From the IMG/VR virus record IMGVR_UViG_3300029305_004606, positions 128,001 through 192,000 of that record: a stretch of DNA of 64,000 bases. One strand, written 5' to 3'. Below are positions 1 to 64,000 of the stretch, piece after piece (positions within the stretch are counted from its first letter, which is position 1; each line of letters opens with the position of its first letter). The translations under genes were made by a program, and so were the position numbers. The notes below the pieces were generated by a model. The model was given only the letters and a program-made list of their open reading frames with translations, made no database searches and had not been told where the DNA came from. The stretch is from a virus. Lineage: Duplodnaviria > Caudoviricetes.

Positions 1-208
1 AATTAATGAAGATCAGCAGAATGTTGCAGAATCTTCTCAAACTATAGTTGGAAATACTGAGGAAACAACTATCCCTCAGTTTACTGTAGTTGATCAGGTC
101 CCTGTAAATAAGGAAGATAAACAGGAAGAAAGTAAAGCTGAAGAGCAGAAAGCCCCTACAACAACTAAAGCTACTACAAAAGGTAGCAAAGCAAAAGCTG
201 GAAAATAA
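1..208 (+). CDS. 3' end of a hypothetical protein (truncated by the window edge), acidic then K/A/T-rich tail
   Basis: Frame 2 is open from the window start to TAA at 206-208 (INEDQQNVAESSQ...KAKAGK*). Confidence 0.75.
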   Translation, partial: INEDQQNVAESSQTIVGNTEETTIPQFTVVDQVPVNKEDKQEESKAEEQKAPTTTKATTKGSKAKAGK

Positions 209-295
209 TTAACCAGCTACTTATAAACTGAATACGGAACAAATTAACTAAGATCCCGGGTTGGGATAAATATTAAATTTTTGGAGGACAAGAAT

Positions 296-640
296 ATGGT
301 AGGAAAGTTATTAGCACAGGCAGGAATTATTGTAGTAGAAACATTAGCAGTTACAGCTGCAAATTATGCAACAAATACATGTATCGATATGTATGCACAT
401 CCGGATTTAAAGGATTGCAAGACAGATGAAGAGAAAGCTGAAAAGATTCAGAAGTTCGAAAAGACTATGAATATCATTAAGCCGGTTGCTTGTGTTCTTG
501 AAGCTGGATTAATTGGAGCAGGTGCAGGTCTTGCAATTGAAGCAGTTGACAGATCCGGAAAAGCATCAGCTGTAAAGGAATCTTCTGAAGAGAAGAGTAA
601 TGAAAGTGCAGCATTAATTGGATGCAACTACCTTATCTAA
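296..640 (+). CDS. Hypothetical protein with two hydrophobic segments
   Basis: GGAGG at 283-287 precedes ATG 296, which is preferred over the TTG at 281. Confidence 0.8.
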   Translation: MVGKLLAQAGIIVVETLAVTAANYATNTCIDMYAHPDLKDCKTDEEKAEKIQKFEKTMNIIKPVACVLEAGLIGAGAGLAIEAVDRSGKASAVKESSEEKSNESAALIGCNYLI

Positions 641-675
641 GGTAGTTGCATTTTCTCATTATGGAGGTAATAAAA

Positions 676-939
676 ATGGCGATTATATTTATAGTATTGG
701 TTATAGCCAATTGGATTTTGTACCACAAGATGTTTGATGTGGTGTATTTTAATTTTGGAGCCGGCATCTTCAAAGAATTCGCAGCTTGTATTTTCTTGGC
801 TGGAATTGAGATGGCTCTATTTGCAGCAGCTGGACCTTTTATAATTGCATTATTAGTAGCAGTTGTTATTATCTGCTCTATAAGAAAATATATTAAAAAG
901 AAAGAAGGTCAAAAGCCTATCCTCCCTAATGAGGATTAA
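676..939 (+). CDS. Small membrane protein (about 3 TM helices, basic C-terminus)
   Basis: GGAGGT RBS before ATG 676; three hydrophobic stretches. Confidence 0.8.
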   Translation: MAIIFIVLVIANWILYHKMFDVVYFNFGAGIFKEFAACIFLAGIEMALFAAAGPFIIALLVAVVIICSIRKYIKKKEGQKPILPNED

Positions 940-954
940 AATTTTACAAATAAG

Positions 955-998
955 AGAACCGGTGGGAGTTATGACCCCACCGGTTTCTTTTTTATTTT
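955..998. terminator. Bidirectional intrinsic terminator between convergent genes
   Basis: AACCGGTGGG-loop-CCCACCGGTT hairpin followed by a long T-tract. Confidence 0.85.
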
Positions 999-3900
999 TT
1001 ATACTGTAGTATCATCCCAAGGAATTCCCATGATATCTTTTACAGAACGATCGAGTTCGATCATAAGTTTCTGTAAGCTACCATATATAAATGTACTTGT
1101 AACAAGTCGTTTAGAGATAGATGAATCACCTACAAAAGCATCAATCTTTTCATTAGGTCTAAACTCAGTGTAAGGTTCCTGACCGATAGGGAAGATATTT
1201 TTCTCTACAGCTTTATTTGCTGAGTTATAAACAATCTTATCACCTACACCAACAGTATCAAGATATTCTACATAGAATTCAATCAATACTGCTTCTTGTG
1301 CTCTCTTAAGTTTACCTGTAGGAGGCAAAGCATAATGAGCAGGAACCTTAGACATTGAAAGTCCATTATCTTTGATAATCTTTGCTCTTTTCTTTATAGG
1401 TCTTTCATAGTCTTCAACGATTTTTCTTAATGATTCAGACATATCATCATATTCGATGGTTCTAAACATCTTGATATCAACAAGAGTACCAGTAACTTCA
1501 GATTTAAGTTTTCTTTTTCCAATATCTGAAATATCACCATCAGTTAAAGCATCCATTAATTCTGATGCATCTTCATCATCAACTGCAGTTTCCCACATGA
1601 GAATTGTATCTGAAGCTTCAACATGATCACCTATTTTTCCAATACTGAATACTTTGGAATCTTTATCCACAACAGCAGCGAATTTAACGATAATTCTGGT
1701 AGCAAGTTTCTTCGCCATAGAATCAGATATAATACCTGAATCTTCAAATCCTTCATCAGTATTAAGAATAGCAATCTTAGCAAGTTTTCCAATGTTATAA
1801 GCTAGATTGTTTGATTCACCTAACTTATTAGAGAAACTATACTTGTCATAAGCAAGAATACAATCCTTTTTAAACTTCAAGTTAACTTTAGCTCCATCCA
1901 TAGCATCTAACTTAAGAGGAACAAAGTATCCACCATCAGAGTTCTTTTCAGTAGTTTCAGAAAGATTAATATAATCTTTAGTACCATCTATATACTCTAC
2001 AAGCATATATTCATCCTGCACATATTCTTTGATAATACCATCTTTCTTAGCTTTAAAAGCAAATTTATCTGTAGTCATATAAGGCATAACTTCATCAGAA
2101 CCATTAGTAACTAACAGAGGATCAGAATCTTCTGTTCTAACCATATGTTTAGAAGTCTGAATAAATGACATAGCAGTTCTCATAGGATCATCATGTGTTG
2201 ATCCGAAAGGAATCATTGCTTCTGTAGCAGTTAAAGTATTAGCATCATTCATATTTTCTTTTTTAGATTGCTTTACATAACCTTCTGCAGTTATATTAGC
2301 ATTCATTGTAGACTGTCTTGTAATACCAACATTACCAGCAAAACCTGTAGACATACCTAATACATTTAACATGGAATCATTGTAAGAACGTTTGTCAAGA
2401 GAGTAAGCTCTATCTGCATTCATACCAGAAGGACCCTTAGTTGTAATAGAATTAGTTGTTTCTACATCTCTCAGAGCATTAATACATGAATCATCAGATG
2501 TAATAGTATCTGATAAGAAAGCATCTATAACAGCAGATTGTTTTACTGAAAAACTAGCAAATTTCATTGCATGTTTTAACTGGTTAGAATATACAGCATA
2601 AGCATCTGCCAATGCTTTATAAGCATATACAGAAATTAACTGGTATCTTCTCAATCTTCTTGAAGAAGTATCAGTGTGCTTGATATACTTGTTATCGTTC
2701 AACATAGAATTTCCGTATAACAAAATATCAATAAAGTTTGTAGGAAGATTGTAATACTCAAGAGATTCTTTAATCATAGGATCTACAAACAGGTTATAGA
2801 AGTTATCCAAACCATCAAGTTTCATTCTTCCGCCATAATCATCCATGAATTCTGTATACATACCCTTATTATTAATCTCATTAATATTATACATCTCTGT
2901 ATTACATACCTTGAGACCGTTCATAAGTAAACCAGTTTCATAATTCAAATCATAGACAATATATCCATCATTAAATTCAATCCAGTCTTTGTTTACATCA
3001 TTCTTAATTTCTTTAGAAAGATCTTTTACAATTTCATAGTTGATACCGGCTCTCTTCATTACAGGTTCCAGACCAATATAATAAGCACAAATCAAAATAA
3101 GAGGAATCTTTTCACTCATAATAGAAGCTCTAGAATAAGCAGATACTCTAGGTCTAGTTTGAACATCAAATAACTTTTTAAATTCTTCGTCTACTTTGAA
3201 AATATTTAAACAAAGCATATTGACGAATGTATCAACAATATCAGGAGGGAAATATTCAACAGCATCAAGTTTCTTATTATAAGCAAATGGGAAACCTTTT
3301 CCTGATTCTACTTTATATTTCTTTCTTAATTCATCCTGATTGAAATATACAATCCAATCCTCAGTTTCAATTCTACTAAGAGATCCAGCCAAATCGATAT
3401 AATCTACAGGCAAGTTATACTTAGCACAAACTTTTGTATTATTACCAGTAATAAACTTAATCTTTCTACCAGTATATTTCTTAGCAGCTTTTAATAACTT
3501 AGATACAGCAGGTAATGTTCTACCGGCAGAATCATTAAATCTATATAAGAAAATCTTATTATAGTTAGAAATCAACTGACAAGTTCCCAAATCTGTCTTA
3601 ATAATAGGCATATTAAAGAACTGTGTTTGAATAGACTTACTGTTACCACGAAGTAAGAATCTATTATCTTCCATAATAGGAATATCTAACTTGATTCTAT
3701 ATCTCTTTCCTCTATAGTCTTCCATATCCACATCATAAGTCATAACTCTATCTTCTGAAGTAGAAGTATCTTCGACTTTAAGATCTCTAACAACAATAGG
3801 TCTAGTACAGTTGTTGAAGAAACGGAAAATATTAATAATATCTTTATCAATATTATAATTCTTATCGAAATTAATATATGATAAATCCTTCCATTCTTCT

Positions 3901-6110
3901 TTATTCGGAGATGCTACATCAACTGTAGTTTTTTCTTCTTTCTTATCAGATTCATCTTCAAGGATTTCTTTAACAGTTTTACCTTTTACAGATTTATCTA
4001 ATAATTTTTTATCTAGTTCTGACATTCTAGAAGATCTAGCAGCAGAAATATTAACTTCATCATCAGTACCAAGATCAGCAAGAATTCTCTTAATCTCATC
4101 CTGATCTAATTTGTCCATAGCATCCTCTTCATCCTCTGCTGTTTCGGAAGCATCAGCTACAGCTTGAGCTAATCTTTCAAGTTCTTTTGCTTTTCTAACA
4201 TCTTCTGCTTCTTCTTCTGTTGTATCTTCAATTTCATCATCAGCAATTATATTCTGCTTATTGATTGTTTGTGTTACTTTCTGAGAAGACAGGCTATCAG
4301 ATTGACCAGTCATAGAATTCTTTCTATTTTTCTTGAGCTCATTAGCTTTTTTGATAGAATCCTTATCATCACCAACACACTGTTTCTTAATTTCAATAGC
4401 ATTAGCTACCTTAGCAGTTAAGTCAATACCTTTAACATTTTCGATCTTATCAACAAGTTTTGCAGAGATAACTTCAGGATCTTCTTTCACATCTGCAGAT
4501 GTATCTACATCTTCATCACTAAATTCTTCATTCATACAAATCTTTGTAACAAAGAGTCTCAATTTTACAGAAAGTTTCTTGATTTCTTTGGCATCAATTT
4601 CTGAGAAATTGATCTTAAAGTACTCATTATCTCCAACAAAGATAATATTAAGTTTACCAAAGGTATTCTTAAGCTGTGTTACTGCATTCGTAAACATAAG
4701 CTGATATATACAAGAAATAGGATTTAAAGACTGCTTATAATTCCACACAGATCCATTTCTTAACTTATCCCAATCTTTTACAGGAATAAAGATAGTTTTT
4801 GTATTATATCCACTTTTCTTAAGATTAGGATGATTAATTAATCTTTCTACAAAGTCAAGATAAAGATTAAATCCTTTCTTCAAAGTCCATGTATTATTCT
4901 GAAAGAATACTGAATTATAATAATACAAATCAACAAATATATTCTTTTTCTGGTATTTCTCAATCTCAGGAAAAGCATATTGAATAAAAGGATTATCTTT
5001 CTTTACAGTATCAAGAAGCATTAAAACATCTTTTCTATATCTTAATCTGGAAGAATATAATATTCTCTTCATTTGAGAATTATTATTTGTAGCCTCATTG
5101 ACAAACATAATTTTGTCTCCAGTATTAAGAGTACTTTCATGAATATATTTCATGAAATCTTCTGTCTTCATAGTTTCCTGTTCAGTAAAAGGAACTACAC
5201 CAAAGAACTTAGCACAATCTTTCTTAGTACATAAGAAAACAGGTTCACCTTTAATAAATACTCCAACTTTATTTCCACATACAGGACAAATTTCTGGTAC
5301 TTCTTCACCCTTATCGTTCTTTCTTTCAAGAATATAATCTACAGCTTCTGTAGATTCTGCAATATATTTCTTTAGATTTGTTTCTAAAGATCCTTTATTA
5401 GAAAAATATTCTTCAGGTGTAGGTACATCATCAGGAGTTTCTTCTTCTTTATTTGCAAGATTTCTTCCTCTCATAGCAAAAATAGTTTCTCTTGCCCTAT
5501 CTTCAGAAATAGTACCATTTTGCCACATAGAATATATTAAATCAAGCTGTCCATACATAGTATGATACTTAGGTATACCATCTATAGATTCCTTAATAAA
5601 ATCTTTGTAATATTGGAAGAAACGATTTCTTTCAGAATATTTAATATCATCAATACCAAATTTTTTAATAGCACTAATAATATTTTCAGCTAATTCTTCT
5701 TCGTGTTCAGAATCCACATAATTGAAAAATTTGATAGCAGATCTTACATGTTTCTCTGTATCTAAAGGATACTTTCTCAAACTAGGAATACCAAAATCTT
5801 CATCTTTCAAATCAGATCTCTTAGTTTCTAAGCAAGATTGCAATTCAATCTGTTCCTGAATAATAGAAGATTCTTCTACCTCTTCAATATGTTTCTTATC
5901 GATATAATATGATACATCTTTCTCAAGATAATATCCAGAAAATCTTCTACTATTTACAAACAACTCACTGTTCATCAACTTTCTAGAAGACTCATAGTTA
6001 GGAGTCATCAACAGAATAGCAGACCCCTTTTTCTTATCTCCATTTACAGTTGGTAAGAAAGTTTTCGTTCGATAGATTTTAAAATTTTTCATCTTATCAA
6101 TGAAAATCAT
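999..6110 (-). CDS. rpoB: Phage multisubunit RNA polymerase beta-like subunit, probably the virion RNAP, with an ~800-aa N-terminal extension
   Basis: RpoB-like motifs appear in the expected order: DIPIMEDNRFLLRG, HDDPMRTAMSFIQTSKH (cf. HDDANRALMGANMQRQ), EGFEDSGIIS (cf. YNFEDAI.IS), VGDKIV (cf. GDKM), ISKRL (cf. PSRM). The terminal GQR.GEME region is absent, as expected for phiKZ-type split enzymes. A late-type promoter lies upstream. Confidence 0.9.
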   Translation of the reverse strand: MIFIDKMKNFKIYRTKTFLPTVNGDKKKGSAILLMTPNYESSRKLMNSELFVNSRRFSGYYLEKDVSYYIDKKHIEEVEESSIIQEQIELQSCLETKRSDLKDEDFGIPSLRKYPLDTEKHVRSAIKFFNYVDSEHEEELAENIISAIKKFGIDDIKYSERNRFFQYYKDFIKESIDGIPKYHTMYGQLDLIYSMWQNGTISEDRARETIFAMRGRNLANKEEETPDDVPTPEEYFSNKGSLETNLKKYIAESTEAVDYILERKNDKGEEVPEICPVCGNKVGVFIKGEPVFLCTKKDCAKFFGVVPFTEQETMKTEDFMKYIHESTLNTGDKIMFVNEATNNNSQMKRILYSSRLRYRKDVLMLLDTVKKDNPFIQYAFPEIEKYQKKNIFVDLYYYNSVFFQNNTWTLKKGFNLYLDFVERLINHPNLKKSGYNTKTIFIPVKDWDKLRNGSVWNYKQSLNPISCIYQLMFTNAVTQLKNTFGKLNIIFVGDNEYFKINFSEIDAKEIKKLSVKLRLFVTKICMNEEFSDEDVDTSADVKEDPEVISAKLVDKIENVKGIDLTAKVANAIEIKKQCVGDDKDSIKKANELKKNRKNSMTGQSDSLSSQKVTQTINKQNIIADDEIEDTTEEEAEDVRKAKELERLAQAVADASETAEDEEDAMDKLDQDEIKRILADLGTDDEVNISAARSSRMSELDKKLLDKSVKGKTVKEILEDESDKKEEKTTVDVASPNKEEWKDLSYINFDKNYNIDKDIINIFRFFNNCTRPIVVRDLKVEDTSTSEDRVMTYDVDMEDYRGKRYRIKLDIPIMEDNRFLLRGNSKSIQTQFFNMPIIKTDLGTCQLISNYNKIFLYRFNDSAGRTLPAVSKLLKAAKKYTGRKIKFITGNNTKVCAKYNLPVDYIDLAGSLSRIETEDWIVYFNQDELRKKYKVESGKGFPFAYNKKLDAVEYFPPDIVDTFVNMLCLNIFKVDEEFKKLFDVQTRPRVSAYSRASIMSEKIPLILICAYYIGLEPVMKRAGINYEIVKDLSKEIKNDVNKDWIEFNDGYIVYDLNYETGLLMNGLKVCNTEMYNINEINNKGMYTEFMDDYGGRMKLDGLDNFYNLFVDPMIKESLEYYNLPTNFIDILLYGNSMLNDNKYIKHTDTSSRRLRRYQLISVYAYKALADAYAVYSNQLKHAMKFASFSVKQSAVIDAFLSDTITSDDSCINALRDVETTNSITTKGPSGMNADRAYSLDKRSYNDSMLNVLGMSTGFAGNVGITRQSTMNANITAEGYVKQSKKENMNDANTLTATEAMIPFGSTHDDPMRTAMSFIQTSKHMVRTEDSDPLLVTNGSDEVMPYMTTDKFAFKAKKDGIIKEYVQDEYMLVEYIDGTKDYINLSETTEKNSDGGYFVPLKLDAMDGAKVNLKFKKDCILAYDKYSFSNKLGESNNLAYNIGKLAKIAILNTDEGFEDSGIISDSMAKKLATRIIVKFAAVVDKDSKVFSIGKIGDHVEASDTILMWETAVDDEDASELMDALTDGDISDIGKRKLKSEVTGTLVDIKMFRTIEYDDMSESLRKIVEDYERPIKKRAKIIKDNGLSMSKVPAHYALPPTGKLKRAQEAVLIEFYVEYLDTVGVGDKIVYNSANKAVEKNIFPIGQEPYTEFRPNEKIDAFVGDSSISKRLVTSTFIYGSLQKLMIELDRSVKDIMGIPWDDTTV

Positions 6111-6135
6111 GTCGATAACCTCCTTGAATTTTGAT

Positions 6136-6147
6136 TATATAGGTGTT
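6136..6147 (-). promoter_or_regulatory. Late-type promoter AACA-N6-TA
   Basis: AACAcctataTAat upstream of the RNAP beta-like gene. Confidence 0.75.
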
Positions 6148-6258
6148 CTCAGCTTATAGATGTTCGATAATTCTTGATACTATAATGAAAAATTAATGGT
6201 ATAAAAACTTTGCTGTAATACTCTAAGTAACTTTAAAATTTAGAGACTTTTATTTCAA

Positions 6259-6278
6259 TTATATATTATAATATTGAA
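6259..6278 (+). promoter_or_regulatory. Early-type AT-rich promoter motif
   Basis: TTATATATTATAATATTGAA; the motif recurs at 31489, 40512, 48689, 50762 and 59764. Confidence 0.65.
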
Positions 6279-6391
6279 ATATAAAGATTTAATCACCGAA
6301 ATCTTTATAAATAAATTTAAGGAGGCTTTAAATATGTTACTGGTGATACAAATGACTGGTTTATCCAGATTATATGAACAGGAGAGATGAT

Positions 6392-7177
6392 ATGATATAT
6401 TATTTAGATGGTAGAACCACAGGTATAGCAGTTAAGGTTACTTATAAAAACACAAAGAAACATCGTTTTATAGTAACCAAAGAAAACAAAATTAGATTGT
6501 TTGACAATCTTGAAGTAGCAAAAACTGTTGCAAAAACAGTTACAGGAATCGAGTCCAAAATTGATTATTATATTTCAGTCAACGACAAAATGTATCCATT
6601 GGATAAAATCTATAAAGTACATGGAGTTTATAAGATTATTGATAAAGATACACAAACAATAATCAGTGTAAAAGAAAAGACTGAATATAAAGCTTCGAAG
6701 TTCGGCTATATTGTATTTGAGGACGGAGATACCACCAGATGTGAAAAGAAGTATGGTCATGAAAGAAATGATCAACTTATGAATAGCATTGCAGCAGCTA
6801 TTGAATTAGCTTTTATTGAAAATCGTGACGAATTTGGTGTTGCATATACTGAATCGTATAACTCTGAATTTGTAATCCATCTTAGAAACTGTACTGGTGC
6901 AATACATATTTGTACCAATGGTAACTTAATGGATATTAATCAGTGTAGAAAAGAAGAAGGACTTAAAGTATTTCCATTTTCAAAAAATATGGATAAGTTT
7001 ACTACTTTTTACACATATATTTCTAGAGACGCTTCTGAGCCGTCTAGAGTAAATTCAGAAGAGAAGGCATTGAAATTGTTAGACAGATTACTCACTCGTA
7101 TTTGTGAAATGGAACCTGATGCAAATGCTAAGGTTGTAAATATAGAATATGGTGGATATATTTGTTACGAAATCTAA
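6392..7177 (+). CDS. Hypothetical protein, paralog of the next gene
   Basis: Shares NQxRKExxLxxxPFxKxMD with 7208..7963. Start is either 6392 (GGAGA RBS) or 6374. Confidence 0.8.
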   Translation: MIYYLDGRTTGIAVKVTYKNTKKHRFIVTKENKIRLFDNLEVAKTVAKTVTGIESKIDYYISVNDKMYPLDKIYKVHGVYKIIDKDTQTIISVKEKTEYKASKFGYIVFEDGDTTRCEKKYGHERNDQLMNSIAAAIELAFIENRDEFGVAYTESYNSEFVIHLRNCTGAIHICTNGNLMDINQCRKEEGLKVFPFSKNMDKFTTFYTYISRDASEPSRVNSEEKALKLLDRLLTRICEMEPDANAKVVNIEYGGYICYEI

Positions 7178-7207
7178 TACCTAAAGGAATAAGGAGAAGT
7201 TGAAAAT

Positions 7208-7963
7208 ATGATTAAAACTATTAAACTTGACGGAAAAGATAATTATCTTTTCGACACTAATACTGGAGATATTGTATATCGGTATGATGATGACAAAGAT
7301 CTTCAATTGGTTCTTACTTTGGATGATTCTGTTCTGAATATTAGCAAGAAAAAGATTTCTAGACAGTTTGATGGACAGATTATTGTGCAGCATAATGATG
7401 ATAGATATATTATTGATGATGGTTATTATAACACATTAATTAAGTCTGGTTATATTGTTTATAATGCTTATGATGAGATCAATATTGATCCCGATTTCAA
7501 AGAACATGGTATTGTTTTAAGAGATGGTATTATAAAACAGCTGAGACAAGTGATTATGGAAATCAATAAGGAATATAATTTCATTAACGGAGCTGCACCT
7601 ACAGAACCTACCTTGGAATATTCAGGTAATAAAACTACTCTGAAAATTGATTCTGAAAATGGAGATTTTAGCTATACATTTGTATTTGATACAATCAATA
7701 GTATGGTTAATAAGAATCAAGGAAGAAAAGAAAATGATCTTACATTCTATCCATTTAAGAAATCTATGGACAGATATGGTACTATTTACCTGTCAGTATT
7801 TTGCCAGAAGAATCGACACATTGAAGATAATACGCCTAAGAAGAAATATATTGTACCCGATTCAATTATCAAAGAAATTATCAAGAAATTAAATGATGTT
7901 GATCAGTATCATTATGTATCTAATCAGGTTAAAAGACGTGTTGTTTACTGTAAAGGATTGTAA
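7208..7963 (+). CDS. Hypothetical protein, paralog of the previous gene
   Basis: AAGGAG RBS; contains NQGRKENDLTFYPFKKSMD. Confidence 0.85.
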   Translation: MIKTIKLDGKDNYLFDTNTGDIVYRYDDDKDLQLVLTLDDSVLNISKKKISRQFDGQIIVQHNDDRYIIDDGYYNTLIKSGYIVYNAYDEINIDPDFKEHGIVLRDGIIKQLRQVIMEINKEYNFINGAAPTEPTLEYSGNKTTLKIDSENGDFSYTFVFDTINSMVNKNQGRKENDLTFYPFKKSMDRYGTIYLSVFCQKNRHIEDNTPKKKYIVPDSIIKEIIKKLNDVDQYHYVSNQVKRRVVYCKGL

Positions 7964-7971
7964 TTTGAAAA

Positions 7972-8010
7972 TAGCCAGTGGGATTTTATCTCCCACTGGT
8001 TTATTTTTTG
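7972..8010 (+). terminator. Intrinsic terminator
   Basis: GCCAGTGGGA/TCCCACTGGT stem followed by a T-tract. Confidence 0.85.
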
Positions 8011-8034
8011 ATTGATATTTGAGCTAATTTGAAA

Positions 8035-8046
8035 AACATCGATATA
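8035..8046 (+). promoter_or_regulatory. Late-type promoter AACA-N6-TA
   Basis: AACAtcgataTAat. Confidence 0.75.
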
Positions 8047-8098
8047 ATACCGAATAACTTTGTTTATTAAAAAAATAAATAGGAAAGGGGATAGTAAC

Positions 8099-11000
8099 AT
8101 GACTGATGCTGAAAGAATACAATTTATAGAGCAGATAGCTGTTTTTGTACAAAAACATGCACCAACTTATGGTATATTAGTACATTCTCCTATTATTGCT
8201 CAGGCATGTTTAGAATCCGCATATGGTACCTCTAATAAAGCTCAATATCATAATTATTTTGGATTAAAATATAGAGGTGATAGAGTAACTTGTGCTAGTG
8301 GATATTTTTCTGATACAAGTTCAGAACAAAATGCTGATGGTAGTTATATTACTATTACTACTGATTGGTATAAATTTGATAATATGGATTCTGGTGTTGA
8401 AGGTTATTTCCAGTTTACTAATATAGCAAATTATGATAATCTTAAAGGTGTAACAGATCCTAGAACATATCTTGAAAATATTAAAGCAGATGGATATGCT
8501 ACATCTATTAATTATGTAGATAACGTAATGGCTGTTATAGATAAATGGGACCTTACAAAATATGATAGTCCTATTGAACAAAGAGGAATAAAAGTAGCTA
8601 TTGATGCAGGACATGGATCTAATACTGCTGGAAAAAGACATCCGGATGGATATCGTGAACATTGGTCTGATACTTATATGGCTTTCTATTTGAATCAGAT
8701 TCTTGTAAAGAACGGATTTGAAACATTCAAAACTTCTTGGGATGATGACAATCCCACAGATGATGAAGATATAGAATTAGCTATAAGACAGGCACAGATT
8801 AAAGCATTTGGAGCAGATATTTCTGTATCTATTCATGCCAATGCATATGGAGATGGAGCTAGTTACAATAGTGCTGAAGGTGTATCTACACATTATCATT
8901 CTAATACATCGAGAGTTGGAGATTCAGTAGCTTTAGCTACAGCTATTCAGAATGAATTAATTAAAAATACTACTCAGAAAAACAGAGGTATTGTAGCTCA
9001 AGAATTAGCAATGTGTAACTGTGTTGCTATGGGAACACAAGCATCTGTATTAATGGAAACTGCTTTTATGACTAACTCTAGAGAATCTGCTTTATTACAA
9101 AGCGATGAATTCTGTGTAGAATGTGCTAGAGAAATTGCCCAAGGTATTTTCAATTATTTTGGTATTACAGATGCTGATGCTAATGTTTATGTAGTAGCAG
9201 CTGATAGAAGTCATACTGATGAAGATGATAAAGATATTATAAATGCTACTGTTACTTTAGATAATCCTGTAGTTGAATATTATGGAAATATAAATTGTCC
9301 TGCTCCTACAGTTGTATATGATGGAACAACATTATCTATCAATGTAGATTATACAGTTCAATATTCCAATAATATTAATGCTGGTATTGGTATTGTTACT
9401 ATTACTGGTATTGGAAAGTATACTGGAACGAAAAATGTAGAATTTACTATTAAAGCTAGAGATATTGGAACAGCTTCTTGGGTATACAGTACAGATGCTG
9501 ATAATTGTATCAATATTGATCAATTAGGTTTAACTTGTATTGGTATGACTCTTGTAAAAAATACAGATTATACGTTGGAAGTTAGTTACAAAGATCATGA
9601 AGGTTATAAATTAGCAATCTGTAATGCTTATGGTAAAGGAAATTACTATGGCTCTATCAATGGTGGATTCTTTGTTGAAAAATATCCAGAAGATCCTAAG
9701 ATTGATATCAATAGTATAAGTTTTAGTATAGACCAAAACGACTTTATTTATGATGGTAATGTACATAAACCCGAAGTATCAAATACAGGTGGACTGATTG
9801 TAAATACTGATTATACAGTAACTTATAATGGTACATTTATAGATGCTGGAAATTATAAAGTTATAGTAACAGGTATAAATTCTTATGAGGGTACTATAAC
9901 ATTTTCTGTTACAATACATAGAAAAGAAATTTCTAAAAATAATTTTACTATTAGTCAAAATTATTTCATATATGATGGTTCTATGCATAAACCTGATGTG
10001 ACAAATAATATCGGATTAATTGCAAATAATGATTATACTGTTTCTTATAATGGTGCATTTATTAATGCAGGAGAATATACAGTTGATATTGTAGGTGTAA
10101 ATAATTATATTGGATCTATATCATTTCCTGTAACAATAGACAGAAAAGAAATTTCCAAAGATGATTTTAATGTAGCATCGAATTTAACATACAATGGATC
10201 TGTACAAAAACCTATTGTAAAAAGCTTGAAAGGTTACAGTATAAATACAGATTACAATGTAGAATATATAGGCGATTTTATCAATGTAGGACAATATACA
10301 GTTAATATTACTGGTATTGGAAACTATATTGGAAGTGTAACTTATTCTGTTACTATAAATAGAAAAGATATTAACAATATATCATTTACTATATCTGATA
10401 ATATTTATAATGGATCGCAACAAACTCCTATAATTACTACATCAGAAAAAATAGTTGAAGGACAGGATTATTCTGTTGTATATATTGGAGACATGATAAA
10501 TGTTGGTACATATGATATTATTATATCTGGTATTAATAATTATACAGGAAATGTCAATACTGTAGCAAAAATTGTTCCCAAATCGATAACTTATGACGAT
10601 TTCGATATTTATCCTAAGACGTTTATTTATAATGGAGATAGTAAAGATGTAAGTATTTCATCTTCATTACGCTTGGGAAATGATTATACAGTATCTACTG
10701 AAGAAGATATGGTATCTGTTGGACCCAAAACACTTACATTCCAAGGTATTGGAAATTACACTGGAACTATAACAGATTCTATAGAAATACTACCTTGTAA
10801 TATAGATTCTATATATTTTACAGTAGAACCAGATAGTGCTGTTTATTATGGTGGAACATTATATCCTATTATAAGTTGCGGAAATGGTTTAATAGAAGGA
10901 ACTGATTATAAAGTTTCTTATAAAGGTAAATTTATAGAAGTTGGTAATTATCAGACTATTATTACTGGTATTGGAAATTATACTGGTGAACGAAGTTTTG

Positions 11001-12598
11001 ATATGGTTATTACAAAAAGAGAATTGTCTACTGTAACTATTGATATTGAAACAGATAGTAAAGGATTTTATATAATTGATACTCTTAGATTATATACAGA
11101 AACTGAAGAATTGGTAGCTGGAGAAGATTATAGTTTGACTATCAGTTATACAAACAACTTTGCTACATCTTACAAAGAAGCTACAATTAAAATTACTGGT
11201 ATTAATAATTATAACGGAACAATAACCAAGGTGTATAATGTTTCTGATATTGAATATATAGATATCAATGATTGTATCATTATGGTAAATATTCCTGGTA
11301 CTATATATTATTCTGGTTTTGCTAATAGACCTGAAGTTACTGTTAAATATGGTAATAAATTGCTAACTGAAAATATAGAATATAAAGTTGAATATAAAGA
11401 TAATATCAATGCTGGTAATGCCAAAGTAACTATCTCTGGTATAGGTCTTTATGTAAATTCAAAAACTGAAATTTTTATTATTCAGAGACAAAATATAACC
11501 AATAGAGTGATAACTATAGAACAAACAAGTTATTATTTTACTGGAAAAGATATTACTCCTGCAGTGCAAGTAGAAGGACTAAAGCAAGGATCAGATTATA
11601 CTGTAACTTACAAAGACAATAAATATCCTGGAACTGCTAAAATTATAGTTAATGGTACAAATAACTATATTGGTACTTTAGAGACAGAATTTACTATCGA
11701 AGGTGAAAATATATCTGATTGTATTGCAGAATATGGTACCCCTTCAAAGTATACTGAATATAGAGTAGAAGGTGCTTTTAATCTATATGCTGATTTAGAA
11801 TCATATCAAGCTAAAGAAGCTTTGATAGTAGGAATTGATTATATTATTGCACATGAATCTAGAACAGAATATAGCGAATATACTTTGGTTGGTATTCTTG
11901 TAGAAGGATGTAATCTATATACTGGACAGCATAGATATAGTTTCAGAGTTATAGACAAAGATGAACCTCCAAGAGATATACCTGATGATGATAACGGTGT
12001 ATATAATTTTGGATATCTTAATATACCTGGTTCTGAAACTGCTGTTGGAGATTATGATTTTGGATGTCTTGATTGTGGAATTGATCCAGAAACTGTTGTT
12101 ATAGACGAAAAAGATTATGATTTCAATATTCTTTGTGGAGATGGTCAATATGGTATTAGTCCTGGTGATATTTTTACATTGAAAAATACTTCTATTTATA
12201 CAACTTGTAATGCTGAAGAGGTAGCGTTTAAATGTAATAAAACTATCTATATTTATGACAATATTATTGTTAATGGTAGAGTTAGAGTTGCTCGTATTGA
12301 AGATGCTGTAGATTCTCCTGCTAGAGTATTTGGATGGGTTGTAATAGATGATATTAAGAAACTTAATATTCTTCCTATTGGTGAAAAAGTTATTGTTACC
12401 GGAAAAATCTATGAAAATCCTGATGGTACTGGAAGCTATATTGAAAAGAGTGAAGCAACTATGTATATATCTGGACATGTTAATGGTATAGAAGAAAACA
12501 AATTTCAATACCCTTATATTGTATCTACTACTAAAACAAGTAGAATGCTTGGATATGTATCCAGATTATCAATAGTACAATACTCTGACACATTCTAA
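8099..12598 (+). CDS. Multidomain peptidoglycan hydrolase: GH73 glucosaminidase + Amidase_3 + about ten Ig-like repeats + C-terminal SH3-like region
   Basis: GH73 motifs IIAQACLESAYG, HNYFGLK, GYATS. Amidase_3 motifs IDAGHG, SIHANA, LMETAF. Repeated DYTVxY...NAGxYxVxITGIGNYxG units. RBS GAAAGGGG before ATG 8099. Confidence 0.9.
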   Translation: MTDAERIQFIEQIAVFVQKHAPTYGILVHSPIIAQACLESAYGTSNKAQYHNYFGLKYRGDRVTCASGYFSDTSSEQNADGSYITITTDWYKFDNMDSGVEGYFQFTNIANYDNLKGVTDPRTYLENIKADGYATSINYVDNVMAVIDKWDLTKYDSPIEQRGIKVAIDAGHGSNTAGKRHPDGYREHWSDTYMAFYLNQILVKNGFETFKTSWDDDNPTDDEDIELAIRQAQIKAFGADISVSIHANAYGDGASYNSAEGVSTHYHSNTSRVGDSVALATAIQNELIKNTTQKNRGIVAQELAMCNCVAMGTQASVLMETAFMTNSRESALLQSDEFCVECAREIAQGIFNYFGITDADANVYVVAADRSHTDEDDKDIINATVTLDNPVVEYYGNINCPAPTVVYDGTTLSINVDYTVQYSNNINAGIGIVTITGIGKYTGTKNVEFTIKARDIGTASWVYSTDADNCINIDQLGLTCIGMTLVKNTDYTLEVSYKDHEGYKLAICNAYGKGNYYGSINGGFFVEKYPEDPKIDINSISFSIDQNDFIYDGNVHKPEVSNTGGLIVNTDYTVTYNGTFIDAGNYKVIVTGINSYEGTITFSVTIHRKEISKNNFTISQNYFIYDGSMHKPDVTNNIGLIANNDYTVSYNGAFINAGEYTVDIVGVNNYIGSISFPVTIDRKEISKDDFNVASNLTYNGSVQKPIVKSLKGYSINTDYNVEYIGDFINVGQYTVNITGIGNYIGSVTYSVTINRKDINNISFTISDNIYNGSQQTPIITTSEKIVEGQDYSVVYIGDMINVGTYDIIISGINNYTGNVNTVAKIVPKSITYDDFDIYPKTFIYNGDSKDVSISSSLRLGNDYTVSTEEDMVSVGPKTLTFQGIGNYTGTITDSIEILPCNIDSIYFTVEPDSAVYYGGTLYPIISCGNGLIEGTDYKVSYKGKFIEVGNYQTIITGIGNYTGERSFDMVITKRELSTVTIDIETDSKGFYIIDTLRLYTETEELVAGEDYSLTISYTNNFATSYKEATIKITGINNYNGTITKVYNVSDIEYIDINDCIIMVNIPGTIYYSGFANRPEVTVKYGNKLLTENIEYKVEYKDNINAGNAKVTISGIGLYVNSKTEIFIIQRQNITNRVITIEQTSYYFTGKDITPAVQVEGLKQGSDYTVTYKDNKYPGTAKIIVNGTNNYIGTLETEFTIEGENISDCIAEYGTPSKYTEYRVEGAFNLYADLESYQAKEALIVGIDYIIAHESRTEYSEYTLVGILVEGCNLYTGQHRYSFRVIDKDEPPRDIPDDDNGVYNFGYLNIPGSETAVGDYDFGCLDCGIDPETVVIDEKDYDFNILCGDGQYGISPGDIFTLKNTSIYTTCNAEEVAFKCNKTIYIYDNIIVNGRVRVARIEDAVDSPARVFGWVVIDDIKKLNILPIGEKVIVTGKIYENPDGTGSYIEKSEATMYISGHVNGIEENKFQYPYIVSTTKTSRMLGYVSRLSIVQYSDTF

Positions 12599-12611
12599 TT
12601 TTATGTAAAAT

Positions 12612-12644
12612 GGGCAAGCATTATACAGTGCTTGCCCCTCTTTT
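12612..12644 (+). terminator. Intrinsic terminator
   Basis: GGGCAAGCA/TGCTTGCCC stem followed by CTCTTTT. Confidence 0.75.
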
Positions 12645-12653
12645 AACCCAATT

Positions 12654-12665
12654 CACATATGAATA
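12654..12665 (+). promoter_or_regulatory. Late-type promoter variant CACA-N6-TA
   Basis: CACAtatgaaTAat upstream of the tape-measure gene. Confidence 0.7.
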
Positions 12666-12692
12666 ATCTATTTGAAAGGAGGATAAACCATT

Positions 12693-15600
12693 ATGGCTAC
12701 AACTAATTCAAAGTCAAAAACTTATCTCAAAAATGTGGGAAAATCTTTTGGTTATGCTGCTATGGATGTATTCGAGCATTATAATCCTACCCTCACAAAT
12801 TTGTATAAGAGTAGTAAAGATGCTGTAACTGAAGCTAAACGTCTCTCTAGAGAAGCAAAGATGCAATTGCAGCAGGCTGAAGTTGACTCAGATAAGGGTG
12901 GTATGTCCTATATATTGGAAGATCTTGCTAGTGGTAAATGGTATAATAAAGAACGTCAAACTGAAGATGAAAGATACCTTAGCACGATCGCTAAAGAAGA
13001 AGATTGGGGAGATGACACTACGGCTTCTGCTGTAGCAGATACTGCCAGGGATGTAATGAAGCAAAACGAAGCAAGTACCAGAAAAATTTCTGATTCACTT
13101 GGTGGAGCTGCTCAGAGCATTTCAACATCTATTGGATATGCATCTGCACAATCTGCAGATTACATAGTGAAATCTTTTGGTGCTCAATCTAGAGCATTAT
13201 ATGGTCTTACAGCTAACGGGTTTGATAGAGTAACAAATGTGTTACTTAGTATAAATAATAGTATTGATGGGATTGCTAGTATGGGTGAAGGATTAAATGC
13301 TCATATGAAGAACTCTTCTATTTTTTATATTAATGCTACGCAGAGTTTGAATAGAATTGATACTAATATTGAAAAACTTGTTAAGATGCAGGAAGCTGCT
13401 AATAGATCTCCTAGAGGTATTAGTAGAAAAAATGTAAAAGGTATGGAAAACCTTATTGATTCTGATGGTAATATTGATCTTGTTGCTTACATGAAAATGG
13501 TAAAAGACAATATGGATCAGTATAAGACATTAGCTGAAGCTTTAAAAGATAAAAAGGAAGATTGGATCGGTAATAGAAAAGGTGGAAACATGCTTTCCAA
13601 TACTGTTGTTTCTGTTGTAGATGCAATGATTCCTAAAATGACTAAAGAAGCTATGAAGATAATGAACGAAACTCTCAGAGATGGTTTGATTGCCGGATTA
13701 GCCCGAGGTGGTATGAAAGCTAGAAGAAGTAACAATCCTGTTGCTAATCTTTTAGGCGAAATGTTCTTACCCAAGGATGGTTACAAGGATAAGCTTGATA
13801 CTTCCAATTATGAAAAAGGTCAGGTTGCTTGGGATGGTATTGCTAGAAAATCTTTAGTGGAAGTTATCCCTACATATTTGGCTAAAATTTACGCTGCTTT
13901 AGGTGGTGAAGAAAAGTACTTTGATTACGAAACAGGAAAGTTTGTAAAACTTGAACAAATAAAAGCTGATCATGAATATGACAAGAGAGTATCTGCTGTT
14001 AGAGCTGGAGGAAAAATGAGAACTGATATCCTTGCAGATATCAGGAAGAATGCACCGGCTCAAAGACAAGCTCAGTTAGAAAATGAAGTTGAAAGTTTCT
14101 TTTTACAAGCTTTTGTTGATGGATATGATTTTGTAGAAATTGCTCATATGATAAATGATGCTAATTTTAGAAGAAAGTATGGTATTACCAGAGAATCTGC
14201 TAAATATATCATTGATTATGTTGGAGCAAAAGATGCTACAAAAGCAAGAAGAGCTACAGGATTTGTAGCAGGTGTTGCTAGAGGAAGAAATGAATTTGGT
14301 AATACTATGAGAAGAAGAGAAGCTGCAGGTACATCTAATCTTGTATATGCTTCACATGGATTTGATGGAGGTCCTGCTGGAAATGCTATCAATCAATTTG
14401 CAACAATGACAGATAGTTTCGGCAAGACTCAGGCTTATTATCTTCGTGGTATTTATATGATGACTGGTAATATCTACGGAGCACTTCAGGGACAAGTTGG
14501 AGGTTCTTATAGAGTAAGACCTGATAGAAGAGCAACTGCTTCTACCTACTTTAATCCTGATACTGGTAGATATTCTAGAAGAAGACCTAGAATGACTGGT
14601 GGAGAAAGATCTAATATGGATAATCGCCAGCAAAGACAGGCTGCTTCTACAACAACTAGAAATCGTAATATAAGTATTGAAGATAGAGCAAAATATTATG
14701 GAATGTCAGATGATCAGATTCTTGAAGCAAAGAGAAGAGAAGAAATGGTCAAGAGAGCTCAACAGGCTTTTAATGGTCAGGAATTCACTCCTATTCAGGG
14801 AACAAGTGAAGATGGTCAGCCTAGAGTTAGATCAAGATTTGGTTCAGCTCTTGCTAAAGTAAAAGATTGGTATCAAGCTCCATTTGCTGCTATGACAGAT
14901 ATGATCAATAGCTTTACTCTCGGAATAAACAACATGTTCTGGGGAACAAAAGAGCGAAAAGGTCTTATTGATAAAATTTCTGATTATATGAAATCTCTTT
15001 GGACAAAAGTCTTTGGAGATGAAAATGGTCAGGGTGGAATTGGTATGCAGGCTGCCATGAAAGAAGAGTGGACAAAAATTAAGACTAAGGTTAAAGATAA
15101 AGCTCGAAATTTCATGGGTAATGTTGGTGCTAGAGACCGTGCTGCTGGACAAAGAGAAATTGCTCAAGCAGTGGCAAATCAATTTTCAGGTACTCAAGAA
15201 GTACCTGCTCATGCCCGGGGTCGTAGAATAACGAAGACTGGTCTTATTGCTGTATCTGAAGGTGAATTAGTAATTCCTTCCGAATTTAATCCATATTATC
15301 ATGGTAGAACTAACAAGAGACAGCAGATTAGAAATGAGCAGAGAATAATCAATAAATTCTATGGTGGATTTGCTACAGGTGGTACTGTCGGTGGAGCGTA
15401 TACTGATGGACAATTTGTAGAAGATGTAGATCCAATTACAGGAGAAAAAATATACAAATTTGTTAAACCTGATGGAACTGTAATTAGACTTAAGAAATCC
15501 GAATATGCCAAAAGATTAGCACAATGGAAGATTAAGCAAACTACTCAGGCTATTGATGATAATACTGGGGCAATTACAGCTGCAAAAGATGGTGTAAATC

Positions 15601-18600
15601 TTTTAGGTTCAGGATTAATGGATTTCATTAAAGCTTCTTTATTTGGTACTGATAAACAGCAGGAAGAAGATAAGAAGAAGATTAATATGAAAATGACTGA
15701 TATCTTTAAAGAGATGGGTCATGAAAAAGGAGCTATGGGTATTGGAGCTATCGGCGGACTTGGTGTATCTTTGTTAACTGGTGCTGTTGTGGGTCCTTTA
15801 GCTGGTGCTGCTTTAGGTGCTGGTGTTGGATTATTAGCAAAATCTGAAAAAGTTCAGAAGATGCTCTTTGGTGAAGTTGATGAAAATGGTAATTATGAAA
15901 AAGAATTTGGAAACTTTGTAATGAAGAAACTTCCTAATATTGGTGTAACTGCTGGACTTGGTTTGGCAGGTGGAGCTCTATTAGGATCTCCAATTATTGG
16001 ATTAATTGCTGGTTCTGCTATTGGATTTGCTGGACAATCTGATGCTGTTAAAGATAGACTGTTTGGTAAACTTGATGAAAATGGTGAAAGAAGTAAGGGT
16101 GGTTTAATTAATAAGGAACTGCGTGACAAAATTAAGAAAGCTGCTCCCAATATTGCTGCTGGCGGAATTGCTGGTTTATTAGTTGGACCTTTTGGTTTAG
16201 CTGGCAATTTGATTGTTGGTTCTGCCATTGGATATTTGTCAACTGGAGAAAAATTCCATCAGTATTTCTTTGGTGATGGAAAAGATGACAAAGGTCTTGC
16301 AGGAATTATTCATGAAAAGATTATTAAAGGTCTTGATGATTTAATTCATAATACTGGAAATGCTCTTAAAGGATGGATGAGAAAGACTGGAGCTAAAGTT
16401 GGTAGTAAAATTATGAGCTTTATTAGTAAAGCTCAGAATAAATATGAAACCGGTAAAGCTTCTGGATTAACTAAAGCTATAGGTTGGGCTGCAAGTGTGC
16501 CAGGTAAAGCTCTTAAAGGTGCAACTAATAAAGTTGGAGACCTTGTACAGGGATTAGCTGGTCATAGAAGAGCTAGAAACTTAGCTGAAGGTTATGATGT
16601 TTGGAATGCTGAAGCTGGTAGAAATGCTACTGCTGCTGAAAGATTAGGAATGAGATCTGATGATGATATTTCATCTGCAGCAAATATGGATAGAGCTATT
16701 GCTGGAGCAGACGCTGAACAACTTGCTCAGCTTAAGAATATGCTTACTGACCTTAGAGATCCTAAACTTGCTTTCCAAAAAGTAAAGGACAAATCTACAG
16801 CTACATTGTATTCTGAATTAATGGATGCAGGTATTACAGATAAGAAGCTTATTAAGAAAATTATCAAAGAAGCTGGATCCACAAATAGTACGATTAGATT
16901 GGAAGATTTGATAACAGGATATTCTGAAGATCAACAGAAAGCTATTAGAAAAGCATTTAATAAATCTGATAAAGAAATACAGGCAGCTAAAGATACTAAA
17001 ACTGTTACTAAAGGTAATCTTGCATTACTTAAAGATAAGTTTGGTATTAACTTAGAGGGAAGTTCTAATGCTGATATTGTAAATTATTTGAAAGCTATCG
17101 AGCATGATGAAAAAATACGATTCGGTGAAGATGGATCAGATTTAAATGCTAAAGAAGAAAAATATCAGGATAATGTAGTAACATTGTTAACTGATATGAA
17201 TAATAATATCTCTTTATTTACTGAATATATTACAGGTAAGCGTAATGCTGCAGGTAGATTTGATGGTAATATTGACAAAGAAGGTAATGCTCATTTCTGG
17301 GTACATGGTGACAGAGCAGTATCTGCTGAAGAAGCTATTGCTGGAGCAAGAGGTCAGAGAGATATTATGGAATTTGGTAGAGATACCAAGAATGCTATTG
17401 CCGAAACAACTACAAAAGTTATTGATACTGTAACTGAACCTATTAAAGATGCAGTTGTAGGTACATTTGACTTTGTAAAAGAAAAAGTTGTTACTCCTTT
17501 GTCTGATACTGTAAAAGCTGTAGCTCATACTGCTCAAGATTTATATGGTATCGGTATAAGAGGATTTAATGCTGCAAATCCTGATATTGATACTAGCAAT
17601 TATTATGGACCTACATCTGGAATTGATGTTGTAAATACTGCTCAGAGAACAGCTACAAGAGCTAGTTATCTTGGAGGAAGACTCAAGAGAGGAGCAGGTG
17701 ATGTAATAAAAGCTATTAGAGGCAAAGCTGAAGGTGGCACTATTTCTGGAGATAATACTTTCTTAGATATGCTTGCTGATAAAGTAATCGAAAAAGTTGG
17801 TGGAATCGGAGATTATCTCAAAGGTAAAATGGAATCTGCCAAAGAAAAAATCACTACACATGTTGATGCTTTTGGTAACGTTCATAAGATGACTACTAAT
17901 AATCAGGGCGAAACTGTAGCTGCTACAAATGATTCTACAACAAAGAAATCTAAAGCTGCTATGGATAAGTTTATGAATTCTGTAAACTCTATTCCTGGTA
18001 TGGCTACTGCTATGTCCGGACTATCAAGTATGTTTGGTGGTTTAAAAGACAAACTTCTTGGTGGAGATGAAGAAAAAGGACCTGGATTACTAGAACAACT
18101 TGTAAATGGTTTATTTGATGATACAGACGGATTTATTCCAAATATAATTAATCTTATAACCGGTGGTCAAGGTGGTGGTAAATTTGGTGGTATTACTTTA
18201 AAAAGTATATTTACAAATTTAATTGGACCTGGATTATTAGCAGCTGGATTTGCAGGAGTTTTTGATAATGCTTTTAAGGCTGCAACTGGTGGTGCTTATG
18301 GTAAAAAAGATAATGAAGAGTATTACGATAAAGAAACTGGTCAAGTTGTACAAAAAACTGCTGATGGACAATATACTGATGCTAATGGTAATATTGTATC
18401 TGGAAATATAGGTGTTAGACAGAACGATGTTGCTAGTTTTAGTGACAAATTGAAAGAAAATACAGCTAGAGGTGTTTTAACAAATACTTCTTCTGTTGCA
18501 AGTAAAGTTCTTGGAAATACTAATATTGGAAAGACTATAAGTGCTGCTGGTAGAACAGTTGTTAAAGCTGTTGGTGGAGATGCTGCTGCTATGGCAAGTA

Positions 18601-21600
18601 TTACAGATACTATATTAGATGCTTGTATTAAATTTACAAGTATGCTTGGCAAAATTCCTGCATTAAAAGGTATTGCTGGTAAGATTGATGATATGGGTCT
18701 CGAACTTGCTGAAAAGATTTCAACTAAACTTGCATCATCTGGAGCAAAATCATTACTTAGTAATGCTGCTAATTTTGTTGTATGGGCTAAAATTGCATTT
18801 ATTGTAGTAGACTTTACAACAGGTTATGAGGATGCTAGAACTACACTTGGTATTATAGATGAACCTACAGTTCCTCAGAAAATTATTGCAGGTTTATTAC
18901 GTGCATTAAAGAATTTAATTCCTGTAGTTGGTTCGTTAATTCCTGATAGTTTAGTAATAGATGTATTCTGTAAGTATATTGCTCCATTCTTTGGTATTGA
19001 ACCTGAAGGTTTAATGAAACAGAGAGAAGAAGCAGAAGCAAAAGTTGCAGAGTATAATGCTGCTAACGGTACAAACTATTCTGTAGGTGAGTATAATAAG
19101 GCTGTATTGCATGATTATACTTGGACAGAAAGAATCGGAAATGCTGCAAAATCTACTGTAAACGATGTTAAAGATAAATGGAATGCTGGTGTAACTGCTA
19201 TTAAAGAAAAAGGTTTAGGAGGAGCTATCAAAGATGGAATCTCTAATAACGTTGATATCTTTAAAGAAGCATTCAAAGGTAAAGATGGAGGTCTTGCTGG
19301 AGTTACTTCTGGTATAGGTGCTGTATTAGGAAATCTTTTACCTGGTGTCTTTGGAGAAGTTGCACAAAAGAACACTGAAATTCAAGCTCTTGCTTATAAG
19401 GGTGAGATTGGTGAAATGTGGAAAGTTGCTTTAAGTGACTTCAGTAAAGGTAGTGATGAGGAAGCAAATGTTGGTATATTTAGTAAAATTATCGGACAGA
19501 TTCCTTTATTATTTACCAAGATTAATATGACACCTTTAGCTTTAATCAATAAGGTTATTAGACCTATTATGGATAAAGCTGGAGATGCTTTTAAGGGTAT
19601 CATCGAAGGTGGAAAATATATTGCTACTCTTCCTGCTACTGTAGCTGCTGACACTAAAGCACTTGTATACAGTAAAGAAGATACAGATTTGAAGGATTTC
19701 TTCAATGTATCTAAGTATGAACAGCAAGGTGAAAATGGTTTCTATAATGGTATTATTAAGGCGGTCGCAATGACTAGCCGTGTAGCAAGTTTAGGAACTA
19801 TGATAGTTGGTGCTGTAGGTAAGAGAATTGGAAAAGCTTTTGTTGAAATTAAGGATAAAGTAGTAAACATGGGCAAGGCATTTATTAGCCTTGATACAGG
19901 TATTACAAGGAAAGCGTTAGAAGGTGACGTATCTAACATGTTCTCCTATGTATCTTCTTCTACTTCAGAAGATGCCAATAATCCTCTTGGATTTATTGGT
20001 AAAGTATATGGATATACTACTGCAGCCTTAAGAACTCCTCTTGCTTTAGTTTCTAAGGCAGGTAAAGCTATTGGTAAATTCTTAGTTGAAACAAAAGATA
20101 AAGTTATTACCATGGGTCAAGCTTTTGTAGCATTAGACTCTGGTATCACTAGAAATGCTTTAGCAGGTGATATTGGTGGTATGTTTAACCATGTATCTTC
20201 TTCTACTTCAGAGGATGCCAATAATCCTCTTGGATTCGTTGGTAAGGTGTATGGCTATGTAAATGCTGCTATGAAAACTCCTCTTGCTTTAGTTTCTAAG
20301 GCAGGTAAAGCTATTGGTGGATGGTTGACAAGTGTCAAAGATAAAGTAGTTACTGCTTTCTCTACTATGGCTACGATGGATCAAAGTATTACTGCAAAAG
20401 CTACAGCAGGTGATATAACTGGAATGTTTGACTATGTAGCTGGAGCTACATCAGAAGATGCCGAAAATCCTCTTGGATTTGTAGGTAAAGTATACGGTTA
20501 TGTAAACGCTGCTGGTAAAGTTCCTCTTGCTTTATTATCTAAAGCAGGTCAAGCTATCGGTGGATGGTTTGGTGAAAAAGTAGATGCGTTTAAGACAGAC
20601 GTTGGAACATTAGATTCTGCAAAAGAAGCTCTCAAGGGTATGAGTCAAGATAAATCTAGTTCTATTGGAGATATCATGGGCTATACAACAGAGTTTAGTG
20701 ATAATAATGTATTCAAGGGAATTTTTAACGCTATTTTCGGATTCCAAAAGATTTTCTATAGTGCTGCTAAACTTCTCGGAAATGTATTTGATGCAATCAG
20801 TGGAGTTGTAGATGGTATTAAAGATAAAGTCGGTGGAGTTGTAGATGCTGTTACTGAGAAAGTGTCTGGTGTTAAAGATGCTGTAGTTGAGAAAGTAGAA
20901 GATGTAAAAGAAGGAGCTAAGAAAGTTGTTAATAATGTTAAAGAAGGTGCCAAGAAAGCAGGAGAAACTGTCAAAGGATGGGGAGAAGCTGCTTGGGATG
21001 GTTTAACAGGATGGATAACTGGATCTGGTTCTGGATTTGTTTCTCAATATGATCCTAGATATCAGAATTATAAAGTATCTGGACAGAACTTTGCTGCTAA
21101 GGGTTGCGGTCCTGCTGTAGCTGCTATGGCTGGTAGAGCTCTTGGTAAGAATATTTCTGTTAATGATGCTGTAAATGGTTCTATTGGATATCAGAATGGT
21201 AACGGTGTATCTATTGATTACTTCCAGCAAATGCTTGGTTCTAAGGGAATCAATACTAGATATATTAGTGGTGGTTCTTCTGCTGATTTATATAACTCTA
21301 TTGCTAGTGGTGAGAAGGTTGTATTACTTGGTAGAGATCCTTATAATACTTCTAAAGAATATTCTCCTTTTGGACCTAACAATCATTATGTATTAGCTAC
21401 TGGTATCGATAGAAGAGGAAATGTTATTATTAACGATCCCGAAGCTAGAGGACCTAGAGCTTATAATCCTGCTATTTTGAATTCTGCTAAGTTTGGTGTA
21501 GCTGGTTCTAATAGTGGAATTGGAAGAAGAAGTTCTATTAGAAGATCCTCTAAAGTAAGAAATATTTTCTCAGGCGGATCTTCATATGATACAGAAATTG

Positions 21601-23369
21601 CTAAGCAAGTTTGGGCATTCTTTATTAATAAGGGATACTCTCCTGAATGTACTGCTGGTATTATGGGTAACATGTATGCTGAATCTGCAATGAATCCTAA
21701 AGCTATTCAAAACAATGGCAAAGGACCTGCTGCAGGTATTTGTCAGTGGGAAAACTATAATACTCAGTCTGGTAGATGGAGAAATCTTTACGAATATGCT
21801 AAAGGTAATAATAAAGCTTGGACAGATCTCGATATACAGTTAAGATTTATTCACCATGAGTTACAGTCCAAGGATATTGATAATAGATTATCTGGTAAAA
21901 CTGCATCTAGCAATATTACTAAGACTGGTCTTAATATCAGTAAAGCTATGCCTTATGCACAGTGGAAAGTATGTACAGATATTCCTACTGCTTGTTGCTT
22001 GTTCGAAGCTGCTTTTGAGCGTGCTGGAGTTGTAGCAATGGAGAAGAGAATAAATGCTGCTACTGCTTACTACAATTTATATTCTGGAAAGAGTTATAGT
22101 TATGATGGGTCTATCGGATCTGCTTCTTATACAAGTGATCCTAGTACATCTAGCTCTGATTCTTCTAATAATCCTGGATTATTCAGTAATATCTGGAATG
22201 TTGTTGGAGATATAGGAACTGCATTTTCTAATGCATTCGGAAAAGTCTTCAATAAGAATGATAAATCTGATAATCAGGAAAGACAAGTATATGGTAATAA
22301 TAGTACTGGTTCTAGTAAAGCATTAATAGCTACAGGAACTGCTCCTACAGGAGATATGGCAAATAACTTCCCTTACTTTGGTCAAGGTGAAGCTCCTTGG
22401 GCTACTGAATCTTATGGACAAGGAACTATTAAGTCATCTGGATGTGGTCCTACATCTATGGCTATGGTTGCTAAATCATATGGAATCAACACTGATCCTG
22501 ACAGATTAGCAGATTGGTCTGTAGATAATGGACATAGAATTCCTAATCAAGGTACAAGTTGGGCATTCTTCCCAGCTGCAGCTAAAGAATTAGGATTAAC
22601 GGCTGATCAATTCTCTTCTCCTGCAAAAGCTAAAGAATATCTGAATAATGGAGTACCTATAATCGGATCTATGATGCCTGGTGATTTTACCAAAGGTGGT
22701 CATTATATTGTATTCAGTGGCTTAAAGGGTGATAGAGTATATGTTAACGACCCTGCTTCTAGAAAGAGAACTGGTAATGTTTGGAATGTAGATTCTGCAT
22801 TTAGTCAGGCTAAACAGTTCTGGGCTATTTCTAATAATGGTGTAGGTTCTATTGATAATTCTAAATTATCTGCTGCAGGTTCAGGCTTAGTAAGCTATGA
22901 AGACCTTGCAAATATGTCTGGTGGTTCTTCTGGTATATTAATGAAAGCTAGACCTGGTTCTAGAAATAATATGCCTGCAAGATTATCTAACGGAAGATTA
23001 GTTCCTGTATCTAGTTTCTCTGGTGGAGCTACCACAGATGTAATGACTACTCAAACACAAGCAATGCTTACTAATATTAGTAAGAATGCAAGTAAATCTA
23101 ATAGTGGTATAAGTCCTGAACTTGTAACTAAGTTGCTCACTTCTATTACTCAGATCTTGCAGAATATTGCTAATAATACTGCTCCTGTAGGTAAGATTTA
23201 CCAGGCACTTCTGGCTTATGTACAGGCTGGTGGAGATTCAGGTATCAAGAATGATACTCCAACTCCTATCAAAGTCGATAAGACTAAGAATAACCAAACA
23301 CCTGAACCTGAGATCGATTCAAGTATCGCAAATCTTGTAGGTGTTCTTGCAGAACTTGCAAAGGGTTAA
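12693..23369 (+). CDS. Tape-measure / tail-associated lysin (3558 aa) with two C39-like peptidase domains and a phage tail lysozyme domain
   Basis: Long helical A/G/K-rich body with Gly-rich hydrophobic segments. C39-like motifs QYDPRY..GCGP..HYV..NDP and QGEAPW..GCGPTS..HYI..NDP. Phage_lysozyme2-like VWAFF..AGIMGNMYAES..GICQW. Baseplate genes lie nearby. Confidence 0.88.
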   Translation: MATTNSKSKTYLKNVGKSFGYAAMDVFEHYNPTLTNLYKSSKDAVTEAKRLSREAKMQLQQAEVDSDKGGMSYILEDLASGKWYNKERQTEDERYLSTIAKEEDWGDDTTASAVADTARDVMKQNEASTRKISDSLGGAAQSISTSIGYASAQSADYIVKSFGAQSRALYGLTANGFDRVTNVLLSINNSIDGIASMGEGLNAHMKNSSIFYINATQSLNRIDTNIEKLVKMQEAANRSPRGISRKNVKGMENLIDSDGNIDLVAYMKMVKDNMDQYKTLAEALKDKKEDWIGNRKGGNMLSNTVVSVVDAMIPKMTKEAMKIMNETLRDGLIAGLARGGMKARRSNNPVANLLGEMFLPKDGYKDKLDTSNYEKGQVAWDGIARKSLVEVIPTYLAKIYAALGGEEKYFDYETGKFVKLEQIKADHEYDKRVSAVRAGGKMRTDILADIRKNAPAQRQAQLENEVESFFLQAFVDGYDFVEIAHMINDANFRRKYGITRESAKYIIDYVGAKDATKARRATGFVAGVARGRNEFGNTMRRREAAGTSNLVYASHGFDGGPAGNAINQFATMTDSFGKTQAYYLRGIYMMTGNIYGALQGQVGGSYRVRPDRRATASTYFNPDTGRYSRRRPRMTGGERSNMDNRQQRQAASTTTRNRNISIEDRAKYYGMSDDQILEAKRREEMVKRAQQAFNGQEFTPIQGTSEDGQPRVRSRFGSALAKVKDWYQAPFAAMTDMINSFTLGINNMFWGTKERKGLIDKISDYMKSLWTKVFGDENGQGGIGMQAAMKEEWTKIKTKVKDKARNFMGNVGARDRAAGQREIAQAVANQFSGTQEVPAHARGRRITKTGLIAVSEGELVIPSEFNPYYHGRTNKRQQIRNEQRIINKFYGGFATGGTVGGAYTDGQFVEDVDPITGEKIYKFVKPDGTVIRLKKSEYAKRLAQWKIKQTTQAIDDNTGAITAAKDGVNLLGSGLMDFIKASLFGTDKQQEEDKKKINMKMTDIFKEMGHEKGAMGIGAIGGLGVSLLTGAVVGPLAGAALGAGVGLLAKSEKVQKMLFGEVDENGNYEKEFGNFVMKKLPNIGVTAGLGLAGGALLGSPIIGLIAGSAIGFAGQSDAVKDRLFGKLDENGERSKGGLINKELRDKIKKAAPNIAAGGIAGLLVGPFGLAGNLIVGSAIGYLSTGEKFHQYFFGDGKDDKGLAGIIHEKIIKGLDDLIHNTGNALKGWMRKTGAKVGSKIMSFISKAQNKYETGKASGLTKAIGWAASVPGKALKGATNKVGDLVQGLAGHRRARNLAEGYDVWNAEAGRNATAAERLGMRSDDDISSAANMDRAIAGADAEQLAQLKNMLTDLRDPKLAFQKVKDKSTATLYSELMDAGITDKKLIKKIIKEAGSTNSTIRLEDLITGYSEDQQKAIRKAFNKSDKEIQAAKDTKTVTKGNLALLKDKFGINLEGSSNADIVNYLKAIEHDEKIRFGEDGSDLNAKEEKYQDNVVTLLTDMNNNISLFTEYITGKRNAAGRFDGNIDKEGNAHFWVHGDRAVSAEEAIAGARGQRDIMEFGRDTKNAIAETTTKVIDTVTEPIKDAVVGTFDFVKEKVVTPLSDTVKAVAHTAQDLYGIGIRGFNAANPDIDTSNYYGPTSGIDVVNTAQRTATRASYLGGRLKRGAGDVIKAIRGKAEGGTISGDNTFLDMLADKVIEKVGGIGDYLKGKMESAKEKITTHVDAFGNVHKMTTNNQGETVAATNDSTTKKSKAAMDKFMNSVNSIPGMATAMSGLSSMFGGLKDKLLGGDEEKGPGLLEQLVNGLFDDTDGFIPNIINLITGGQGGGKFGGITLKSIFTNLIGPGLLAAGFAGVFDNAFKAATGGAYGKKDNEEYYDKETGQVVQKTADGQYTDANGNIVSGNIGVRQNDVASFSDKLKENTARGVLTNTSSVASKVLGNTNIGKTISAAGRTVVKAVGGDAAAMASITDTILDACIKFTSMLGKIPALKGIAGKIDDMGLELAEKISTKLASSGAKSLLSNAANFVVWAKIAFIVVDFTTGYEDARTTLGIIDEPTVPQKIIAGLLRALKNLIPVVGSLIPDSLVIDVFCKYIAPFFGIEPEGLMKQREEAEAKVAEYNAANGTNYSVGEYNKAVLHDYTWTERIGNAAKSTVNDVKDKWNAGVTAIKEKGLGGAIKDGISNNVDIFKEAFKGKDGGLAGVTSGIGAVLGNLLPGVFGEVAQKNTEIQALAYKGEIGEMWKVALSDFSKGSDEEANVGIFSKIIGQIPLLFTKINMTPLALINKVIRPIMDKAGDAFKGIIEGGKYIATLPATVAADTKALVYSKEDTDLKDFFNVSKYEQQGENGFYNGIIKAVAMTSRVASLGTMIVGAVGKRIGKAFVEIKDKVVNMGKAFISLDTGITRKALEGDVSNMFSYVSSSTSEDANNPLGFIGKVYGYTTAALRTPLALVSKAGKAIGKFLVETKDKVITMGQAFVALDSGITRNALAGDIGGMFNHVSSSTSEDANNPLGFVGKVYGYVNAAMKTPLALVSKAGKAIGGWLTSVKDKVVTAFSTMATMDQSITAKATAGDITGMFDYVAGATSEDAENPLGFVGKVYGYVNAAGKVPLALLSKAGQAIGGWFGEKVDAFKTDVGTLDSAKEALKGMSQDKSSSIGDIMGYTTEFSDNNVFKGIFNAIFGFQKIFYSAAKLLGNVFDAISGVVDGIKDKVGGVVDAVTEKVSGVKDAVVEKVEDVKEGAKKVVNNVKEGAKKAGETVKGWGEAAWDGLTGWITGSGSGFVSQYDPRYQNYKVSGQNFAAKGCGPAVAAMAGRALGKNISVNDAVNGSIGYQNGNGVSIDYFQQMLGSKGINTRYISGGSSADLYNSIASGEKVVLLGRDPYNTSKEYSPFGPNNHYVLATGIDRRGNVIINDPEARGPRAYNPAILNSAKFGVAGSNSGIGRRSSIRRSSKVRNIFSGGSSYDTEIAKQVWAFFINKGYSPECTAGIMGNMYAESAMNPKAIQNNGKGPAAGICQWENYNTQSGRWRNLYEYAKGNNKAWTDLDIQLRFIHHELQSKDIDNRLSGKTASSNITKTGLNISKAMPYAQWKVCTDIPTACCLFEAAFERAGVVAMEKRINAATAYYNLYSGKSYSYDGSIGSASYTSDPSTSSSDSSNNPGLFSNIWNVVGDIGTAFSNAFGKVFNKNDKSDNQERQVYGNNSTGSSKALIATGTAPTGDMANNFPYFGQGEAPWATESYGQGTIKSSGCGPTSMAMVAKSYGINTDPDRLADWSVDNGHRIPNQGTSWAFFPAAAKELGLTADQFSSPAKAKEYLNNGVPIIGSMMPGDFTKGGHYIVFSGLKGDRVYVNDPASRKRTGNVWNVDSAFSQAKQFWAISNNGVGSIDNSKLSAAGSGLVSYEDLANMSGGSSGILMKARPGSRNNMPARLSNGRLVPVSSFSGGATTDVMTTQTQAMLTNISKNASKSNSGISPELVTKLLTSITQILQNIANNTAPVGKIYQALLAYVQAGGDSGIKNDTPTPIKVDKTKNNQTPEPEIDSSIANLVGVLAELAKG
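19850..20580 (+). repeat. Three tandem ~243-nt (81-aa) repeats inside the tape-measure gene
   Basis: KDKV...SEDA(N/E)NPLGF(I/V)GKVYGY...PLAL(V/L)SKAG(K/Q)AIG occurs three times; TATCTTCTTCTACTTCAGA recurs 243 nt apart. Confidence 0.9.
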
Positions 23370-23378
23370 AATACAAGT

Positions 23379-23412
23379 AAGTTGGAGATAGTGTAACAAC
23401 TATCTCCAACTT
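23379..23412 (+). terminator. Hairpin (terminator or processing stem) after the tape-measure gene
   Basis: AAGTTGGAGATAG/CTATCTCCAACTT; weak T-tract on the + strand. Confidence 0.55.
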
Positions 23413-23446
23413 ATGAATAAAAATAAAGAGAAAGGTGGAACAAGTT

Positions 23447-24910
23447 ATGCCATCACAATTAAGCAATTATCTAACAGATGAAGAATTGGAAGCTTATATT
23501 ACTGGTAATGACGAATCTAATGTAGACCAGACAATATCAAAGATTATGACTACCAGAACTAATGGTATAGAAGGTTTACCTTATCAGTTTATGGAATCTG
23601 TTGATCGTAGAGTTGTTACAGAAACAGAAACAACTGATGTTGGAAGAAAGTATGGTGAAAGGATATTCTCCAGATTACCTCTTTTATTCTTGACTCCTTG
23701 TGAGCCACTGTTTATGGACGAGTTTACTAGAACTGAAAGAAGAAGTGTAGTTGGTAATCTTCTTGGAAATCTTTCTGGAGACGCTTTACAAACTCTCAAT
23801 TCTTCTGGAAGATATTATACTATAGACTTCAACTACGTTGAATACTATAAGTATTTGAATACAATGCTATCTGCTCTTTCTGTATATCTTGAATATAACG
23901 GAGATAGCTTATACAATACAAAAATTAAAATTGGAGATCAGGAACCAAAAAGAATAGGTACTATTGACTGGTCAAAGGAATTGAATAGTGATTTTAAGAC
24001 TTTCTTCTCCGCTCAAGAAAATGTAGTATTCTATTTAGACGGATTAACTTCCATTTCAGAAAGTTTTGGAAATGATACCACTGAATCATCTCTAGCATCT
24101 CAGATTAATGGTTTCTCGGACACTGCTAGAGAAATTCGATATTTGTTCGGTTCTAGAGGAAATGCTGCTGCTGAATTGGTCAATTCTGGTGCAAGTATAA
24201 CAAGTAGTATTACAGAAAGTATGTCTGGAGCACTTACAAATGTATTTGGTGGTATTGTAGGTTCTATTTCAAACAATGGTGTTAATACACTATTGAATGG
24301 TGGAAAAATTATATTCCCTGAAATGTGGTCTAACTCTAGTTTTGATAAGTCTTATACAATAGATATCAAACTTAGATCTCCTGATCATGATAATTTAAGT
24401 ATCTTTTTGAATGTCTTGAAACCTTATTGTAAAATTCTTGCATTAGTTATGCCAAGACAAACAATATCAGATAGTTCTGGTGACCCTAATGGATATTCTG
24501 CTCCTTTCCTAGTAAAGGCATATTGTAAGGGAATGTTTAATATTGACATGGGAATCATTAGTTCTCTTTCTGTTACAAAAGGTGCTGAATGTTGTTGGAA
24601 TGATGATGGTTTACCTACACAGATTGATATTAGTATTGAGATCAAAGATATGTATAAACATCTTGCTATGTCAACACTTGATATTACACATCCAATTCAG
24701 TCTGCAAGGAATATTGTAAATAATACTGCTTATATGGATTTCTTAGCTAATATGGCTGGATTAAATATAGGTCAGATGGAAGTTGGTAGACGAATTACAA
24801 TGTTATATTATTTGTCACAAAACTATGTATCAAGATCATCTTCCTCTGTATTCCGTAAGTTTGATCAGGGTGTAACAAAATTGATAGGTAAAATGTACAG
24901 AAGTATATAA
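23447..24910 (+). CDS. Putative baseplate / tail-tube-initiator protein
   Basis: Follows the tape-measure gene; the C-terminal IFPEMW..S.TI.I.L.SP..PF..ISSLSV..GLP..I.ISI pattern recalls gp48/gp54-like tube-fold proteins (function inferred). Confidence 0.6.
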   Translation: MPSQLSNYLTDEELEAYITGNDESNVDQTISKIMTTRTNGIEGLPYQFMESVDRRVVTETETTDVGRKYGERIFSRLPLLFLTPCEPLFMDEFTRTERRSVVGNLLGNLSGDALQTLNSSGRYYTIDFNYVEYYKYLNTMLSALSVYLEYNGDSLYNTKIKIGDQEPKRIGTIDWSKELNSDFKTFFSAQENVVFYLDGLTSISESFGNDTTESSLASQINGFSDTAREIRYLFGSRGNAAAELVNSGASITSSITESMSGALTNVFGGIVGSISNNGVNTLLNGGKIIFPEMWSNSSFDKSYTIDIKLRSPDHDNLSIFLNVLKPYCKILALVMPRQTISDSSGDPNGYSAPFLVKAYCKGMFNIDMGIISSLSVTKGAECCWNDDGLPTQIDISIEIKDMYKHLAMSTLDITHPIQSARNIVNNTAYMDFLANMAGLNIGQMEVGRRITMLYYLSQNYVSRSSSSVFRKFDQGVTKLIGKMYRSI

Positions 24911-24918
24911 AATGATTT

Positions 24919-24951
24919 AAGAGATACCCTATTATAAGGGTATCTCTTTTA
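24919..24951 (+). terminator. Intrinsic terminator
   Basis: AAGAGATACCCT/AGGGTATCTCTT stem followed by Ts. Confidence 0.8.
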
Positions 24952-25041
24952 TTGTATATCATTAGATTTAGTAAAAAATAACAAAAAAAGTAACGGTTTA
25001 ATAATTACTAAACTTACTTTTGGTAGAAAGTGAGGTAAAGT

Positions 25042-25527
25042 ATGGATTATAATAATATTATAGTACCAATTTCATTTGATCCGTCTCTAATTGGTCATAA
25101 TTTTATAATGATAGATGTACCAGGAGAACCTTTTGCTAAGCAGCGACCGAGAGCAGCTAAGAAGGGTAGATATATAACAATATATACTCCTAGAGAGACG
25201 AAACAATATGAAGAAAAAGTAAGAAAAGTTTATAATGCTATGTATGGAAGTTACCAATTAGAGGGTGACTTAACTGCTGAAATAGAAGGAACTTTTTCTA
25301 TTCCTAATTCTGTTTCCAAAAAGAAACGTCAAGAAATGATAGAAGGTAAAGTTCCACATACTAAAAAACCCGATTGTGATAATATGGGTAAAATTTGTTT
25401 GGACGCATTAAATGAAGTAGCCTATCCTGATGATGCAGCAATAAACAAATTATGGATTTCTAAAGAATATGGAGATATTGCTAAAGTGAGAATCACTATA
25501 ATAGAAAATAAAATGATATCAGAATAG
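25042..25527 (+). CDS. rusA: RusA-family Holliday junction resolvase
   Basis: PFAKQRPR, YTPRET..YE and KPDCDN.GK..LDALN.VAYPDD match the RusA signature. Confidence 0.92.
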   Translation: MDYNNIIVPISFDPSLIGHNFIMIDVPGEPFAKQRPRAAKKGRYITIYTPRETKQYEEKVRKVYNAMYGSYQLEGDLTAEIEGTFSIPNSVSKKKRQEMIEGKVPHTKKPDCDNMGKICLDALNEVAYPDDAAINKLWISKEYGDIAKVRITIIENKMISE

Positions 25528-25541
25528 GAGACTGAATAACT

Positions 25542-25916
25542 ATGGATATGAGTAAATATTATGAATATAGGCAAAAAATTAGAGCACTGTATGATCAGGA
25601 GCCGTTTAGTAGTAATGATCTTGGAAGTAAAATTCTTGAGATTAAAGATAAAAATAGGTGTATTGTATCTATGTCTTTAGATCTAAATGCTTATTACATC
25701 CAGGCTCAGTTTGAAGATGGAACACCGTTTGAGAAAGTTAATAAAATTTGCGATTCAATTCTTAAAAGAATTGGATATTATTTATCAGATAATATCGATT
25801 CTATTCCTGATCTTGAACCGGAAGATAAAGATGCGATTAGATCGATGTTAAATAATCCTGCAGCTACATATTGTGATCATATTGTGATTGGAAACATGGT
25901 TAAAATTAACCTGTAA
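25542..25916 (+). CDS. Hypothetical protein
   Basis: AGGAG RBS; 124-aa ORF. Confidence 0.8.
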   Translation: MDMSKYYEYRQKIRALYDQEPFSSNDLGSKILEIKDKNRCIVSMSLDLNAYYIQAQFEDGTPFEKVNKICDSILKRIGYYLSDNIDSIPDLEPEDKDAIRSMLNNPAATYCDHIVIGNMVKINL

Positions 25917-25929
25917 CAAACATAAATAT

Positions 25930-26036
25930 AATGAGTCGGATTGGACACCCGATCTCATAGCTTTTGGATAAAGCTAAAGTTGACATCACCTCAAAGCAGA
26001 ACCCCTAAGGCATTGCTGCCTTAGGGGTTTTGTATT
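25930..26036 (+). ncRNA. Candidate late small RNA (two hairpins, single-stranded anti-SD-like segment, terminator)
   Basis: Own AACA-N6-TA promoter at 25919-25930; hairpins at 25931-25958 and 25958-25976; ATCACCTC at 25985-25992; terminator at 25996-26033; no RBS-led ORF. Confidence 0.55.
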
Positions 26037-26038
26037 TT
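25996..26038. terminator. Bidirectional intrinsic terminator
   Basis: AACCCCTAAGGCA/TGCCTTAGGGGTT stem between convergent units. Confidence 0.85.
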
Positions 26039-26040
26039 GA

Positions 26041-27528
26041 TTATTTCATTCCATCTAATACTTTCTTAATATAAGCAGAATCTACTTTATCAAGCTGCAA
26101 AGTATTAACAGTTTCTAAGAAACCATACATAACCTTAGAAGCTTCTACAATAAGATCTGTATCAAGAGTACCGGATTCGGTAATATAATTTTCTCTTACA
26201 ACTTCATCTTTGATGATACTTCTAGAAAGGTTTCTAGACATCTTTTCGAATACTGTCATATTACGATGCTCTTTAATACTGTCGATATGTCTCTTATAGA
26301 TTCTAACTGATTCTTCAGCAATCTTAGCTTTAGTTTCATCTTTACCGTCAAGATCTTCAATAGTCTTAACATTGTTAGAAATCTTGTTAAGAAGTTCATC
26401 AATCTTTTTCTTATCTTCAGCATTATTTCTGATGAAAGTTTCCTCAGCATCTGCGATTCTAGAACGAATGATTTCTACTGCTTTCTGAACATCTTCTTCT
26501 TTGTTAAGTTCATCGAAGATTTTACCATCATTTCCAGTATGTCCATCAATAGTAGTATCCTGATCTACACCATCATCATCTAACGGTTCACCAAGTTCAT
26601 CATCAACATGATCCTCTACATCTTCTTTAGAAGGCTCGTCATCAGAATCATCGTCTTCATCATCCTCGTCATCGTCATCCTTGTCATCATCTTTAGGATC
26701 ATCTTCAAAGGTAGTATCTTTCAAAGGATCTTCATCTTCTTTCTGCTTTTCATCTTCTTCAGATTTTTCTTCACCAGCAGGTTCTTCAGGAGCTTCTCCT
26801 TCTTCCTTTTTATCTTCACCTTCTTCAGGTTTATCTTCAGATTTAGGAAGCTGAAGTTCTACTTCTTCCTTGCTTTCATTGTCTGCGTCTTCTTCAGCAG
26901 CTTTCTTTTCTTCTCTCTTTTCTGCAGCCTCTTCAGATTTTCTCTCTTCCTCTTCTTTAGCAGCAGTAAAGATCTGACTCATAAAGTCATGTACATCTTT
27001 CTTTCTTGCAGTTTTAAGAAACTCTGCAGCAGCTGCAATAGCAGCATCTTTCTTCTTTGAACCTGAATTTTCTTTTTCATCAGAATCTTCAATAGGTTCT
27101 TCTGCTTCGATTTCTTTTACATCTGCTTCAGCAGCATCTTCTACAATCTGAGTAATTCTAGAAAGCAAATATGTTTTGTTTCCTACTTTACTAAGAATAG
27201 CAGATGCACCACCATTTTCTTTGATCCAGTTTTCTACCATACTCTCTGCAAGAATGATACCATCATCTGTGAGGGTAGAAGCTTCAAGAGCTCCGATATA
27301 GATAGCTTTGATAACTGTACCAAAAGCTTCATTTCTAGCTGCTTCCATAAGAGCTGCTCTAGAAGAAGCCTTACGATTTCTCATATCCATAATAGTATGA
27401 TACTTATTGTTGAACTGTTCTCTCACAGCAACTTTCTCGTTAACAGCATTGATTTCTCTCTGTGCTAACTGAGAACGAGACTCAGCGAGATTCTTATATG
27501 ATTCTACAACTTCGTTTTCACGTCTCAT
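26041..27528 (-). CDS. Highly acidic late protein (scaffold or internal head protein candidate)
   Basis: Long E/D-rich middle region, AAAGGAGG RBS and its own late promoter; function inferred. Confidence 0.75.
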   Translation of the reverse strand: MRRENEVVESYKNLAESRSQLAQREINAVNEKVAVREQFNNKYHTIMDMRNRKASSRAALMEAARNEAFGTVIKAIYIGALEASTLTDDGIILAESMVENWIKENGGASAILSKVGNKTYLLSRITQIVEDAAEADVKEIEAEEPIEDSDEKENSGSKKKDAAIAAAAEFLKTARKKDVHDFMSQIFTAAKEEEERKSEEAAEKREEKKAAEEDADNESKEEVELQLPKSEDKPEEGEDKKEEGEAPEEPAGEEKSEEDEKQKEDEDPLKDTTFEDDPKDDDKDDDDEDDEDDDSDDEPSKEDVEDHVDDELGEPLDDDGVDQDTTIDGHTGNDGKIFDELNKEEDVQKAVEIIRSRIADAEETFIRNNAEDKKKIDELLNKISNNVKTIEDLDGKDETKAKIAEESVRIYKRHIDSIKEHRNMTVFEKMSRNLSRSIIKDEVVRENYITESGTLDTDLIVEASKVMYGFLETVNTLQLDKVDSAYIKKVLDGMK

Positions 27529-27556
27529 TAGAGTAAACCTCCTTTATATTGGTTAT

Positions 27557-27568
27557 TAATTGGATGTT
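27557..27568 (-). promoter_or_regulatory. Late-type promoter AACA-N6-TA
   Basis: AACAtccaatTAat. Confidence 0.75.
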
Positions 27569-30279
27569 TAAACAAGTTCGATATAGATGTTAGGAACTAA
27601 TCGATTTGTTTCTTTGTCCTTATGATTCCTAATATTGATAAATTCAGGAACAATTACAGGACTTTCCTCTGATATATTAATAATATGCTGATCATCTGCA
27701 TCAAATCTATTAAAACCAACAAATTCAATGAACCAGATTCTTTCAGAAAATTCATTAATAATATCTCTAATAAGATTAGGAGCGTGCCAATCAGAAATAT
27801 CATTGAGATCTTCAATATAATTCTTAATAGCAAGAGCAACCTCATCTTTAATACTAATATCAGAAGCATCTTTTATAGATAACTTAAATCTCATAGTAAT
27901 ATCAATATCACCAATAAGAGTACTCTGATCTTCCAGAGAATAAGTTAATGAAGGACCATAAGTATTGAAGAATTTAAAATCAATATTCATTGGATTCTCA
28001 AGTAAAGCAAGACAATAATTGATATAAGCTTTCTTTTCTTCAATAGCTTCTAATACATAGTTAGCCCCAGCATCAGTATCCAAATAATGTCTACCAATAC
28101 AAGGTACACCATTAACGATATAGTCAAATTTATTATCAGAGTCTACATCGATTCTGGTATTTGTAATACTGGTATAATTCTCAAAGAAATTAATACCTTC
28201 TACAGCTTTATAGATATTAACTACTGTAAAATCACCATAGTCTGGAGCAATCTTATCAATATCCATTCTAGGATGTATAGTAGTATTAGTTGAATCAAAT
28301 CTAGCTAATACATAAATTGCAGCTTCTGTATTTTCATCAACGTATCCATAGATCTCATGAGAAGAACCTGCTTCTTTCATACCTAATACTTTTAATCTAT
28401 TATGATCATCCATCATATTATCTGTAGCAATTACAGTGTTAAAATTATAGATACCATTATAAGCATTTTCATTATCCCACTCATATTCACATTCTGTCCA
28501 TCTATAAGGTACACCTTCTCTGTACAATACAAGAACAACTTTAAGATTTTCAGTTTCAATTCTCGAAACGTTTTTAGTTCCATCAGGATTAGTAACAATT
28601 TCTTCTGTAAAGTAATTGAATACTGTTTCATGATCAACGATAGACTGAGCAATACCAAATCTAATATTATAATCAGATTGTTTAGTAATAATCTGTCTTG
28701 AGAAATGGAATCTATTTGCAATAAACTGTACATCACAAGCATCATTTACATAATCATATACAAAATATGACTGATAATTAAATCCTGTAAAATAATATGC
28801 TGTATATAATGGATCGTGACACACAACGATATTATACAAGCTTGTATAGTAATAATATCCGGAATTGAAATAAGCATCTGAATATAATTCAGGTATTTCT
28901 GCATCACTTACAGGTTCTGCAATCATAGTTGTAGGGTCAAGTTTAAAGAAAGTACCAGCAGGAAGAATATATCTACCATCATCACAAACCATTAAGAATA
29001 TACTATCAAGAGTAATTCTTAAATTAATTGTATTTGTAGGAATAATGTTTCCAAACTCATCTTTCAACAAGTTATAAGCGTACCAAATTCTTTCTAACTG
29101 ATTATCTCTTTTCTTTTTCATAACAATACGATTTTCATCAGTATTAATCATATTGAAATAACCCTGTAAATCTGTCTCTGTAGTGATACTTCCTCTTGAC
29201 ATAGCAGCTTTAGGAATTAACTTCTGAAGTTCTGCTTTAGTTTTCTTATCACTACCACCTTCAGAATCAGTAACTGCTACAAAATAACAACTAATAGCTT
29301 TGTATCCATACTTATCAGATTCCATATCAACATACAAGCCTTCGGAAGTTCTGTCAATTCCAAGATATTCGAAATTACCAGACTTACCTAAAGTAGTATA
29401 TGCTTTAATTTCAATCTGAGTATTTAATCCAGGCATATAAGATTTATTATCAAATGTAATTCTTACAGTATTATCTGCTGTAAAGATATACCAACAATAA
29501 TTCTCAATATCAGGATTAATTACAGATCCATACATATAAGGAGTAACTAAAGTTTCAACTCCGTTATCTGTACAAGTAACTTTGAAGTTAGCAATTTGAT
29601 TATCATATTGGAAAGTGTAAGTTTTGTTCTCAATGATAGAATCAGATACCATAGAATCAGTGGTAACTTCTACTGTACATTGTCTGAGAGTAGCCTGGAT
29701 ACCAAGATACTTTTCAGGACCAATAGTAATAATAAAAGGTTGCTTCAAATAAGGGTTAGTTATATTGCTTAGAGGGTTATAAATCTTATCTCCATCTTCA
29801 TCAGTAATAATATACTGAGCTGAATATGAGTAATTATTTGTAGAAATTTTTCTTCTTCTAATCCTTACATCATAATCAAGATGAAATTCATAAGTATCAA
29901 TGAAGATAGGACAATCTGCATCAAGATAGAAGCAGTTTTCATCATTGTACTTTTCAATGTCAGATAACTTAACACAGATAGTTGCTGTAATTCTTGCAGG
30001 AGTTGCATTGATATCAGTAATACCATGATAAGTAGCATGAGCTAAGACATTTTTTGTAAGGTTTGCTCTTGTAGCAAACATTTCGTTGCCTAACTGTCCA
30101 GCCATAATTGTAGAAGTCTGAATCTTCTTAGCTTCAGTATCAGCAATAAAACCATATATACCGAGAGCTAGAGTAGTCTCATCTTCGTCTTCAATATATC
30201 TAGCTTGAACTTTCTTAACTGAGTCTAATATATCATAGACATCAGTATTGATTGACCAATCAGTAGTCTTCTTTCCCAT
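27568..30279 (-). CDS. Baseplate wedge subunit (T4 gp6 / baseplate J-like)
   Basis: EMF..RA....VL.HA..G...ATPA at the N-terminus, YTTLG..GN, and GG.D....EL....P....SRGSITTETDL (cf. RAVT..DY). Confidence 0.72.
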   Translation of the reverse strand: MGKKTTDWSINTDVYDILDSVKKVQARYIEDEDETTLALGIYGFIADTEAKKIQTSTIMAGQLGNEMFATRANLTKNVLAHATYHGITDINATPARITATICVKLSDIEKYNDENCFYLDADCPIFIDTYEFHLDYDVRIRRRKISTNNYSYSAQYIITDEDGDKIYNPLSNITNPYLKQPFIITIGPEKYLGIQATLRQCTVEVTTDSMVSDSIIENKTYTFQYDNQIANFKVTCTDNGVETLVTPYMYGSVINPDIENYCWYIFTADNTVRITFDNKSYMPGLNTQIEIKAYTTLGKSGNFEYLGIDRTSEGLYVDMESDKYGYKAISCYFVAVTDSEGGSDKKTKAELQKLIPKAAMSRGSITTETDLQGYFNMINTDENRIVMKKKRDNQLERIWYAYNLLKDEFGNIIPTNTINLRITLDSIFLMVCDDGRYILPAGTFFKLDPTTMIAEPVSDAEIPELYSDAYFNSGYYYYTSLYNIVVCHDPLYTAYYFTGFNYQSYFVYDYVNDACDVQFIANRFHFSRQIITKQSDYNIRFGIAQSIVDHETVFNYFTEEIVTNPDGTKNVSRIETENLKVVLVLYREGVPYRWTECEYEWDNENAYNGIYNFNTVIATDNMMDDHNRLKVLGMKEAGSSHEIYGYVDENTEAAIYVLARFDSTNTTIHPRMDIDKIAPDYGDFTVVNIYKAVEGINFFENYTSITNTRIDVDSDNKFDYIVNGVPCIGRHYLDTDAGANYVLEAIEEKKAYINYCLALLENPMNIDFKFFNTYGPSLTYSLEDQSTLIGDIDITMRFKLSIKDASDISIKDEVALAIKNYIEDLNDISDWHAPNLIRDIINEFSERIWFIEFVGFNRFDADDQHIINISEESPVIVPEFINIRNHKDKETNRLVPNIYIELV

Positions 30280-31424
30280 TATACAACGTCATCTCCTCTC
30301 CATTTAAGTTTATATACATATCCAGTAGGAGAAGCTTTAGCAGCTTCTGTATCTGTTTCCTTTACAATATAAGCTGCTCTAGCAGGTCTCATATCAGCAT
30401 GATCTAAAACTCTATTATGAGGTGTAATCTGATAAGGCTGAGCATTATAATAAGGAAGCGACAAATTATTAAAGTCAGCAATAATATCAGGTCTCATATC
30501 TTCGTAGAATGCTGCTCTGAAATCAACACTATATGAAATACCATTGTCAAAGTTAGGATTTGAAAATACATCTCTAGGAAGAGATTTAGGTACCACACCA
30601 TACATCTTTCCATAATAAATAATAGTTTCCATATCCTCATCTACAATGAATTTATAGATAGCAAACTGATCATGTAAGATCTTGTTTACTGTGTAATACT
30701 TACTGGGAGCTATTACACCATGATGTTTCAAAGTTTCATATTCCTCATAAGCTTTGAAAAACATATAGGTATCTAAATACCTTGTATCCTTAAACTCAAG
30801 AGAAAATTCAGGGTTATCATCTGATGCTTCAGATGATCCCCTATATGAATATCCAACACCATACATATTAGTTGGAGTATCGATCATTTCAGAATTCAAT
30901 GCAGGTACATCAAGATTTGATATAACCTGGTTCTGTAACAGGTGATTGAAAGGATCTGCTGAGCCGACAGATAATTGTAAAGATTTGAGAGTTGTATCTT
31001 TTCTTGTATTAAACAAGTCTACCCAAAAAGGAATATCTGCCAATGCAGCATTAAGTTCACTGGTCTTAAGTACAACGCCATTATCATCCATTGGTAAAAT
31101 ATGCAAATCGGGTCTAGTGAAGAATAAATATTCTCTAGCTGTAGATATTGCTCCATATGGATTCGTTAAACCGAATCTAAATGTCTTATGATGTAATGCA
31201 TTTTTGATCTCATTTCTTTCAAAAATATTTGCACCATGCATTGCAGCTTTAAGCATAGAAGAATTACTTATACCTGATCTGTCAGTGATATTGTTTAATA
31301 TATCATCTCCAGTTAATATAGTTGATGCTCCGCCATCATCATGTGATTCAGGCACAGGTAAAGGTTTCTTAATATTTTCATCTCCATTTTGCCCTCTTGT
31401 TACATCTTTTGATCTTGTTGGCAT
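30279..31424 (-). CDS. Putative virion structural protein (tail-tube-like/baseplate)
   Basis: Translationally coupled to the wedge gene and preceded by a late promoter; beta-rich FSLEFKD..YGKMYGVVPKSLP..YSVDF pattern. Confidence 0.6.
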   Translation of the reverse strand: MPTRSKDVTRGQNGDENIKKPLPVPESHDDGGASTILTGDDILNNITDRSGISNSSMLKAAMHGANIFERNEIKNALHHKTFRFGLTNPYGAISTAREYLFFTRPDLHILPMDDNGVVLKTSELNAALADIPFWVDLFNTRKDTTLKSLQLSVGSADPFNHLLQNQVISNLDVPALNSEMIDTPTNMYGVGYSYRGSSEASDDNPEFSLEFKDTRYLDTYMFFKAYEEYETLKHHGVIAPSKYYTVNKILHDQFAIYKFIVDEDMETIIYYGKMYGVVPKSLPRDVFSNPNFDNGISYSVDFRAAFYEDMRPDIIADFNNLSLPYYNAQPYQITPHNRVLDHADMRPARAAYIVKETDTEAAKASPTGYVYKLKWRGDDVV

Positions 31425-31451
31425 TATCTTAATCCTCCTTTCCGTAAGAAT

Positions 31452-31463
31452 TATAGTAATGTT
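31452..31463 (-). promoter_or_regulatory. Late-type promoter AACA-N6-TA
   Basis: AACAttactaTAat. Confidence 0.75.
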
Positions 31464-31488
31464 TGCAGATTACCAAATCTACAGATGA

Positions 31489-31508
31489 TTATATAATATA
31501 ATAATGAA
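31489..31508 (+). promoter_or_regulatory. Early-type promoter motif
   Basis: TTATATAATATAATAATGAA. Confidence 0.6.
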
Positions 31509-31665
31509 ACAAGAGATAATTATTCTATTTTTATAAGATTTTTAACCTATAATTTCTTTGAATAAAGTGTACTGTATAATCTCAATTTAGACTATTATAA
31601 CTCTCCCCTCACCTTAAAGTTGTGCTTAAACTAAGCATTAAATTTTATTAGGTGGAGGTGTTGTA

Positions 31666-31857
31666 ATGGGTGTAGATAGAAGATTAATCCAGAGTGTTAT
31701 GAACCATTCTGTAGTCGAAGAATTTCTTATCGGAAAGGATAAAAAAGATGGATATATGATCATGAAACCACAAGTAGATTTTAAGATCAATGCTGATATA
31801 AACTGGGACAAAAAATGTGCTAGTTTAAGCATACAATTTAAGTTATTTTTCATCTAA
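31666..31857 (+). CDS. Small hypothetical protein (63 aa)
   Basis: Strong GGAGGTG RBS; lies downstream of an early-type promoter motif. Confidence 0.7.
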   Translation: MGVDRRLIQSVMNHSVVEEFLIGKDKKDGYMIMKPQVDFKINADINWDKKCASLSIQFKLFFI

Positions 31858-31892
31858 ATAGAGCCTAAAATTACAGAACACTTTATTTTTTG

Positions 31893-31904
31893 AACACTCA
31901 TATA
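31893..31904 (+). promoter_or_regulatory. Late-type promoter AACA-N6-TA
   Basis: AACActcataTAaat. Confidence 0.75.
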
Positions 31905-31931
31905 AATATTACCGAAAAGGAGGGTAAATCA

Positions 31932-33464
31932 ATGCATAGTGTGTTGAATGAAGGTAGCTTTATGGATGCCATTACTAGCGTTGCAAGTGACGTAGCTAAG
32001 GATGCTAAAGAAGCTAGAGATAAGAACAAATCGACATACATGTATGGTTCTATTTCTAAGTATACTCAGAAATTAATCTTGAGCTTTCCTACCATTTGTG
32101 ATAATACTATTCCAATGAGTACTGCACAGATGATCAGTAAAGCACATGAGAAGAACCTGGTATCCATGTTTGAGATGCTGTTCACTTCTATGTCTTTATC
32201 CGGAAACAATGGTATTGAAATCTTAAAAGCTTTACATCACAATTTGAATGATAATGCAAGTATTGACGATATTATTGATGCAATCGAAAAAGCTGTAGGT
32301 GAGGCAGGTTGTCCTTTTACTAAGGCTGAAATTAGAGATATCGTAAATGAAATGTGTTATGATCTTAAATACAAGCAGAAATCTCTGCCTGTAGATTCTT
32401 TCTCTGAAAGATCTCTTGGTGATTATCTTGTAAGAGAATCTTATTCTGGTACTGTAGTTATGGAAGCTCCACAGCCTAAGACTCATACTCAGCAGGATGT
32501 AGATGATGCTTATCAGAGAGGTAAGAAGGAAGTTGAACAGGGATATGCTGGTAACAAAGATCGTAGAGATCAGGAAAGATATGAAAGAGAAAAGAAATCT
32601 TGGGAATCTAATGATCCCAAGGATACTGATCAGACTGTAGAACGTCATCGTAAAGAAGATGCTGAGCGTCGTCAGAAAGAAAGAGAAGAAGATGCTAAGG
32701 CTAGAGAAGCTGATATTAAGCGTCGTCAGAAAGAAAGAGAAGAAGATGCTAAGCAGAGAAACTTTGAAAATGAAGTTAGACTTGCTCAGTCTCGTGTAAA
32801 AGATGTTGATTACAAGAAGGCTAATGAACTTCAGCCTACTCTTATGACTGTTGCTTACACTGAACTTGGTCCTGATAATAAAACTGTTATCGGTAAGAAA
32901 GCATTTGTTGCTGGTATCAAATCTCGTATGGTTGGTTCTGATGCTATGGAAATTGTTGAAAGACTTTCTGCTACAGCTAAGAACAAACTTACTTTCAAGG
33001 ATCTTATTCGTGCAACTACCGGTGAAATTTCTTTAGTAAAAGATTTTATTGCTGCTACCAAGCAGGCTAAGATCAATGCTAGAAATGCTGCTAAGCGTGG
33101 AGAAACTGCTAAGATGTGGAATCTCTTATCAGCTAGAGCTAAGAAGAATAAAGTTACTGGTACTGGTATGAGATCTAATGAAGCAGCTTCTATTACAACT
33201 CTGATTATCAATCAGGAAACTGTAAACTTCTTGGCTGCAAATTATAAGCTTAACTTAGATTCTCCTAAGGAAGCTGCAGAAATTATGGATGCTTTCAATT
33301 TGTTAGCATTAGTAATTGCTGATGAAGCTAATGAGGTTGCTAAGTTCTTATATGACGGAAATAATAGCTTTGAAATGCTTGCATACTCTAGCTTATCTAA
33401 AGATATGAGAGATGACAAGAATTACAACAAAGCTATCAATCTGATTAATAAATCCGGGAGGTAA
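31932..33464 (+). CDS. Putative virion (head) protein with a charged internal insert
   Basis: AAAGGAGGG RBS before ATG 31932; late promoter; LNEG, VRES and VMEA motifs. Confidence 0.75.
   Translation: MHSVLNEGSFMDAITSVASDVAKDAKEARDKNKSTYMYGSISKYTQKLILSFPTICDNTIPMSTAQMISKAHEKNLVSMFEMLFTSMSLSGNNGIEILKALHHNLNDNASIDDIIDAIEKAVGEAGCPFTKAEIRDIVNEMCYDLKYKQKSLPVDSFSERSLGDYLVRESYSGTVVMEAPQPKTHTQQDVDDAYQRGKKEVEQGYAGNKDRRDQERYEREKKSWESNDPKDTDQTVERHRKEDAERRQKEREEDAKAREADIKRRQKEREEDAKQRNFENEVRLAQSRVKDVDYKKANELQPTLMTVAYTELGPDNKTVIGKKAFVAGIKSRMVGSDAMEIVERLSATAKNKLTFKDLIRATTGEISLVKDFIAATKQAKINARNAAKRGETAKMWNLLSARAKKNKVTGTGMRSNEAASITTLIINQETVNFLAANYKLNLDSPKEAAEIMDAFNLLALVIADEANEVAKFLYDGNNSFEMLAYSSLSKDMRDDKNYNKAINLINKSGR
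32665..32753 (+). repeat. 35-nt direct repeat x2 (in frame, 54-nt period)
   Basis: AGCGTCGTCAGAAAGAAAGAGAAGAAGATGCTAAG at 32665 and 32719, encoding RRQKEREEDAK twice. Confidence 0.9.
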
Positions 33465-33470
33465 CTAACG

Positions 33471-35114
33471 ATGATTTTAAACGAATATAATCAGATTGTC
33501 AATGAACACTTTGACTTATCTGACAATTATACTCGTCGATTCATTGCTAGTCTTAACGAAAGTGGACAGGAGCAGCTTATCGCTGCTCTTTCTTCTGCTT
33601 TATATGAAAAGATTGTAGCAAAAGTTGACGAAATCGATTTTGGTACTATCCCTCAGTCTAGAGGTGATATTACAAAGGTTCAAGGATTTGTAAATACTGA
33701 GCAGTGTATTGATATTATTAGAAAGCTGGTTATTCAGTATAATCAGAAGACTGATATTATTGATTCTATTATTACTGCTATTAGTAATATCAAAGACAGA
33801 AAGAATCTGTTCACAAAGGCATTTGCTATTAAAGCAGATATGCCTGTTATGATCTACAATTTGATGGTATTAGCTGTTGAGAGATCTGTATCTCTTATTA
33901 TTGCTACCTGTATTCAGTTTGTTAAGGACCCTCAGTCTTCAAATGTAAAGACAGCCCTTGATAAAGTTGCATATGAGAAAACAATGGATGATATGCTTTT
34001 CAAGCAGCTTATTACTTTCAATGCATTATGTAAGACCGGTACAATGGATAAGACCCTCAACAGTTCTATGAAATCGAATACTGTTCATGAAGAAGTAGAT
34101 ATTGTAGGATCTGTTCTTGGTAGAGAAGATAATGGTGAGATTGGAAGTGGAGAAGAAAAAACTCCTGAAGTAAATGCATTTGCTCCGGATAACACTGCAT
34201 CTATCTTTGGTGATTCTGAAGCTGAGCCTGTTGCTACTCCTGAAGATGATAACAAAGATGATGAAAAATTCGATGTATATAATCCGGCTAACAAACCTGA
34301 AATCAATCCTGCTACTCCTCCTGTTTCTATTGAAGAACCTGAAGGATCTAAGGTTACTTTTGATGATAATGGAATTGATAAGGAAAAAGATTATCAGGGA
34401 CTTCCTGGTACTTTGGTAGCAAGAATGGCTAAAATTATTATTCCTGGAAAACCTGAAGAACCTAAGCCGGAAGAAGTTGAATCTCCTAATGATGGAGTAG
34501 AACCTGAAAATATTCCTGCAGTTACTCATGATGATGAAGATCCGTCTGTAATGGACGAACCTATTACTGAAGATGAACTCCAGGAAGGTGTATTAGGTGA
34601 TTTGACCAATACTACAAGAGGAAAAATTGTTGATGCAGTTAGATCTTACAGTGGAGCTGATAAGAACGATAATACTATGACTGTTATTGGCAAGACTCTT
34701 AAAACTCTTGGTCAGAGAAATAAGAAAATCTTTGCAGTAGGTGGAATTATTGCAGGTGTAATTGCACTTCCTTTTGCAGTTGTAAAGATTATTATTCCTT
34801 TTATCAGAGGATGCGTATATTACTTCTATTATACTAAGATGAAAGTATCTGATTATCTTGAGATTCAGGCTGAGCTTATTGAAGCTAATGCTAATGATCT
34901 TGAGAATTCTACCGATTCTGAATTAACAGAAGAAAAGAAAGCTAAAGTTGCTGAAAGACAGCGTAAGTGGGCTGACAGACTTCGTAAGTGGGCTAATGCT
35001 TTTGCTATCGATCATAAACAGGCAACTAATGCTGCTAAGAAAGAGGCTGACAAAGACTCAAAAGAGAAGAAAACTGTTCGTAAGGATGAAGATGGAGACG
35101 ACAGTATCTTCTAG
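33471..35114 (+). CDS. Putative virion protein with a P/E/D-rich insert and a hydrophobic C-terminal helix
   Basis: GGGAGG RBS; same operon as 31932; TM-like IFAVGGIIAGVIALPFAVVKIIIPFI. Confidence 0.75.
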   Translation: MILNEYNQIVNEHFDLSDNYTRRFIASLNESGQEQLIAALSSALYEKIVAKVDEIDFGTIPQSRGDITKVQGFVNTEQCIDIIRKLVIQYNQKTDIIDSIITAISNIKDRKNLFTKAFAIKADMPVMIYNLMVLAVERSVSLIIATCIQFVKDPQSSNVKTALDKVAYEKTMDDMLFKQLITFNALCKTGTMDKTLNSSMKSNTVHEEVDIVGSVLGREDNGEIGSGEEKTPEVNAFAPDNTASIFGDSEAEPVATPEDDNKDDEKFDVYNPANKPEINPATPPVSIEEPEGSKVTFDDNGIDKEKDYQGLPGTLVARMAKIIIPGKPEEPKPEEVESPNDGVEPENIPAVTHDDEDPSVMDEPITEDELQEGVLGDLTNTTRGKIVDAVRSYSGADKNDNTMTVIGKTLKTLGQRNKKIFAVGGIIAGVIALPFAVVKIIIPFIRGCVYYFYYTKMKVSDYLEIQAELIEANANDLENSTDSELTEEKKAKVAERQRKWADRLRKWANAFAIDHKQATNAAKKEADKDSKEKKTVRKDEDGDDSIF

Positions 35115-35131
35115 TATCTAAACTGGAGGTA

Positions 35132-37531
35132 ATGATTATGAGTGATACTCAATTATTATCTTTCGTTGGAGAATCTGCTAGACCTTATAAGTCTATGACT
35201 GAAGGTGAAGCTTCTAATTATATGGAAGAGCTCAATAATATATCTGAAGGTACCCGGAATATCTATAGAAATAATATTAGAGCTCTCCGTGAAGAAGCTG
35301 AATACGAATTAGATTCTATTCAGTGTAATTTTAGAAGTTTCATTACAGAGTCTGATGATATGAATGATACAGAAGAAGAAAAACTTAAGGCTATAGAGGA
35401 TAAAAAGTCCTCTATGGTCAAAAGTTTTATAGATCGTATTTTCGACAATTCTAATTCTATCAAAAGAATCTCCGCGAAAGCAAATGATGAAGCAATTAAT
35501 ATGATATCTGCAGATAGAAAAACTTTCAAAAACTTTTTATCTGCTCTTAGAGATAAGAAAAATCTTGAAGGTTTTAAAGGTATTAAGGATTTTGTATTCC
35601 CTGGAGATAAGTTCGATGATTGTATCAAACTTGTTATCGATCAAACTGATACTGTTGTTAATCTTCATAGAAAGTATATGAATTATTTCTTACAAGCTTC
35701 TTCTTTAGAATCATTAAAGAGATATTATAAGCTTTATGATGAAGAAATGATGGTTGAAATTGCAGATAAAATAGATATCAAACTTAATACAGAACTTAAG
35801 GTAAAAACTCCAAGATGGACACCAACAATAAAAGATCTTTCTTTTATGATCAGATTTGTAAATAATCCATCTGTTATTACTTGTTCTATTGCTGATGGTT
35901 GTAGACATGCAATTGGTAATCTGAACAAGTTAACTCATAATAGCGAAATATTATTTCGTAAAGTAAATGGAGAATCTGATCTTGATATGATCAGATTAAA
36001 TTATATGTATAGATGTACAAGTTATGCTAACAGACAAATCGGATCTATTTTCTTTCAATTCAAAGATCTTACTATTAGAGAAATTGCAGCTTATAGAAAG
36101 TCTGTAATGATTGCTGGTAGATATGCTAATGATAAGAAGGACAAGAGAACTCGTTCTGTAAAAGAATGGGCTATCATGGAAGATGTAATGTCATCTGCTT
36201 CTGATTTATATGTCTTTGATAAATTATCCGGACCATGTTTTGATACATCTATGAATAATATTATTGAATCTGAAACATCGATTATGTCAGAAACAATCAA
36301 TATTATGGTTGAGAAAATTGTATCTTATTTAACAGAAGAATCGGAAGGATCACAATCTAAGATTGATTATTTTGAAGAATTAAAGGATGCATTTGCCAGA
36401 GGACAAGAAAATGCTTCAAAATTCTTTGAAGATGAAATTCAAAGATTTAGTGCAGAATTTGATGATTCTAAATGTAGATACTTTATTAATCCTCCAATGA
36501 TTAATAGTATTGGCAAAGATCATATTCTTGGTTATGTTCATTCTTATGATAAATTGGGAAATGTAAAACCTACTGAAAGATGTGTCAATATTATTGCTCA
36601 GATGTGCCATATATTTGAAAATCTTAATAAAGATCAGATGTCTGGTAGTAGAGCTTGTGAATTAATATCTAAAGATATTATCAGAAATATTTCTGGTATG
36701 GAAACAAGATCTATGGAAGATATTGATGAGCATTATAAAGAATATCTTACAGGACATATTGTCAAGGTTGATAAATTCTGGTTAGAAAGAAATCTTCAGC
36801 ATATAACTAGAGTTATTTCTGGTGACGAACTTATGGATGTATTAAAAGAGATGGAGTATATGGAGAAATTAATTCGTGCAGGTGCTCAATATGCTATTGA
36901 ACATTCTATGGATCATGAAGATATTTCGAATACTCTGAATATTTCTCATTACTCTCTCATTACAAGTTGTATGAATACTATGCATAAATGTAATGCTATA
37001 ATTCTCGATGTATATTATAGACAATTTGTAGAGTATAAGAATATTATATCTCGTTTGAATCATTATTGTCCTGAATTATCAGAAGATCAAAGAACAATTG
37101 ATAATAAAATGTCTCATTTTGATATGAAACCTACAGAATTAGCACTGACGTCTACCAAAAAGAATGATTCTGCTGATTCAGTAGAATTTCAGAATAAAAA
37201 TATCGCTAAAGCTGTTCAAGAAGCAGGTTTAGATGATCTGAAACAGAAAGTTGCTAATATGGGAGATAAAGTTTCTCAAATTGGTACTGCTTTCCAAAAT
37301 ATCAAATCAAAAGCTGCAGATGCTGCTCATAAAGTAATTGATGCTGCTGTAGGTAATAATAATCCTAGTAGTCCTAACGGTTCTATTGCTAGTAAAGCTG
37401 TAGATTTTATTAAAGGTGCTAAGGAAAAAGTTAGCGGATTTGTAAGTAATGTAAAAGATAAAGTTGCTGACAAAGTAAGCAATGTAAAAGACTTTATTAC
37501 TGACAAAATTGATATTATGAAGAATAATTAA
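35132..37531 (+). CDS. Putative internal head protein (two helical modules)
   Basis: GGAGGT RBS; multiple (I/L/V)xE(S/G) motifs; architecture similar to the next two genes. Confidence 0.7.
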   Translation: MIMSDTQLLSFVGESARPYKSMTEGEASNYMEELNNISEGTRNIYRNNIRALREEAEYELDSIQCNFRSFITESDDMNDTEEEKLKAIEDKKSSMVKSFIDRIFDNSNSIKRISAKANDEAINMISADRKTFKNFLSALRDKKNLEGFKGIKDFVFPGDKFDDCIKLVIDQTDTVVNLHRKYMNYFLQASSLESLKRYYKLYDEEMMVEIADKIDIKLNTELKVKTPRWTPTIKDLSFMIRFVNNPSVITCSIADGCRHAIGNLNKLTHNSEILFRKVNGESDLDMIRLNYMYRCTSYANRQIGSIFFQFKDLTIREIAAYRKSVMIAGRYANDKKDKRTRSVKEWAIMEDVMSSASDLYVFDKLSGPCFDTSMNNIIESETSIMSETINIMVEKIVSYLTEESEGSQSKIDYFEELKDAFARGQENASKFFEDEIQRFSAEFDDSKCRYFINPPMINSIGKDHILGYVHSYDKLGNVKPTERCVNIIAQMCHIFENLNKDQMSGSRACELISKDIIRNISGMETRSMEDIDEHYKEYLTGHIVKVDKFWLERNLQHITRVISGDELMDVLKEMEYMEKLIRAGAQYAIEHSMDHEDISNTLNISHYSLITSCMNTMHKCNAIILDVYYRQFVEYKNIISRLNHYCPELSEDQRTIDNKMSHFDMKPTELALTSTKKNDSADSVEFQNKNIAKAVQEAGLDDLKQKVANMGDKVSQIGTAFQNIKSKAADAAHKVIDAAVGNNNPSSPNGSIASKAVDFIKGAKEKVSGFVSNVKDKVADKVSNVKDFITDKIDIMKNN

Positions 37532-37544
37532 GTTTCAGAAGAAA

Positions 37545-37556
37545 AACATTATTATA
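37545..37556 (+). promoter_or_regulatory. Late-type promoter AACA-N6-TA
   Basis: AACAttattaTAaat. Confidence 0.7.
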
Positions 37557-37572
37557 AATGAGATTATTCTGC

Positions 37573-37609
37573 GGTAGGTAGGAATAGTCTTCCTACCTAC
37601 CAATTTTTT
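37573..37609 (+). terminator. Hairpin with T-tract
   Basis: GGTAGGTAGGA/TCCTACCTACC followed by AATTTTTT. Confidence 0.6.
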
Positions 37610-37625
37610 AAAGGAGGTTATAATC

Positions 37626-38684
37626 ATGGTATTTTCTGTTGAAACAATTAAGGGAAATAAAAATAGAACTCTTAATTCCAGAGAAGAAGATTTAATTAAC
37701 TATGAAGAAATGAACATGTTTCAACTAGCGTTAGAAATGGTATTAGAAGAAAATGTAGAATTCAATAATATGATTTGTACTACAGAAGGTATTGGAGATC
37801 TTATTGTTGGAGCTGCAGCTGATGCTTTGAAGAGAACCTTGCAGGCTTTAAATCCATATAATCTTTTATCTAAGATTTTTGATTGGTTTGTAACTTCTCT
37901 TGCAAAGTTAGGTAGACATTTTGAAGCTTTTTTATTAAACTTCTTAAACAATGATATTGAGTTAGCTGCTTATAAAAAGAAATTGGAGAACTTCAGAAAA
38001 CCTGTACGAATGCTTGACTCTTATTTTGAATATAAGAATCTTAATCTTTCTACATCTTATACAACATATGAAGCTGAAATTGAAAGAGAATATGATATGC
38101 TAATCAAAGATCTTTCTAATCTCAGATATATGAAGAGTAATATGGAAATTGCAGAATATATCGACAGTATGGCTGCTATGAATCAGTTTGAAGAAGCAGA
38201 TATTGATGCAATGAGAGGAAGAGTATTAGGATTAAACTATCCGGTAACTAAGGAGAATTATGCAGATGAATTGTTCTTGTTCTTTAGAACAACTGCTAAT
38301 CCTATTGAACCTAAGTATAGTTTTGGACAGAAGAATATTTCCGGTGAAAGAGTACATGAAGCTTATAAAGCTTTTTATAATTCATCTGAACAGAGAACTC
38401 AAATCAGAAGAGATATTAATAAGATGAAGAGAGAAGCGGATAAAGAAAAAGTTAAATGTAAACATGTTAAACCTGATGATTTTATTCCACCTCAGTTTTC
38501 TATGGATTCTGCTGTAATTAGAATCTACAATGGTATTGTAACTAATAAGTGCAAGAAAATACAGGCTGTTTGTGATGTTTATGTGACTTTATTTGGAGCA
38601 AAAATAGATGCTCTAAAAGAATACAATAAAACTAATAAGAAAATTTTATTAGAAGCTTGTAAAGAAATTGTAAGGGAGGGCTAA
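37626..38684 (+). CDS. Putative internal head protein
   Basis: AAAGGAGG RBS; acidic E-rich N-terminal leader followed by a helical domain. Confidence 0.7.
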   Translation: MVFSVETIKGNKNRTLNSREEDLINYEEMNMFQLALEMVLEENVEFNNMICTTEGIGDLIVGAAADALKRTLQALNPYNLLSKIFDWFVTSLAKLGRHFEAFLLNFLNNDIELAAYKKKLENFRKPVRMLDSYFEYKNLNLSTSYTTYEAEIEREYDMLIKDLSNLRYMKSNMEIAEYIDSMAAMNQFEEADIDAMRGRVLGLNYPVTKENYADELFLFFRTTANPIEPKYSFGQKNISGERVHEAYKAFYNSSEQRTQIRRDINKMKREADKEKVKCKHVKPDDFIPPQFSMDSAVIRIYNGIVTNKCKKIQAVCDVYVTLFGAKIDALKEYNKTNKKILLEACKEIVREG

Positions 38685-38686
38685 TC

Positions 38687-39667
38687 ATGATTTTGAAAGA
38701 AGATTATATATTATCTTATAATCTGTTCTTAGCAGAACATGAATTATTTGATTCTCTTATCAATAAGAGCTCCATTGTATTACAGGAATCTTTGTCTGTA
38801 GAAGATTATTCAATTTTGTGCGAAGGTCTTCAAGATACAATAACAAACTATATCAACAAAGTAACTGCAAGTATGCAGCAAGTATGGGATAGATTTATTG
38901 CTACAGTTGGAACCGATGCTCAGAAAGATTATCTTACAAAAGCTGCTGATAAAGTAAAATCTGGTAATCCTAAATTTGTAATCAATAATTTTCCTAATTA
39001 TGATACAAATGTATTTATCGGATATAAAGTTCAGAGATACAATCGTCAAACAATGACTGATGATTTAAAGACTCAGAAAGGTTATATGCAGAAGAATTAT
39101 GCTTCGTTATATTCAGAAAGAAATAATATGAATGTAATGTTACAAAAAGCAGTTACAAGAGGTTATACAAATATCCGATGTGATAAAGTTGTATTAACCA
39201 GAGCTTATAACTTTTGCTCTACAGGATTTTATGAGATTAGACAATCTATCGAGAATGATATTAATATTATCAATGAATCTGCTAATACTATATTGCAAGG
39301 TTTACAGATGGTTCAGTCTACTCAGGAATCAAATATGTTCTATGAAAGTATCATAATTGAAGCTTTAACATCAGGTACACCTGAAAATAAGGCTACAAAG
39401 ATGAGTTTCGTTGATAGTGATGGGGCAAAAGTAGAACCTGGTGCAAAAGGTGCTCAAAACCAGAATAGTTTTATCAACCAGATTTCTAATTATATGAAGA
39501 TTAGTACAAACTTAATTAGTGCAAAGATGAAAGCACTGACCAGGATGTATAAAACAAATCTTGATATTGTAAGACATTATGTTGATATCACTCAATATGG
39601 TGATCCTGTTCCTAATGCTTCGGTACAAAAAGTTGTTACTCAAACTGATCAACAGTCTACAAATTAA
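38687..39667 (+). CDS. Putative internal head protein
   Basis: GGGAGG RBS; LQES and LCEG leader motifs. Confidence 0.7.
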   Translation: MILKEDYILSYNLFLAEHELFDSLINKSSIVLQESLSVEDYSILCEGLQDTITNYINKVTASMQQVWDRFIATVGTDAQKDYLTKAADKVKSGNPKFVINNFPNYDTNVFIGYKVQRYNRQTMTDDLKTQKGYMQKNYASLYSERNNMNVMLQKAVTRGYTNIRCDKVVLTRAYNFCSTGFYEIRQSIENDINIINESANTILQGLQMVQSTQESNMFYESIIIEALTSGTPENKATKMSFVDSDGAKVEPGAKGAQNQNSFINQISNYMKISTNLISAKMKALTRMYKTNLDIVRHYVDITQYGDPVPNASVQKVVTQTDQQSTN

Positions 39668-39673
39668 AAATAA

Positions 39674-39702
39674 TCCCTAGGAAAGATAATCTTTCCTAGG
39701 GA
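39674..39702. terminator. CCCTAG-family hairpin
   Basis: TCCCTAGGAAAGA/TCTTTCCTAGGGA. Confidence 0.75.
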
Positions 39703-39708
39703 AAATAA

Positions 39709-39720
39709 AACATTTTAATA
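39709..39720 (+). promoter_or_regulatory. Late-type promoter AACA-N6-TA
   Basis: AACAttttaaTAaat. Confidence 0.7.
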
Positions 39721-39744
39721 AATATTTTAGGAGGTATAATTATT

Positions 39745-40449
39745 ATGATTATAAATGAAAATATTCAGAATATGATTATTAGTAAAAGATTGGGTATCCT
39801 TGAATCTGAATTGTCAGATTTTAGAGAAGATTTTAAAGCTATTTTGAATGAAGATTTCTCTATTGTGTTAGAAGAAGGTACAGACACTAATAAAGAAATG
39901 ATTGCAATGTTTAGAGCTGATGTAAAAGAATACAAGGCTTATTTCAAATCTGGTATGAAGGCATATAAAGCACACGACAACCAGGAAGCTATTGTTCAGT
40001 TTACTCGTGCTGTTAAAGTTATTACAGAATTGGATAATAAATTAAGACATATTGATTTATCTACCAATTCTGCTCTTATTAGTAATATTTTAGGAGCATT
40101 AATTTTATTAGGACCATATACAATTGCTCAGTGCTTTTTCTTCTATAATATGAATAAAGCTGAGAAGAATATTCCAATGTTTGTTTGGGCTACAAGCGAT
40201 GAAGAAATGGATGCTAAAATGAAAGTTATTAAGAAAGAGAAAGCAAAATATTATGGTAGTGCTGTTGGCAGTATTATAACATCTCTTGTTGCAATTGTAA
40301 AGAGTACAAAGCTTATTAAAACAAATTTAAGCAAACGTTTTTATGGTAAGCCTAGTGTTCTGAGAAATATGCTGGTTAGCTATATATCAAATTTTAAAGA
40401 TGTATGTGAAAATTACATTAAGATGTGCAAAGAAGCAGATAATAAATAA
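39745..40449 (+). CDS. Putative internal head protein, paralog family with 53632 and 54675
   Basis: Acidic leader, then EGTDTNKEMIAMF, a helical hairpin and a hydrophobic segment. Confidence 0.72.
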   Translation: MIINENIQNMIISKRLGILESELSDFREDFKAILNEDFSIVLEEGTDTNKEMIAMFRADVKEYKAYFKSGMKAYKAHDNQEAIVQFTRAVKVITELDNKLRHIDLSTNSALISNILGALILLGPYTIAQCFFFYNMNKAEKNIPMFVWATSDEEMDAKMKVIKKEKAKYYGSAVGSIITSLVAIVKSTKLIKTNLSKRFYGKPSVLRNMLVSYISNFKDVCENYIKMCKEADNK

Positions 40450-40453
40450 AAAC

Positions 40454-40483
40454 ATCCCTAGACTCGATAAAGAGTCTAGGGAT
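40454..40483 (+). terminator. CCCTAG-family terminator hairpin
   Basis: ATCCCTAGACTC/GAGTCTAGGGAT. Confidence 0.75.
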
Positions 40484-40511
40484 ATAATTTGTAAAACTTA
40501 TCAATTTTGAT

Positions 40512-40530
40512 AATATATTATAATTATGAT
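40512..40530 (+). promoter_or_regulatory. Early-type promoter motif
   Basis: AATATATTATAATTATGAT followed by a 13-bp hairpin at 40537-40569. Confidence 0.6.
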
Positions 40531-40599
40531 AAAGAGTAGAAGCCACTGAGTCCGAATCAGTGGCTTCTAAATCTTCTCTTTATTATGGTGGTGAGTTTT

Positions 40600-40767
40600 A
40601 TGGGTTTTGTTGTCAAAGAACCATATTACTTAGCTAATCAGCCTAACAAAGCTGTATGGTTAACACCCTATGAAGCCTATTGTGTAGAACATAGATTGTT
40701 CAACCAATTCGGCTTATCTTTGGACACTTATATGTCCTTGATAGATCCTAACTACCCAACATGTTAG
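40600..40767 (+). CDS. Small hypothetical protein (55 aa)
   Basis: GGTGGTGA RBS-like sequence before ATG 40600; downstream of an early-type motif. Confidence 0.55.
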   Translation: MGFVVKEPYYLANQPNKAVWLTPYEAYCVEHRLFNQFGLSLDTYMSLIDPNYPTC

Positions 40768-40895
40768 GTATTCTATCTATTTTTAGGATTATTTCTCTAT
40801 AAGTCATAAAGACTATAAAATAGATTAAGAGTTTGGCTATCTTTTCCAAGTCTCATTTCCTATCAACCACCATTATATTTATGTATACTTGTGGT

Positions 40896-41231
40896 TTATT
40901 TTTTAGCCTCTTCAAGATAATTTAATAGTCTTGCTTTTTCTTCGTCTGTCATAGAATCTTTATTATTAAGCATTTTTGTAAACAGATTTTCAAAATCATC
41001 ACTTTCTGCTTTCTTTGTATCATAAAGTCCTATAGCAATTCTTAATGCTTTAACCTTTGTAGTATTTACCTCTACGATTCGTTTCATCTCTATAGCTTCT
41101 TCATGAGTTATTATTTCATGTTTAATTAATAACTGCAATGAAGCTTGAGATAATACTAATGCTTCATAAGTAGATTCTGCTAAAACAGAAATATATCTGG
41201 ACAATAATTCAGTATCATTATATTTTGACAT
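40896..41231 (-). CDS. Hypothetical protein
   Basis: AAGGAGGA RBS; 111 aa. Confidence 0.8.
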   Translation of the reverse strand: MSKYNDTELLSRYISVLAESTYEALVLSQASLQLLIKHEIITHEEAIEMKRIVEVNTTKVKALRIAIGLYDTKKAESDDFENLFTKMLNNKDSMTDEEKARLLNYLEEAKK

Positions 41232-41284
41232 TTTATAATCCTCCTTCTATTTATAAAGGAGTAAAAAATAATGTAAAAATAAAA

Positions 41285-41317
41285 TACCTTCTAAGAGAAC
41301 AATTCTCTTAGAAGGTA
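41285..41317 (-). terminator. Intrinsic terminator
   Basis: TACCTTCTAAGAGAA/TTCTCTTAGAAGGTA stem; T-tract on the minus strand. Confidence 0.8.
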
Positions 41318-41330
41318 CTAATTAAAAATA

Positions 41331-42152
41331 TTAATTACGATGATAATCAGTATCCATTTGATATTCATCTGTATATTTATCACCTGCAGACTGCAACCAA
41401 TTATTTTCTTTATCATATTTGATTTTGAATGTGGTTTTAACAGTTATATTTTTACTACCAGAAGGTACTTTGTTAGCAATAATTTGTAAATTATATGAAC
41501 AATCACCTTTAGAAGATATATGAAAAGAAATACCAGATATTTTCATTCTAGATCTTATATCATTTTCTGAAGGAATTTCATATCCATCATCTTTCAAGTC
41601 TGTGAATTCAAAATCATCTTTAATAATTTCCAAATGATCTTTAGAAAAAGTACTCAAATATTTCTCTAATCTCTTTTTAAAATCTGAAATGGTAGCTTTA
41701 CATTTTTCATTATACTTATCAATATTATATGATTTATTATAAACATATTGAATCATGGTATTATGAACTGATATATTAGAAGGCTCTGTGCTACTTTTTT
41801 CAGATTCATTCATAATTTTCAAAACAGATTCTGCAACATTTTCCTGTTCTTTTTCTTTCTTCTTATCAGCAATCTTTTTTGCAATAATACCAGCACCAGC
41901 TAATGTAATTCCTGCTGCTCCAGCACCTGCTGCAATTTTCTTCCCAACTCCAGATCCACTATCAGTAGATTCTTTATTGACTCTTGATTTAATTCTATTA
42001 GCAATACTAGCTACCTTATCAATACCTTTGTTAACTTTTTCTGTCTTATTAGCATACTGAGCTGCAGCTTTTTTCAGTTCTTCTACAGTTGCTTCTTTAA
42101 TAGATTCTCTTTTATCTTTAATCAAAGAATTTGTATATTCATTAATAGTCAT
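41331..42152 (-). CDS. Putative modular internal head protein
   Basis: MTINEYTNSLI leader resembles MVVNEYVDLLI of 54675. Segments are separated by IKEA, NKES, VAES and MNES. Promoter variant TACA-N6-TA at 42180-42191. Confidence 0.72.
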   Translation of the reverse strand: MTINEYTNSLIKDKRESIKEATVEELKKAAAQYANKTEKVNKGIDKVASIANRIKSRVNKESTDSGSGVGKKIAAGAGAAGITLAGAGIIAKKIADKKKEKEQENVAESVLKIMNESEKSSTEPSNISVHNTMIQYVYNKSYNIDKYNEKCKATISDFKKRLEKYLSTFSKDHLEIIKDDFEFTDLKDDGYEIPSENDIRSRMKISGISFHISSKGDCSYNLQIIANKVPSGSKNITVKTTFKIKYDKENNWLQSAGDKYTDEYQMDTDYHRN

Positions 42153-42206
42153 AATATAACTACCTCCATTTCTATAATTTAATAATTTGTAATTAATAAA
42201 AATATC

Positions 42207-42231
42207 CCCTAGGGTTTTATTAACCCTAGGG
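42207..42231 (-). terminator. CCCTAG-family terminator hairpin
   Basis: CCCTAGGGTT/AACCCTAGGG with a T-tract on the minus strand. Confidence 0.78.
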
Positions 42232-42242
42232 AATTGCCTGAT

Positions 42243-42557
42243 TTATTGTAATACAAATTTGATCTCTACGTCCGATATAACTTCAATGTTGACTACAATA
42301 TTTCTACCGTATACCACAACAGGTCCAGATTGAACTATAGCTATTGCCTGATTTTTATATTCAGGAGAGCTAAACTTCACATTGAACGATATCATATTGT
42401 CAGTAGATTCACCTACTGTAACTTCACCGCGATCTTCAACTAATCGTTTCAGAGCAATGAAGTGGTCAAAGAAATGAACAATCATTTCAGGATAGTTAAT
42501 ACCAGCAATAGAATTGAAGAAATTCAATCTATCAACCATTGGAATATACCTCCACAA
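42243..42557 (-). CDS. Hypothetical protein in the baseplate operon
   Basis: GGAGG at about 42549-42553 suggests the real start is ATG 42539. Confidence 0.75.
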   Translation of the reverse strand: MWRYIPMVDRLNFFNSIAGINYPEMIVHFFDHFIALKRLVEDRGEVTVGESTDNMISFNVKFSSPEYKNQAIAIVQSGPVVVYGRNIVVNIEVISDVEIKFVLQ

Positions 42558-42560
42558 CTA

Positions 42561-42701
42561 TCAAGTCATAGCATCTTCGAGTTCATCTTGCATCTCTTCA
42601 GCTTGCTGTGCTTGTTGTTTTTCTGCATCTTTCAACATTTCGATATATTGTTTATATATCGTATGTGAATAATGGTTAGGCATGTTTTCCAATTCCATCA
42701 T
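42561..42701 (-). CDS. Small gp51-like baseplate/tail assembly chaperone
   Basis: ELENMP...IY.QY.E resembles short T4-like gp51 proteins. Lies directly after a gp26-like gene; AAAGGA RBS before ATG 42701. Confidence 0.55.
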   Translation of the reverse strand: MMELENMPNHYSHTIYKQYIEMLKDAEKQQAQQAEEMQDELEDAMT

Positions 42702-42736
42702 TGTAGTACATCCTTTAAGATACTTTGTTAGGTTGA

Positions 42737-44605
42737 TTAGCTTAGTGATGTATTCACGAGGCTTCCTAACTGATAACGGGTAAAAACCAGCTCTTCTGCT
42801 GTTGTCCTCTGTTTCTCTGTAGTATTGTGACACTTAGGACATTCGATAGCAGGATAAACATATCCAATACCGCTTGTCTTTTCAGCAATAGCCTTAACAT
42901 AAGCTTTGATGATAGCAAACTCATCAACAGACAGAGTTGAAAGCAGCTGATTGTACTTCTGCACCTTACTTCTGATAGTTCTCTGATTATTGTCAGCAAA
43001 CATCTTGTAGCCGATAGGTGCAAGCTGCTGGTTTTCCATATCGATAGAATAGATCTGATCGATATAAGGAATATAATCAATGATAGAAGAATATTCTGCT
43101 CTTGTCTTATCATCCATAGAAGCGATCTCAAATACATTGTAAATAGAAGGCTGTCTAAAAGCGATAGCAAGTTTCTCATTCATAGGAACGATTTCTGTAC
43201 AGAAAATACCTTTACCAGCAGGTGTAGCTTCACTCTGGTATAAAGATACAAATTTCTTCTTAGCATCATCATTCTCGAATTCAACCATGCTCATAATATC
43301 AATATCATCAGACAAGAAAGTTTCCTTACAATCTTTATTGATACAATCAGCAGGTAAATAATTTGCTCCCTTAAAAGATGCAATATAGATAGCAAAGAAA
43401 TAGCTGTCTACATCATCAAAAGGAGTAGTCTTTAACCATGTATCGAAAGCGGCAGGCTTAGGACTCATGATATGAGAATAAATCATATTGAATCTTCTGT
43501 TCAAAGCATCAACAGATCTTGCATTCTCAGAATATTCTCTTAATTTCTCAAGTTCTGCACCTGAGAACTCTTTCATCAGAACGATTGACTGCTGGGTAGG
43601 AAGTACCCACTTCGCAACTCTAGCAGAACTTTCTTTAAACATAGGAGTTACATTTGATACCGGCTTCTTAAGAACTGTAAATGAGCTAATATTAAGCTTC
43701 TTAGATACAGGTTTAAGTTTTTCTGTAGCAAGAGCCTGAAGATGCTTTAATACGTCTTCATTGTCTGTCTCAGATACAACTTCTTCTTCATCTTCTACGA
43801 TTTCTGTAGCCATAGGGCTTTCATCTGTAACAACGTCTACGTTAATATCTACATCTACTGCCTGAGCAGGAGCAGCATGTTCAACATTCTTATCTTCTTC
43901 AACGACTTTAATATCTTCATCAAATTCGTCTACGATTTCTTCTTCAACTGTCTCTTCAACAGCTTCTTCCTCTCCTAATAATCCAGAGAGATCTTCATTT
44001 TCAATATTACTCATATTATATGAACCTACCATTCTCTGATCTTCTACCATGTCACCGGCTACAATAACTCCTTCATCACTGTTAGAATCGTCATAGTCGT
44101 CAGTTACCTCATCTCCAAAAGATCCATCAGATTCAGCATTCATTGCAGCTTCCTCTTCAAGAACTCTCTTTTCTTCTTCTTTTTCAGCAATCCATTCTGC
44201 AGCTTCTGCGTCTTTTTTAGCTACATATTTGCTAAACATTGAATCCGGATTATCGATATCCAACATATCATGCTCTGGGCTAATATGAATATCTTCATCA
44301 GGAGCTTCAGGCGTTCCAATAATATCGATAGACGCAACTGTTCTGGATGCAGCAGGAGCAACGTTCTTTTCTTTCGGCAATACAATCTGGTGATTACCTT
44401 TCCTCAAATTACCAAGATTCATTTCGCTTGATTCTGCAGGAGCTTCGACAGAAACACTATCAGATCCACCTGTCATGTCAATGTCCATAGCTTCACCAGC
44501 TTTTACTGTTTTCCCAGTATTAGCAGGAGCAGTTGCATCAAAAGAAATAATCCCAGAGCCATTTTTCAGCTTATCAATTGCACTCATGTAATCTAATACC
44601 TCCAT
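42737..44605 (-). CDS. Baseplate hub assembly chaperone (T4 gp26-like) with a long acidic N-terminal extension
   Basis: LPTQQSIVLMKEFSGAEL, D...F.AIYIASF, CxxxxC, FRQPS and terminal CPKCH..ELVF; lies next to a gp25-like gene. Confidence 0.65.
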   Translation of the reverse strand: MEVLDYMSAIDKLKNGSGIISFDATAPANTGKTVKAGEAMDIDMTGGSDSVSVEAPAESSEMNLGNLRKGNHQIVLPKEKNVAPAASRTVASIDIIGTPEAPDEDIHISPEHDMLDIDNPDSMFSKYVAKKDAEAAEWIAEKEEEKRVLEEEAAMNAESDGSFGDEVTDDYDDSNSDEGVIVAGDMVEDQRMVGSYNMSNIENEDLSGLLGEEEAVEETVEEEIVDEFDEDIKVVEEDKNVEHAAPAQAVDVDINVDVVTDESPMATEIVEDEEEVVSETDNEDVLKHLQALATEKLKPVSKKLNISSFTVLKKPVSNVTPMFKESSARVAKWVLPTQQSIVLMKEFSGAELEKLREYSENARSVDALNRRFNMIYSHIMSPKPAAFDTWLKTTPFDDVDSYFFAIYIASFKGANYLPADCINKDCKETFLSDDIDIMSMVEFENDDAKKKFVSLYQSEATPAGKGIFCTEIVPMNEKLAIAFRQPSIYNVFEIASMDDKTRAEYSSIIDYIPYIDQIYSIDMENQQLAPIGYKMFADNNQRTIRSKVQKYNQLLSTLSVDEFAIIKAYVKAIAEKTSGIGYVYPAIECPKCHNTTEKQRTTAEELVFTRYQLGSLVNTSLS

Positions 44606-44635
44606 TATTATTTTCTATAAATATTATGAAATATC

Positions 44636-45007
44636 TTAATGAAGATCATCCAGTGTAATAGGTTTACTAGTATTATTGGAATCGTAGATATACTTCATAC
44701 CTCCAAGTGATATTTCAATATTAACAACCTTATCAGGTGTCCTAATAATTGCAACATCAGCATTCTGGTAGAACGGTAAGTATGTTTCAATCTGTTTCTG
44801 GACTCTTGCTCTCAAATCTTCCAAATTAGAAACTCCATATCTGAAAGTTCTAAGACCTACTCCCATATCAGGATGAAGTGGATCATCACCAGGCTCCATC
44901 ATAATCAATTCCATTAATCTAGTACCAATAGCTTCCTTATCTTTTAATACAGTCGGCTTATTGAACTTATCAACACCAAAAGAATACTCTCTGTTTTTGA
45001 TACTCAT
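44636..45007 (-). CDS. Baseplate wedge protein, gp25/GPW-like
   Basis: LIMMEPGDDPLHPDMGVGL...IETYLP matches the GPW_gp25 pattern. Confidence 0.8.
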   Translation of the reverse strand: MSIKNREYSFGVDKFNKPTVLKDKEAIGTRLMELIMMEPGDDPLHPDMGVGLRTFRYGVSNLEDLRARVQKQIETYLPFYQNADVAIIRTPDKVVNIEISLGGMKYIYDSNNTSKPITLDDLH

Positions 45008-45029
45008 AATTATCTCCTCCTTTTCGGAT

Positions 45030-45041
45030 TATTATCATGTC
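45030..45041 (-). promoter_or_regulatory. Late-type promoter variant GACA-N6-TA
   Basis: GACAtgataaTAat. Confidence 0.6.
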
Positions 45042-45090
45042 TTAATTGTAAAATGTTACAAAAATATTATTATTTTGTGACTGATAGAAC

Positions 45091-45102
45091 CACATCTAAT
45101 TA
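45091..45102 (+). promoter_or_regulatory. Late-type promoter variant CACA-N6-TA
   Basis: CACAtctaatTAat. Confidence 0.65.
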
Positions 45103-45125
45103 ATTTGAAATAGGAGGAGAATATT

Positions 45126-46991
45126 ATGTCTAGAATTGTAACGTATAAATGTTTATATTGTGATAATAGATATACTCGCCAAGATTTAGTAACTCATATA
45201 GAAGAAGAACATGAACACGAAATACCAGAAGGTTTTTCTGCTTTTAGACTTGTATTTAATTATGTAAATCATAAGCCACTAAGTTATCACGGTAAATGTA
45301 CAGAATGTGGTAAGCAGACACCTTGGGACGAAAACAAGGGAAGATATGATAGACAGTGTGGTAGAAAGGTTTGTCATGATAGTTACGTTAAGAAGTTTGA
45401 AGAAAATATGATGAAAACTAAAGGTGTAACTAGAATATCTGCTACTGAAGAAGGTCAAAAGAAAATGTTGGCAGCTAGAAAAATATCCGGAACTTACAAA
45501 TTTAGTGATGGTGGAGAGAAAACTTATTGCGGTTCTTATGAAAGAAAAGCATTAGAATTCATGGACAAAGTTTTGCAAATTAAATCTGCTGATATTATGG
45601 CTCCCGGTCCTATATTAGAATATGATCATGAAGGTAAGACACATCTTTATATTACCGATTTCTATTATCAACCGTATAATCTTATTATCGAAGTTAAAGA
45701 TGGTGGAGATAATCCTAATAAGAGAAATATGCCTGAGTATAGACAGAAGCAGATTGAGAAAGAAAAGTATATTATCAAACATACTAACTATAATTATTTA
45801 AGATTAACAAATAATGATCTCGAACAGTTATGGTCTGTATTTAGTATGCTCAAATTACAGATGATTGAAAATACAGGTGAAAGAGTTATTCATGTAAATG
45901 AAGCTGTACTTGATAAAGATGTATCAGAATCAGAAATTTCTGCTCCATATTTTATTTATAGTAAAAATGGAGTAGCAAATTGTTGTGTTGATATTAAGGG
46001 ATTTAAACATCCTTTTAGAGCACGATCAACAATGATTCCTTTAAGATATAATAATGGTAAACTTGAAGTATTTGCTAAATGCAAAGAAAAATACGGTTTT
46101 AAATATCATTTTCCTGGAGGAGGATGGGATCCCAACGAAGATCCTAAAGATGCAGCTATAAGAGAATCTCAAGAAGAATGTAGGCTTAATGTAAAAGAAG
46201 TCAAATTATGTACAGATATGCTTGAATATGACTCTAATAAAGTTGCAAGTTGGGTAAAGGAAAATGTTCCTGAAGAACATTGGTGGTATGGATATTATAG
46301 TAAAATTTATGCAGGAATTTATACATCAAAATTCAATGGTAAAATTGAAGATGTTGATAAAGATCCTGAAATGTTATCCGGACAGTGGTACATATATGAA
46401 GATATTAAATCTGATCTTCATGAAAAGTATGTAAAAGCTATCGAGTTTTATATTAATAAAACTAAAAAGATAAGTCCTCTTAATGAGTGGATGAATGCTC
46501 TTATGTCTGGTAAAGTTGTTGGTATGGAAGATTCTGATGCTTATATTGTAAATTATCTTCCTAAACAAACTTTTACTGGAGAAGAACCCGAATACAAACA
46601 GACACCTAATAATCTTAAAAGAAAATTAGCTGTTTCTAATGGTACTTTTACTAAAGTTGCTCATGTTGATAAAGATGGAATTTTATCTACTGGTAACTTT
46701 GACGAAATTATTGACGTTAAATCTGCTTCTTATTACAAACTTGATAAAACAGTCAAAGAAGTATCCAAGATATTGGAGTCTCACCTTGGAGAAGAAGTAA
46801 ATGATGCCTTTATTTATGAAAGTTTAGTTGGCAAGAAATTGTATACTTTTGACCAGATTCCTTTTACTCTTGAATGTATCGATGATAAAATTGTTGATAT
46901 TCCTGAACTGGTAAAACAAACAATTATTCCAGACAAACTTTCAGAAATTGAAAAATCTATTGAGGAGGTGAAAAATAATGGACAAGTATAA
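45126..46991 (+). CDS. Zn-finger + PD-(D/E)xK nuclease-like protein with an inserted Nudix hydrolase domain
   Basis: CLYC..H..H and CTEC zinc motifs; GSYE..YITDFY..IIEVK (TnsA/head-completion nuclease-like); Nudix box PGGGWDPNEDPKDAAIRESQEECRL. Confidence 0.82.
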   Translation: MSRIVTYKCLYCDNRYTRQDLVTHIEEEHEHEIPEGFSAFRLVFNYVNHKPLSYHGKCTECGKQTPWDENKGRYDRQCGRKVCHDSYVKKFEENMMKTKGVTRISATEEGQKKMLAARKISGTYKFSDGGEKTYCGSYERKALEFMDKVLQIKSADIMAPGPILEYDHEGKTHLYITDFYYQPYNLIIEVKDGGDNPNKRNMPEYRQKQIEKEKYIIKHTNYNYLRLTNNDLEQLWSVFSMLKLQMIENTGERVIHVNEAVLDKDVSESEISAPYFIYSKNGVANCCVDIKGFKHPFRARSTMIPLRYNNGKLEVFAKCKEKYGFKYHFPGGGWDPNEDPKDAAIRESQEECRLNVKEVKLCTDMLEYDSNKVASWVKENVPEEHWWYGYYSKIYAGIYTSKFNGKIEDVDKDPEMLSGQWYIYEDIKSDLHEKYVKAIEFYINKTKKISPLNEWMNALMSGKVVGMEDSDAYIVNYLPKQTFTGEEPEYKQTPNNLKRKLAVSNGTFTKVAHVDKDGILSTGNFDEIIDVKSASYYKLDKTVKEVSKILESHLGEEVNDAFIYESLVGKKLYTFDQIPFTLECIDDKIVDIPELVKQTIIPDKLSEIEKSIEEVKNNGQV

Positions 46992-48636
46992 TATTATTAG
47001 TATGACTACTGATATTGATGAATTGAAAGCAGATATGGCTAATTGGTGTATGCTTCCGTATGAATTGAGAATGAGAAGTATTGATGATTGTCGTAGATTA
47101 TACAATGGAATGTCTGTTATTGATTTATATAATCATCTCAAAGATACTATTCTTAAACATAAAGATATCAATGATATTGATCCTGATAATCTTGTAAAAG
47201 AATCAGTTGCTACAGATTATGATAATTATGAGAATTTGTTAGCTCAGTCCAAAGAGTTACAGAAATCTCCTTATATTGTAATTCTTGATCCTGATATTAA
47301 AGATATTGATGAGTTAAATGAGAAGTATTATTCATATTATTTGCTCAATGATAACAATAAACAGTTATCGGATACTTATTCATGGAAGATTTGGGGAAGA
47401 AATATATATTCTATGTATATGACTCTTGCTGCAGAAATTCAATATAATGATGGCGAAGGCGAAGCAGATAAATCTAATCTGATTAAAGTAGACGAATCTA
47501 ATGATTTTCTTAAAATCGGAGAAGCTGTACATGCTGTAAATGATTTCTTTAATGAAGCATTGATGGCTAGAGATATTGTTACAATGTATAAATATAAAGA
47601 TAACCTTGTTTCTAGAGCAAATACAGTAACAGGTATGCTTGAATCTCTTGTTATTGATAAAGAAAAAATCTGCAAAGAAAGAAAGTTTGATACTAGTATT
47701 TTGCCTTCCTGTGTACCTTGGTTTGTTGCAAATGAAAATGCTACAATAGAAGAACCTATAGACACACACAAATTCTATTCAGTATTGAAATCAGTATTAA
47801 ATAAATCTGATAGTTCTGATTCTGAAAAAGAAATTTTAGGATTAGGATGGAATCCTAGTGTTCCTCTCAATACAGCTTCTATGGTTTATTCGAAACAACG
47901 ACAAGCTAATTTCTTTAATCATGTAGACATTATGGATCTTAAGAATTTTAAAGTTCCTGAAGGTTTAGATGTATACTGGAGAAATGATCAATTATATCCT
48001 GTACTATTTTTCTTTGGATATGATAAGAAACCTGATCATATTACACAAACTTTGCCTAACTATAACAAAGTAGGTGTAGCATTTAAGGAAAATATAGCAA
48101 GAGTTTATACATTCGATGGAGTTGATAATACTTTTAAAGGTTTTAAAGTTGAAGGACCTTATGATTATTATTATCTTGATATTGTTGTATTTTATATGGA
48201 CAAAAAAAGCTATTTGCAGCTGCTTAATAATGTAGCTAATATTAATAATGAGAAATATATGAAGATTAATTTTAATTCTATTTTCTCTATTTTATCAGAT
48301 ACTGTAAATAAATTATCTCCTGATAATATGAAGATTATCTATTCGAGATATATTAATATGCTGCTTAGAATTACTAATATCTGTAATATAGATAAAGTAC
48401 CTGAAATTAGACAATATGCTAAAATGAATGACAATCTGAATATCTATAAAGTTTATTCAGGATATAGTTTAAACTTTGATAGAGAAACAGCTGCCAATAT
48501 TTTTAGCAAACTTAAAGCTATTTCTGATAATCAGTTCTTAAGTTCTTCTATTACAGAAAGTATCGGTTATACATCTGAAGAATTGTTTAACAGATTAAAA
48601 GCAGTTCCTTGTATTATGCACATCGACGAAGAGTAA
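46978..48636 (+). CDS. Hypothetical late (probably virion) protein
   Basis: GAGGAGG RBS; coupled to the preceding gene; VKES, VDES and ITES motifs. Confidence 0.75.
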   Translation: MDKYNIISMTTDIDELKADMANWCMLPYELRMRSIDDCRRLYNGMSVIDLYNHLKDTILKHKDINDIDPDNLVKESVATDYDNYENLLAQSKELQKSPYIVILDPDIKDIDELNEKYYSYYLLNDNNKQLSDTYSWKIWGRNIYSMYMTLAAEIQYNDGEGEADKSNLIKVDESNDFLKIGEAVHAVNDFFNEALMARDIVTMYKYKDNLVSRANTVTGMLESLVIDKEKICKERKFDTSILPSCVPWFVANENATIEEPIDTHKFYSVLKSVLNKSDSSDSEKEILGLGWNPSVPLNTASMVYSKQRQANFFNHVDIMDLKNFKVPEGLDVYWRNDQLYPVLFFFGYDKKPDHITQTLPNYNKVGVAFKENIARVYTFDGVDNTFKGFKVEGPYDYYYLDIVVFYMDKKSYLQLLNNVANINNEKYMKINFNSIFSILSDTVNKLSPDNMKIIYSRYINMLLRITNICNIDKVPEIRQYAKMNDNLNIYKVYSGYSLNFDRETAANIFSKLKAISDNQFLSSSITESIGYTSEELFNRLKAVPCIMHIDEE

Positions 48637-48640
48637 ACTA

Positions 48641-48675
48641 TAATCCCAGAGTATTGTAAAAATACTCTGGGATTA
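48641..48675. terminator. Terminator hairpin
   Basis: TAATCCCAGAGTATT/AATACTCTGGGATTA. Confidence 0.75.
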
Positions 48676-48688
48676 ACTCTATTAATAA

Positions 48689-48708
48689 TCATATATTATA
48701 CTTATAAT
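48689..48708 (+). promoter_or_regulatory. Early-type promoter motif
   Basis: TCATATATTATACTTATAAT before the small-gene operon. Confidence 0.55.
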
Positions 48709-48736
48709 AAAATATAGTATAATAAGGAGTAAAAGT

Positions 48737-48973
48737 ATGTCTAAATCTAATAACCTTATAGGTTCGATGGAATTAAGATGTTTATCATGTATATGTGCTG
48801 GATGTATTATAGAAGATACATGTAAAGATAAACCATGTAATAAATCACCTAGAAGTGTATATGAATGCACAGATGTATCATTTCAATGTGATATATTAGA
48901 CAGGTTGAACGGTGCAGAATACGATGACAGAGATTTTGATATTGATTTGTACGGAAGGAGAAGATTAATATGA
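48737..48973 (+). CDS. Small Cys-rich hypothetical protein
   Basis: AAGGAG RBS; CLSCICAGC..C..C..C..C. Confidence 0.7.
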   Translation: MSKSNNLIGSMELRCLSCICAGCIIEDTCKDKPCNKSPRSVYECTDVSFQCDILDRLNGAEYDDRDFDIDLYGRRRLI

Positions 48974-49353
48974 GTGAAGTAAAAGAAAGAAAAATTGAAG
49001 CAGGTTTGTCTCAAGATGTAATTAATAAGTACTCTGAATTAGAAATTCAGCGAGGTATTAAAGTAGTTGAAAATGATGTATCTATATTTTGTATGGATTT
49101 TGGTGATGCAGTGAGGGCTTTAAAAGATGGAAAAAGAGTCGCAAGAAAAGGCTGGAATGGTAAAGGTATGTTTTTGTATTTTGTACCTGCTGGAAATTAT
49201 AGTCCGTGTACTGAAGTGGCTAAGCAGCTGGTAAATGAAGATGGACTGGTTCCTTATGCTCCGTATATAGCTATAAAGACAGCACAAGGTTCTGTTGTAC
49301 CTTGGTCAGCTTCTCACACTGATATTTTATCAGACGATTGGGAGATTGTATAA
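48970..49353 (+). CDS. tad2: DUF2829 / Tad2-like anti-defence nucleotide-signal sponge
   Basis: MDFGDAVRALKDGKRVARKGWNGKGMFLY and YIAIKTAQGSVVPWSASHTDILSDDW match the DUF2829 signature. Confidence 0.85.
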   Translation: MSEVKERKIEAGLSQDVINKYSELEIQRGIKVVENDVSIFCMDFGDAVRALKDGKRVARKGWNGKGMFLYFVPAGNYSPCTEVAKQLVNEDGLVPYAPYIAIKTAQGSVVPWSASHTDILSDDWEIV

Positions 49354-49676
49354 TGAAACTCGATAAACGTAAACCTCATACAAGTACTGAATTTGTATGT
49401 GAATTAACAAAAGACATTGATGGTATTACTTTACTTGATCATGATGATGAGATTTATCACTTTTTTCATCATTATTTGATGCTTGATGAATTTACTATTA
49501 ATCATATTAATGATGGTATACCTATAAGAGTTCCTGGATCAACAGTTGGAGGAGTTTGGGTAGATGATAATATGGTAATAACTAAGATTGTTCTTGGTAC
49601 TACTAAAATTATGAGATATCCAGATGATATTGACGAAAAAATGAAAAAATATATAGGAGTGAAGATTGAACTATGA
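49353..49676 (+). CDS. Hypothetical protein
   Basis: TAATG overlap with the previous stop; GGGAG RBS. Confidence 0.75.
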   Translation: MKLDKRKPHTSTEFVCELTKDIDGITLLDHDDEIYHFFHHYLMLDEFTINHINDGIPIRVPGSTVGGVWVDDNMVITKIVLGTTKIMRYPDDIDEKMKKYIGVKIEL

Positions 49677-50737
49677 GAATCTATAACATGCTTGGTCAAA
49701 AATTATTTAAAGACTTAGGAAATGGTTCTATTCATATGATAAGAATTGTAGGTATGAGAAAGCCATTCAAAATTACAGCCGCTACCCCTGATCCTACAGA
49801 AATTATTATATACGATTATAATGTTCAGCAAAAGAAAAAAGTAAGAGTTTCTGAATTATCAGAATATCATCCTCTTAAACCTGATGGAATACTTACAGTA
49901 TCAGCTGTTTGGGTTAAAGATGAAAGAGGAAAGATAACAAAAGATGTTATCATATCTGCTACAAAGTACTTAAATTTAGAATTAAAGATTTCTCAAATTC
50001 CTTTTGCTGCTTGTAGACAAAGTATCACTGATATATGGTATAATCTTTTTATCAATGACGAATCTCAGATGATGGTTGGACTTGCTGTAAATCAGAATAA
50101 CTGTCCTAGTAACTTTGATTACAGATACATGTTTGCTTGTGATAATATTGAATATTCTGATTTTATCAATTTCTATAGGACAGATACATTAGAAGATCTA
50201 TATCCAATGATGGATATTAACAAGTTTAATACAGTATTATCAGATCTTTATAAGAGACATGTAAAAGCTACTAAGAAACCTGAATTAGCTTTCCGTTCAG
50301 AAGATGGTGGTTGGTGTAAAGATCTAAAAACATTATTGTCTCAGAATAATTTCCAGTATGATATTAATGAAATGCTCGACATTACAGCAGTAAACTTTAC
50401 TATTGCTGATTTCTTAGAAGAAAAAGAATCTGTAGATGGTAAAGTTAAATATCCGGTAGCAAGAGAAGATTTAAAATACTGGTTATCTATGCAGTATAAA
50501 GAGAATATCTCTGAGGCAGCATTTGTTGAATATGATCATGATATTAATCTTGGTGATTATCAGAAGAACAGATATCTCTTACTGAGAGATAATACCAACA
50601 AATTATATCTTGTTGTATATACAATTGAAGGTCAGTTTTTTGAAGCAGATCTTGTTGAAAAATCTAAACAGATGGATTTCAGTACAAAATTCAAAATGGA
50701 TTTTTACAATAAGTACAACAAAGATAATAATAAATAG
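49673..50737 (+). CDS. Hypothetical protein
   Basis: 354-aa ORF coupled by an ATGA overlap. Confidence 0.85.
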   Translation: MRIYNMLGQKLFKDLGNGSIHMIRIVGMRKPFKITAATPDPTEIIIYDYNVQQKKKVRVSELSEYHPLKPDGILTVSAVWVKDERGKITKDVIISATKYLNLELKISQIPFAACRQSITDIWYNLFINDESQMMVGLAVNQNNCPSNFDYRYMFACDNIEYSDFINFYRTDTLEDLYPMMDINKFNTVLSDLYKRHVKATKKPELAFRSEDGGWCKDLKTLLSQNNFQYDINEMLDITAVNFTIADFLEEKESVDGKVKYPVAREDLKYWLSMQYKENISEAAFVEYDHDINLGDYQKNRYLLLRDNTNKLYLVVYTIEGQFFEADLVEKSKQMDFSTKFKMDFYNKYNKDNNK

Positions 50738-50761
50738 CCAGAATAGTAAAGCTAATTATGG

Positions 50762-50781
50762 TTATATAATATATTAATGAT
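50762..50781 (+). promoter_or_regulatory. Early-type promoter motif
   Basis: TTATATAATATATTAATGAT. Confidence 0.6.
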
Positions 50782-50964
50782 AATAACGAGGAAGAATCAC
50801 ATTCCGTAGCATCTTATTTTTATAGGTATATTCAATTTGTGTCACTTTGTAGTGGTATAAATACTCGGTCGAACATACTTACAGTCACAGTCACAACTAA
50901 GATGACTAATGAGAAATGATAGATATCTCCCGTTGTTAAATAAATTATTTAGGAGGAACCTAAA

Positions 50965-51699
50965 ATGAGCGATGTAAAGAAAAACAACGCAACCGAAACT
51001 GAAACCAGAACACCTTATTCTATCGAGATGAATCCTCTTCCGTTTGAAGAAGATTTCAGCGGTAAGATCATTACTTCCGTACAGCTTTGTAAGCTGACTA
51101 ACCAGCTCTATAGAGCAGGTTTTGCTGATTATGCTGGATGTACCTTTGAGGTAGTAAACGGAGTTCCTGTAATGAGCATGTACTTCAATCATACTCGTCC
51201 TACTGAGGATGGTGTATACGCTTGTGAGCGTGGCGATGGTAAGGCAGCTGGTAATACGATTCTGGATCGTTCTAGAAATCGTGATCGTCAGATGAGAGAA
51301 GGAGATCGTTATAAGATCACTGAAGATGGCAAGGACGTAATTGCAAAATTACTTCATCCTCGTTTCTACAACAATGGCAAGCCTCAGTGGGGCAACCTTG
51401 TAAGTGATATTACTGACAGATCAGCAGCAAACTTCTACAATCCTAACGCAGCCGTTCAGTTAACAAAGATTACCGGTATCGATCCTCGTCGTATCTGTGC
51501 TAAGCTTTGGGGCAGCGAAGATGATTCTGACTATGGTGTTGAAGTTAAGAGCAATCTTGCATTCAACAGCCCTGCAATGCCTGCAGGACAGCAGAGTCCT
51601 AACTATGTATTGTCTATCACCAAGGCGTTCTCTGAGAACATCAAGAAGACTTACGAGTCTCTTGGTATCGGTGCTATGGGCAGCAACATCATTCGTTAA
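50965..51699 (+). CDS. Hypothetical protein, probably highly expressed
   Basis: AGGAGG RBS; C-ending codon preference (AAC, ATC, TAC) and CGT, unlike neighbours; long leader and own terminator. Confidence 0.85.
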   Translation: MSDVKKNNATETETRTPYSIEMNPLPFEEDFSGKIITSVQLCKLTNQLYRAGFADYAGCTFEVVNGVPVMSMYFNHTRPTEDGVYACERGDGKAAGNTILDRSRNRDRQMREGDRYKITEDGKDVIAKLLHPRFYNNGKPQWGNLVSDITDRSAANFYNPNAAVQLTKITGIDPRRICAKLWGSEDDSDYGVEVKSNLAFNSPAMPAGQQSPNYVLSITKAFSENIKKTYESLGIGAMGSNIIR

Positions 51700-51745
51700 T
51701 AATTCGATCAGGAATTGTTGCGAGTGATACAAACATGAATGAGGC

Positions 51746-51785
51746 GAGCCTAGGGTTTAATTCCCTAGGCTCAAATTATTTTTTG
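51746..51785 (+). terminator. CCCTAG-family terminator
   Basis: GAGCCTAGGG/CCCTAGGCTC followed by a T-tract. Confidence 0.8.
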
Positions 51786-51839
51786 ATTTCTATATAACGA
51801 TAATATAAAAATCTTTAATATAAAGGAGAGTATATAAAA

Positions 51840-52280
51840 ATGGCTTTTGGAGATGCAAGTAGTTTAAGATACCATGTATTTAAGGATTATGATATTCCGT
51901 TTGATGAAAAAGGAACTACATGTGGGGTAGTAAGATTATCTCAATGGGTTAAAGAAGGTAGTGAACCTGATGAAAGTAAAGCAAAAGTAGAGATTAGAAA
52001 AATCTATACCAGTGGAGCAGAAGAAAAAGTTGGAAAAGGATACACATTCAGTACACCTGAAGGTCCTGGAGAACTCGCTGTTGGTTTGGTAAAAGCTGGT
52101 TTTGGTGAAACAAAAGAAATTCTTAAAGCTGTAAGAGAAAGAGATGATTTCTTAGAAGCAGCAAAAACTATCAATGATGATCCTGATGCAGGAAGTGATG
52201 GAGAAATGTTTGATATGAGAGATCTTCTTTTATCTGAAGATTCTGGAAATGATTATGAAGATGATGAGGATGATGAATAA
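51840..52280 (+). CDS. PC4/YdbC-like ssDNA-binding protein with an acidic tail
   Basis: VRLSQW...KVEIRK...EKVGKGYTF resembles YdbC LNLISW..KYDIR..EKMGKGITL. Confidence 0.65.
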   Translation: MAFGDASSLRYHVFKDYDIPFDEKGTTCGVVRLSQWVKEGSEPDESKAKVEIRKIYTSGAEEKVGKGYTFSTPEGPGELAVGLVKAGFGETKEILKAVRERDDFLEAAKTINDDPDAGSDGEMFDMRDLLLSEDSGNDYEDDEDDE

Positions 52281-53377
52281 TGGGAAGAGATGATGGAATA
52301 AAGATCAATCTTTCAAGTGTCATCTATGGAGCATATACAAAACATGATTTATTAAGAAATCTAGTATACCAAACATATGGTAATTCTAGTATTGCAGAAG
52401 CTACAAAGTTAAATATCTTTGTTGATCTCAATTCTATATTGCATGGTTTATATAGTGAGCATAACCGTATTATATTTGATAATATTACAGATATATCTGC
52501 TGGTATTATCAATTTATGTGCTCATTATAGACAGTTCTTCAGATATATAGGAGTTGATACTAGATTTTTCTTGATTAATTCATTGAATACTTGTGATATA
52601 AACTGTAAGTTTGTTAATGAGTATAATGCAGAATTTAAGAGAAAAACTCAGATTACTCAGACATTAGGTGTTATTGAGAACAATATGAAACTGTTGAAAA
52701 TATTATGTCCTTATCTACCTGCAATATATTATGTAGATTCAGAACAGAATTTTGAAGTAGCAGTAATTATTGCTCATATTATAGAGATGCTTAATGATCC
52801 AAATCCTAATCTGATAATTTCAAAAGATTTTTATCCAATGCAGCTGGTTGTTAAATATAGATGGACCTCTTATTTATCTCCTCATAAGAGTAGAAATCCT
52901 AATGATGGATTTATGGGCGATACATCTTGGATGTTACCTATCAATGAGAAAGCTAATTTTAAGGAAGAATTCTGGAAGAGAATTTCTATAATCAGAAATT
53001 GTAGCTACAATATACTACAAACTATGAGTCCTATAAATTATACTCTCTTTGCTAGTATGACCAAGATGCCTGAAAGATATTTGAAACCTCTTGTACAGAA
53101 CAACAAAGCAAGAGATTTAATAACCAGTATGGTTGGTTCAGAAGATGTAAAGATTCAGATGTCTCAAGTGTTAAATAATCCTAATTTAGCTGATTATCCT
53201 TTAGCAATGATAGATGCTAGATATAAAGCTGTAGATATTGATTATATGCTTCATATATACAGAAATAGTCCTGAAGCAAAACAATTACAATTTGTAGACT
53301 TGGAAGATATATCAGCTGTTAATAGAATAGCTGCAAAATATTATGCTAACAATCCGTTAGAATTACAAAAACTTTAA
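52280..53377 (+). CDS. PIN / 5'-3' exonuclease-fold protein (divergent)
   Basis: NIFVDLNSIL, FEVAVIIA and LIISKD fall in FEN/PIN order; the acidic set looks incomplete. Confidence 0.5.
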   Translation: MGRDDGIKINLSSVIYGAYTKHDLLRNLVYQTYGNSSIAEATKLNIFVDLNSILHGLYSEHNRIIFDNITDISAGIINLCAHYRQFFRYIGVDTRFFLINSLNTCDINCKFVNEYNAEFKRKTQITQTLGVIENNMKLLKILCPYLPAIYYVDSEQNFEVAVIIAHIIEMLNDPNPNLIISKDFYPMQLVVKYRWTSYLSPHKSRNPNDGFMGDTSWMLPINEKANFKEEFWKRISIIRNCSYNILQTMSPINYTLFASMTKMPERYLKPLVQNNKARDLITSMVGSEDVKIQMSQVLNNPNLADYPLAMIDARYKAVDIDYMLHIYRNSPEAKQLQFVDLEDISAVNRIAAKYYANNPLELQKL

Positions 53378-53381
53378 TATC

Positions 53382-53421
53382 CCCATAGAGGTTTAAACCT
53401 CTATGGGAAGTTTTATTTTTT
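53382..53421 (+). terminator. Intrinsic terminator
   Basis: CCCATAGAGGTT/AACCTCTATGGG followed by a T-tract. Confidence 0.8.
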
Positions 53422-53631
53422 ATATTTATTTCAATACAATATATAAATAGTAGATTATAGAATATATATGAACTATCTTTTAGTAATATATTTTTTATAT
53501 ATTTAAGATTTATTGCTTCATAATATTTATAATAAAGTAATAATTTTTGAATATATTTTTCTTTTTACTTTATATTAATAGTGTCACAGCTATAATATAT
53601 TATATAATAGAAAAATGGAGGTAAAAACAAA

Positions 53632-54508
53632 ATGAGTTATGTTGATGACATGATTGCTTCCAGAAGAGAAGCTATTAATGAAGAAGTTGAATTAACTCCT
53701 GAACTTGTATCTGAATTTAAAGATGCAATGTTAGAATGTACTATGAATGCACTATATACAGAAGAAGAACCTTTTATTATGGTTTCTGAAGGTGCAAATA
53801 TCGAAATGACCAAAGCTTTTAAAGATAGAATGGGAGAAATTATTTCTCATATGAATGCTGCAAGTAAAGCAAATGGTTCTAAAGATTGGGAAACTTCGAG
53901 AGAAGAATTAAAGAAGGCTCTCAAAGCTACAAATGATCTTGAAAATGATATCAAGAAATTGGATTTTACTGTAGGTTCAGCTTTCTTTGGATTATTTGTA
54001 GGTAGATTTATCAGCAAAGTTCAGATGTTTATTCCTAATTTTATGGTTAAACTTGCTGCAAAAGATCTTGCTAAAAAACAGGGTATTGATGGTAAGAAAA
54101 CAGGGTATTGATGGTAAGAAAACTGTATCTGGTATGTTAGGTTCTTTGAGTAAATTAGTTCATATGGATCCTGATAGCAGTGATTTTGAAAATGGTGTAC
54201 AGGATATGTTTTCAGATTATCTTGATGATATAAACAAAGTAATCAATACTGCAGGAGATCCGGAAGTTGTTAAAGCAAATAAGAGATTGCAGGTAGCTAA
54301 TACTTTCAAATCTATCGTTAGTTTAGTAAAAGAAATTAGAGGTCTTGTTGCAATCTTTGGTAGATATAGAAAAGGTGATACTAGCAAAGAAGCTCTTAAC
54401 CTTTACAGAAATAAGATGCTCATGGTAGTATCTGATCTTAAGAAAGTATTTTCTGCTATGATTAAGAATGTAGAGAAGAAAATTGAGATTGAGAAATCTG
54501 CTGAATAA
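53632..54508 (+). pseudogene. Internal-head-protein paralog frameshifted by a 22-nt tandem duplication
   Basis: ORFs 53632..54111 and 54053..54508 join into one 284-aa ORF if one copy of AAAACAGGGTATTGATGGTAAG is removed. Confidence 0.85.
54075..54118 (+). repeat. Perfect 22-nt tandem duplication
   Basis: AAAACAGGGTATTGATGGTAAG x2, followed by AAAAC. Confidence 0.95.
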
Positions 54509-54520
54509 TATGTAATTTTG

Positions 54521-54560
54521 ATCCCTAGGCTAGAAAATAGCCTAGGGATATTTATTTTTA
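54521..54560 (+). terminator. CCCTAG-family terminator
   Basis: ATCCCTAGGCTA/TAGCCTAGGGAT followed by a T-tract. Confidence 0.8.
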
Positions 54561-54622
54561 CCTTAATTAATAATATAAATATATAATCTATAGATGATAT
54601 TATAAATCTATTTAATATGAAT

Positions 54623-54634
54623 AACAATAGTATA
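54623..54634 (+). promoter_or_regulatory. Late-type promoter AACA-N6-TA
   Basis: AACAatagtaTAaa. Confidence 0.6.
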
Positions 54635-54674
54635 AAAATACAAATATTATTTTTTTAGAAAGGAAATAATTATT

Positions 54675-55328
54675 ATGGTTGTAAATGAATATGTTGATTT
54701 ATTGATTGAATGTAAAAAAGACGAATTATTAAATGAAGCTTCAAATTCTGAAATTATCAAAGTATATAAAGATTATCATAAAAATATCAAAAAATATACA
54801 AAGTCTGCAAAAAATAATAAAAAATCAAAATTGTATAAAGCAGCTATTGATGATTTAGAAAAAGCTTTAGATGAAGTTGAAAAGATGGAAAAAGATATTA
54901 AAAATATGGACGCTACAACATTTGGAACTGTGACTAGCATTCTTATGAAGTTTTCAGGATTAATTTTCTTTAATATTGCATTAGAAGGATATAGAATGTT
55001 TATAATATCAGGTATGCTTTATCCAAGCGTTAGAATTACAGATATTCCAAATTTATTAAGAGCTTATGTATCAACAGTAGCAACACATGGAGGAATATTA
55101 GTAGATGGAATTTCAAGAGTTATTCCTACTCTTTTGAATACTGGTATAATTTTGTTAAAAAGTATTAAAATTCTCACTGATGCTAACGAGCAAATTAATA
55201 ATGGGGAATCTTTAACTAATTCTATGAACCAGTATAGAACAATGATTTTAAATTCTTGCAAAAAGTCAAAAGAGTTTATCAATAAAGAAATCGATGCTAT
55301 AAAAGAAATTATGTCTGCTGAAAAATAA
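54675..55328 (+). CDS. Putative internal head protein, paralog of 39745 and 53632
   Basis: LLNEASNSEIIKVYK, L.KAL.....ME.DIK..D and N.YR..IL motifs are shared with the paralogs. Confidence 0.75.
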   Translation: MVVNEYVDLLIECKKDELLNEASNSEIIKVYKDYHKNIKKYTKSAKNNKKSKLYKAAIDDLEKALDEVEKMEKDIKNMDATTFGTVTSILMKFSGLIFFNIALEGYRMFIISGMLYPSVRITDIPNLLRAYVSTVATHGGILVDGISRVIPTLLNTGIILLKSIKILTDANEQINNGESLTNSMNQYRTMILNSCKKSKEFINKEIDAIKEIMSAEK

Positions 55329-55407
55329 AATGATTTATATTTATGACATAATTACTTCAAGAAGAAAATCAAGATTGAAAAATATACTGAATAATATTAT
55401 TAATTTC

Positions 55408-55446
55408 TCCCTAGGCTCTTATCAAGCCTAGGGATATTTATTTTTA
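55408..55446 (+). terminator. CCCTAG-family terminator
   Basis: TCCCTAGGCT/AGCCTAGGGA followed by a T-tract. Confidence 0.8.
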
Positions 55447-55539
55447 CTACCTATATAACTTTTCTATAATGAGATTATTTACATTATATTATTTATTATC
55501 TATTAAATTAAAATCTAAAAGAAAAGAGGAAATGAAACT

Positions 55540-56334
55540 ATGGCAATCGGTGGAAACTATGAAAACAATTACGGTAACTCAAATGGTTACCAGTCCAACG
55601 GCTCTCAGAATTCTAACAAGGCTTATGAAGCTACATATTATTCTCGTTTGAGATTTAAGAATAAGAATGATATGCTTACTATCAACTATCGTTCCGGTCT
55701 TATGATTCTTGATTTGGGTTCAGTTGGTTCTGAAGGATTTAAGTTCAATTCTGCAATTCAGATTTACTTATCTCCTACAAAAGCTCATTTACTTGTTGAT
55801 CAGATGAATGCTTTCTTAAAGTATAGAGCCGGAGATGATATTGATCCTGCAAGAGGATTTGGTGTAAATACCGGTATGGGTGAAAAAGTATCTTTCATTG
55901 CATTTTCTACAGATGCAGATAAGATTATCTATATCAACATTGGTAAGTTTGACGGTAATGGTGTAATTACAGAGTCTTACAGATTTGCTCTTAATCATGA
56001 ATACAACTATGCTCTTGAGTGGTCTGATGTAAACGCTAACAAACTTTCAAGAGTATTTGATGAAGAAGTAGAAATTACAATGCTCAAGAATGCTATTGAA
56101 GACTTCTCTAGAACTTCTAATGGTGCAGTTGGATATGCTGTAGCAGATATGGCTCGTTGGGATACTCACAGATTGAACAGAAGAATTGATCAGATTTTTG
56201 ATAAGCTTGGAATTGAGCGTCAGTCTTACAATGGAAATGGTGGTAACAGAGGTTCTAACAACTTCCTGGACAATGCTTCTTCATCTTCAAGAAGTACAAG
56301 TTTGGAAGAAATGGAAGACTTATTGGAAGGTTAA
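55540..56334 (+). CDS. Hypothetical protein, possible ssDNA-binding protein
   Basis: G/N/S-rich termini and an acidic LEEMEDLLEG tail; function speculative. Confidence 0.75.
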   Translation: MAIGGNYENNYGNSNGYQSNGSQNSNKAYEATYYSRLRFKNKNDMLTINYRSGLMILDLGSVGSEGFKFNSAIQIYLSPTKAHLLVDQMNAFLKYRAGDDIDPARGFGVNTGMGEKVSFIAFSTDADKIIYINIGKFDGNGVITESYRFALNHEYNYALEWSDVNANKLSRVFDEEVEITMLKNAIEDFSRTSNGAVGYAVADMARWDTHRLNRRIDQIFDKLGIERQSYNGNGGNRGSNNFLDNASSSSRSTSLEEMEDLLEG

Positions 56335-56337
56335 GCT

Positions 56338-57069
56338 ATGGCTGCACAGATTAAAAGTGCTAGTAGATTATGGGGTGAATTTGAAATAAAATTCACCCCA
56401 CTTATTAGTTTCTATACTATTGTAGATAGAGATATGGGTCTTATTAAAGATATCTTAATAAATTATAGGAACGAAAATGTATTTGACCTAAAGAAAGATA
56501 AAAGATATTTTGAGATTCTTGCAGAGGTCTATAAAAGAAAAGAAGAGAATCCTTTATATTGTCTGCTTAAAATTGATAATGTTGAATCAAGAGCATTTGT
56601 TGATGAATGTTATGAAGAGTTTATAACTGAAAGGGAAGCAGAAATTTTATCTTATGCTGTTACTACAGATATATACCATCTTGTAAGACAGTTTATCAAT
56701 TCTTCGGAAATAATTCCTACAATTTTGTATTATACTCAAGCACAGAAAGAAGTTATTGATAAAGATCCATTGTTATCTAAGATTAAGTCTATAAGTATTG
56801 AAGAATTGACCAATCATCCTGAATTAAAAGATCAGTTTGAACAGTTTTATTTTAAATACTTGGAAGAAGCAGAAATGTTTTGGGAATTAAAAAATAGAAC
56901 TTTTTACTTTTCAACAACTGCTAGAAATCTCAATGATAATAATGATGATATTAATATCTCTAATGAGGAAGTATTTGAGATTTACAAAAAAGGAAATAAG
57001 ATAAATCTATTTGATATATATCGAATGGATATTATAGGAGGATATAATAATAATGGAAGTAGTGAATAA
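56338..57069 (+). CDS. Hypothetical protein
   Basis: 243-aa ORF in the operon with the chaperonin. Confidence 0.8.
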   Translation: MAAQIKSASRLWGEFEIKFTPLISFYTIVDRDMGLIKDILINYRNENVFDLKKDKRYFEILAEVYKRKEENPLYCLLKIDNVESRAFVDECYEEFITEREAEILSYAVTTDIYHLVRQFINSSEIIPTILYYTQAQKEVIDKDPLLSKIKSISIEELTNHPELKDQFEQFYFKYLEEAEMFWELKNRTFYFSTTARNLNDNNDDINISNEEVFEIYKKGNKINLFDIYRMDIIGGYNNNGSSE

Positions 57070-58906
57070 ACATAATTTAGCTGCCGATATTATCTTCAAA
57101 AAAGAGGACATTGCAGTTGAAGAAACGTCCAATGAAAGTATTGAGATCAAGGTTCCTGTAAATACAGTGAACGTTGTAAGTGGAGAAAAGTTAAGAAATA
57201 TCCAGAGTATCACTTTGAATCAGACAAAGGATTTCTTATCCAAAACATTTGGTCCTATGGGTTCCAATACAAAGATTGTAAAAGGTGCTCAGCAGTCAGA
57301 AATTTCTTCATCTTATTCAAAAGATGGATTGAAAGTTTTGTCTAATATTATTAACTCTGCTCCAATCGAAGCGTCTATTGTAGATGAACTTGTATCTGTT
57401 ACAAGAGCAGTTGAGAAAGAAGTAGGTGATGGTACTACATCTACTGTAATTCTCTCATCTATTATCTTCGACAAATTGACAAAGATTGAAAAGAAATATA
57501 AAGTACCACCTTTCCAGCTCTGCAGATTATTCCAGCAGGTTGTAGATAAGATCAAAAAGGATATTCTTTCTAGAAAGAGAGAATGTACTGTAGATGATAT
57601 CTATAATATTGCTATGATTTCTACAAATGGTAATACATTTGTATCTCAGAATATTGCAGATGTTTATAAACAGTATGGTATGGATGTGGAGTTGTCAGCA
57701 GGTATTTCTAACTCTAATGATACTGTATTGAAAGTATATGATGGTTTGACTATCACTGAAGGTATGTCTGATCCGGTATATATCAATAATAAAGCTAATA
57801 ATACTGCAGAGATTCACAATGCCAATGTTTACCATTTTGTAGACCCTGTAGATTCTATGGATATGATTGCTTTATTTGAGGCTATTTTGCAGCAGAATAT
57901 TTATGAGCCTTTAAGTAATCAGGAAGATCCTATTCCTACTGTTATCACATGCCCCAAATTATCAAAGGATATGGCAGCAACTCTTAAGATGCTTGCTAAT
58001 CATTTATATCAGTATAATGAAGCTGGAGCAGAAGCAGCTAAGCCTCCTATTCTTATCATTACTGATGTAATTGCTTCAGATGAAGTTATTATGGATGATA
58101 TTGCTAATCTTTGTGGATGTAAGAGCATCCGTAAATATATTGATGCTAAAGCATATGAGAAAGATGTGGCTGCAGGTATTGCCCCTACAGTTGAAAATGT
58201 TGTAACATTTGCTGGTAAAGCTGAATTGGTTGTTGCTGATTCTAAGAAAACCAAGTTTATTAATCCGGTACATATGATTGGAGAAGATGGAGATAAAGAT
58301 CCTATTTATACAGCTATGGTTAATTTCTTAGAAACAGAAATTGAACAGGCTAAAGGTTCTGAAAATGCTGGAACTATTGGTCTTCTTAAGAAGAGATTAT
58401 CTGCTCTTAAGGCTAATATGGTTGACTATCTTGTAGGTGGTGTAACTATTGCTGAAAGAGATATGGAAAAAGACTTAGTTGAAGATGCTATTAAGAACTG
58501 TAAATCTGCATCTCTATATGGTGTAGGACATGCAGCAAACTTTGAAGGTATGCTATCAGCTTTAAATGTATACTCAGAAATTTTCAATGATGAGTCTACT
58601 TCTGATATTGAAGAAGATATTGCTAAAATCATCTTTACTGCTTATACAGAGATTAGTACTATTCTCTATTCTACTGTAGAAATGAATGAATCTACTGTTA
58701 AAGAATATATTCTTGAAAGCTTAAAGAATGGTCAGCCTTACAATATTTCTTCCGGTATGCTTCCTAAGACTGATGAAGAAAATCCTGAAGTATTATGTTC
58801 TATCATGCTGGATATTAATATCCTTGATACTATCGCTAAGATTATCACAATGATGGTTACATGTAATCAGTGTTTACTTCAGCACCCTAATCTTAACAGA
58901 TATTAA
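57053..58906 (+). CDS. groEL: Phage-encoded GroEL-like chaperonin
   Basis: TFGPMG, SKDGLKVL, EVGDGTTSTVIL and VGGVT..E..EKDLVEDAI are Cpn60 motifs. Confidence 0.92.
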   Translation: MEVVNKHNLAADIIFKKEDIAVEETSNESIEIKVPVNTVNVVSGEKLRNIQSITLNQTKDFLSKTFGPMGSNTKIVKGAQQSEISSSYSKDGLKVLSNIINSAPIEASIVDELVSVTRAVEKEVGDGTTSTVILSSIIFDKLTKIEKKYKVPPFQLCRLFQQVVDKIKKDILSRKRECTVDDIYNIAMISTNGNTFVSQNIADVYKQYGMDVELSAGISNSNDTVLKVYDGLTITEGMSDPVYINNKANNTAEIHNANVYHFVDPVDSMDMIALFEAILQQNIYEPLSNQEDPIPTVITCPKLSKDMAATLKMLANHLYQYNEAGAEAAKPPILIITDVIASDEVIMDDIANLCGCKSIRKYIDAKAYEKDVAAGIAPTVENVVTFAGKAELVVADSKKTKFINPVHMIGEDGDKDPIYTAMVNFLETEIEQAKGSENAGTIGLLKKRLSALKANMVDYLVGGVTIAERDMEKDLVEDAIKNCKSASLYGVGHAANFEGMLSALNVYSEIFNDESTSDIEEDIAKIIFTAYTEISTILYSTVEMNESTVKEYILESLKNGQPYNISSGMLPKTDEENPEVLCSIMLDINILDTIAKIITMMVTCNQCLLQHPNLNRY

Positions 58907-58978
58907 GATATAAAGAGTTAATATTGGGTAGCCTATTATATGGCTACCCATATAACTCCAAGAGAGGTGATTTGTAAA

Positions 58979-59761
58979 ATGAAACTTACAATGGAACAAT
59001 ATATAACTAATCCTATGCAGTCTCCTATATTGACAGCAACAATGCGAGAATCCATGAGAAGTAGTTATATTAAGAAATTTAATGCTCTATTGTTAAGAGA
59101 GCATGGTGTTATCAATTATTTCCTCTATAAAGATGAGGAGAATCATAAGTATTATGCTTATTTTAAGATTCCATCAGAAACAATCGAAAGATTTTATTAT
59201 GATACTATTATAGAATTTTCTGCCGATCATACTGTAAAAGAAGCAGGAAATAATCTATTTAAATACAACGTAAGATTTTATTCAAATGATCCATCATTTG
59301 TTTACAGTTACGCATATGTATTTAGTCGCAAAGGATTATTTATTAATCAATTTGCAGATAAAATGAGTCAAAAAGCATTAAGAGAACCTGCTAAAGAAAA
59401 GAATCCTGCCAACCAAGTTGGTTATGTAAAGAGTATTTATTTTGCTTATCTTTTCATGAAGCTTAGATCTTTTAATGATATAGATAAATTCAAAGCACAA
59501 GCAAGTGTTTTAGATATAGGCAATCTTATAGCTACAGTAATGCCTGCAGATCAGAAACTTGGTGAAAGAGAAGATGCTGGAGAGAGACTTAGTAGAAAGA
59601 AAGAGATTGCAAAGAAGAAAGCCAAGAGAGAAGAAGAAGCTGCTAAAAAGAAAGATTCTGAATTAGCAGTTAAATATACCAAGAAAGTTGGTAGAAGTAA
59701 TGTTAAAACTACTTCTATGGTCAAAACAACAAAAACTACCAAAAGAACGAAACGGAAATAG
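58979..59761 (+). CDS. Hypothetical protein with a very basic K/T-rich C-terminal tail
   Basis: GAGGTG RBS before ATG 58979; the upstream ATG 58940 lies inside a hairpin (58925-58950). Confidence 0.8.
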   Translation: MKLTMEQYITNPMQSPILTATMRESMRSSYIKKFNALLLREHGVINYFLYKDEENHKYYAYFKIPSETIERFYYDTIIEFSADHTVKEAGNNLFKYNVRFYSNDPSFVYSYAYVFSRKGLFINQFADKMSQKALREPAKEKNPANQVGYVKSIYFAYLFMKLRSFNDIDKFKAQASVLDIGNLIATVMPADQKLGEREDAGERLSRKKEIAKKKAKREEEAAKKKDSELAVKYTKKVGRSNVKTTSMVKTTKTTKRTKRK

Positions 59762-59763
59762 AA

Positions 59764-59783
59764 TTATATATTATAATTCTGAT
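59764..59783 (+). promoter_or_regulatory. Early-type promoter motif
   Basis: TTATATATTATAATTCTGAT followed by a short hairpin. Confidence 0.65.
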
Positions 59784-59834
59784 AGATGGAAAGTATTCTA
59801 ATCTGTCAAAAATGATAAAGGAGCAGCAACAAAT

Positions 59835-61334
59835 ATGTCACAGAAAAATGTAATACCATTAGCTGATGAGTGGAAACCTTCAGCAGAAGATGTTATTTTT
59901 ACCAATGCAAAAGATATTGTAGTAGCACCTGTGTCTAGTTACTATCATCTTGAAGATCAAACTCATCGTATCAATTATTTCTGGATTAAGCCTAAAAAGT
60001 CGTATAATTCAGATTTACTTAGAGATCATTGTTGTCATTATGCAAATTACTTTGAAAAGTTCTATGATGCAGAGAAAGAATATTTTACAAATCTTTGTTA
60101 CTTGAAATTTATGGTTGATTGCGTTGGACAGTATTCTACTCAGAATTTTATGTTTGACATTAATCGTTATATTTTGCAGCCGAGTATATTTGAAAAAGTA
60201 AGAAGAATGGTTGATGATAATTATGCATTGGAATTATCATATAAATCTGCAAATAATCCGCAGTTACAGTATACAGATGGACATGCAAAAACATTATTAC
60301 AAGCTAGTATTTTGATGAATCTCTGTATTCCTATTATCTGCCACTTTGCTTATTCAAGAAAGATTGGTGATATCGATGAGTTCTTACTTGATGTATATGA
60401 TAATATTCTTTATGCACCTCAGTTTTCTCATTGTAATATTACCAGCAAACTTTATGAAACTAGTATTTCAAATGTAAATAGAAATGCTAAGAATAATGCA
60501 GTTATTTGGGCTAAGCAGGATATTAGAGGTAAGGATACGATTACTCATTCTATGGGTGCAGTAAGAAATATTATCTTGAATATTATGCCTAAGTATACTT
60601 TTTCTCAGAATATGGTATCTTTGAATTATACTAGTATTCAGAAGAGCAATAAGTATCAGGTTACAGATATTCAGTATGAATATTCATATGTATCTTTATC
60701 ATCATCTAAGCGAGAAGGTGAAGATAATGTATCAGATTTTGATAGATTTGAAGCAAATCTTACAAAAGCAGATGAGTCCACATATCTTATGATGAAATAT
60801 AATTATGAGTATATTATGGATAGTATTGAAAAGCAGTATGGACCTTTTAGTGAGGATGAAATTAATTTCTATAAGAAAGAATTAACAAACTCCAATGGAG
60901 AAATCATCAACAATTTCCAAAAGCAGCTTGTATTTAATCTTTTTTACAAGTTCTTTGGTGATACAGTATCTATCAAGAGTATCAACAATGATGATTATAT
61001 CAAACTTATCATCAGTGCTAAGAGAATGCTTAAAGGTAGTTCTATGGGATTCTTGCCGTACATAATTTCTGGTAAAGTGAATAAGATTGTTTCTAGAAAG
61101 AGTCTCAATAAAAAAGAGATATCGGAAATGGAATCTTCACAATACTATAATTATGTAGTGGACAAATACAAAAATCCTAAGATACTTCAGCAAATTCTTG
61201 GAACAATTGCTACAATTATCACCAGTAGCTTTTCTGTAATAGATCCGTTTGATCCTAATCTCAATGGAACACCGATTACTGTTGAAAGTAGAATTATTAT
61301 CGAGGAAACTTTGTTATATACACTACTTATTTAA
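59835..61334 (+). CDS. Sigma-like promoter-specificity subunit of the non-virion RNAP (AR9 gp226-like)
   Basis: QLQYTD..K.LL.ASILM.L.IPIIC.F, KLY, VIW, I.PK, S..DRFE.NL..D and terminal EE.L...L.I match my recollection of AR9 gp226. Similar size, and two genes from the chaperonin as in AR9 (gp228/gp226). Confidence 0.72.
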   Translation: MSQKNVIPLADEWKPSAEDVIFTNAKDIVVAPVSSYYHLEDQTHRINYFWIKPKKSYNSDLLRDHCCHYANYFEKFYDAEKEYFTNLCYLKFMVDCVGQYSTQNFMFDINRYILQPSIFEKVRRMVDDNYALELSYKSANNPQLQYTDGHAKTLLQASILMNLCIPIICHFAYSRKIGDIDEFLLDVYDNILYAPQFSHCNITSKLYETSISNVNRNAKNNAVIWAKQDIRGKDTITHSMGAVRNIILNIMPKYTFSQNMVSLNYTSIQKSNKYQVTDIQYEYSYVSLSSSKREGEDNVSDFDRFEANLTKADESTYLMMKYNYEYIMDSIEKQYGPFSEDEINFYKKELTNSNGEIINNFQKQLVFNLFYKFFGDTVSIKSINNDDYIKLIISAKRMLKGSSMGFLPYIISGKVNKIVSRKSLNKKEISEMESSQYYNYVVDKYKNPKILQQILGTIATIITSSFSVIDPFDPNLNGTPITVESRIIIEETLLYTLLI

Positions 61335-61363
61335 AACAACAAGAAAGGTATAGGTGGGATCAA

Positions 61364-61672
61364 ATGATATCGAAAATTTTTAGATGTATTGCTGTATTAA
61401 TGGTGAGAATTGCAGGAATTGCATTTGTAATTGTAGCTATTGCTATGCTTTGGAAGAGTGTTGGTATTTGTCAGAATTTATCACAGTGCTTAGCACCATC
61501 TGCTCAAATTGGAATTAGTGCTTTAAGATTAGCAGGATTATTTGTTCTCAATTTTATAGCATTGTTGTTTGATTGGTGCATTGCAGCTACACTGGTTGTA
61601 ATTGCGGTTGCTATGATTTTATACAAAACAGAAGCTGCTGACAAAATTGCCAATATGAATGTAATAGATTAA
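61364..61672 (+). CDS. Small membrane protein
   Basis: Two to three hydrophobic helices. Confidence 0.75.
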   Translation: MISKIFRCIAVLMVRIAGIAFVIVAIAMLWKSVGICQNLSQCLAPSAQIGISALRLAGLFVLNFIALLFDWCIAATLVVIAVAMILYKTEAADKIANMNVID

Positions 61673-61684
61673 TGATTAATTCTT

Positions 61685-61722
61685 ATACAGAGATAGAGAA
61701 ATCTATCTCTGTATTTTATTTA
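61685..61722 (+). terminator. Intrinsic terminator
   Basis: ATACAGAGATAG/CTATCTCTGTAT followed by a T-tract. Confidence 0.75.
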
Positions 61723-61734
61723 TAGGAGCAAAAT

Positions 61735-62799
61735 ATGATAAGTCCAGAATTATATCGAAGTCATCTTTTGAATTCGATACCTACTGCTATTATTGCTAGT
61801 GGTGGTAGACAAATCAATTGTAGATGTTTCTTTTGTCCGGACGGAAAGAGTGCTAGTTCTAAGCATTTTTATATCTCTATACCTCAAAATGAAAAAGAAC
61901 CTAGTTTATATTATTGTCATAAATGTCATTCTAGTGGAGTAATGAATTACAAGAAACTCATTGAATGGGATATATACAATGATGAAGTTGCTATAGAATT
62001 AATTAATCATAATAAACATTGTGATGTAAATTCTATGAGAAAATATACTGATAAGACTCATTATATTATGAGATGTCTAACTACATCTGATACAAATGTG
62101 TCTGCTATAAAGTTGAAGTATATAAACGAAAGATTAGGAACTAATTTTAGTTATGAGGATTTAAGAAAGCTGAAGATTATTTTAAATTTGAAAGATCTTT
62201 TAAGAGACAATGGAGTAACAAATTTAACTAGAAATGCTAATATAGTAGATCAGTTAGATATTAATTTCTTGGGATTTTTATCAATAGATAATGCTTTTCT
62301 TAATATGAGACGAATCTGTGATGAAGGATTAGTTTATGAAGGTATAGATAAGAGATATATAAACTATAAGATCTTTGACAAGTTTGATACTTCTGAAAGA
62401 TTTTATACTATACCTACAACTATCAATGTTCTGGATGCTAATAGAATTAAGATTCATATAGCAGAAGGACCATTTGATATTCTGTCTATATATAAAAACG
62501 TAAGAAAAGAAGAACCTGGTATATATACTTGCATTGCAGGTTCAAACTATAAAGCTATAGCTATGTATTTTATCGAAAATTATAAGTTGCCTTTAGTAGA
62601 ATTACATTTTTATCCCGATAATGATAAATATGGTGCTACAACTAAAATACAAAAAATAGCTCAATATTTCTTTCCCATGAATATTCCTGTATATTTGCAT
62701 AGAAATACATTTCCTGGACAGAAAGATTTTGGAGTTAGTCCAGATAAAATACAAGAAGCTATTCAACCATTAAATCCTTATTATATGACAGGAGTATAA
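61735..62799 (+). CDS. DNA primase (Zn finger + TOPRIM; T4 gp61-like)
   Basis: RCFFCPD..YYCHKC, YINER, IAEGPFD, PDND and KDFG. Confidence 0.88.
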   Translation: MISPELYRSHLLNSIPTAIIASGGRQINCRCFFCPDGKSASSKHFYISIPQNEKEPSLYYCHKCHSSGVMNYKKLIEWDIYNDEVAIELINHNKHCDVNSMRKYTDKTHYIMRCLTTSDTNVSAIKLKYINERLGTNFSYEDLRKLKIILNLKDLLRDNGVTNLTRNANIVDQLDINFLGFLSIDNAFLNMRRICDEGLVYEGIDKRYINYKIFDKFDTSERFYTIPTTINVLDANRIKIHIAEGPFDILSIYKNVRKEEPGIYTCIAGSNYKAIAMYFIENYKLPLVELHFYPDNDKYGATTKIQKIAQYFFPMNIPVYLHRNTFPGQKDFGVSPDKIQEAIQPLNPYYMTGV

Positions 62800-62802
62800 C
62801 AG

Positions 62803-62991
62803 ATGAAGAAGATTATTTATCCAATTATGATTATATTGGTATCATGCTTTATTGGATATAAATGGTACCATAATAAAGCAAGATATATTAAGGTTGAAAA
62901 ACAGAAACCTGTGTGCGTGAATGCAAAAAATTGTGAAAGATGTCCGTATCAAATAGAATGCTACGGGATTGATGATGATACTGATTTATAA
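62803..62991 (+). CDS. Small membrane-anchored Cys-motif protein
   Basis: AGGAG RBS; N-terminal TM helix; C..CERCPY..EC. Confidence 0.65.
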   Translation: MKKIIYPIMIILVSCFIGYKWYHNKARYIKVEKQKPVCVNAKNCERCPYQIECYGIDDDTDL

Positions 62992-62997
62992 TAACAA

Positions 62998-63036
62998 ATA
63001 AACTCTAGGGTACACAAGCCCTAGAGTTTATTTTTT
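62998..63036 (+). terminator. CCCTAG-family terminator
   Basis: ATAAACTCTAGGG/CCCTAGAGTTTAT followed by a T-tract. Confidence 0.8.
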
Positions 63037-63048
63037 CACAATAGATTA
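63037..63048 (+). promoter_or_regulatory. Late-type promoter variant CACA-N6-TA
   Basis: CACAatagatTAat. Confidence 0.65.
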
Positions 63049-63080
63049 ATGTAATACTGGAGAAAGAGAGGTGTAGTACT

Positions 63081-64000
63081 TTGGGTAAGATTTTAGAAAC
63101 TACTTATCATGATTCTGTAGAAAAAGTCACCCAGTTTCATGGTGCATTAATAAAGAATCCATTTTACAGTTTAAGCGATAAGAAGCCTACTATCGTAACT
63201 TATTATAATATTAACAAAGAAGCTAGTACATTAGATCCTGGTTCTAAGTTAAGTTATGATAATATTGGTAAGAAATCTCCGCTACGATTTAATAAGATTG
63301 ATGATTTTATGCTCTACGGGTTTACAAGAATAGAGTTGAATACTGAAAATGATGAATTTGGATTAGAGGCAGATAAAATTACAGGAGAATGTTATATTCT
63401 TCCTAATACTATCAAACCTACAGAAGGTGATTATTTTGAAGTAGAGCATATTACTGATTCTACTTGGTTATTCATTGTAACAGATATTCAGAAGGATACT
63501 CTTGAAAATGGATCTAATGTTTATAAAATTACTTATAAGCTTGAGTATGTAGATCATGAAAGATTACTTGAACAGGTAGTTGGTTCTTATAGAATGATTG
63601 AAAAGAGAGAAGGAACCAATATTGCTAAAGTAGTAGAAAATACTAAGTATGATGTTGCAAAAACAATGGATGAGATTGCTGTTAAACTGAAAACAACTTT
63701 TAACGAGTTATTTTACAATCAGTATGTACAAACATTTATCTATATGGATGTAACTGAGTGGAGAATATATGATGAATATATGATAGAATTTCTTATTAGA
63801 AATAAGATTCTTAATAATGGAAATGATTCATATATTCATGTAGGACATCAATTACAAGTTGATAAAACTTTCTCTATTGATTATGACAATACATTATTCA
63901 GAGCATTTGAAAAGAGAGATAAGAATATGTTGATTAAATCTGATAGAGCTGTTCAACCTATGAATATTATAGGTTATGGAACTACTTTCTCTTCTAGATT
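63081..64000 (+). CDS. 5' part of a putative virion structural (neck-like) protein, truncated by the window edge
   Basis: Not in the ORF track. GAGGTG RBS, TTG start, then MGKILETTYHDSVEK...KPTIVTYYNIN...ILPNTIKPTEGDYF; late promoter upstream. Confidence 0.75.
   Translation, partial: MGKILETTYHDSVEKVTQFHGALIKNPFYSLSDKKPTIVTYYNINKEASTLDPGSKLSYDNIGKKSPLRFNKIDDFMLYGFTRIELNTENDEFGLEADKITGECYILPNTIKPTEGDYFEVEHITDSTWLFIVTDIQKDTLENGSNVYKITYKLEYVDHERLLEQVVGSYRMIEKREGTNIAKVVENTKYDVAKTMDEIAVKLKTTFNELFYNQYVQTFIYMDVTEWRIYDEYMIEFLIRNKILNNGNDSYIHVGHQLQVDKTFSIDYDNTLFRAFEKRDKNMLIKSDRAVQPMNIIGYGTTFSSR

Follow-up and report, generated by a model that had tools for sequence, protein, structure and literature searches.

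A virion RNA polymerase subunit with a changing array of N-terminal cassettes as a plausible cleavable cargo carrier of uncultured jumbo phages

We analysed a 64,000-nucleotide stretch of phage DNA (the window; positions 128,001 to 192,000 of the Caudoviricetes record IMGVR_UViG_3300029305_004606 in IMG/VR). A gene at 999..6110(-) of the window encodes a virion RNA polymerase (RNAP) beta-N subunit that carries an array of small cassettes near its N-terminus. Across homologs, the cassettes come and go, and a short motif of the kind recognised by prohead proteases recurs at their junctions. We consider it plausible, and lean towards the view, that the protein is a polyprotein: a polymerase subunit that carries cargo and is cleaved. 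The orthology of the subunit, the turnover of the cassettes, the junction motif, dips in model confidence at the junctions, the processing of related proteins, other ORFs of this genome that bear a leader, and the autonomy of the modules all point this way.

The proposed mechanism is as follows. In a clade of uncultured jumbo phages, autonomous cassettes have been inserted between a leader of about 80 amino acids and the N-domain of the polymerase. Short linkers, predicted to be flexible, join the cassettes, each with a hydrophobic residue, any residue, and Glu, followed by Ser or Ala, which is the recognition pattern of T4 gp21-type proteases. The whole precursor would enter the prohead together with the assembled polymerase, and the prohead protease would cut after the Glu of each linker (E80, E174, E252, E325, and E339). 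The products would be a mature polymerase subunit from about A340 and free modules of 8–10 kDa. Because the modules are folded and contain no internal sites, they would probably remain in the head, to be ejected with the DNA and the polymerase.

The gene and its cassettes

The ORF at 999-6110(-) translates to a protein of 1703 amino acids. The PHROG family phrog_3148 ("RNA polymerase beta subunit") matches amino acids 482-1693 of this protein (E = 5e-136), and tblastn hits of the protein fall on genes annotated as RNAP beta subunits, from 299 phage records. In AR9, the sole match was BI022_gp188, a virion RNAP subunit by annotation; none of the non-virion beta genes was matched. Because of this orthology, the sequence identifies the protein as the virion RNAP beta-N subunit (of the AR9 gp188, SPN3US gp241, and phiKZ gp178 type), in keeping with the first-pass annotation, which had taken it for a virion RNAP subunit. 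Further RNAP subunit genes lie elsewhere in the same genome.

The conserved N-domain of beta-N (amino acids 341-560; 4431..5090(-)) was modelled with a pLDDT above 90 and aligns with amino acids 79-218 of AR9 gp188. Foldseek searches of BFVD matched it to the N-terminal parts of virion RNAP beta proteins from PBS1 and other jumbo phages. When a model of the N-terminal 560 amino acids was used for the fold search, these N-domain matches were the only ones in BFVD, and there was no match in the PDB. The N-domain is followed by an acidic low-complexity linker (amino acids 561-760; 3831..4430(-)), recognised by its composition, which has no candidate cleavage site. Separately, in one lineage a stand-alone gene (P0169) stops at approximately this linker. 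The rest of the protein is an RNA polymerase beta-like body (amino acids 761-1703; 999..3830(-)), which by tblastn is 23–32% identical to the virion RNAP beta of AR9/PBS1, Staphylococcus jumbo phages, phiR1-37, and phiKZ-like phages.

At the other end, the most conserved part of the N-terminus is a beta-rich leader domain (amino acids 1-77; 5880..6110(-)), which is present in 119 of 120 homologs and was modelled with a pLDDT of 85-96. We consider it a candidate capsid-targeting or docking domain. The leader has a weak collinear likeness to the first ~53 amino acids of AR9 gp188 (domain score -1.6 bits, not significant alone). In this AR9 ortholog, and subject to the weakness of the match, the leader-like segment is apparently joined straight to the N-domain with no site between them. 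If so, the leader may be an integral part of the polymerase, and cutting would detach it.

Between these parts lies the cassette zone (window positions 5090-5870, or amino acids ~81-340), which holds a DUF6582 module, a helical unit, and a Zn ribbon. The first-pass annotation had described three small domains here, and the translation and Pfam bear this out; both of the sequence strings that it quoted are present. It had also described the domains as stacked in the N-terminus. The array is indeed near the N-terminus, but it is better described as an insertion between the conserved leader of ~80 amino acids and the N-domain of beta-N.

The first cassette, the DUF6582 module (amino acids 82-171; 5598..5867(-)), is present in 114 of the 120 homologs. 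Pfam DUF6582 (PF20223) matches amino acids 102-152 with 27.6 bits, which is barely above the gathering threshold of 27.3; the string KRSDLKDEDFGIPSLRKYPLDTEKHVRSAIKFFNY is at amino acids 97-131, within the DUF6582 region. Most of the homologs have a precomputed DUF6582 annotation, and when the cassette is aligned to stand-alone members of the family, positions with G, K, P, A, F, E, L, N, and Y are invariant. Structure prediction and fold searches had been proposed along with the first claims: the modules are confidently folded in AF2 models (pLDDT of 86 for DUF6582), and DUF6582 has no convincing match in the PDB (best Foldseek E = 3.8; best VIA Z = 4.7). A fold search of the ESM Atlas returned only unnamed viral clusters for DUF6582, and a literature search on the family found nothing.

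The second cassette is a helical unit of ~75 amino acids (amino acids 176-249; 5364..5585(-); pLDDT of 89-96). The third is a four-Cys Zn ribbon (amino acids 254-322; 5145..5351(-)). Its motif, CPVCG...LCTKKDC, is at amino acids 275-299, with Cys pairs in CPVC (275-278) and at C294/C299, and Zn-ribbon families in Pfam match weakly at amino acids 268-300. We found no paralogs of the cassettes within this genome. In Pfam and fold searches, the cassettes of this phage had no recognisable enzymatic function, and a Pfam scan of this protein (P0001) and of four large homologs found no peptidase domain.

DUF6582 also occurs as stand-alone proteins of 86-104 amino acids and in different fusion contexts, and in other proteins the modules appear in reverse order (Zn ribbon, then DUF6582), again with flanking sites. 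Because of these stand-alone proteins and reversed arrangements, comparison of the sequences supports the view that the cassettes are autonomous units.

Turnover of the cassettes and the motif at their junctions

We compared 120 metagenomic homologs, with a tree made from the last 900 amino acids. (Among IMG/VR contigs, just two relatives turned up, each of them partial.) The homologs share a conserved leader (amino acids 1-82), a variable zone of 117-1611 amino acids, and a conserved body that begins at about amino acids 310-330. The variable zone has at least 26 architectures, with at least 45 changes on the tree. Its inserts reach ~1400 amino acids and include NUDIX, GNAT, HAD, P-loop kinase-like, DUF362, and other modules; all 16 of the homologs with a NUDIX module have an intact NUDIX box. 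A set of modules fixed in all homologs would have told against the idea as first put forward, and this is not what we see: the helical unit is in just 27 of the 120 homologs (9 gains or losses on the tree), and the Zn ribbon is in 37, with start positions from 89 to 844 and 13 changes. Even if nothing is delivered to the host, the array shows clearly that domains can turn over very rapidly within an essential polymerase gene.

If the cassettes were exchanged as cleavable units, then their boundaries should fall at the motif, as the first-pass annotation had proposed, and breakpoints are indeed enriched there. Of 373 similarity breakpoints, 179 are within 8 amino acids of a hydrophobic-x-E-[S/A/G] site, as compared to 72 expected, although these junctions come from homologous relatives and the counts are not statistically independent. 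Four decoy motifs were at or below expectation. The enrichment requires both Glu at P1 and a small residue at P1'; with Asp, Lys, or a charged P1', there was none. The position of the motif relative to fixed anchors agrees with this. In 82 of the 100 homologs that could be anchored, it lies no more than 20 amino acids past DUF6582 (8% in control windows). It lies at the same distance past the leader anchor in 50% of homologs (8% in control windows), and within 8 amino acids before the body in 60% (2% in controls). Furthermore, the fragments that are delimited by the motif form recurrent families that match end to end, at varying positions in varying proteins.

Candidate cleavage sites and the protease

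Eight motifs had been listed as bordering the domains. All eight exist, and five of them fit the conserved pattern of hydrophobic-x-E and then S or A. Of the others, IQEQ and ILER are outside the pattern, and CLET is only moderately conserved. The first candidate site, VEE↓S (amino acids 78-81; 5868..5879(-); the arrow marks the putative cut), follows the leader. In alignment A1, 57 of 66 sequences have V, I, or L at P3, 48 have E at P1, and 38 have S at P1'; pLDDT is 55-64 over amino acids 71-100. The second site, IKE↓S (amino acids 172-175; 5586..5597(-)), and the fifth, VNE↓A (amino acids 337-340; 5091..5102(-)), which is directly before the conserved body, have Glu residues (E174 and E339) that are conserved in at least 90% of sequences, within linkers that are otherwise poorly conserved. 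At the fifth site, a candidate maturation site, E339 is found in 64 of 66 sequences and F, L, I, or V at P3 in 62 of 66 (alignment A1), while the residue at P1' is Ala in 24 of the 66, Asp in 23, and Ser in 13, so that Asp accounts for about one third. The third site, IAE↓S (amino acids 250-253; 5352..5363(-)), borders one of the recurrent families of motif-delimited fragments. The least certain of the five is the fourth, IHE↓S (amino acids 323-326; 5133..5144(-); pLDDT of ~70), with L or I at P3 in 48 of 66 sequences and E at P1 in 43 (alignment A1).

The hydrophobic-x-E-[S/A] motif is short, and its enrichment in whole ORFs across the proteome is weak; only its local density is distinctive. 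Five strict sites within 270 amino acids are matched by 30 of 2279 windows in this genome, from just 4 of 169 ORFs, so the clustering exceeds chance. The remaining 1358 amino acids of the protein have about two such sites, and the cassettes have none within them.

In the AF2 model, pLDDT falls below 50 solely at amino acids 172-186, 252-259, and 338-340, that is, at the second, third, and fifth sites. The linkers between the cassettes are thus predicted to be flexible, although the low pLDDT may come in part from gaps in the alignment at the junctions. With this caveat, the sites have the features expected for a prohead protease: a hydrophobic residue two before Glu, a small residue after it, and a location in segments that appear flexible.

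Related phages offer both processed and unprocessed examples. Cuts by gp21-type prohead proteases are typified by Glu at P1 and a hydrophobic residue at P3 (PMC10052503, PMC5694885). In 201phi2-1, according to Thomas et al. 2010 as cited in PMC5694885, the prohead protease removes an N-terminal propeptide of 275 amino acids from the virion RNAP beta-N at TFE-275. The orthologous subunit of SPN3US is unprocessed, as is probably that of phiKZ (PMC5694885). The capsid protein of phiR1-37 matures at Ser87, after MLQE, and AR9, SA1, and LPJP1 align there with I/L/M-x-E↓S. As a sequence, the junction motif here has the same form as this mapped cut (MLQE↓S), so the earlier claim that the motif suits a prohead protease holds for the specificity of the AR9 group as well as of the T4 type. 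Also, six ORFs of this genome, several of which are head proteins, have in common an N-terminal leader with x-E↓S/A at its end; this leader resembles the capsid-targeting sequence of T4.

Another reading of the array is that it is not cut. The cassettes would then be accessory domains that stay tethered to the polymerase, in the style of polyvalent proteins, and that act beside it in the newly infected cell, with RNA 5' ends, nucleotides, or host proteins as possible targets; x-E-S/A would be merely a favoured sequence for flexible linkers. Packaging and delivery of long multidomain polypeptides is known from the N4 virion RNAP and from other polyvalent proteins (PMC5512222), and the unprocessed beta-N of SPN3US, the apparent contiguity of leader and body in the AR9 ortholog (a weak match), and the failure to find a prohead protease in the 201-kb contig fit this reading too. 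It does not explain why breakpoints are enriched only where P1 is Glu and P1' is small, why the P1 Glu of two sites is conserved in at least 90% of sequences when the linkers around it vary, or why the motif coincides in form with the capsid maturation site mapped in the AR9/phiR1-37 group. A similar x-E↓S/A closes the leader of other head proteins in this genome, and, in the account cited in PMC5694885, the same subunit is cleaved in 201phi2-1. We think it rather unlikely that the array stays intact.

If the array is cleaved, then which protease cuts it? In the 201-kb contig, we found no prohead protease, no major capsid protein, and no clear portal. Profile searches of the genome with Pfam S77, S78, and ClpP (PF03420, PF04586, PF00574) and with the PHROG families of the AR9 protease and capsid protein (including phrog_3014 and phrog_207) had no match. 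There was no usable match to the genome from tblastn with AR9 proteins, including the protease; to the six frames of the contig and two related contigs from a capsid profile of four AR9-group phages; to the protease or capsid protein from hhalign of three candidate ORFs; or from PDB sequence searches for either protein. PHROG scans of ~40 ORFs did not identify a prohead protease or a major capsid protein. Two candidates were rejected: a 273-aa protein (phrog_12252), considered for protease or capsid, matched only hypothetical proteins, and a putative "protease gene" is an M48 metallopeptidase and not a prohead protease. Since the contig is 201 kb and its relatives reach 236-290 kb, the contig is possibly incomplete. 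The protease may have been missed for this reason, or it may be too diverged to be detected.

The M48-family peptidase gene (genome positions 121804-123123) raises the possibility that this M48-like zinc metalloprotease of the phage cuts the sites, either before packaging or after ejection. AR9 encodes zincin proteases adjacent to its head genes, and metallopeptidases are the predicted processing enzymes of polyvalent proteins (PMC5512222). Nevertheless, a hydrophobic P3 and a cut after Glu typify the gp21 type (PMC10052503, PMC5694885), the mapped capsid site of phiR1-37 has exactly this pattern, and M48 enzymes have no link to such specificity. We consider it very improbable that the M48 enzyme is responsible.

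The fate of the cassettes and known systems

Even if a prohead protease does cut the sites, the N-terminal 340 amino acids might be a propeptide that serves assembly (as a targeting or scaffolding element) or the producing cell and is then cut off and lost, so that nothing functional is delivered. According to the annotation of AR9 gp077, that protein is proteolysed and the RNAP domain alone is found in virions; because of this, whatever is cut off may be lost and not carried along. Propeptides of giant phages, with lengths of 111-275 amino acids, receive several cuts and for the most part escape detection in virions (PMC10052503, PMC5694885), and the cassettes of this phage have no recognisable enzymatic function. 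But catalytic motifs are intact in enzyme modules of the homologs (the NUDIX box in 16 of 16), and GNAT, HAD, and P-loop modules occur as well, which one would not readily expect of throw-away material. No sites lie inside the cassettes, whose folds are predicted with confidence, which would leave no small peptides able to exit the shell, and their rapid turnover suggests host-facing selection instead of a fixed role in assembly. Overall, loss of the whole propeptide seems unlikely to us.

Under the reading that we prefer, in which the cassettes are cleaved and carried, a broader proposal can be made more tentatively, and we would put it as possible but somewhat doubtful: in jumbo phages of the gut and rumen, beta-N may be a fast-evolving cargo platform, with a single slot between a leader for docking and the polymerase body. 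Recombination would exchange cassettes in this slot (small binders, and enzymes such as NUDIX, GNAT, HAD, and kinases), which would be freed at x-E↓S/A by the prohead protease and co-injected as effectors of host takeover or anti-defence in the first minute of infection. Giant phages inject dozens of proteins with their DNA, and, to our knowledge, very few injected effectors have been identified outside of T4 and P1. If the proposal is correct, the cassettes across the relatives would be a ready catalogue of injected phage effectors, of which DUF6582 is the commonest, and a single easily recognised gene would index the injected cargo of uncultured jumbo phages. This index would include enzymes whose targets, early in infection, might be nucleotide signals, host proteins, or the ends of RNAs. 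A defined joint (hydrophobic-x-E↓S/A) and a slot would also be available for loading foreign proteins into the heads of jumbo phages, a use to which the targeting sequence of T4 has already been put.

In T4, proteins such as the internal proteins and Alt enter the prohead, are trimmed by gp21 after (I/L)-x-Glu, are retained in the head, and are injected. The motif here is of the same class, and the short leader ending in x-E↓S/A that several head proteins of this genome have in common is a further likeness. In T4, though, a tag of 10-20 amino acids is found on separate proteins, whereas here several passengers would sit on one essential enzyme subunit.

The 201phi2-1 propeptide is on the same subunit and has a similar size and end (275 amino acids ending in TFE-275, versus ~340 ending in VNE-339). 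The description of it in PMC5694885 reports no modular or enzymatic make-up; here the region is an array of folded cassettes that changes rapidly, each junction has a site, and cleavage is predicted. In AR9/PBS1, the nearest cultured phage group, BI022_gp077 likewise has an enzyme domain (an HD phosphohydrolase) at the N-terminus of a virion RNAP subunit (PMC7598289, PMC7824862). However, gp077 is a beta-C subunit with a single fixed HD domain, and the removed part is reported to be absent from virions, while the protein studied here is a beta-N subunit with a variable array of several cassettes.

Polyvalent proteins, as described by Iyer, Burroughs, Anand, de Souza, and Aravind (2017, PMC5512222), are variable strings of effector domains (GNAT, kinases, NUDIX-like, and others) that are packaged as a single polypeptide, in some cases joined to a virion RNAP, and whose architecture turns over quickly. 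The several unrelated effector-type domains and the variable architecture (at least 26 forms) that we found match this description. Unlike in polyvalent proteins, the Pfam scans showed no embedded peptidase domain, and the carrier is beta-N of a multisubunit-type RNAP; at the junctions stands a motif of the prohead-protease type, a feature outside the definition of polyvalent proteins (PMC5512222). The idea of cargo on a virion polymerase thus has precedents in the 201phi2-1 propeptide, the HD fusion of AR9, and the polyvalent proteins.

The polymerase subunit and its N-terminal region

The gene at window 999-6110 (minus strand) is a single ORF that encodes a protein of 1703 amino acids. Residues 482-1693 match phrog_3148, "RNA polymerase beta subunit" (PHROG; E = 5e-136). 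A tblastn search of 50,697 phage records found distant relatives only, with 23-32% identity confined to residues ~764-1694: the RNAP beta genes of AR9/PBS1, Staphylococcus jumbo phages, Listeria LPJP1, phiR1-37, Fusobacterium phages, and phiKZ-like phages. Because the sole AR9 match is BI022_gp188, whose annotation is the N-terminal part of beta in the virion RNAP, and because the non-virion beta genes of AR9 gave no match in this comparison, we classify the protein from its sequence as the beta-N subunit of the virion RNAP (vRNAP), encoded by an uncultured jumbo phage of AR9-like type. The whole contig (G000) is 200,990 bp with ~30% GC. Elsewhere, the window contains virion structural genes, more RNAP pieces, and a GroEL-like chaperonin (window 57053-58906(+); phrog_5725, E = 1e-48). 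A giant ORF of 3558 amino acids (window 12693-23369(+)) adjoins a 1512-aa protein (window 8060-12598(+)) whose first ~400 residues match endolysin families; these two probably belong to the tail or injection apparatus and include a domain that degrades the wall.

Window positions 5090-5870 correspond to residues ~81-340 of the polymerase subunit. The first-pass annotation had interpreted the gene as a polyprotein, with cargo modules in this region between candidate prohead-protease sites, and the strings that it quoted for a DUF6582-like unit and a Zn ribbon are both in the protein. In Pfam, DUF6582 matches residues 102-152, barely over the threshold, and Zn-ribbon families match residues 268-300 weakly. 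All eight of the quoted motifs are present, but only five fit hydrophobic-x-E with S or A as the next residue (residues 78-81, 172-175, 250-253, 323-326, and 337-340). The remaining 1358 residues contain only about two such motifs. Genome-wide, 1.3% of windows reach a density of five strict sites per 270 residues, as do 4 of 169 ORFs; over whole ORFs, motif enrichment is unremarkable across the genome. The other three ORFs with at least five strict sites in 270 residues (window 46978-48636(+), genome 27311-28789(-), and genome 192370-194097(+)) may be head proteins that undergo multiple processing.

An AlphaFold2 model of residues 1-560 (mean pLDDT of 83) has five confident units, at residues 1-70, 101-170, 187-250, 261-320, and 341-560. 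The last of these, the N-domain, matches the N-terminal parts of vRNAP beta proteins from PBS1 and other jumbo phages (BFVD). pLDDT falls below 50 only at residues 172-186, 252-259, and 338-340, which are three of the five sites, although gaps in the alignment there may partly account for the low values; the first site (78-81) is inside a stretch with pLDDT of 55-64. Modelled by itself, DUF6582 is a beta-hairpin with three helices (pLDDT of 86), and a fold search found no convincing relative in the PDB.

Turnover of the cassettes among homologs

Using residues 1-760 only as the query, we identified 168 metagenomic homologs (1449-2968 aa) and mapped 120 of them onto the query. These 120 share three zones: a conserved leader (residues 1-~82), a variable zone of 117-1611 aa, and a conserved body (from residue ~310-330 to the end). 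A small set of representative modules, used as a library, distinguishes at least 26 architectures. The simplest are the leader by itself and the leader with DUF6582; others add the helical unit, a Zn ribbon, or a double Zn ribbon, and further additions, in varying order, are NUDIX, GNAT, HAD, a P-loop kinase-like domain, DUF362, and an unnamed 145-aa unit. In one homolog, NUDIX is upstream of DUF6582. On a FastTree phylogeny built from the last 900 residues, outside the variable zone (one truncated homolog was omitted), presence changes 13 times for the Zn ribbon, nine times each for NUDIX and the helical unit, and six times for DUF6582, with at least 45 changes in whole architecture. The modules thus come and go, and we have little doubt that the array is genuinely modular and fast-changing.

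Every one of the 16 proteins with NUDIX has an intact NUDIX box. DUF6582 also occurs as stand-alone proteins of 86-104 aa, in contigs of 150-270 kb, and joined to other fusion partners; one set of proteins of ~570 aa has it after a Zn ribbon, with sites flanking both sides. In smaller phage proteins (P0193, P0215, P0237, and P0240), the DUF7211 motif (HHGILGQKWG...) often comes directly after DUF6582, so that two domains of unknown function form a recurrent pair. Within the window, a 621-aa protein (45126-46991(+)) combines an endonuclease family (phrog_15137, residues 7-234) with NUDIX (residues ~293-370), a domain type that relatives bear as a polymerase cassette.

Candidate cleavage motifs at module boundaries

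At conserved flanks we searched for [ILVFMYT]-x-E-[SAG], with random windows in the body as the control. The motif lies within 20 residues after the end of DUF6582 in 82 of 100 homologs and after the leader in 52 of 105 (control, 8% for both), and within eight residues before the body in 49 of 82 (control, 2%). Neither these counts nor those below are phylogenetically independent, and the stronger point is that the motif is specific for Glu with a small residue after it (P1'). Among breakpoints in pairwise similarity, which were defined without reference to the motif, 179 of 373 are within eight residues of a site, versus 72 expected, and four decoy motifs (D for E, K for E, charged P1', or polar P3) are at or below expectation. 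Module boundaries do therefore coincide with hydrophobic-x-E motifs, as the first-pass annotation had suggested. When each N-terminal region is cut at the motif, the resulting pieces group end to end into families that recur (leader, 93 members; DUF6582, 75; Zn ribbon, 27; and others), and the Zn-ribbon fragments begin anywhere between residues 89 and 844. The linkers vary across an alignment of 66 sequences, yet two P1 glutamates within them, E174 and E339, are conserved at 90% or more.

Six other ORFs begin with M-x-[ILV]-[NK]-E-[YNDVH], a pattern that is never internal in the proteome (window 33471-35114(+), 38687-39667(+), 39745-40449(+), 41331-42152(-), and 54675-55328(+); genome 6048-6695(-)). 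Each has hydrophobic-x-E-[S/A] at residue 20-34, such as MTINEYTNSLIKDKRESIKE followed by A, and several are in the head-gene block and match PHROGs for virion or internal head proteins. This shared leader looks like a T4-style capsid-targeting propeptide common to internal head proteins, and it supports cutting after Glu independently, from within the genome.

Proposed processing and known systems

The mechanism with the best support treats the subunit as a precursor that resembles a polyprotein. Its leader and polymerase would carry the array into the prohead, each joint would be cut by a protease of the gp21 type, and the folded cassettes, lacking internal sites, would stay in the head and be ejected with the DNA. 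Cleavage at the x-E-[S/A] joints seems somewhat more probable than not; delivery of functional cargo to the host seems rather less likely than not. One rival is that the array is never cleaved and stays tethered, as polyvalent proteins do (PMC5512222); the vRNAP beta-N ortholog is unprocessed in SPN3US and probably in phiKZ (PMC5694885). Another is an N-terminal propeptide that is cut and then discarded. In 201phi2-1, the vRNAP beta-N subunit is reported to lose an N-terminal propeptide at TFE-275 (PMC5694885).

With AR9-group profiles, Pfam, and PHROG families, we detected no prohead protease, major capsid protein, or clear portal in G000, and only part of the large terminase (genome 15087-15830). 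The contig has end repeats, but it may be incomplete, since relatives' contigs reach 236-290 kb, or these genes may be too diverged for detection. In a third rival, the M48 metalloprotease of the phage does the processing. The gene for this M48-family zinc peptidase (genome 121804-123123(+); L001:11804-13123) is followed by a 315-aa ORF (genome 123138-124085(+); L001:13138-14085) with four sites in its first 86 residues (VSES, ISES, LSES, and FNEA); in AR9, a similar zincin protease adjoins the capsid gene.

In a family profile, residues 79-218 of AR9 gp188 align to the N-domain and residues 3-53 align weakly to the leader; the interval between them contains neither cassettes nor sites. Should the weaker match be genuine, the leader and N-domain would form an older unit into which the array was inserted, and after excision the leader would be held only non-covalently. 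In one related lineage, a complete 723-aa gene (P0169; L013:7001-9172, on a 143-kb ENA contig) encodes the leader, DUF6582, and beta-N N-domain and stands alone, with no polymerase body adjoining, so the cassette-bearing unit is separable from the enzyme body. In practice, the array could be used to index proteins that uncultured jumbo phages may inject as effectors.

We found no description in the literature of a hypervariable, protease-jointed cassette array in a multisubunit vRNAP subunit. Propeptide removal from vRNAP beta-N, fusion of an enzyme to a vRNAP subunit, T4 targeting tags, and polyvalent proteins are already known. AR9 gp077, the other beta piece, bears an HD phosphohydrolase whose role is given as unknown in reviews; gp077 is annotated as proteolysed, with the RNAP domain alone found in virions. 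T4 gp21 cuts after (I/L)-x-E and SPN3US gp245 after A-x-E (PMC5694885, PMC10052503). In the phiR1-37 record, the mature capsid protein begins at Ser87 (MLQE/S, the slash marking the cut), and AR9 ILQE/S, SA1 ILME/S, and LPJP1 NIME/S align with this site. The AR9 group thus has the same pattern in its capsid protein as at the junctions in this polymerase subunit.

What the first reader, a model, noticed from the sequence alone, without database searches (positions are those of the whole stretch)
25919..26036. Candidate late sRNA displaying a mimic of the 16S rRNA anti-Shine-Dalgarno tail
Seen: a perfect late promoter (AACAtaaataTA) sits after the stop of 25542..25916 with no gene to drive. The ~105-nt transcript would fold into hairpin 1 (ATGAG-TCGG/CCGA-TCTCAT), hairpin 2 (TAGCTTT/AAAGCTA), an unpaired segment containing AUCACCUC, and the terminator. 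Known: the 16S 3' end reads GAUCACCUCC. Inference: a phage sRNA that pairs with GAGGUG(AU)-type RBSs and represses host or early mRNAs late in infection. GAGGTG RBSs in this window precede 31666, 46978, 58979 and 63081.
Basis: partly seen in the sequence, partly recalled or inferred. Interest (0 to 1): 0.75.

Follow-up and report, generated by a model that had tools for sequence, protein, structure and literature searches.

The report
Jumbo-phage RNA silencing one early gene
A clade of uncultured giant phages keeps a roughly 105-base RNA gene, predicted to switch on late in infection, whose exposed middle matches the ribosome-binding site of one small early phage gene 49 kb away, so it probably shuts that gene off, although nobody has yet seen the RNA.

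Summary
The unit is real at sequence level. In this 201-kb AR9-like jumbo phage, the 124-nt spacer holds an AR9-type late promoter (+1 at 25930), hairpin 1, hairpin 2, an open segment and a terminator. All nine lineages of the clade that I could read keep it. The promoter's AACA and TA are invariant, hairpin 1 shows compensatory changes, its loop keeps (G/U)GAC(G/A), hairpin 2 is optional, and ACCU is invariant. Outgroups lack it.

The '16S mimic' reading is only partly right. The conserved segment is longer (consensus UUGACAUUCACCUC). Its exact complement occurs once in the genome, on the RBS and spacer of an unannotated 61-aa early gene outside the window (G000:105144-105329). That gene ranks first for the window RNA (-20.0 versus -11.6 kcal/mol) and for four other lineages' seeds, and it is missing from the outgroup genomes checked.

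Best reading: a late trans-acting antisense RNA blocking translation of that gene (0.62). No transcript data; relatives' target DNA and host targets untested. This scan noted similar anti-RBS RNAs in other jumbo phages.

The parts
25919..25930 (+). AR9-type late promoter AACA-(6N)-TA; predicted start site A25930
   Evidence: Matches the AR9 consensus; AACA and TA invariant in 13 rows while the six middle bases vary; 6-nt spacing enriched upstream of genes in this genome
25930..26038 (+). Predicted small RNA of about 105-109 nt (99-160 nt to the next stop codon in relatives)
   Evidence: Same order of parts in nine lineages; a model built without L037, L039 and L041 finds all three at E 2e-7 to 5e-9 (the model includes short coding flanks); no Rfam family
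25931..25958 (+). Hairpin 1, 7-14 bp across the family, beginning at +2 or +3; probably protects the 5' end
   Evidence: Outer five pairs formed in 12 of 12 rows; pair 3 G-C in 8 and A-U in 4, pair 4 A-U in 8, G-C in 3, G-U in 1, pair 5 G-C in 9, A-U in 2, G-U in 1, pair 6 U-A in 6 and A-U in 4
25940..25948 (+). Loop of hairpin 1 with the conserved motif (G/U)GAC(G/A); partner unknown
   Evidence: GAC invariant in all rows, always at the 3' side of the loop
25958..25976 (+). Hairpin 2, variable and optional
   Evidence: Different sequences still pair in most lineages; about 55 nt in L037, absent in L039, not folded in L030
25980..25992 (+). Seed, complementary (14 bp with one bulged target A) to the RBS, spacer and first base of the start codon of a 61-aa gene outside the window, G000:C1:105131-105144 (locus L068:5132-5145)
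   Evidence: Best trans hit genome-wide and among 200 start regions; exact complement of the family consensus occurs once in 201 kb
25996..26038 (+). 17-bp intrinsic terminator with U-rich tail; the ancestral two-way terminator of the convergent gene pair
   Evidence: a terminator hairpin at this place is the only thing in the 40-45 nt spacer of most outgroup phages
25542..25916 (+). Upstream 124-aa gene of unknown function (context), after a RusA resolvase gene at 25042-25527
26041..27528 (-). Convergent 495-aa gene with its own late promoter motif (context)

Best explanation
A late, trans-acting antisense RNA with one main phage target. Once the phage's non-virion RNA polymerase is made, it transcribes a roughly 105-nt RNA from 25930 to the old two-way terminator. 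Hairpin 1 and the terminator cap the ends and leave the seed open. The seed pairs over the Shine-Dalgarno sequence and spacer, up to the start codon, of the 61-aa gene at G000:105144-105329, second gene of a unit that starts at an early-type promoter. This blocks 30S loading and stops synthesis of an early protein that is no longer wanted late in infection. Shown: sequence anatomy, conservation, covariation in hairpin 1, complementarity, co-absence in outgroups. Inferred: transcription, late timing, pairing in the cell, repression, and why the protein must be turned off. Odds by step: real RNA gene 0.9; works by pairing with a ribosome-binding site 0.75; this gene is the main target 0.62.
For: Promoter, stem covariation and terminator conserved in nine lineages. 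The exact 14-nt complement of the consensus seed occurs once in 201 kb, on an RBS; chance that one of the 21 GAGGUG starts is followed by those 8 bases is about 0.0009. With structure counted, the window RNA binds this start region at -20.0 kcal/mol and the next best of the 40 top candidates at -11.6. Seeds of the window, L020, L025, L037 and L039 all rank it first of 200; for the last three the gap is 5-9 kcal/mol. With the anti-SD core held fixed and the flanks shuffled, L037's 15-bp run has P = 0.0004, L039's 0.019, L025's 0.032. An early-type promoter lies before the upstream gene (consensus). The target family is clade-restricted; it is absent at the syntenic place in G002, G003 and L070 and from complete genome G004; the loci of G002-G004 at the RNA's place hold only a terminator. 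Many homologues start Met-Ser, and the seeds read backwards as SD plus AUG/UUG-UCA.
Against: The window's own seed has a one-base gap and is not significant alone (4 of 50 shuffles as good; longest perfect run P = 0.30). The five top-ranking seeds share ancestry and are close to one test. Seeds of L022, L017, L030 and L041 rank this genome's site 3rd, 7th, 11th and 31st; this is expected if their own targets changed in step, but I could not fetch their target DNA, and L017 is the closest relative. The invariant loop motif is unexplained. The 16-mer target site is an ordinary RBS seen in 48 unrelated viral contigs, so host genes may carry it too.
Confidence: 0.62

Rival explanations
1. One reading: a broad anti-Shine-Dalgarno RNA that mimics the 16S tail and dampens many GAGGUG-type messages of phage and host.
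For: ACCU invariant and mostly unpaired; 21 phage starts carry GAGGUG and 69 GAGGU; secondary matches at G000:30399 (PD-(D/E)XK exonuclease-like) and 39904.
Confidence: 0.12
2. The main target is a host mRNA whose start region reads GAGGUG then AUG-UCA; the match to the phage gene is secondary or chance.
For: The site is a common Bacillota-type RBS; seed variants in four lineages could follow different hosts; lambda PreS targets a host mRNA (PMC12197685).
Against: A phage site matches at P about 0.001, the gene is confined to the same clade, and L039's seed extends into the AU-rich bases upstream of this very RBS.
Confidence: 0.1
3. A protein-binding RNA (decoy or scaffold) that presents GAC twice, in the loop and in the open segment.
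For: The loop motif is the best-held sequence outside the promoter and has no convincing RNA partner; GAC recurs in the seed of eight of nine lineages.
Against: It does not explain the 12-15 bp match to one RBS; GGA is not invariant, so a CsrA sponge is unlikely; L017 lacks the second GAC. The loop could bind a chaperone within the best explanation.
Confidence: 0.08
4. Not a stand-alone RNA: a 3' untranslated tail of the rusA-25542 message, a micro-ORF, or a DNA-level element.
For: The unit sits between a stop codon and the operon's terminator, so read-through transcripts will contain it; no expression data.
Against: A promoter with invariant key bases directly at the foot of hairpin 1 in every lineage; neither the plus-strand 9-codon frame nor the minus-strand 26-codon frame is conserved.
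Confidence: 0.08

Closest known systems
c4 antisense RNA of phages P1 and P7 (PMC12197685)
   Same: Phage RNA that blocks the ribosome-binding region of a phage mRNA through exposed complementary sequence.
   Different: Temperate-phage immunity control; no Rfam C4 match here. Here a jumbo phage, a late promoter of the phage's own polymerase, and a target 49 kb away.
csRNAs of Streptococcus pneumoniae (PMC4507080)
   Same: 87-151 nt RNAs with sequence complementary to the SD and start codon; specificity comes from pairing between SD and AUG.
   Different: Chromosomal, CiaR-driven, five redundant siblings; no sequence match. This RNA is single-copy and phage-encoded.
Late sRNA1 and sRNA2 of Pseudomonas phage PAK_P3 (PMC4933390)
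   Same: About 100-nt intergenic RNAs abundant late in a lytic infection; sRNA1 has an 11-nt match in an early phage gene.
   Different: Their targets are untested and not reported as lying on an RBS; unrelated phage and sequence.
Late transcription units of Bacillus phage AR9 (PMC5312081) and sRNA005 of phage 201phi2-1 (PMC11512511)
   Same: Same late and early promoter motifs as AR9; conserved structured small RNA in jumbo phages.
   Different: The AR9 paper reports cis-antisense transcripts, and my search of its text found no small RNA; sRNA005 derives from a 5' UTR and has no known target. AR9 is only about 25% identical in a neighbouring protein.
C-rich-seed sRNAs of Bacillota such as RsaE/RoxS and prophage SprX (from memory, not checked here)
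   Same: Unpaired C-rich segment aimed at SD sequences.
   Different: They use UCCC motifs and have many targets; this family uses ACCU and looks single-target.

Membership tests
AR9-type late transcription unit | AACA-(6N)-TA/G with the last base as start site | tested here: met
AR9-type late transcription unit | Phage encodes its own multisubunit RNA polymerase | tested here: inconclusive
   One beta-like subunit found at G000:59776-60597; I did not assign virion versus non-virion sets
AR9-type late transcription unit | Mapped late 5' end | not testable with these tools
Trans-acting base-pairing sRNA | Own promoter and terminator, no conserved reading frame | tested here: met
Trans-acting base-pairing sRNA | Conserved accessible seed complementary to a distant start region | tested here: met
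   partly sequestered in the window's best fold, opening costs 1.5 kcal/mol
Trans-acting base-pairing sRNA | Seed and target change together between lineages | tested here: inconclusive
   Only indirect: Met-Ser N-termini of target homologues fit the seeds of L025, L030 and L039, but the proteins could not be tied to those contigs and no target DNA of relatives was obtained
Trans-acting base-pairing sRNA | Repression shown by reporter and compensatory mutants | not testable with these tools
   Bench experiment
16S anti-SD mimic | CCUCC core of the anti-SD | tested here: not met
   After ACCUC comes A, G or U; L039 has CCUUC
c4 RNA (Rfam C4) | Match to the family model | tested here: not met
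   No hit at gathering score or among matches to E 10
csRNA | Match to the Rfam models; CiaR-box promoter; sibling copies | tested here: not met
   single copy
CsrB/RsmZ-type CsrA sponge | Several GGA motifs in loops | tested here: not met
   One loop; GGA lost in L025 and L041
Type I antitoxin RNA | Target is a small hydrophobic membrane toxin encoded next to or opposite the RNA | tested here: not met
   Target is a basic, soluble-looking helical hairpin 49 kb away; toxicity itself not tested

The most novel reading that the evidence does not exclude
AR9-like jumbo phages enforce their early-to-late switch partly with dedicated trans-acting RNAs: short late units that arise in front of existing terminators and copy the complement of one early gene's start region. 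This family would be a one-to-one pair (RNA plus 61-aa early protein) gained by a single clade, and the same spacer was filled by unrelated anti-start-region RNAs in sister lineages.
Probability: 0.4. Interest if true: 0.78.

Novelty: new variant of a known kind. Interest (0 to 1): 0.6.

Why it matters
The papers read here say that small RNAs of lytic phages are seen but their functions are mostly unknown (PMC8244752, PMC4933390, PMC11512511). This case supplies a defined RNA family, a defined seed and a named target, so it can be tested in a laboratory Bacillus strain without culturing the phage. If true, it shows how a jumbo phage turns off an early gene after transcription, and flags a 61-aa protein of no known family as one whose timing matters, the profile of a host-takeover or counter-defence factor. 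The mechanism itself (blocking an RBS by pairing) is well known, and this scan has noted similar RNAs in other jumbo phages.

Tried and rejected
Rfam: no family at gathering score; the weak hits are terminator-hairpin chance matches. No tRNA or tmRNA in the window. No second copy in the genome. Plus-strand 9-codon frame and minus-strand 26-codon frame: not conserved. TTGACA as a sigma-A -35 box: no -10 at 16-18 nt. First impression that the element is unique: the first ten syntenic relatives had only a terminator; closer ones overturned this. MAFFT and RNAalifold do not align the variable hairpins, so model R1 holds only terminator pairs; pair counts were made by anchoring at the stem base, which leans towards the structure. 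Loop pairing with a GCGUC site 65 nt into the target frame: the site is rare (9 in 182 kb of coding sequence) and lies on invariant Glu-Arg codons, but the window's own loop mismatches it and several homologues have Thr or Ala next; kept as a weak lead. Target function: nothing significant in Pfam, PHROGs, PDB sequences, Foldseek or the ESM Atlas. The supplement of PMC10690425 is not held, so overlap with that catalogue of viral structured RNAs is unchecked. The family tree is the quick one only.

Full report
Setting. The window is bases 128001-192000 of a complete 200,990-bp viral record of 31% G+C. A neighbouring protein is about 25% identical to one of Bacillus phages AR9 and PBS1, the genome encodes an RNA polymerase beta-like subunit, and strong AGGAGG-type RBSs suggest a Bacillota host (inference). 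The finding lies in the 124-nt spacer between 25542..25916 (+) and 26041..27528 (-). Close relatives come from ENA and Logan assemblies; from memory, some sample names point to ruminant gut studies, which I did not verify.

Observation. The promoter fits the AR9 late consensus and that spacing is enriched upstream of this phage's genes. Two caveats: the strong folding score belongs mostly to the terminator, and the window's best fold half-buries the CACCUC segment, the open form lying 1.5 kcal/mol higher.

Conservation. Distant relatives have a 40-45 nt spacer with only a two-way terminator. Relatives whose 124-aa protein is 43-99% identical all have a 111-180 nt spacer. In the nine lineages I could read, AACA and TA are invariant while the six bases between vary. 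Hairpin 1 starts at +2 or +3; its outer five pairs form in 12 of 12 rows, with both-sided changes at pairs 3 to 6 and lengths of 7 to 14 bp. Its loop always ends in (G/U)GAC(G/A). Hairpin 2 changes sequence, grows to about 55 nt in L037 and is missing in L039. ACCU is invariant, just before the terminator. On a quick tree of the downstream protein the RNA-bearing rows form one side of a branch; one gain is compatible with this, not proven. No reading frame is kept on either strand, and Rfam has no match. This is the pattern of a real non-coding RNA gene.

Not a 16S mimic. AUCACCUC is found in only three lineages and CCUCC in none. What is held is a longer segment, consensus UUGACAUUCACCUC.

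The likely target. A genome-wide scan with the seed gave, as best hit in trans, position 105131. It is the only exact complement of the consensus in the genome and covers the SD and spacer of an unannotated 61-codon gene, 105144-105329. The window's RNA pairs there with 14 bp and one bulge. With folding costs included it scores -20.0 against -11.6 for the next of the 40 best candidates. Seeds from L025, L037 and L039 match this genome's site even better (12, 15 and 13 perfect pairs) and rank it first by 5-9 kcal/mol. Holding the anti-SD core fixed, those runs have P = 0.032, 0.0004 and 0.019. These are not independent tests, and the window's own seed is not significant alone. Four lineages (L022, L017, L030, L041) fit this genome's site less well. 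The gene follows 104164-105123 with an early-type promoter upstream. Its protein family has only a few dozen known sequences; matching contig lengths suggest that it shares contigs with the RNA's neighbour gene in two cases (174,923 and 74,289 bp). It is missing at the syntenic place in three outgroup genomes and from a complete fourth. The model is a helical hairpin with no informative match.

Indirect sign of co-change. Homologues begin Met-Asn or Met-Ser-Met in close relatives and Met-Ser-Cys, -Asn, -Tyr, -Ser or -Lys further out. Read backwards, L025's seed gives AUG UCU UGU (Met-Ser-Cys) or a UUG UCA start at normal spacing, L030's gives SD, five bases, UUG UCA AAA (Met-Ser-Lys), and L039's gives AUG UCA AAU (Met-Ser-Asn). 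The proteins could not be tied to these contigs, so this is a lead only.

Mechanism and rivals. Most likely the RNA is made late and blocks 30S loading on the early 61-aa gene (0.62). Rivals: broad anti-SD damping (0.12), a host target (0.10), a protein decoy through the GAC loop (0.08), a mere 3' tail (0.08). The loop motif remains unexplained under the main reading.

Known kinds. It works like c4 of P1/P7 and the streptococcal csRNAs but belongs to neither family. Lytic and jumbo phages are known to make small RNAs whose targets are untested. Earlier notes of this scan describe similar late anti-RBS RNAs in other jumbo phages, two with target co-change claimed; I did not test them, and I saw them after finding the target here. 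Verdict: a new family of a known mechanism in a setting where, in the papers I read, none has been validated; interest 0.6.

Noticed in passing
L047, L050, L057, L064, L055, L056 (same spacer in sister lineages): The spacer holds different 110-230 nt inserts, most with a late-promoter-like motif near the upstream stop. In L047 and L057 the insert read backwards gives GGAGG, a spacer, then ATG CC. TAT (Met-Pro-Tyr): unrelated anti-start-region RNA candidates at the same site. No gene starting that way was found in this genome.
   Followed up: partly
G000:C1:80463 leftwards (outside the window): Second orphan late unit of the same build (5' hairpin at +2, middle stem, terminator) but another middle sequence; weak hit to model R1, E 0.0015.
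   Followed up: partly
G000:C1:112121-112250 and 126333-126620: Further orphan late promoters followed by structured, G+C-rich, ORF-free DNA.
   Followed up: no
G000:C1:105209-105214 (L068:5210-5215): Rare GCGTC on invariant Glu-Arg codons of the target gene, written with uncommon codons GAG CGT; could pair with the GACGC loop of most family members but not perfectly with the window's own loop.
   Followed up: partly
window 26012-26019 versus L029: The centre of the terminator hairpin is inverted between this genome and a 99%-identical relative, as expected from recombination within a palindrome or from assembly.
   Followed up: no
G000:C1:72331-72591: Weak match (E 0.003) to the 61-aa family profile; possible distant paralogue with a different RBS.
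   Followed up: no
G000:C1: about 20640-20740, minus strand: A tRNA-like gene directly after a late promoter, outside the window.
   Followed up: no
G000:C1:30399-31253 and 39904-40212: Second-rank seed matches: a PD-(D/E)XK exonuclease-like gene and a 102-aa unknown gene; possible minor targets.
   Followed up: partly
window 12693-23369: 3558-aa protein; its orthologues carry Peptidase_C39_2 and Phage_lysozyme2 hits.
   Followed up: no
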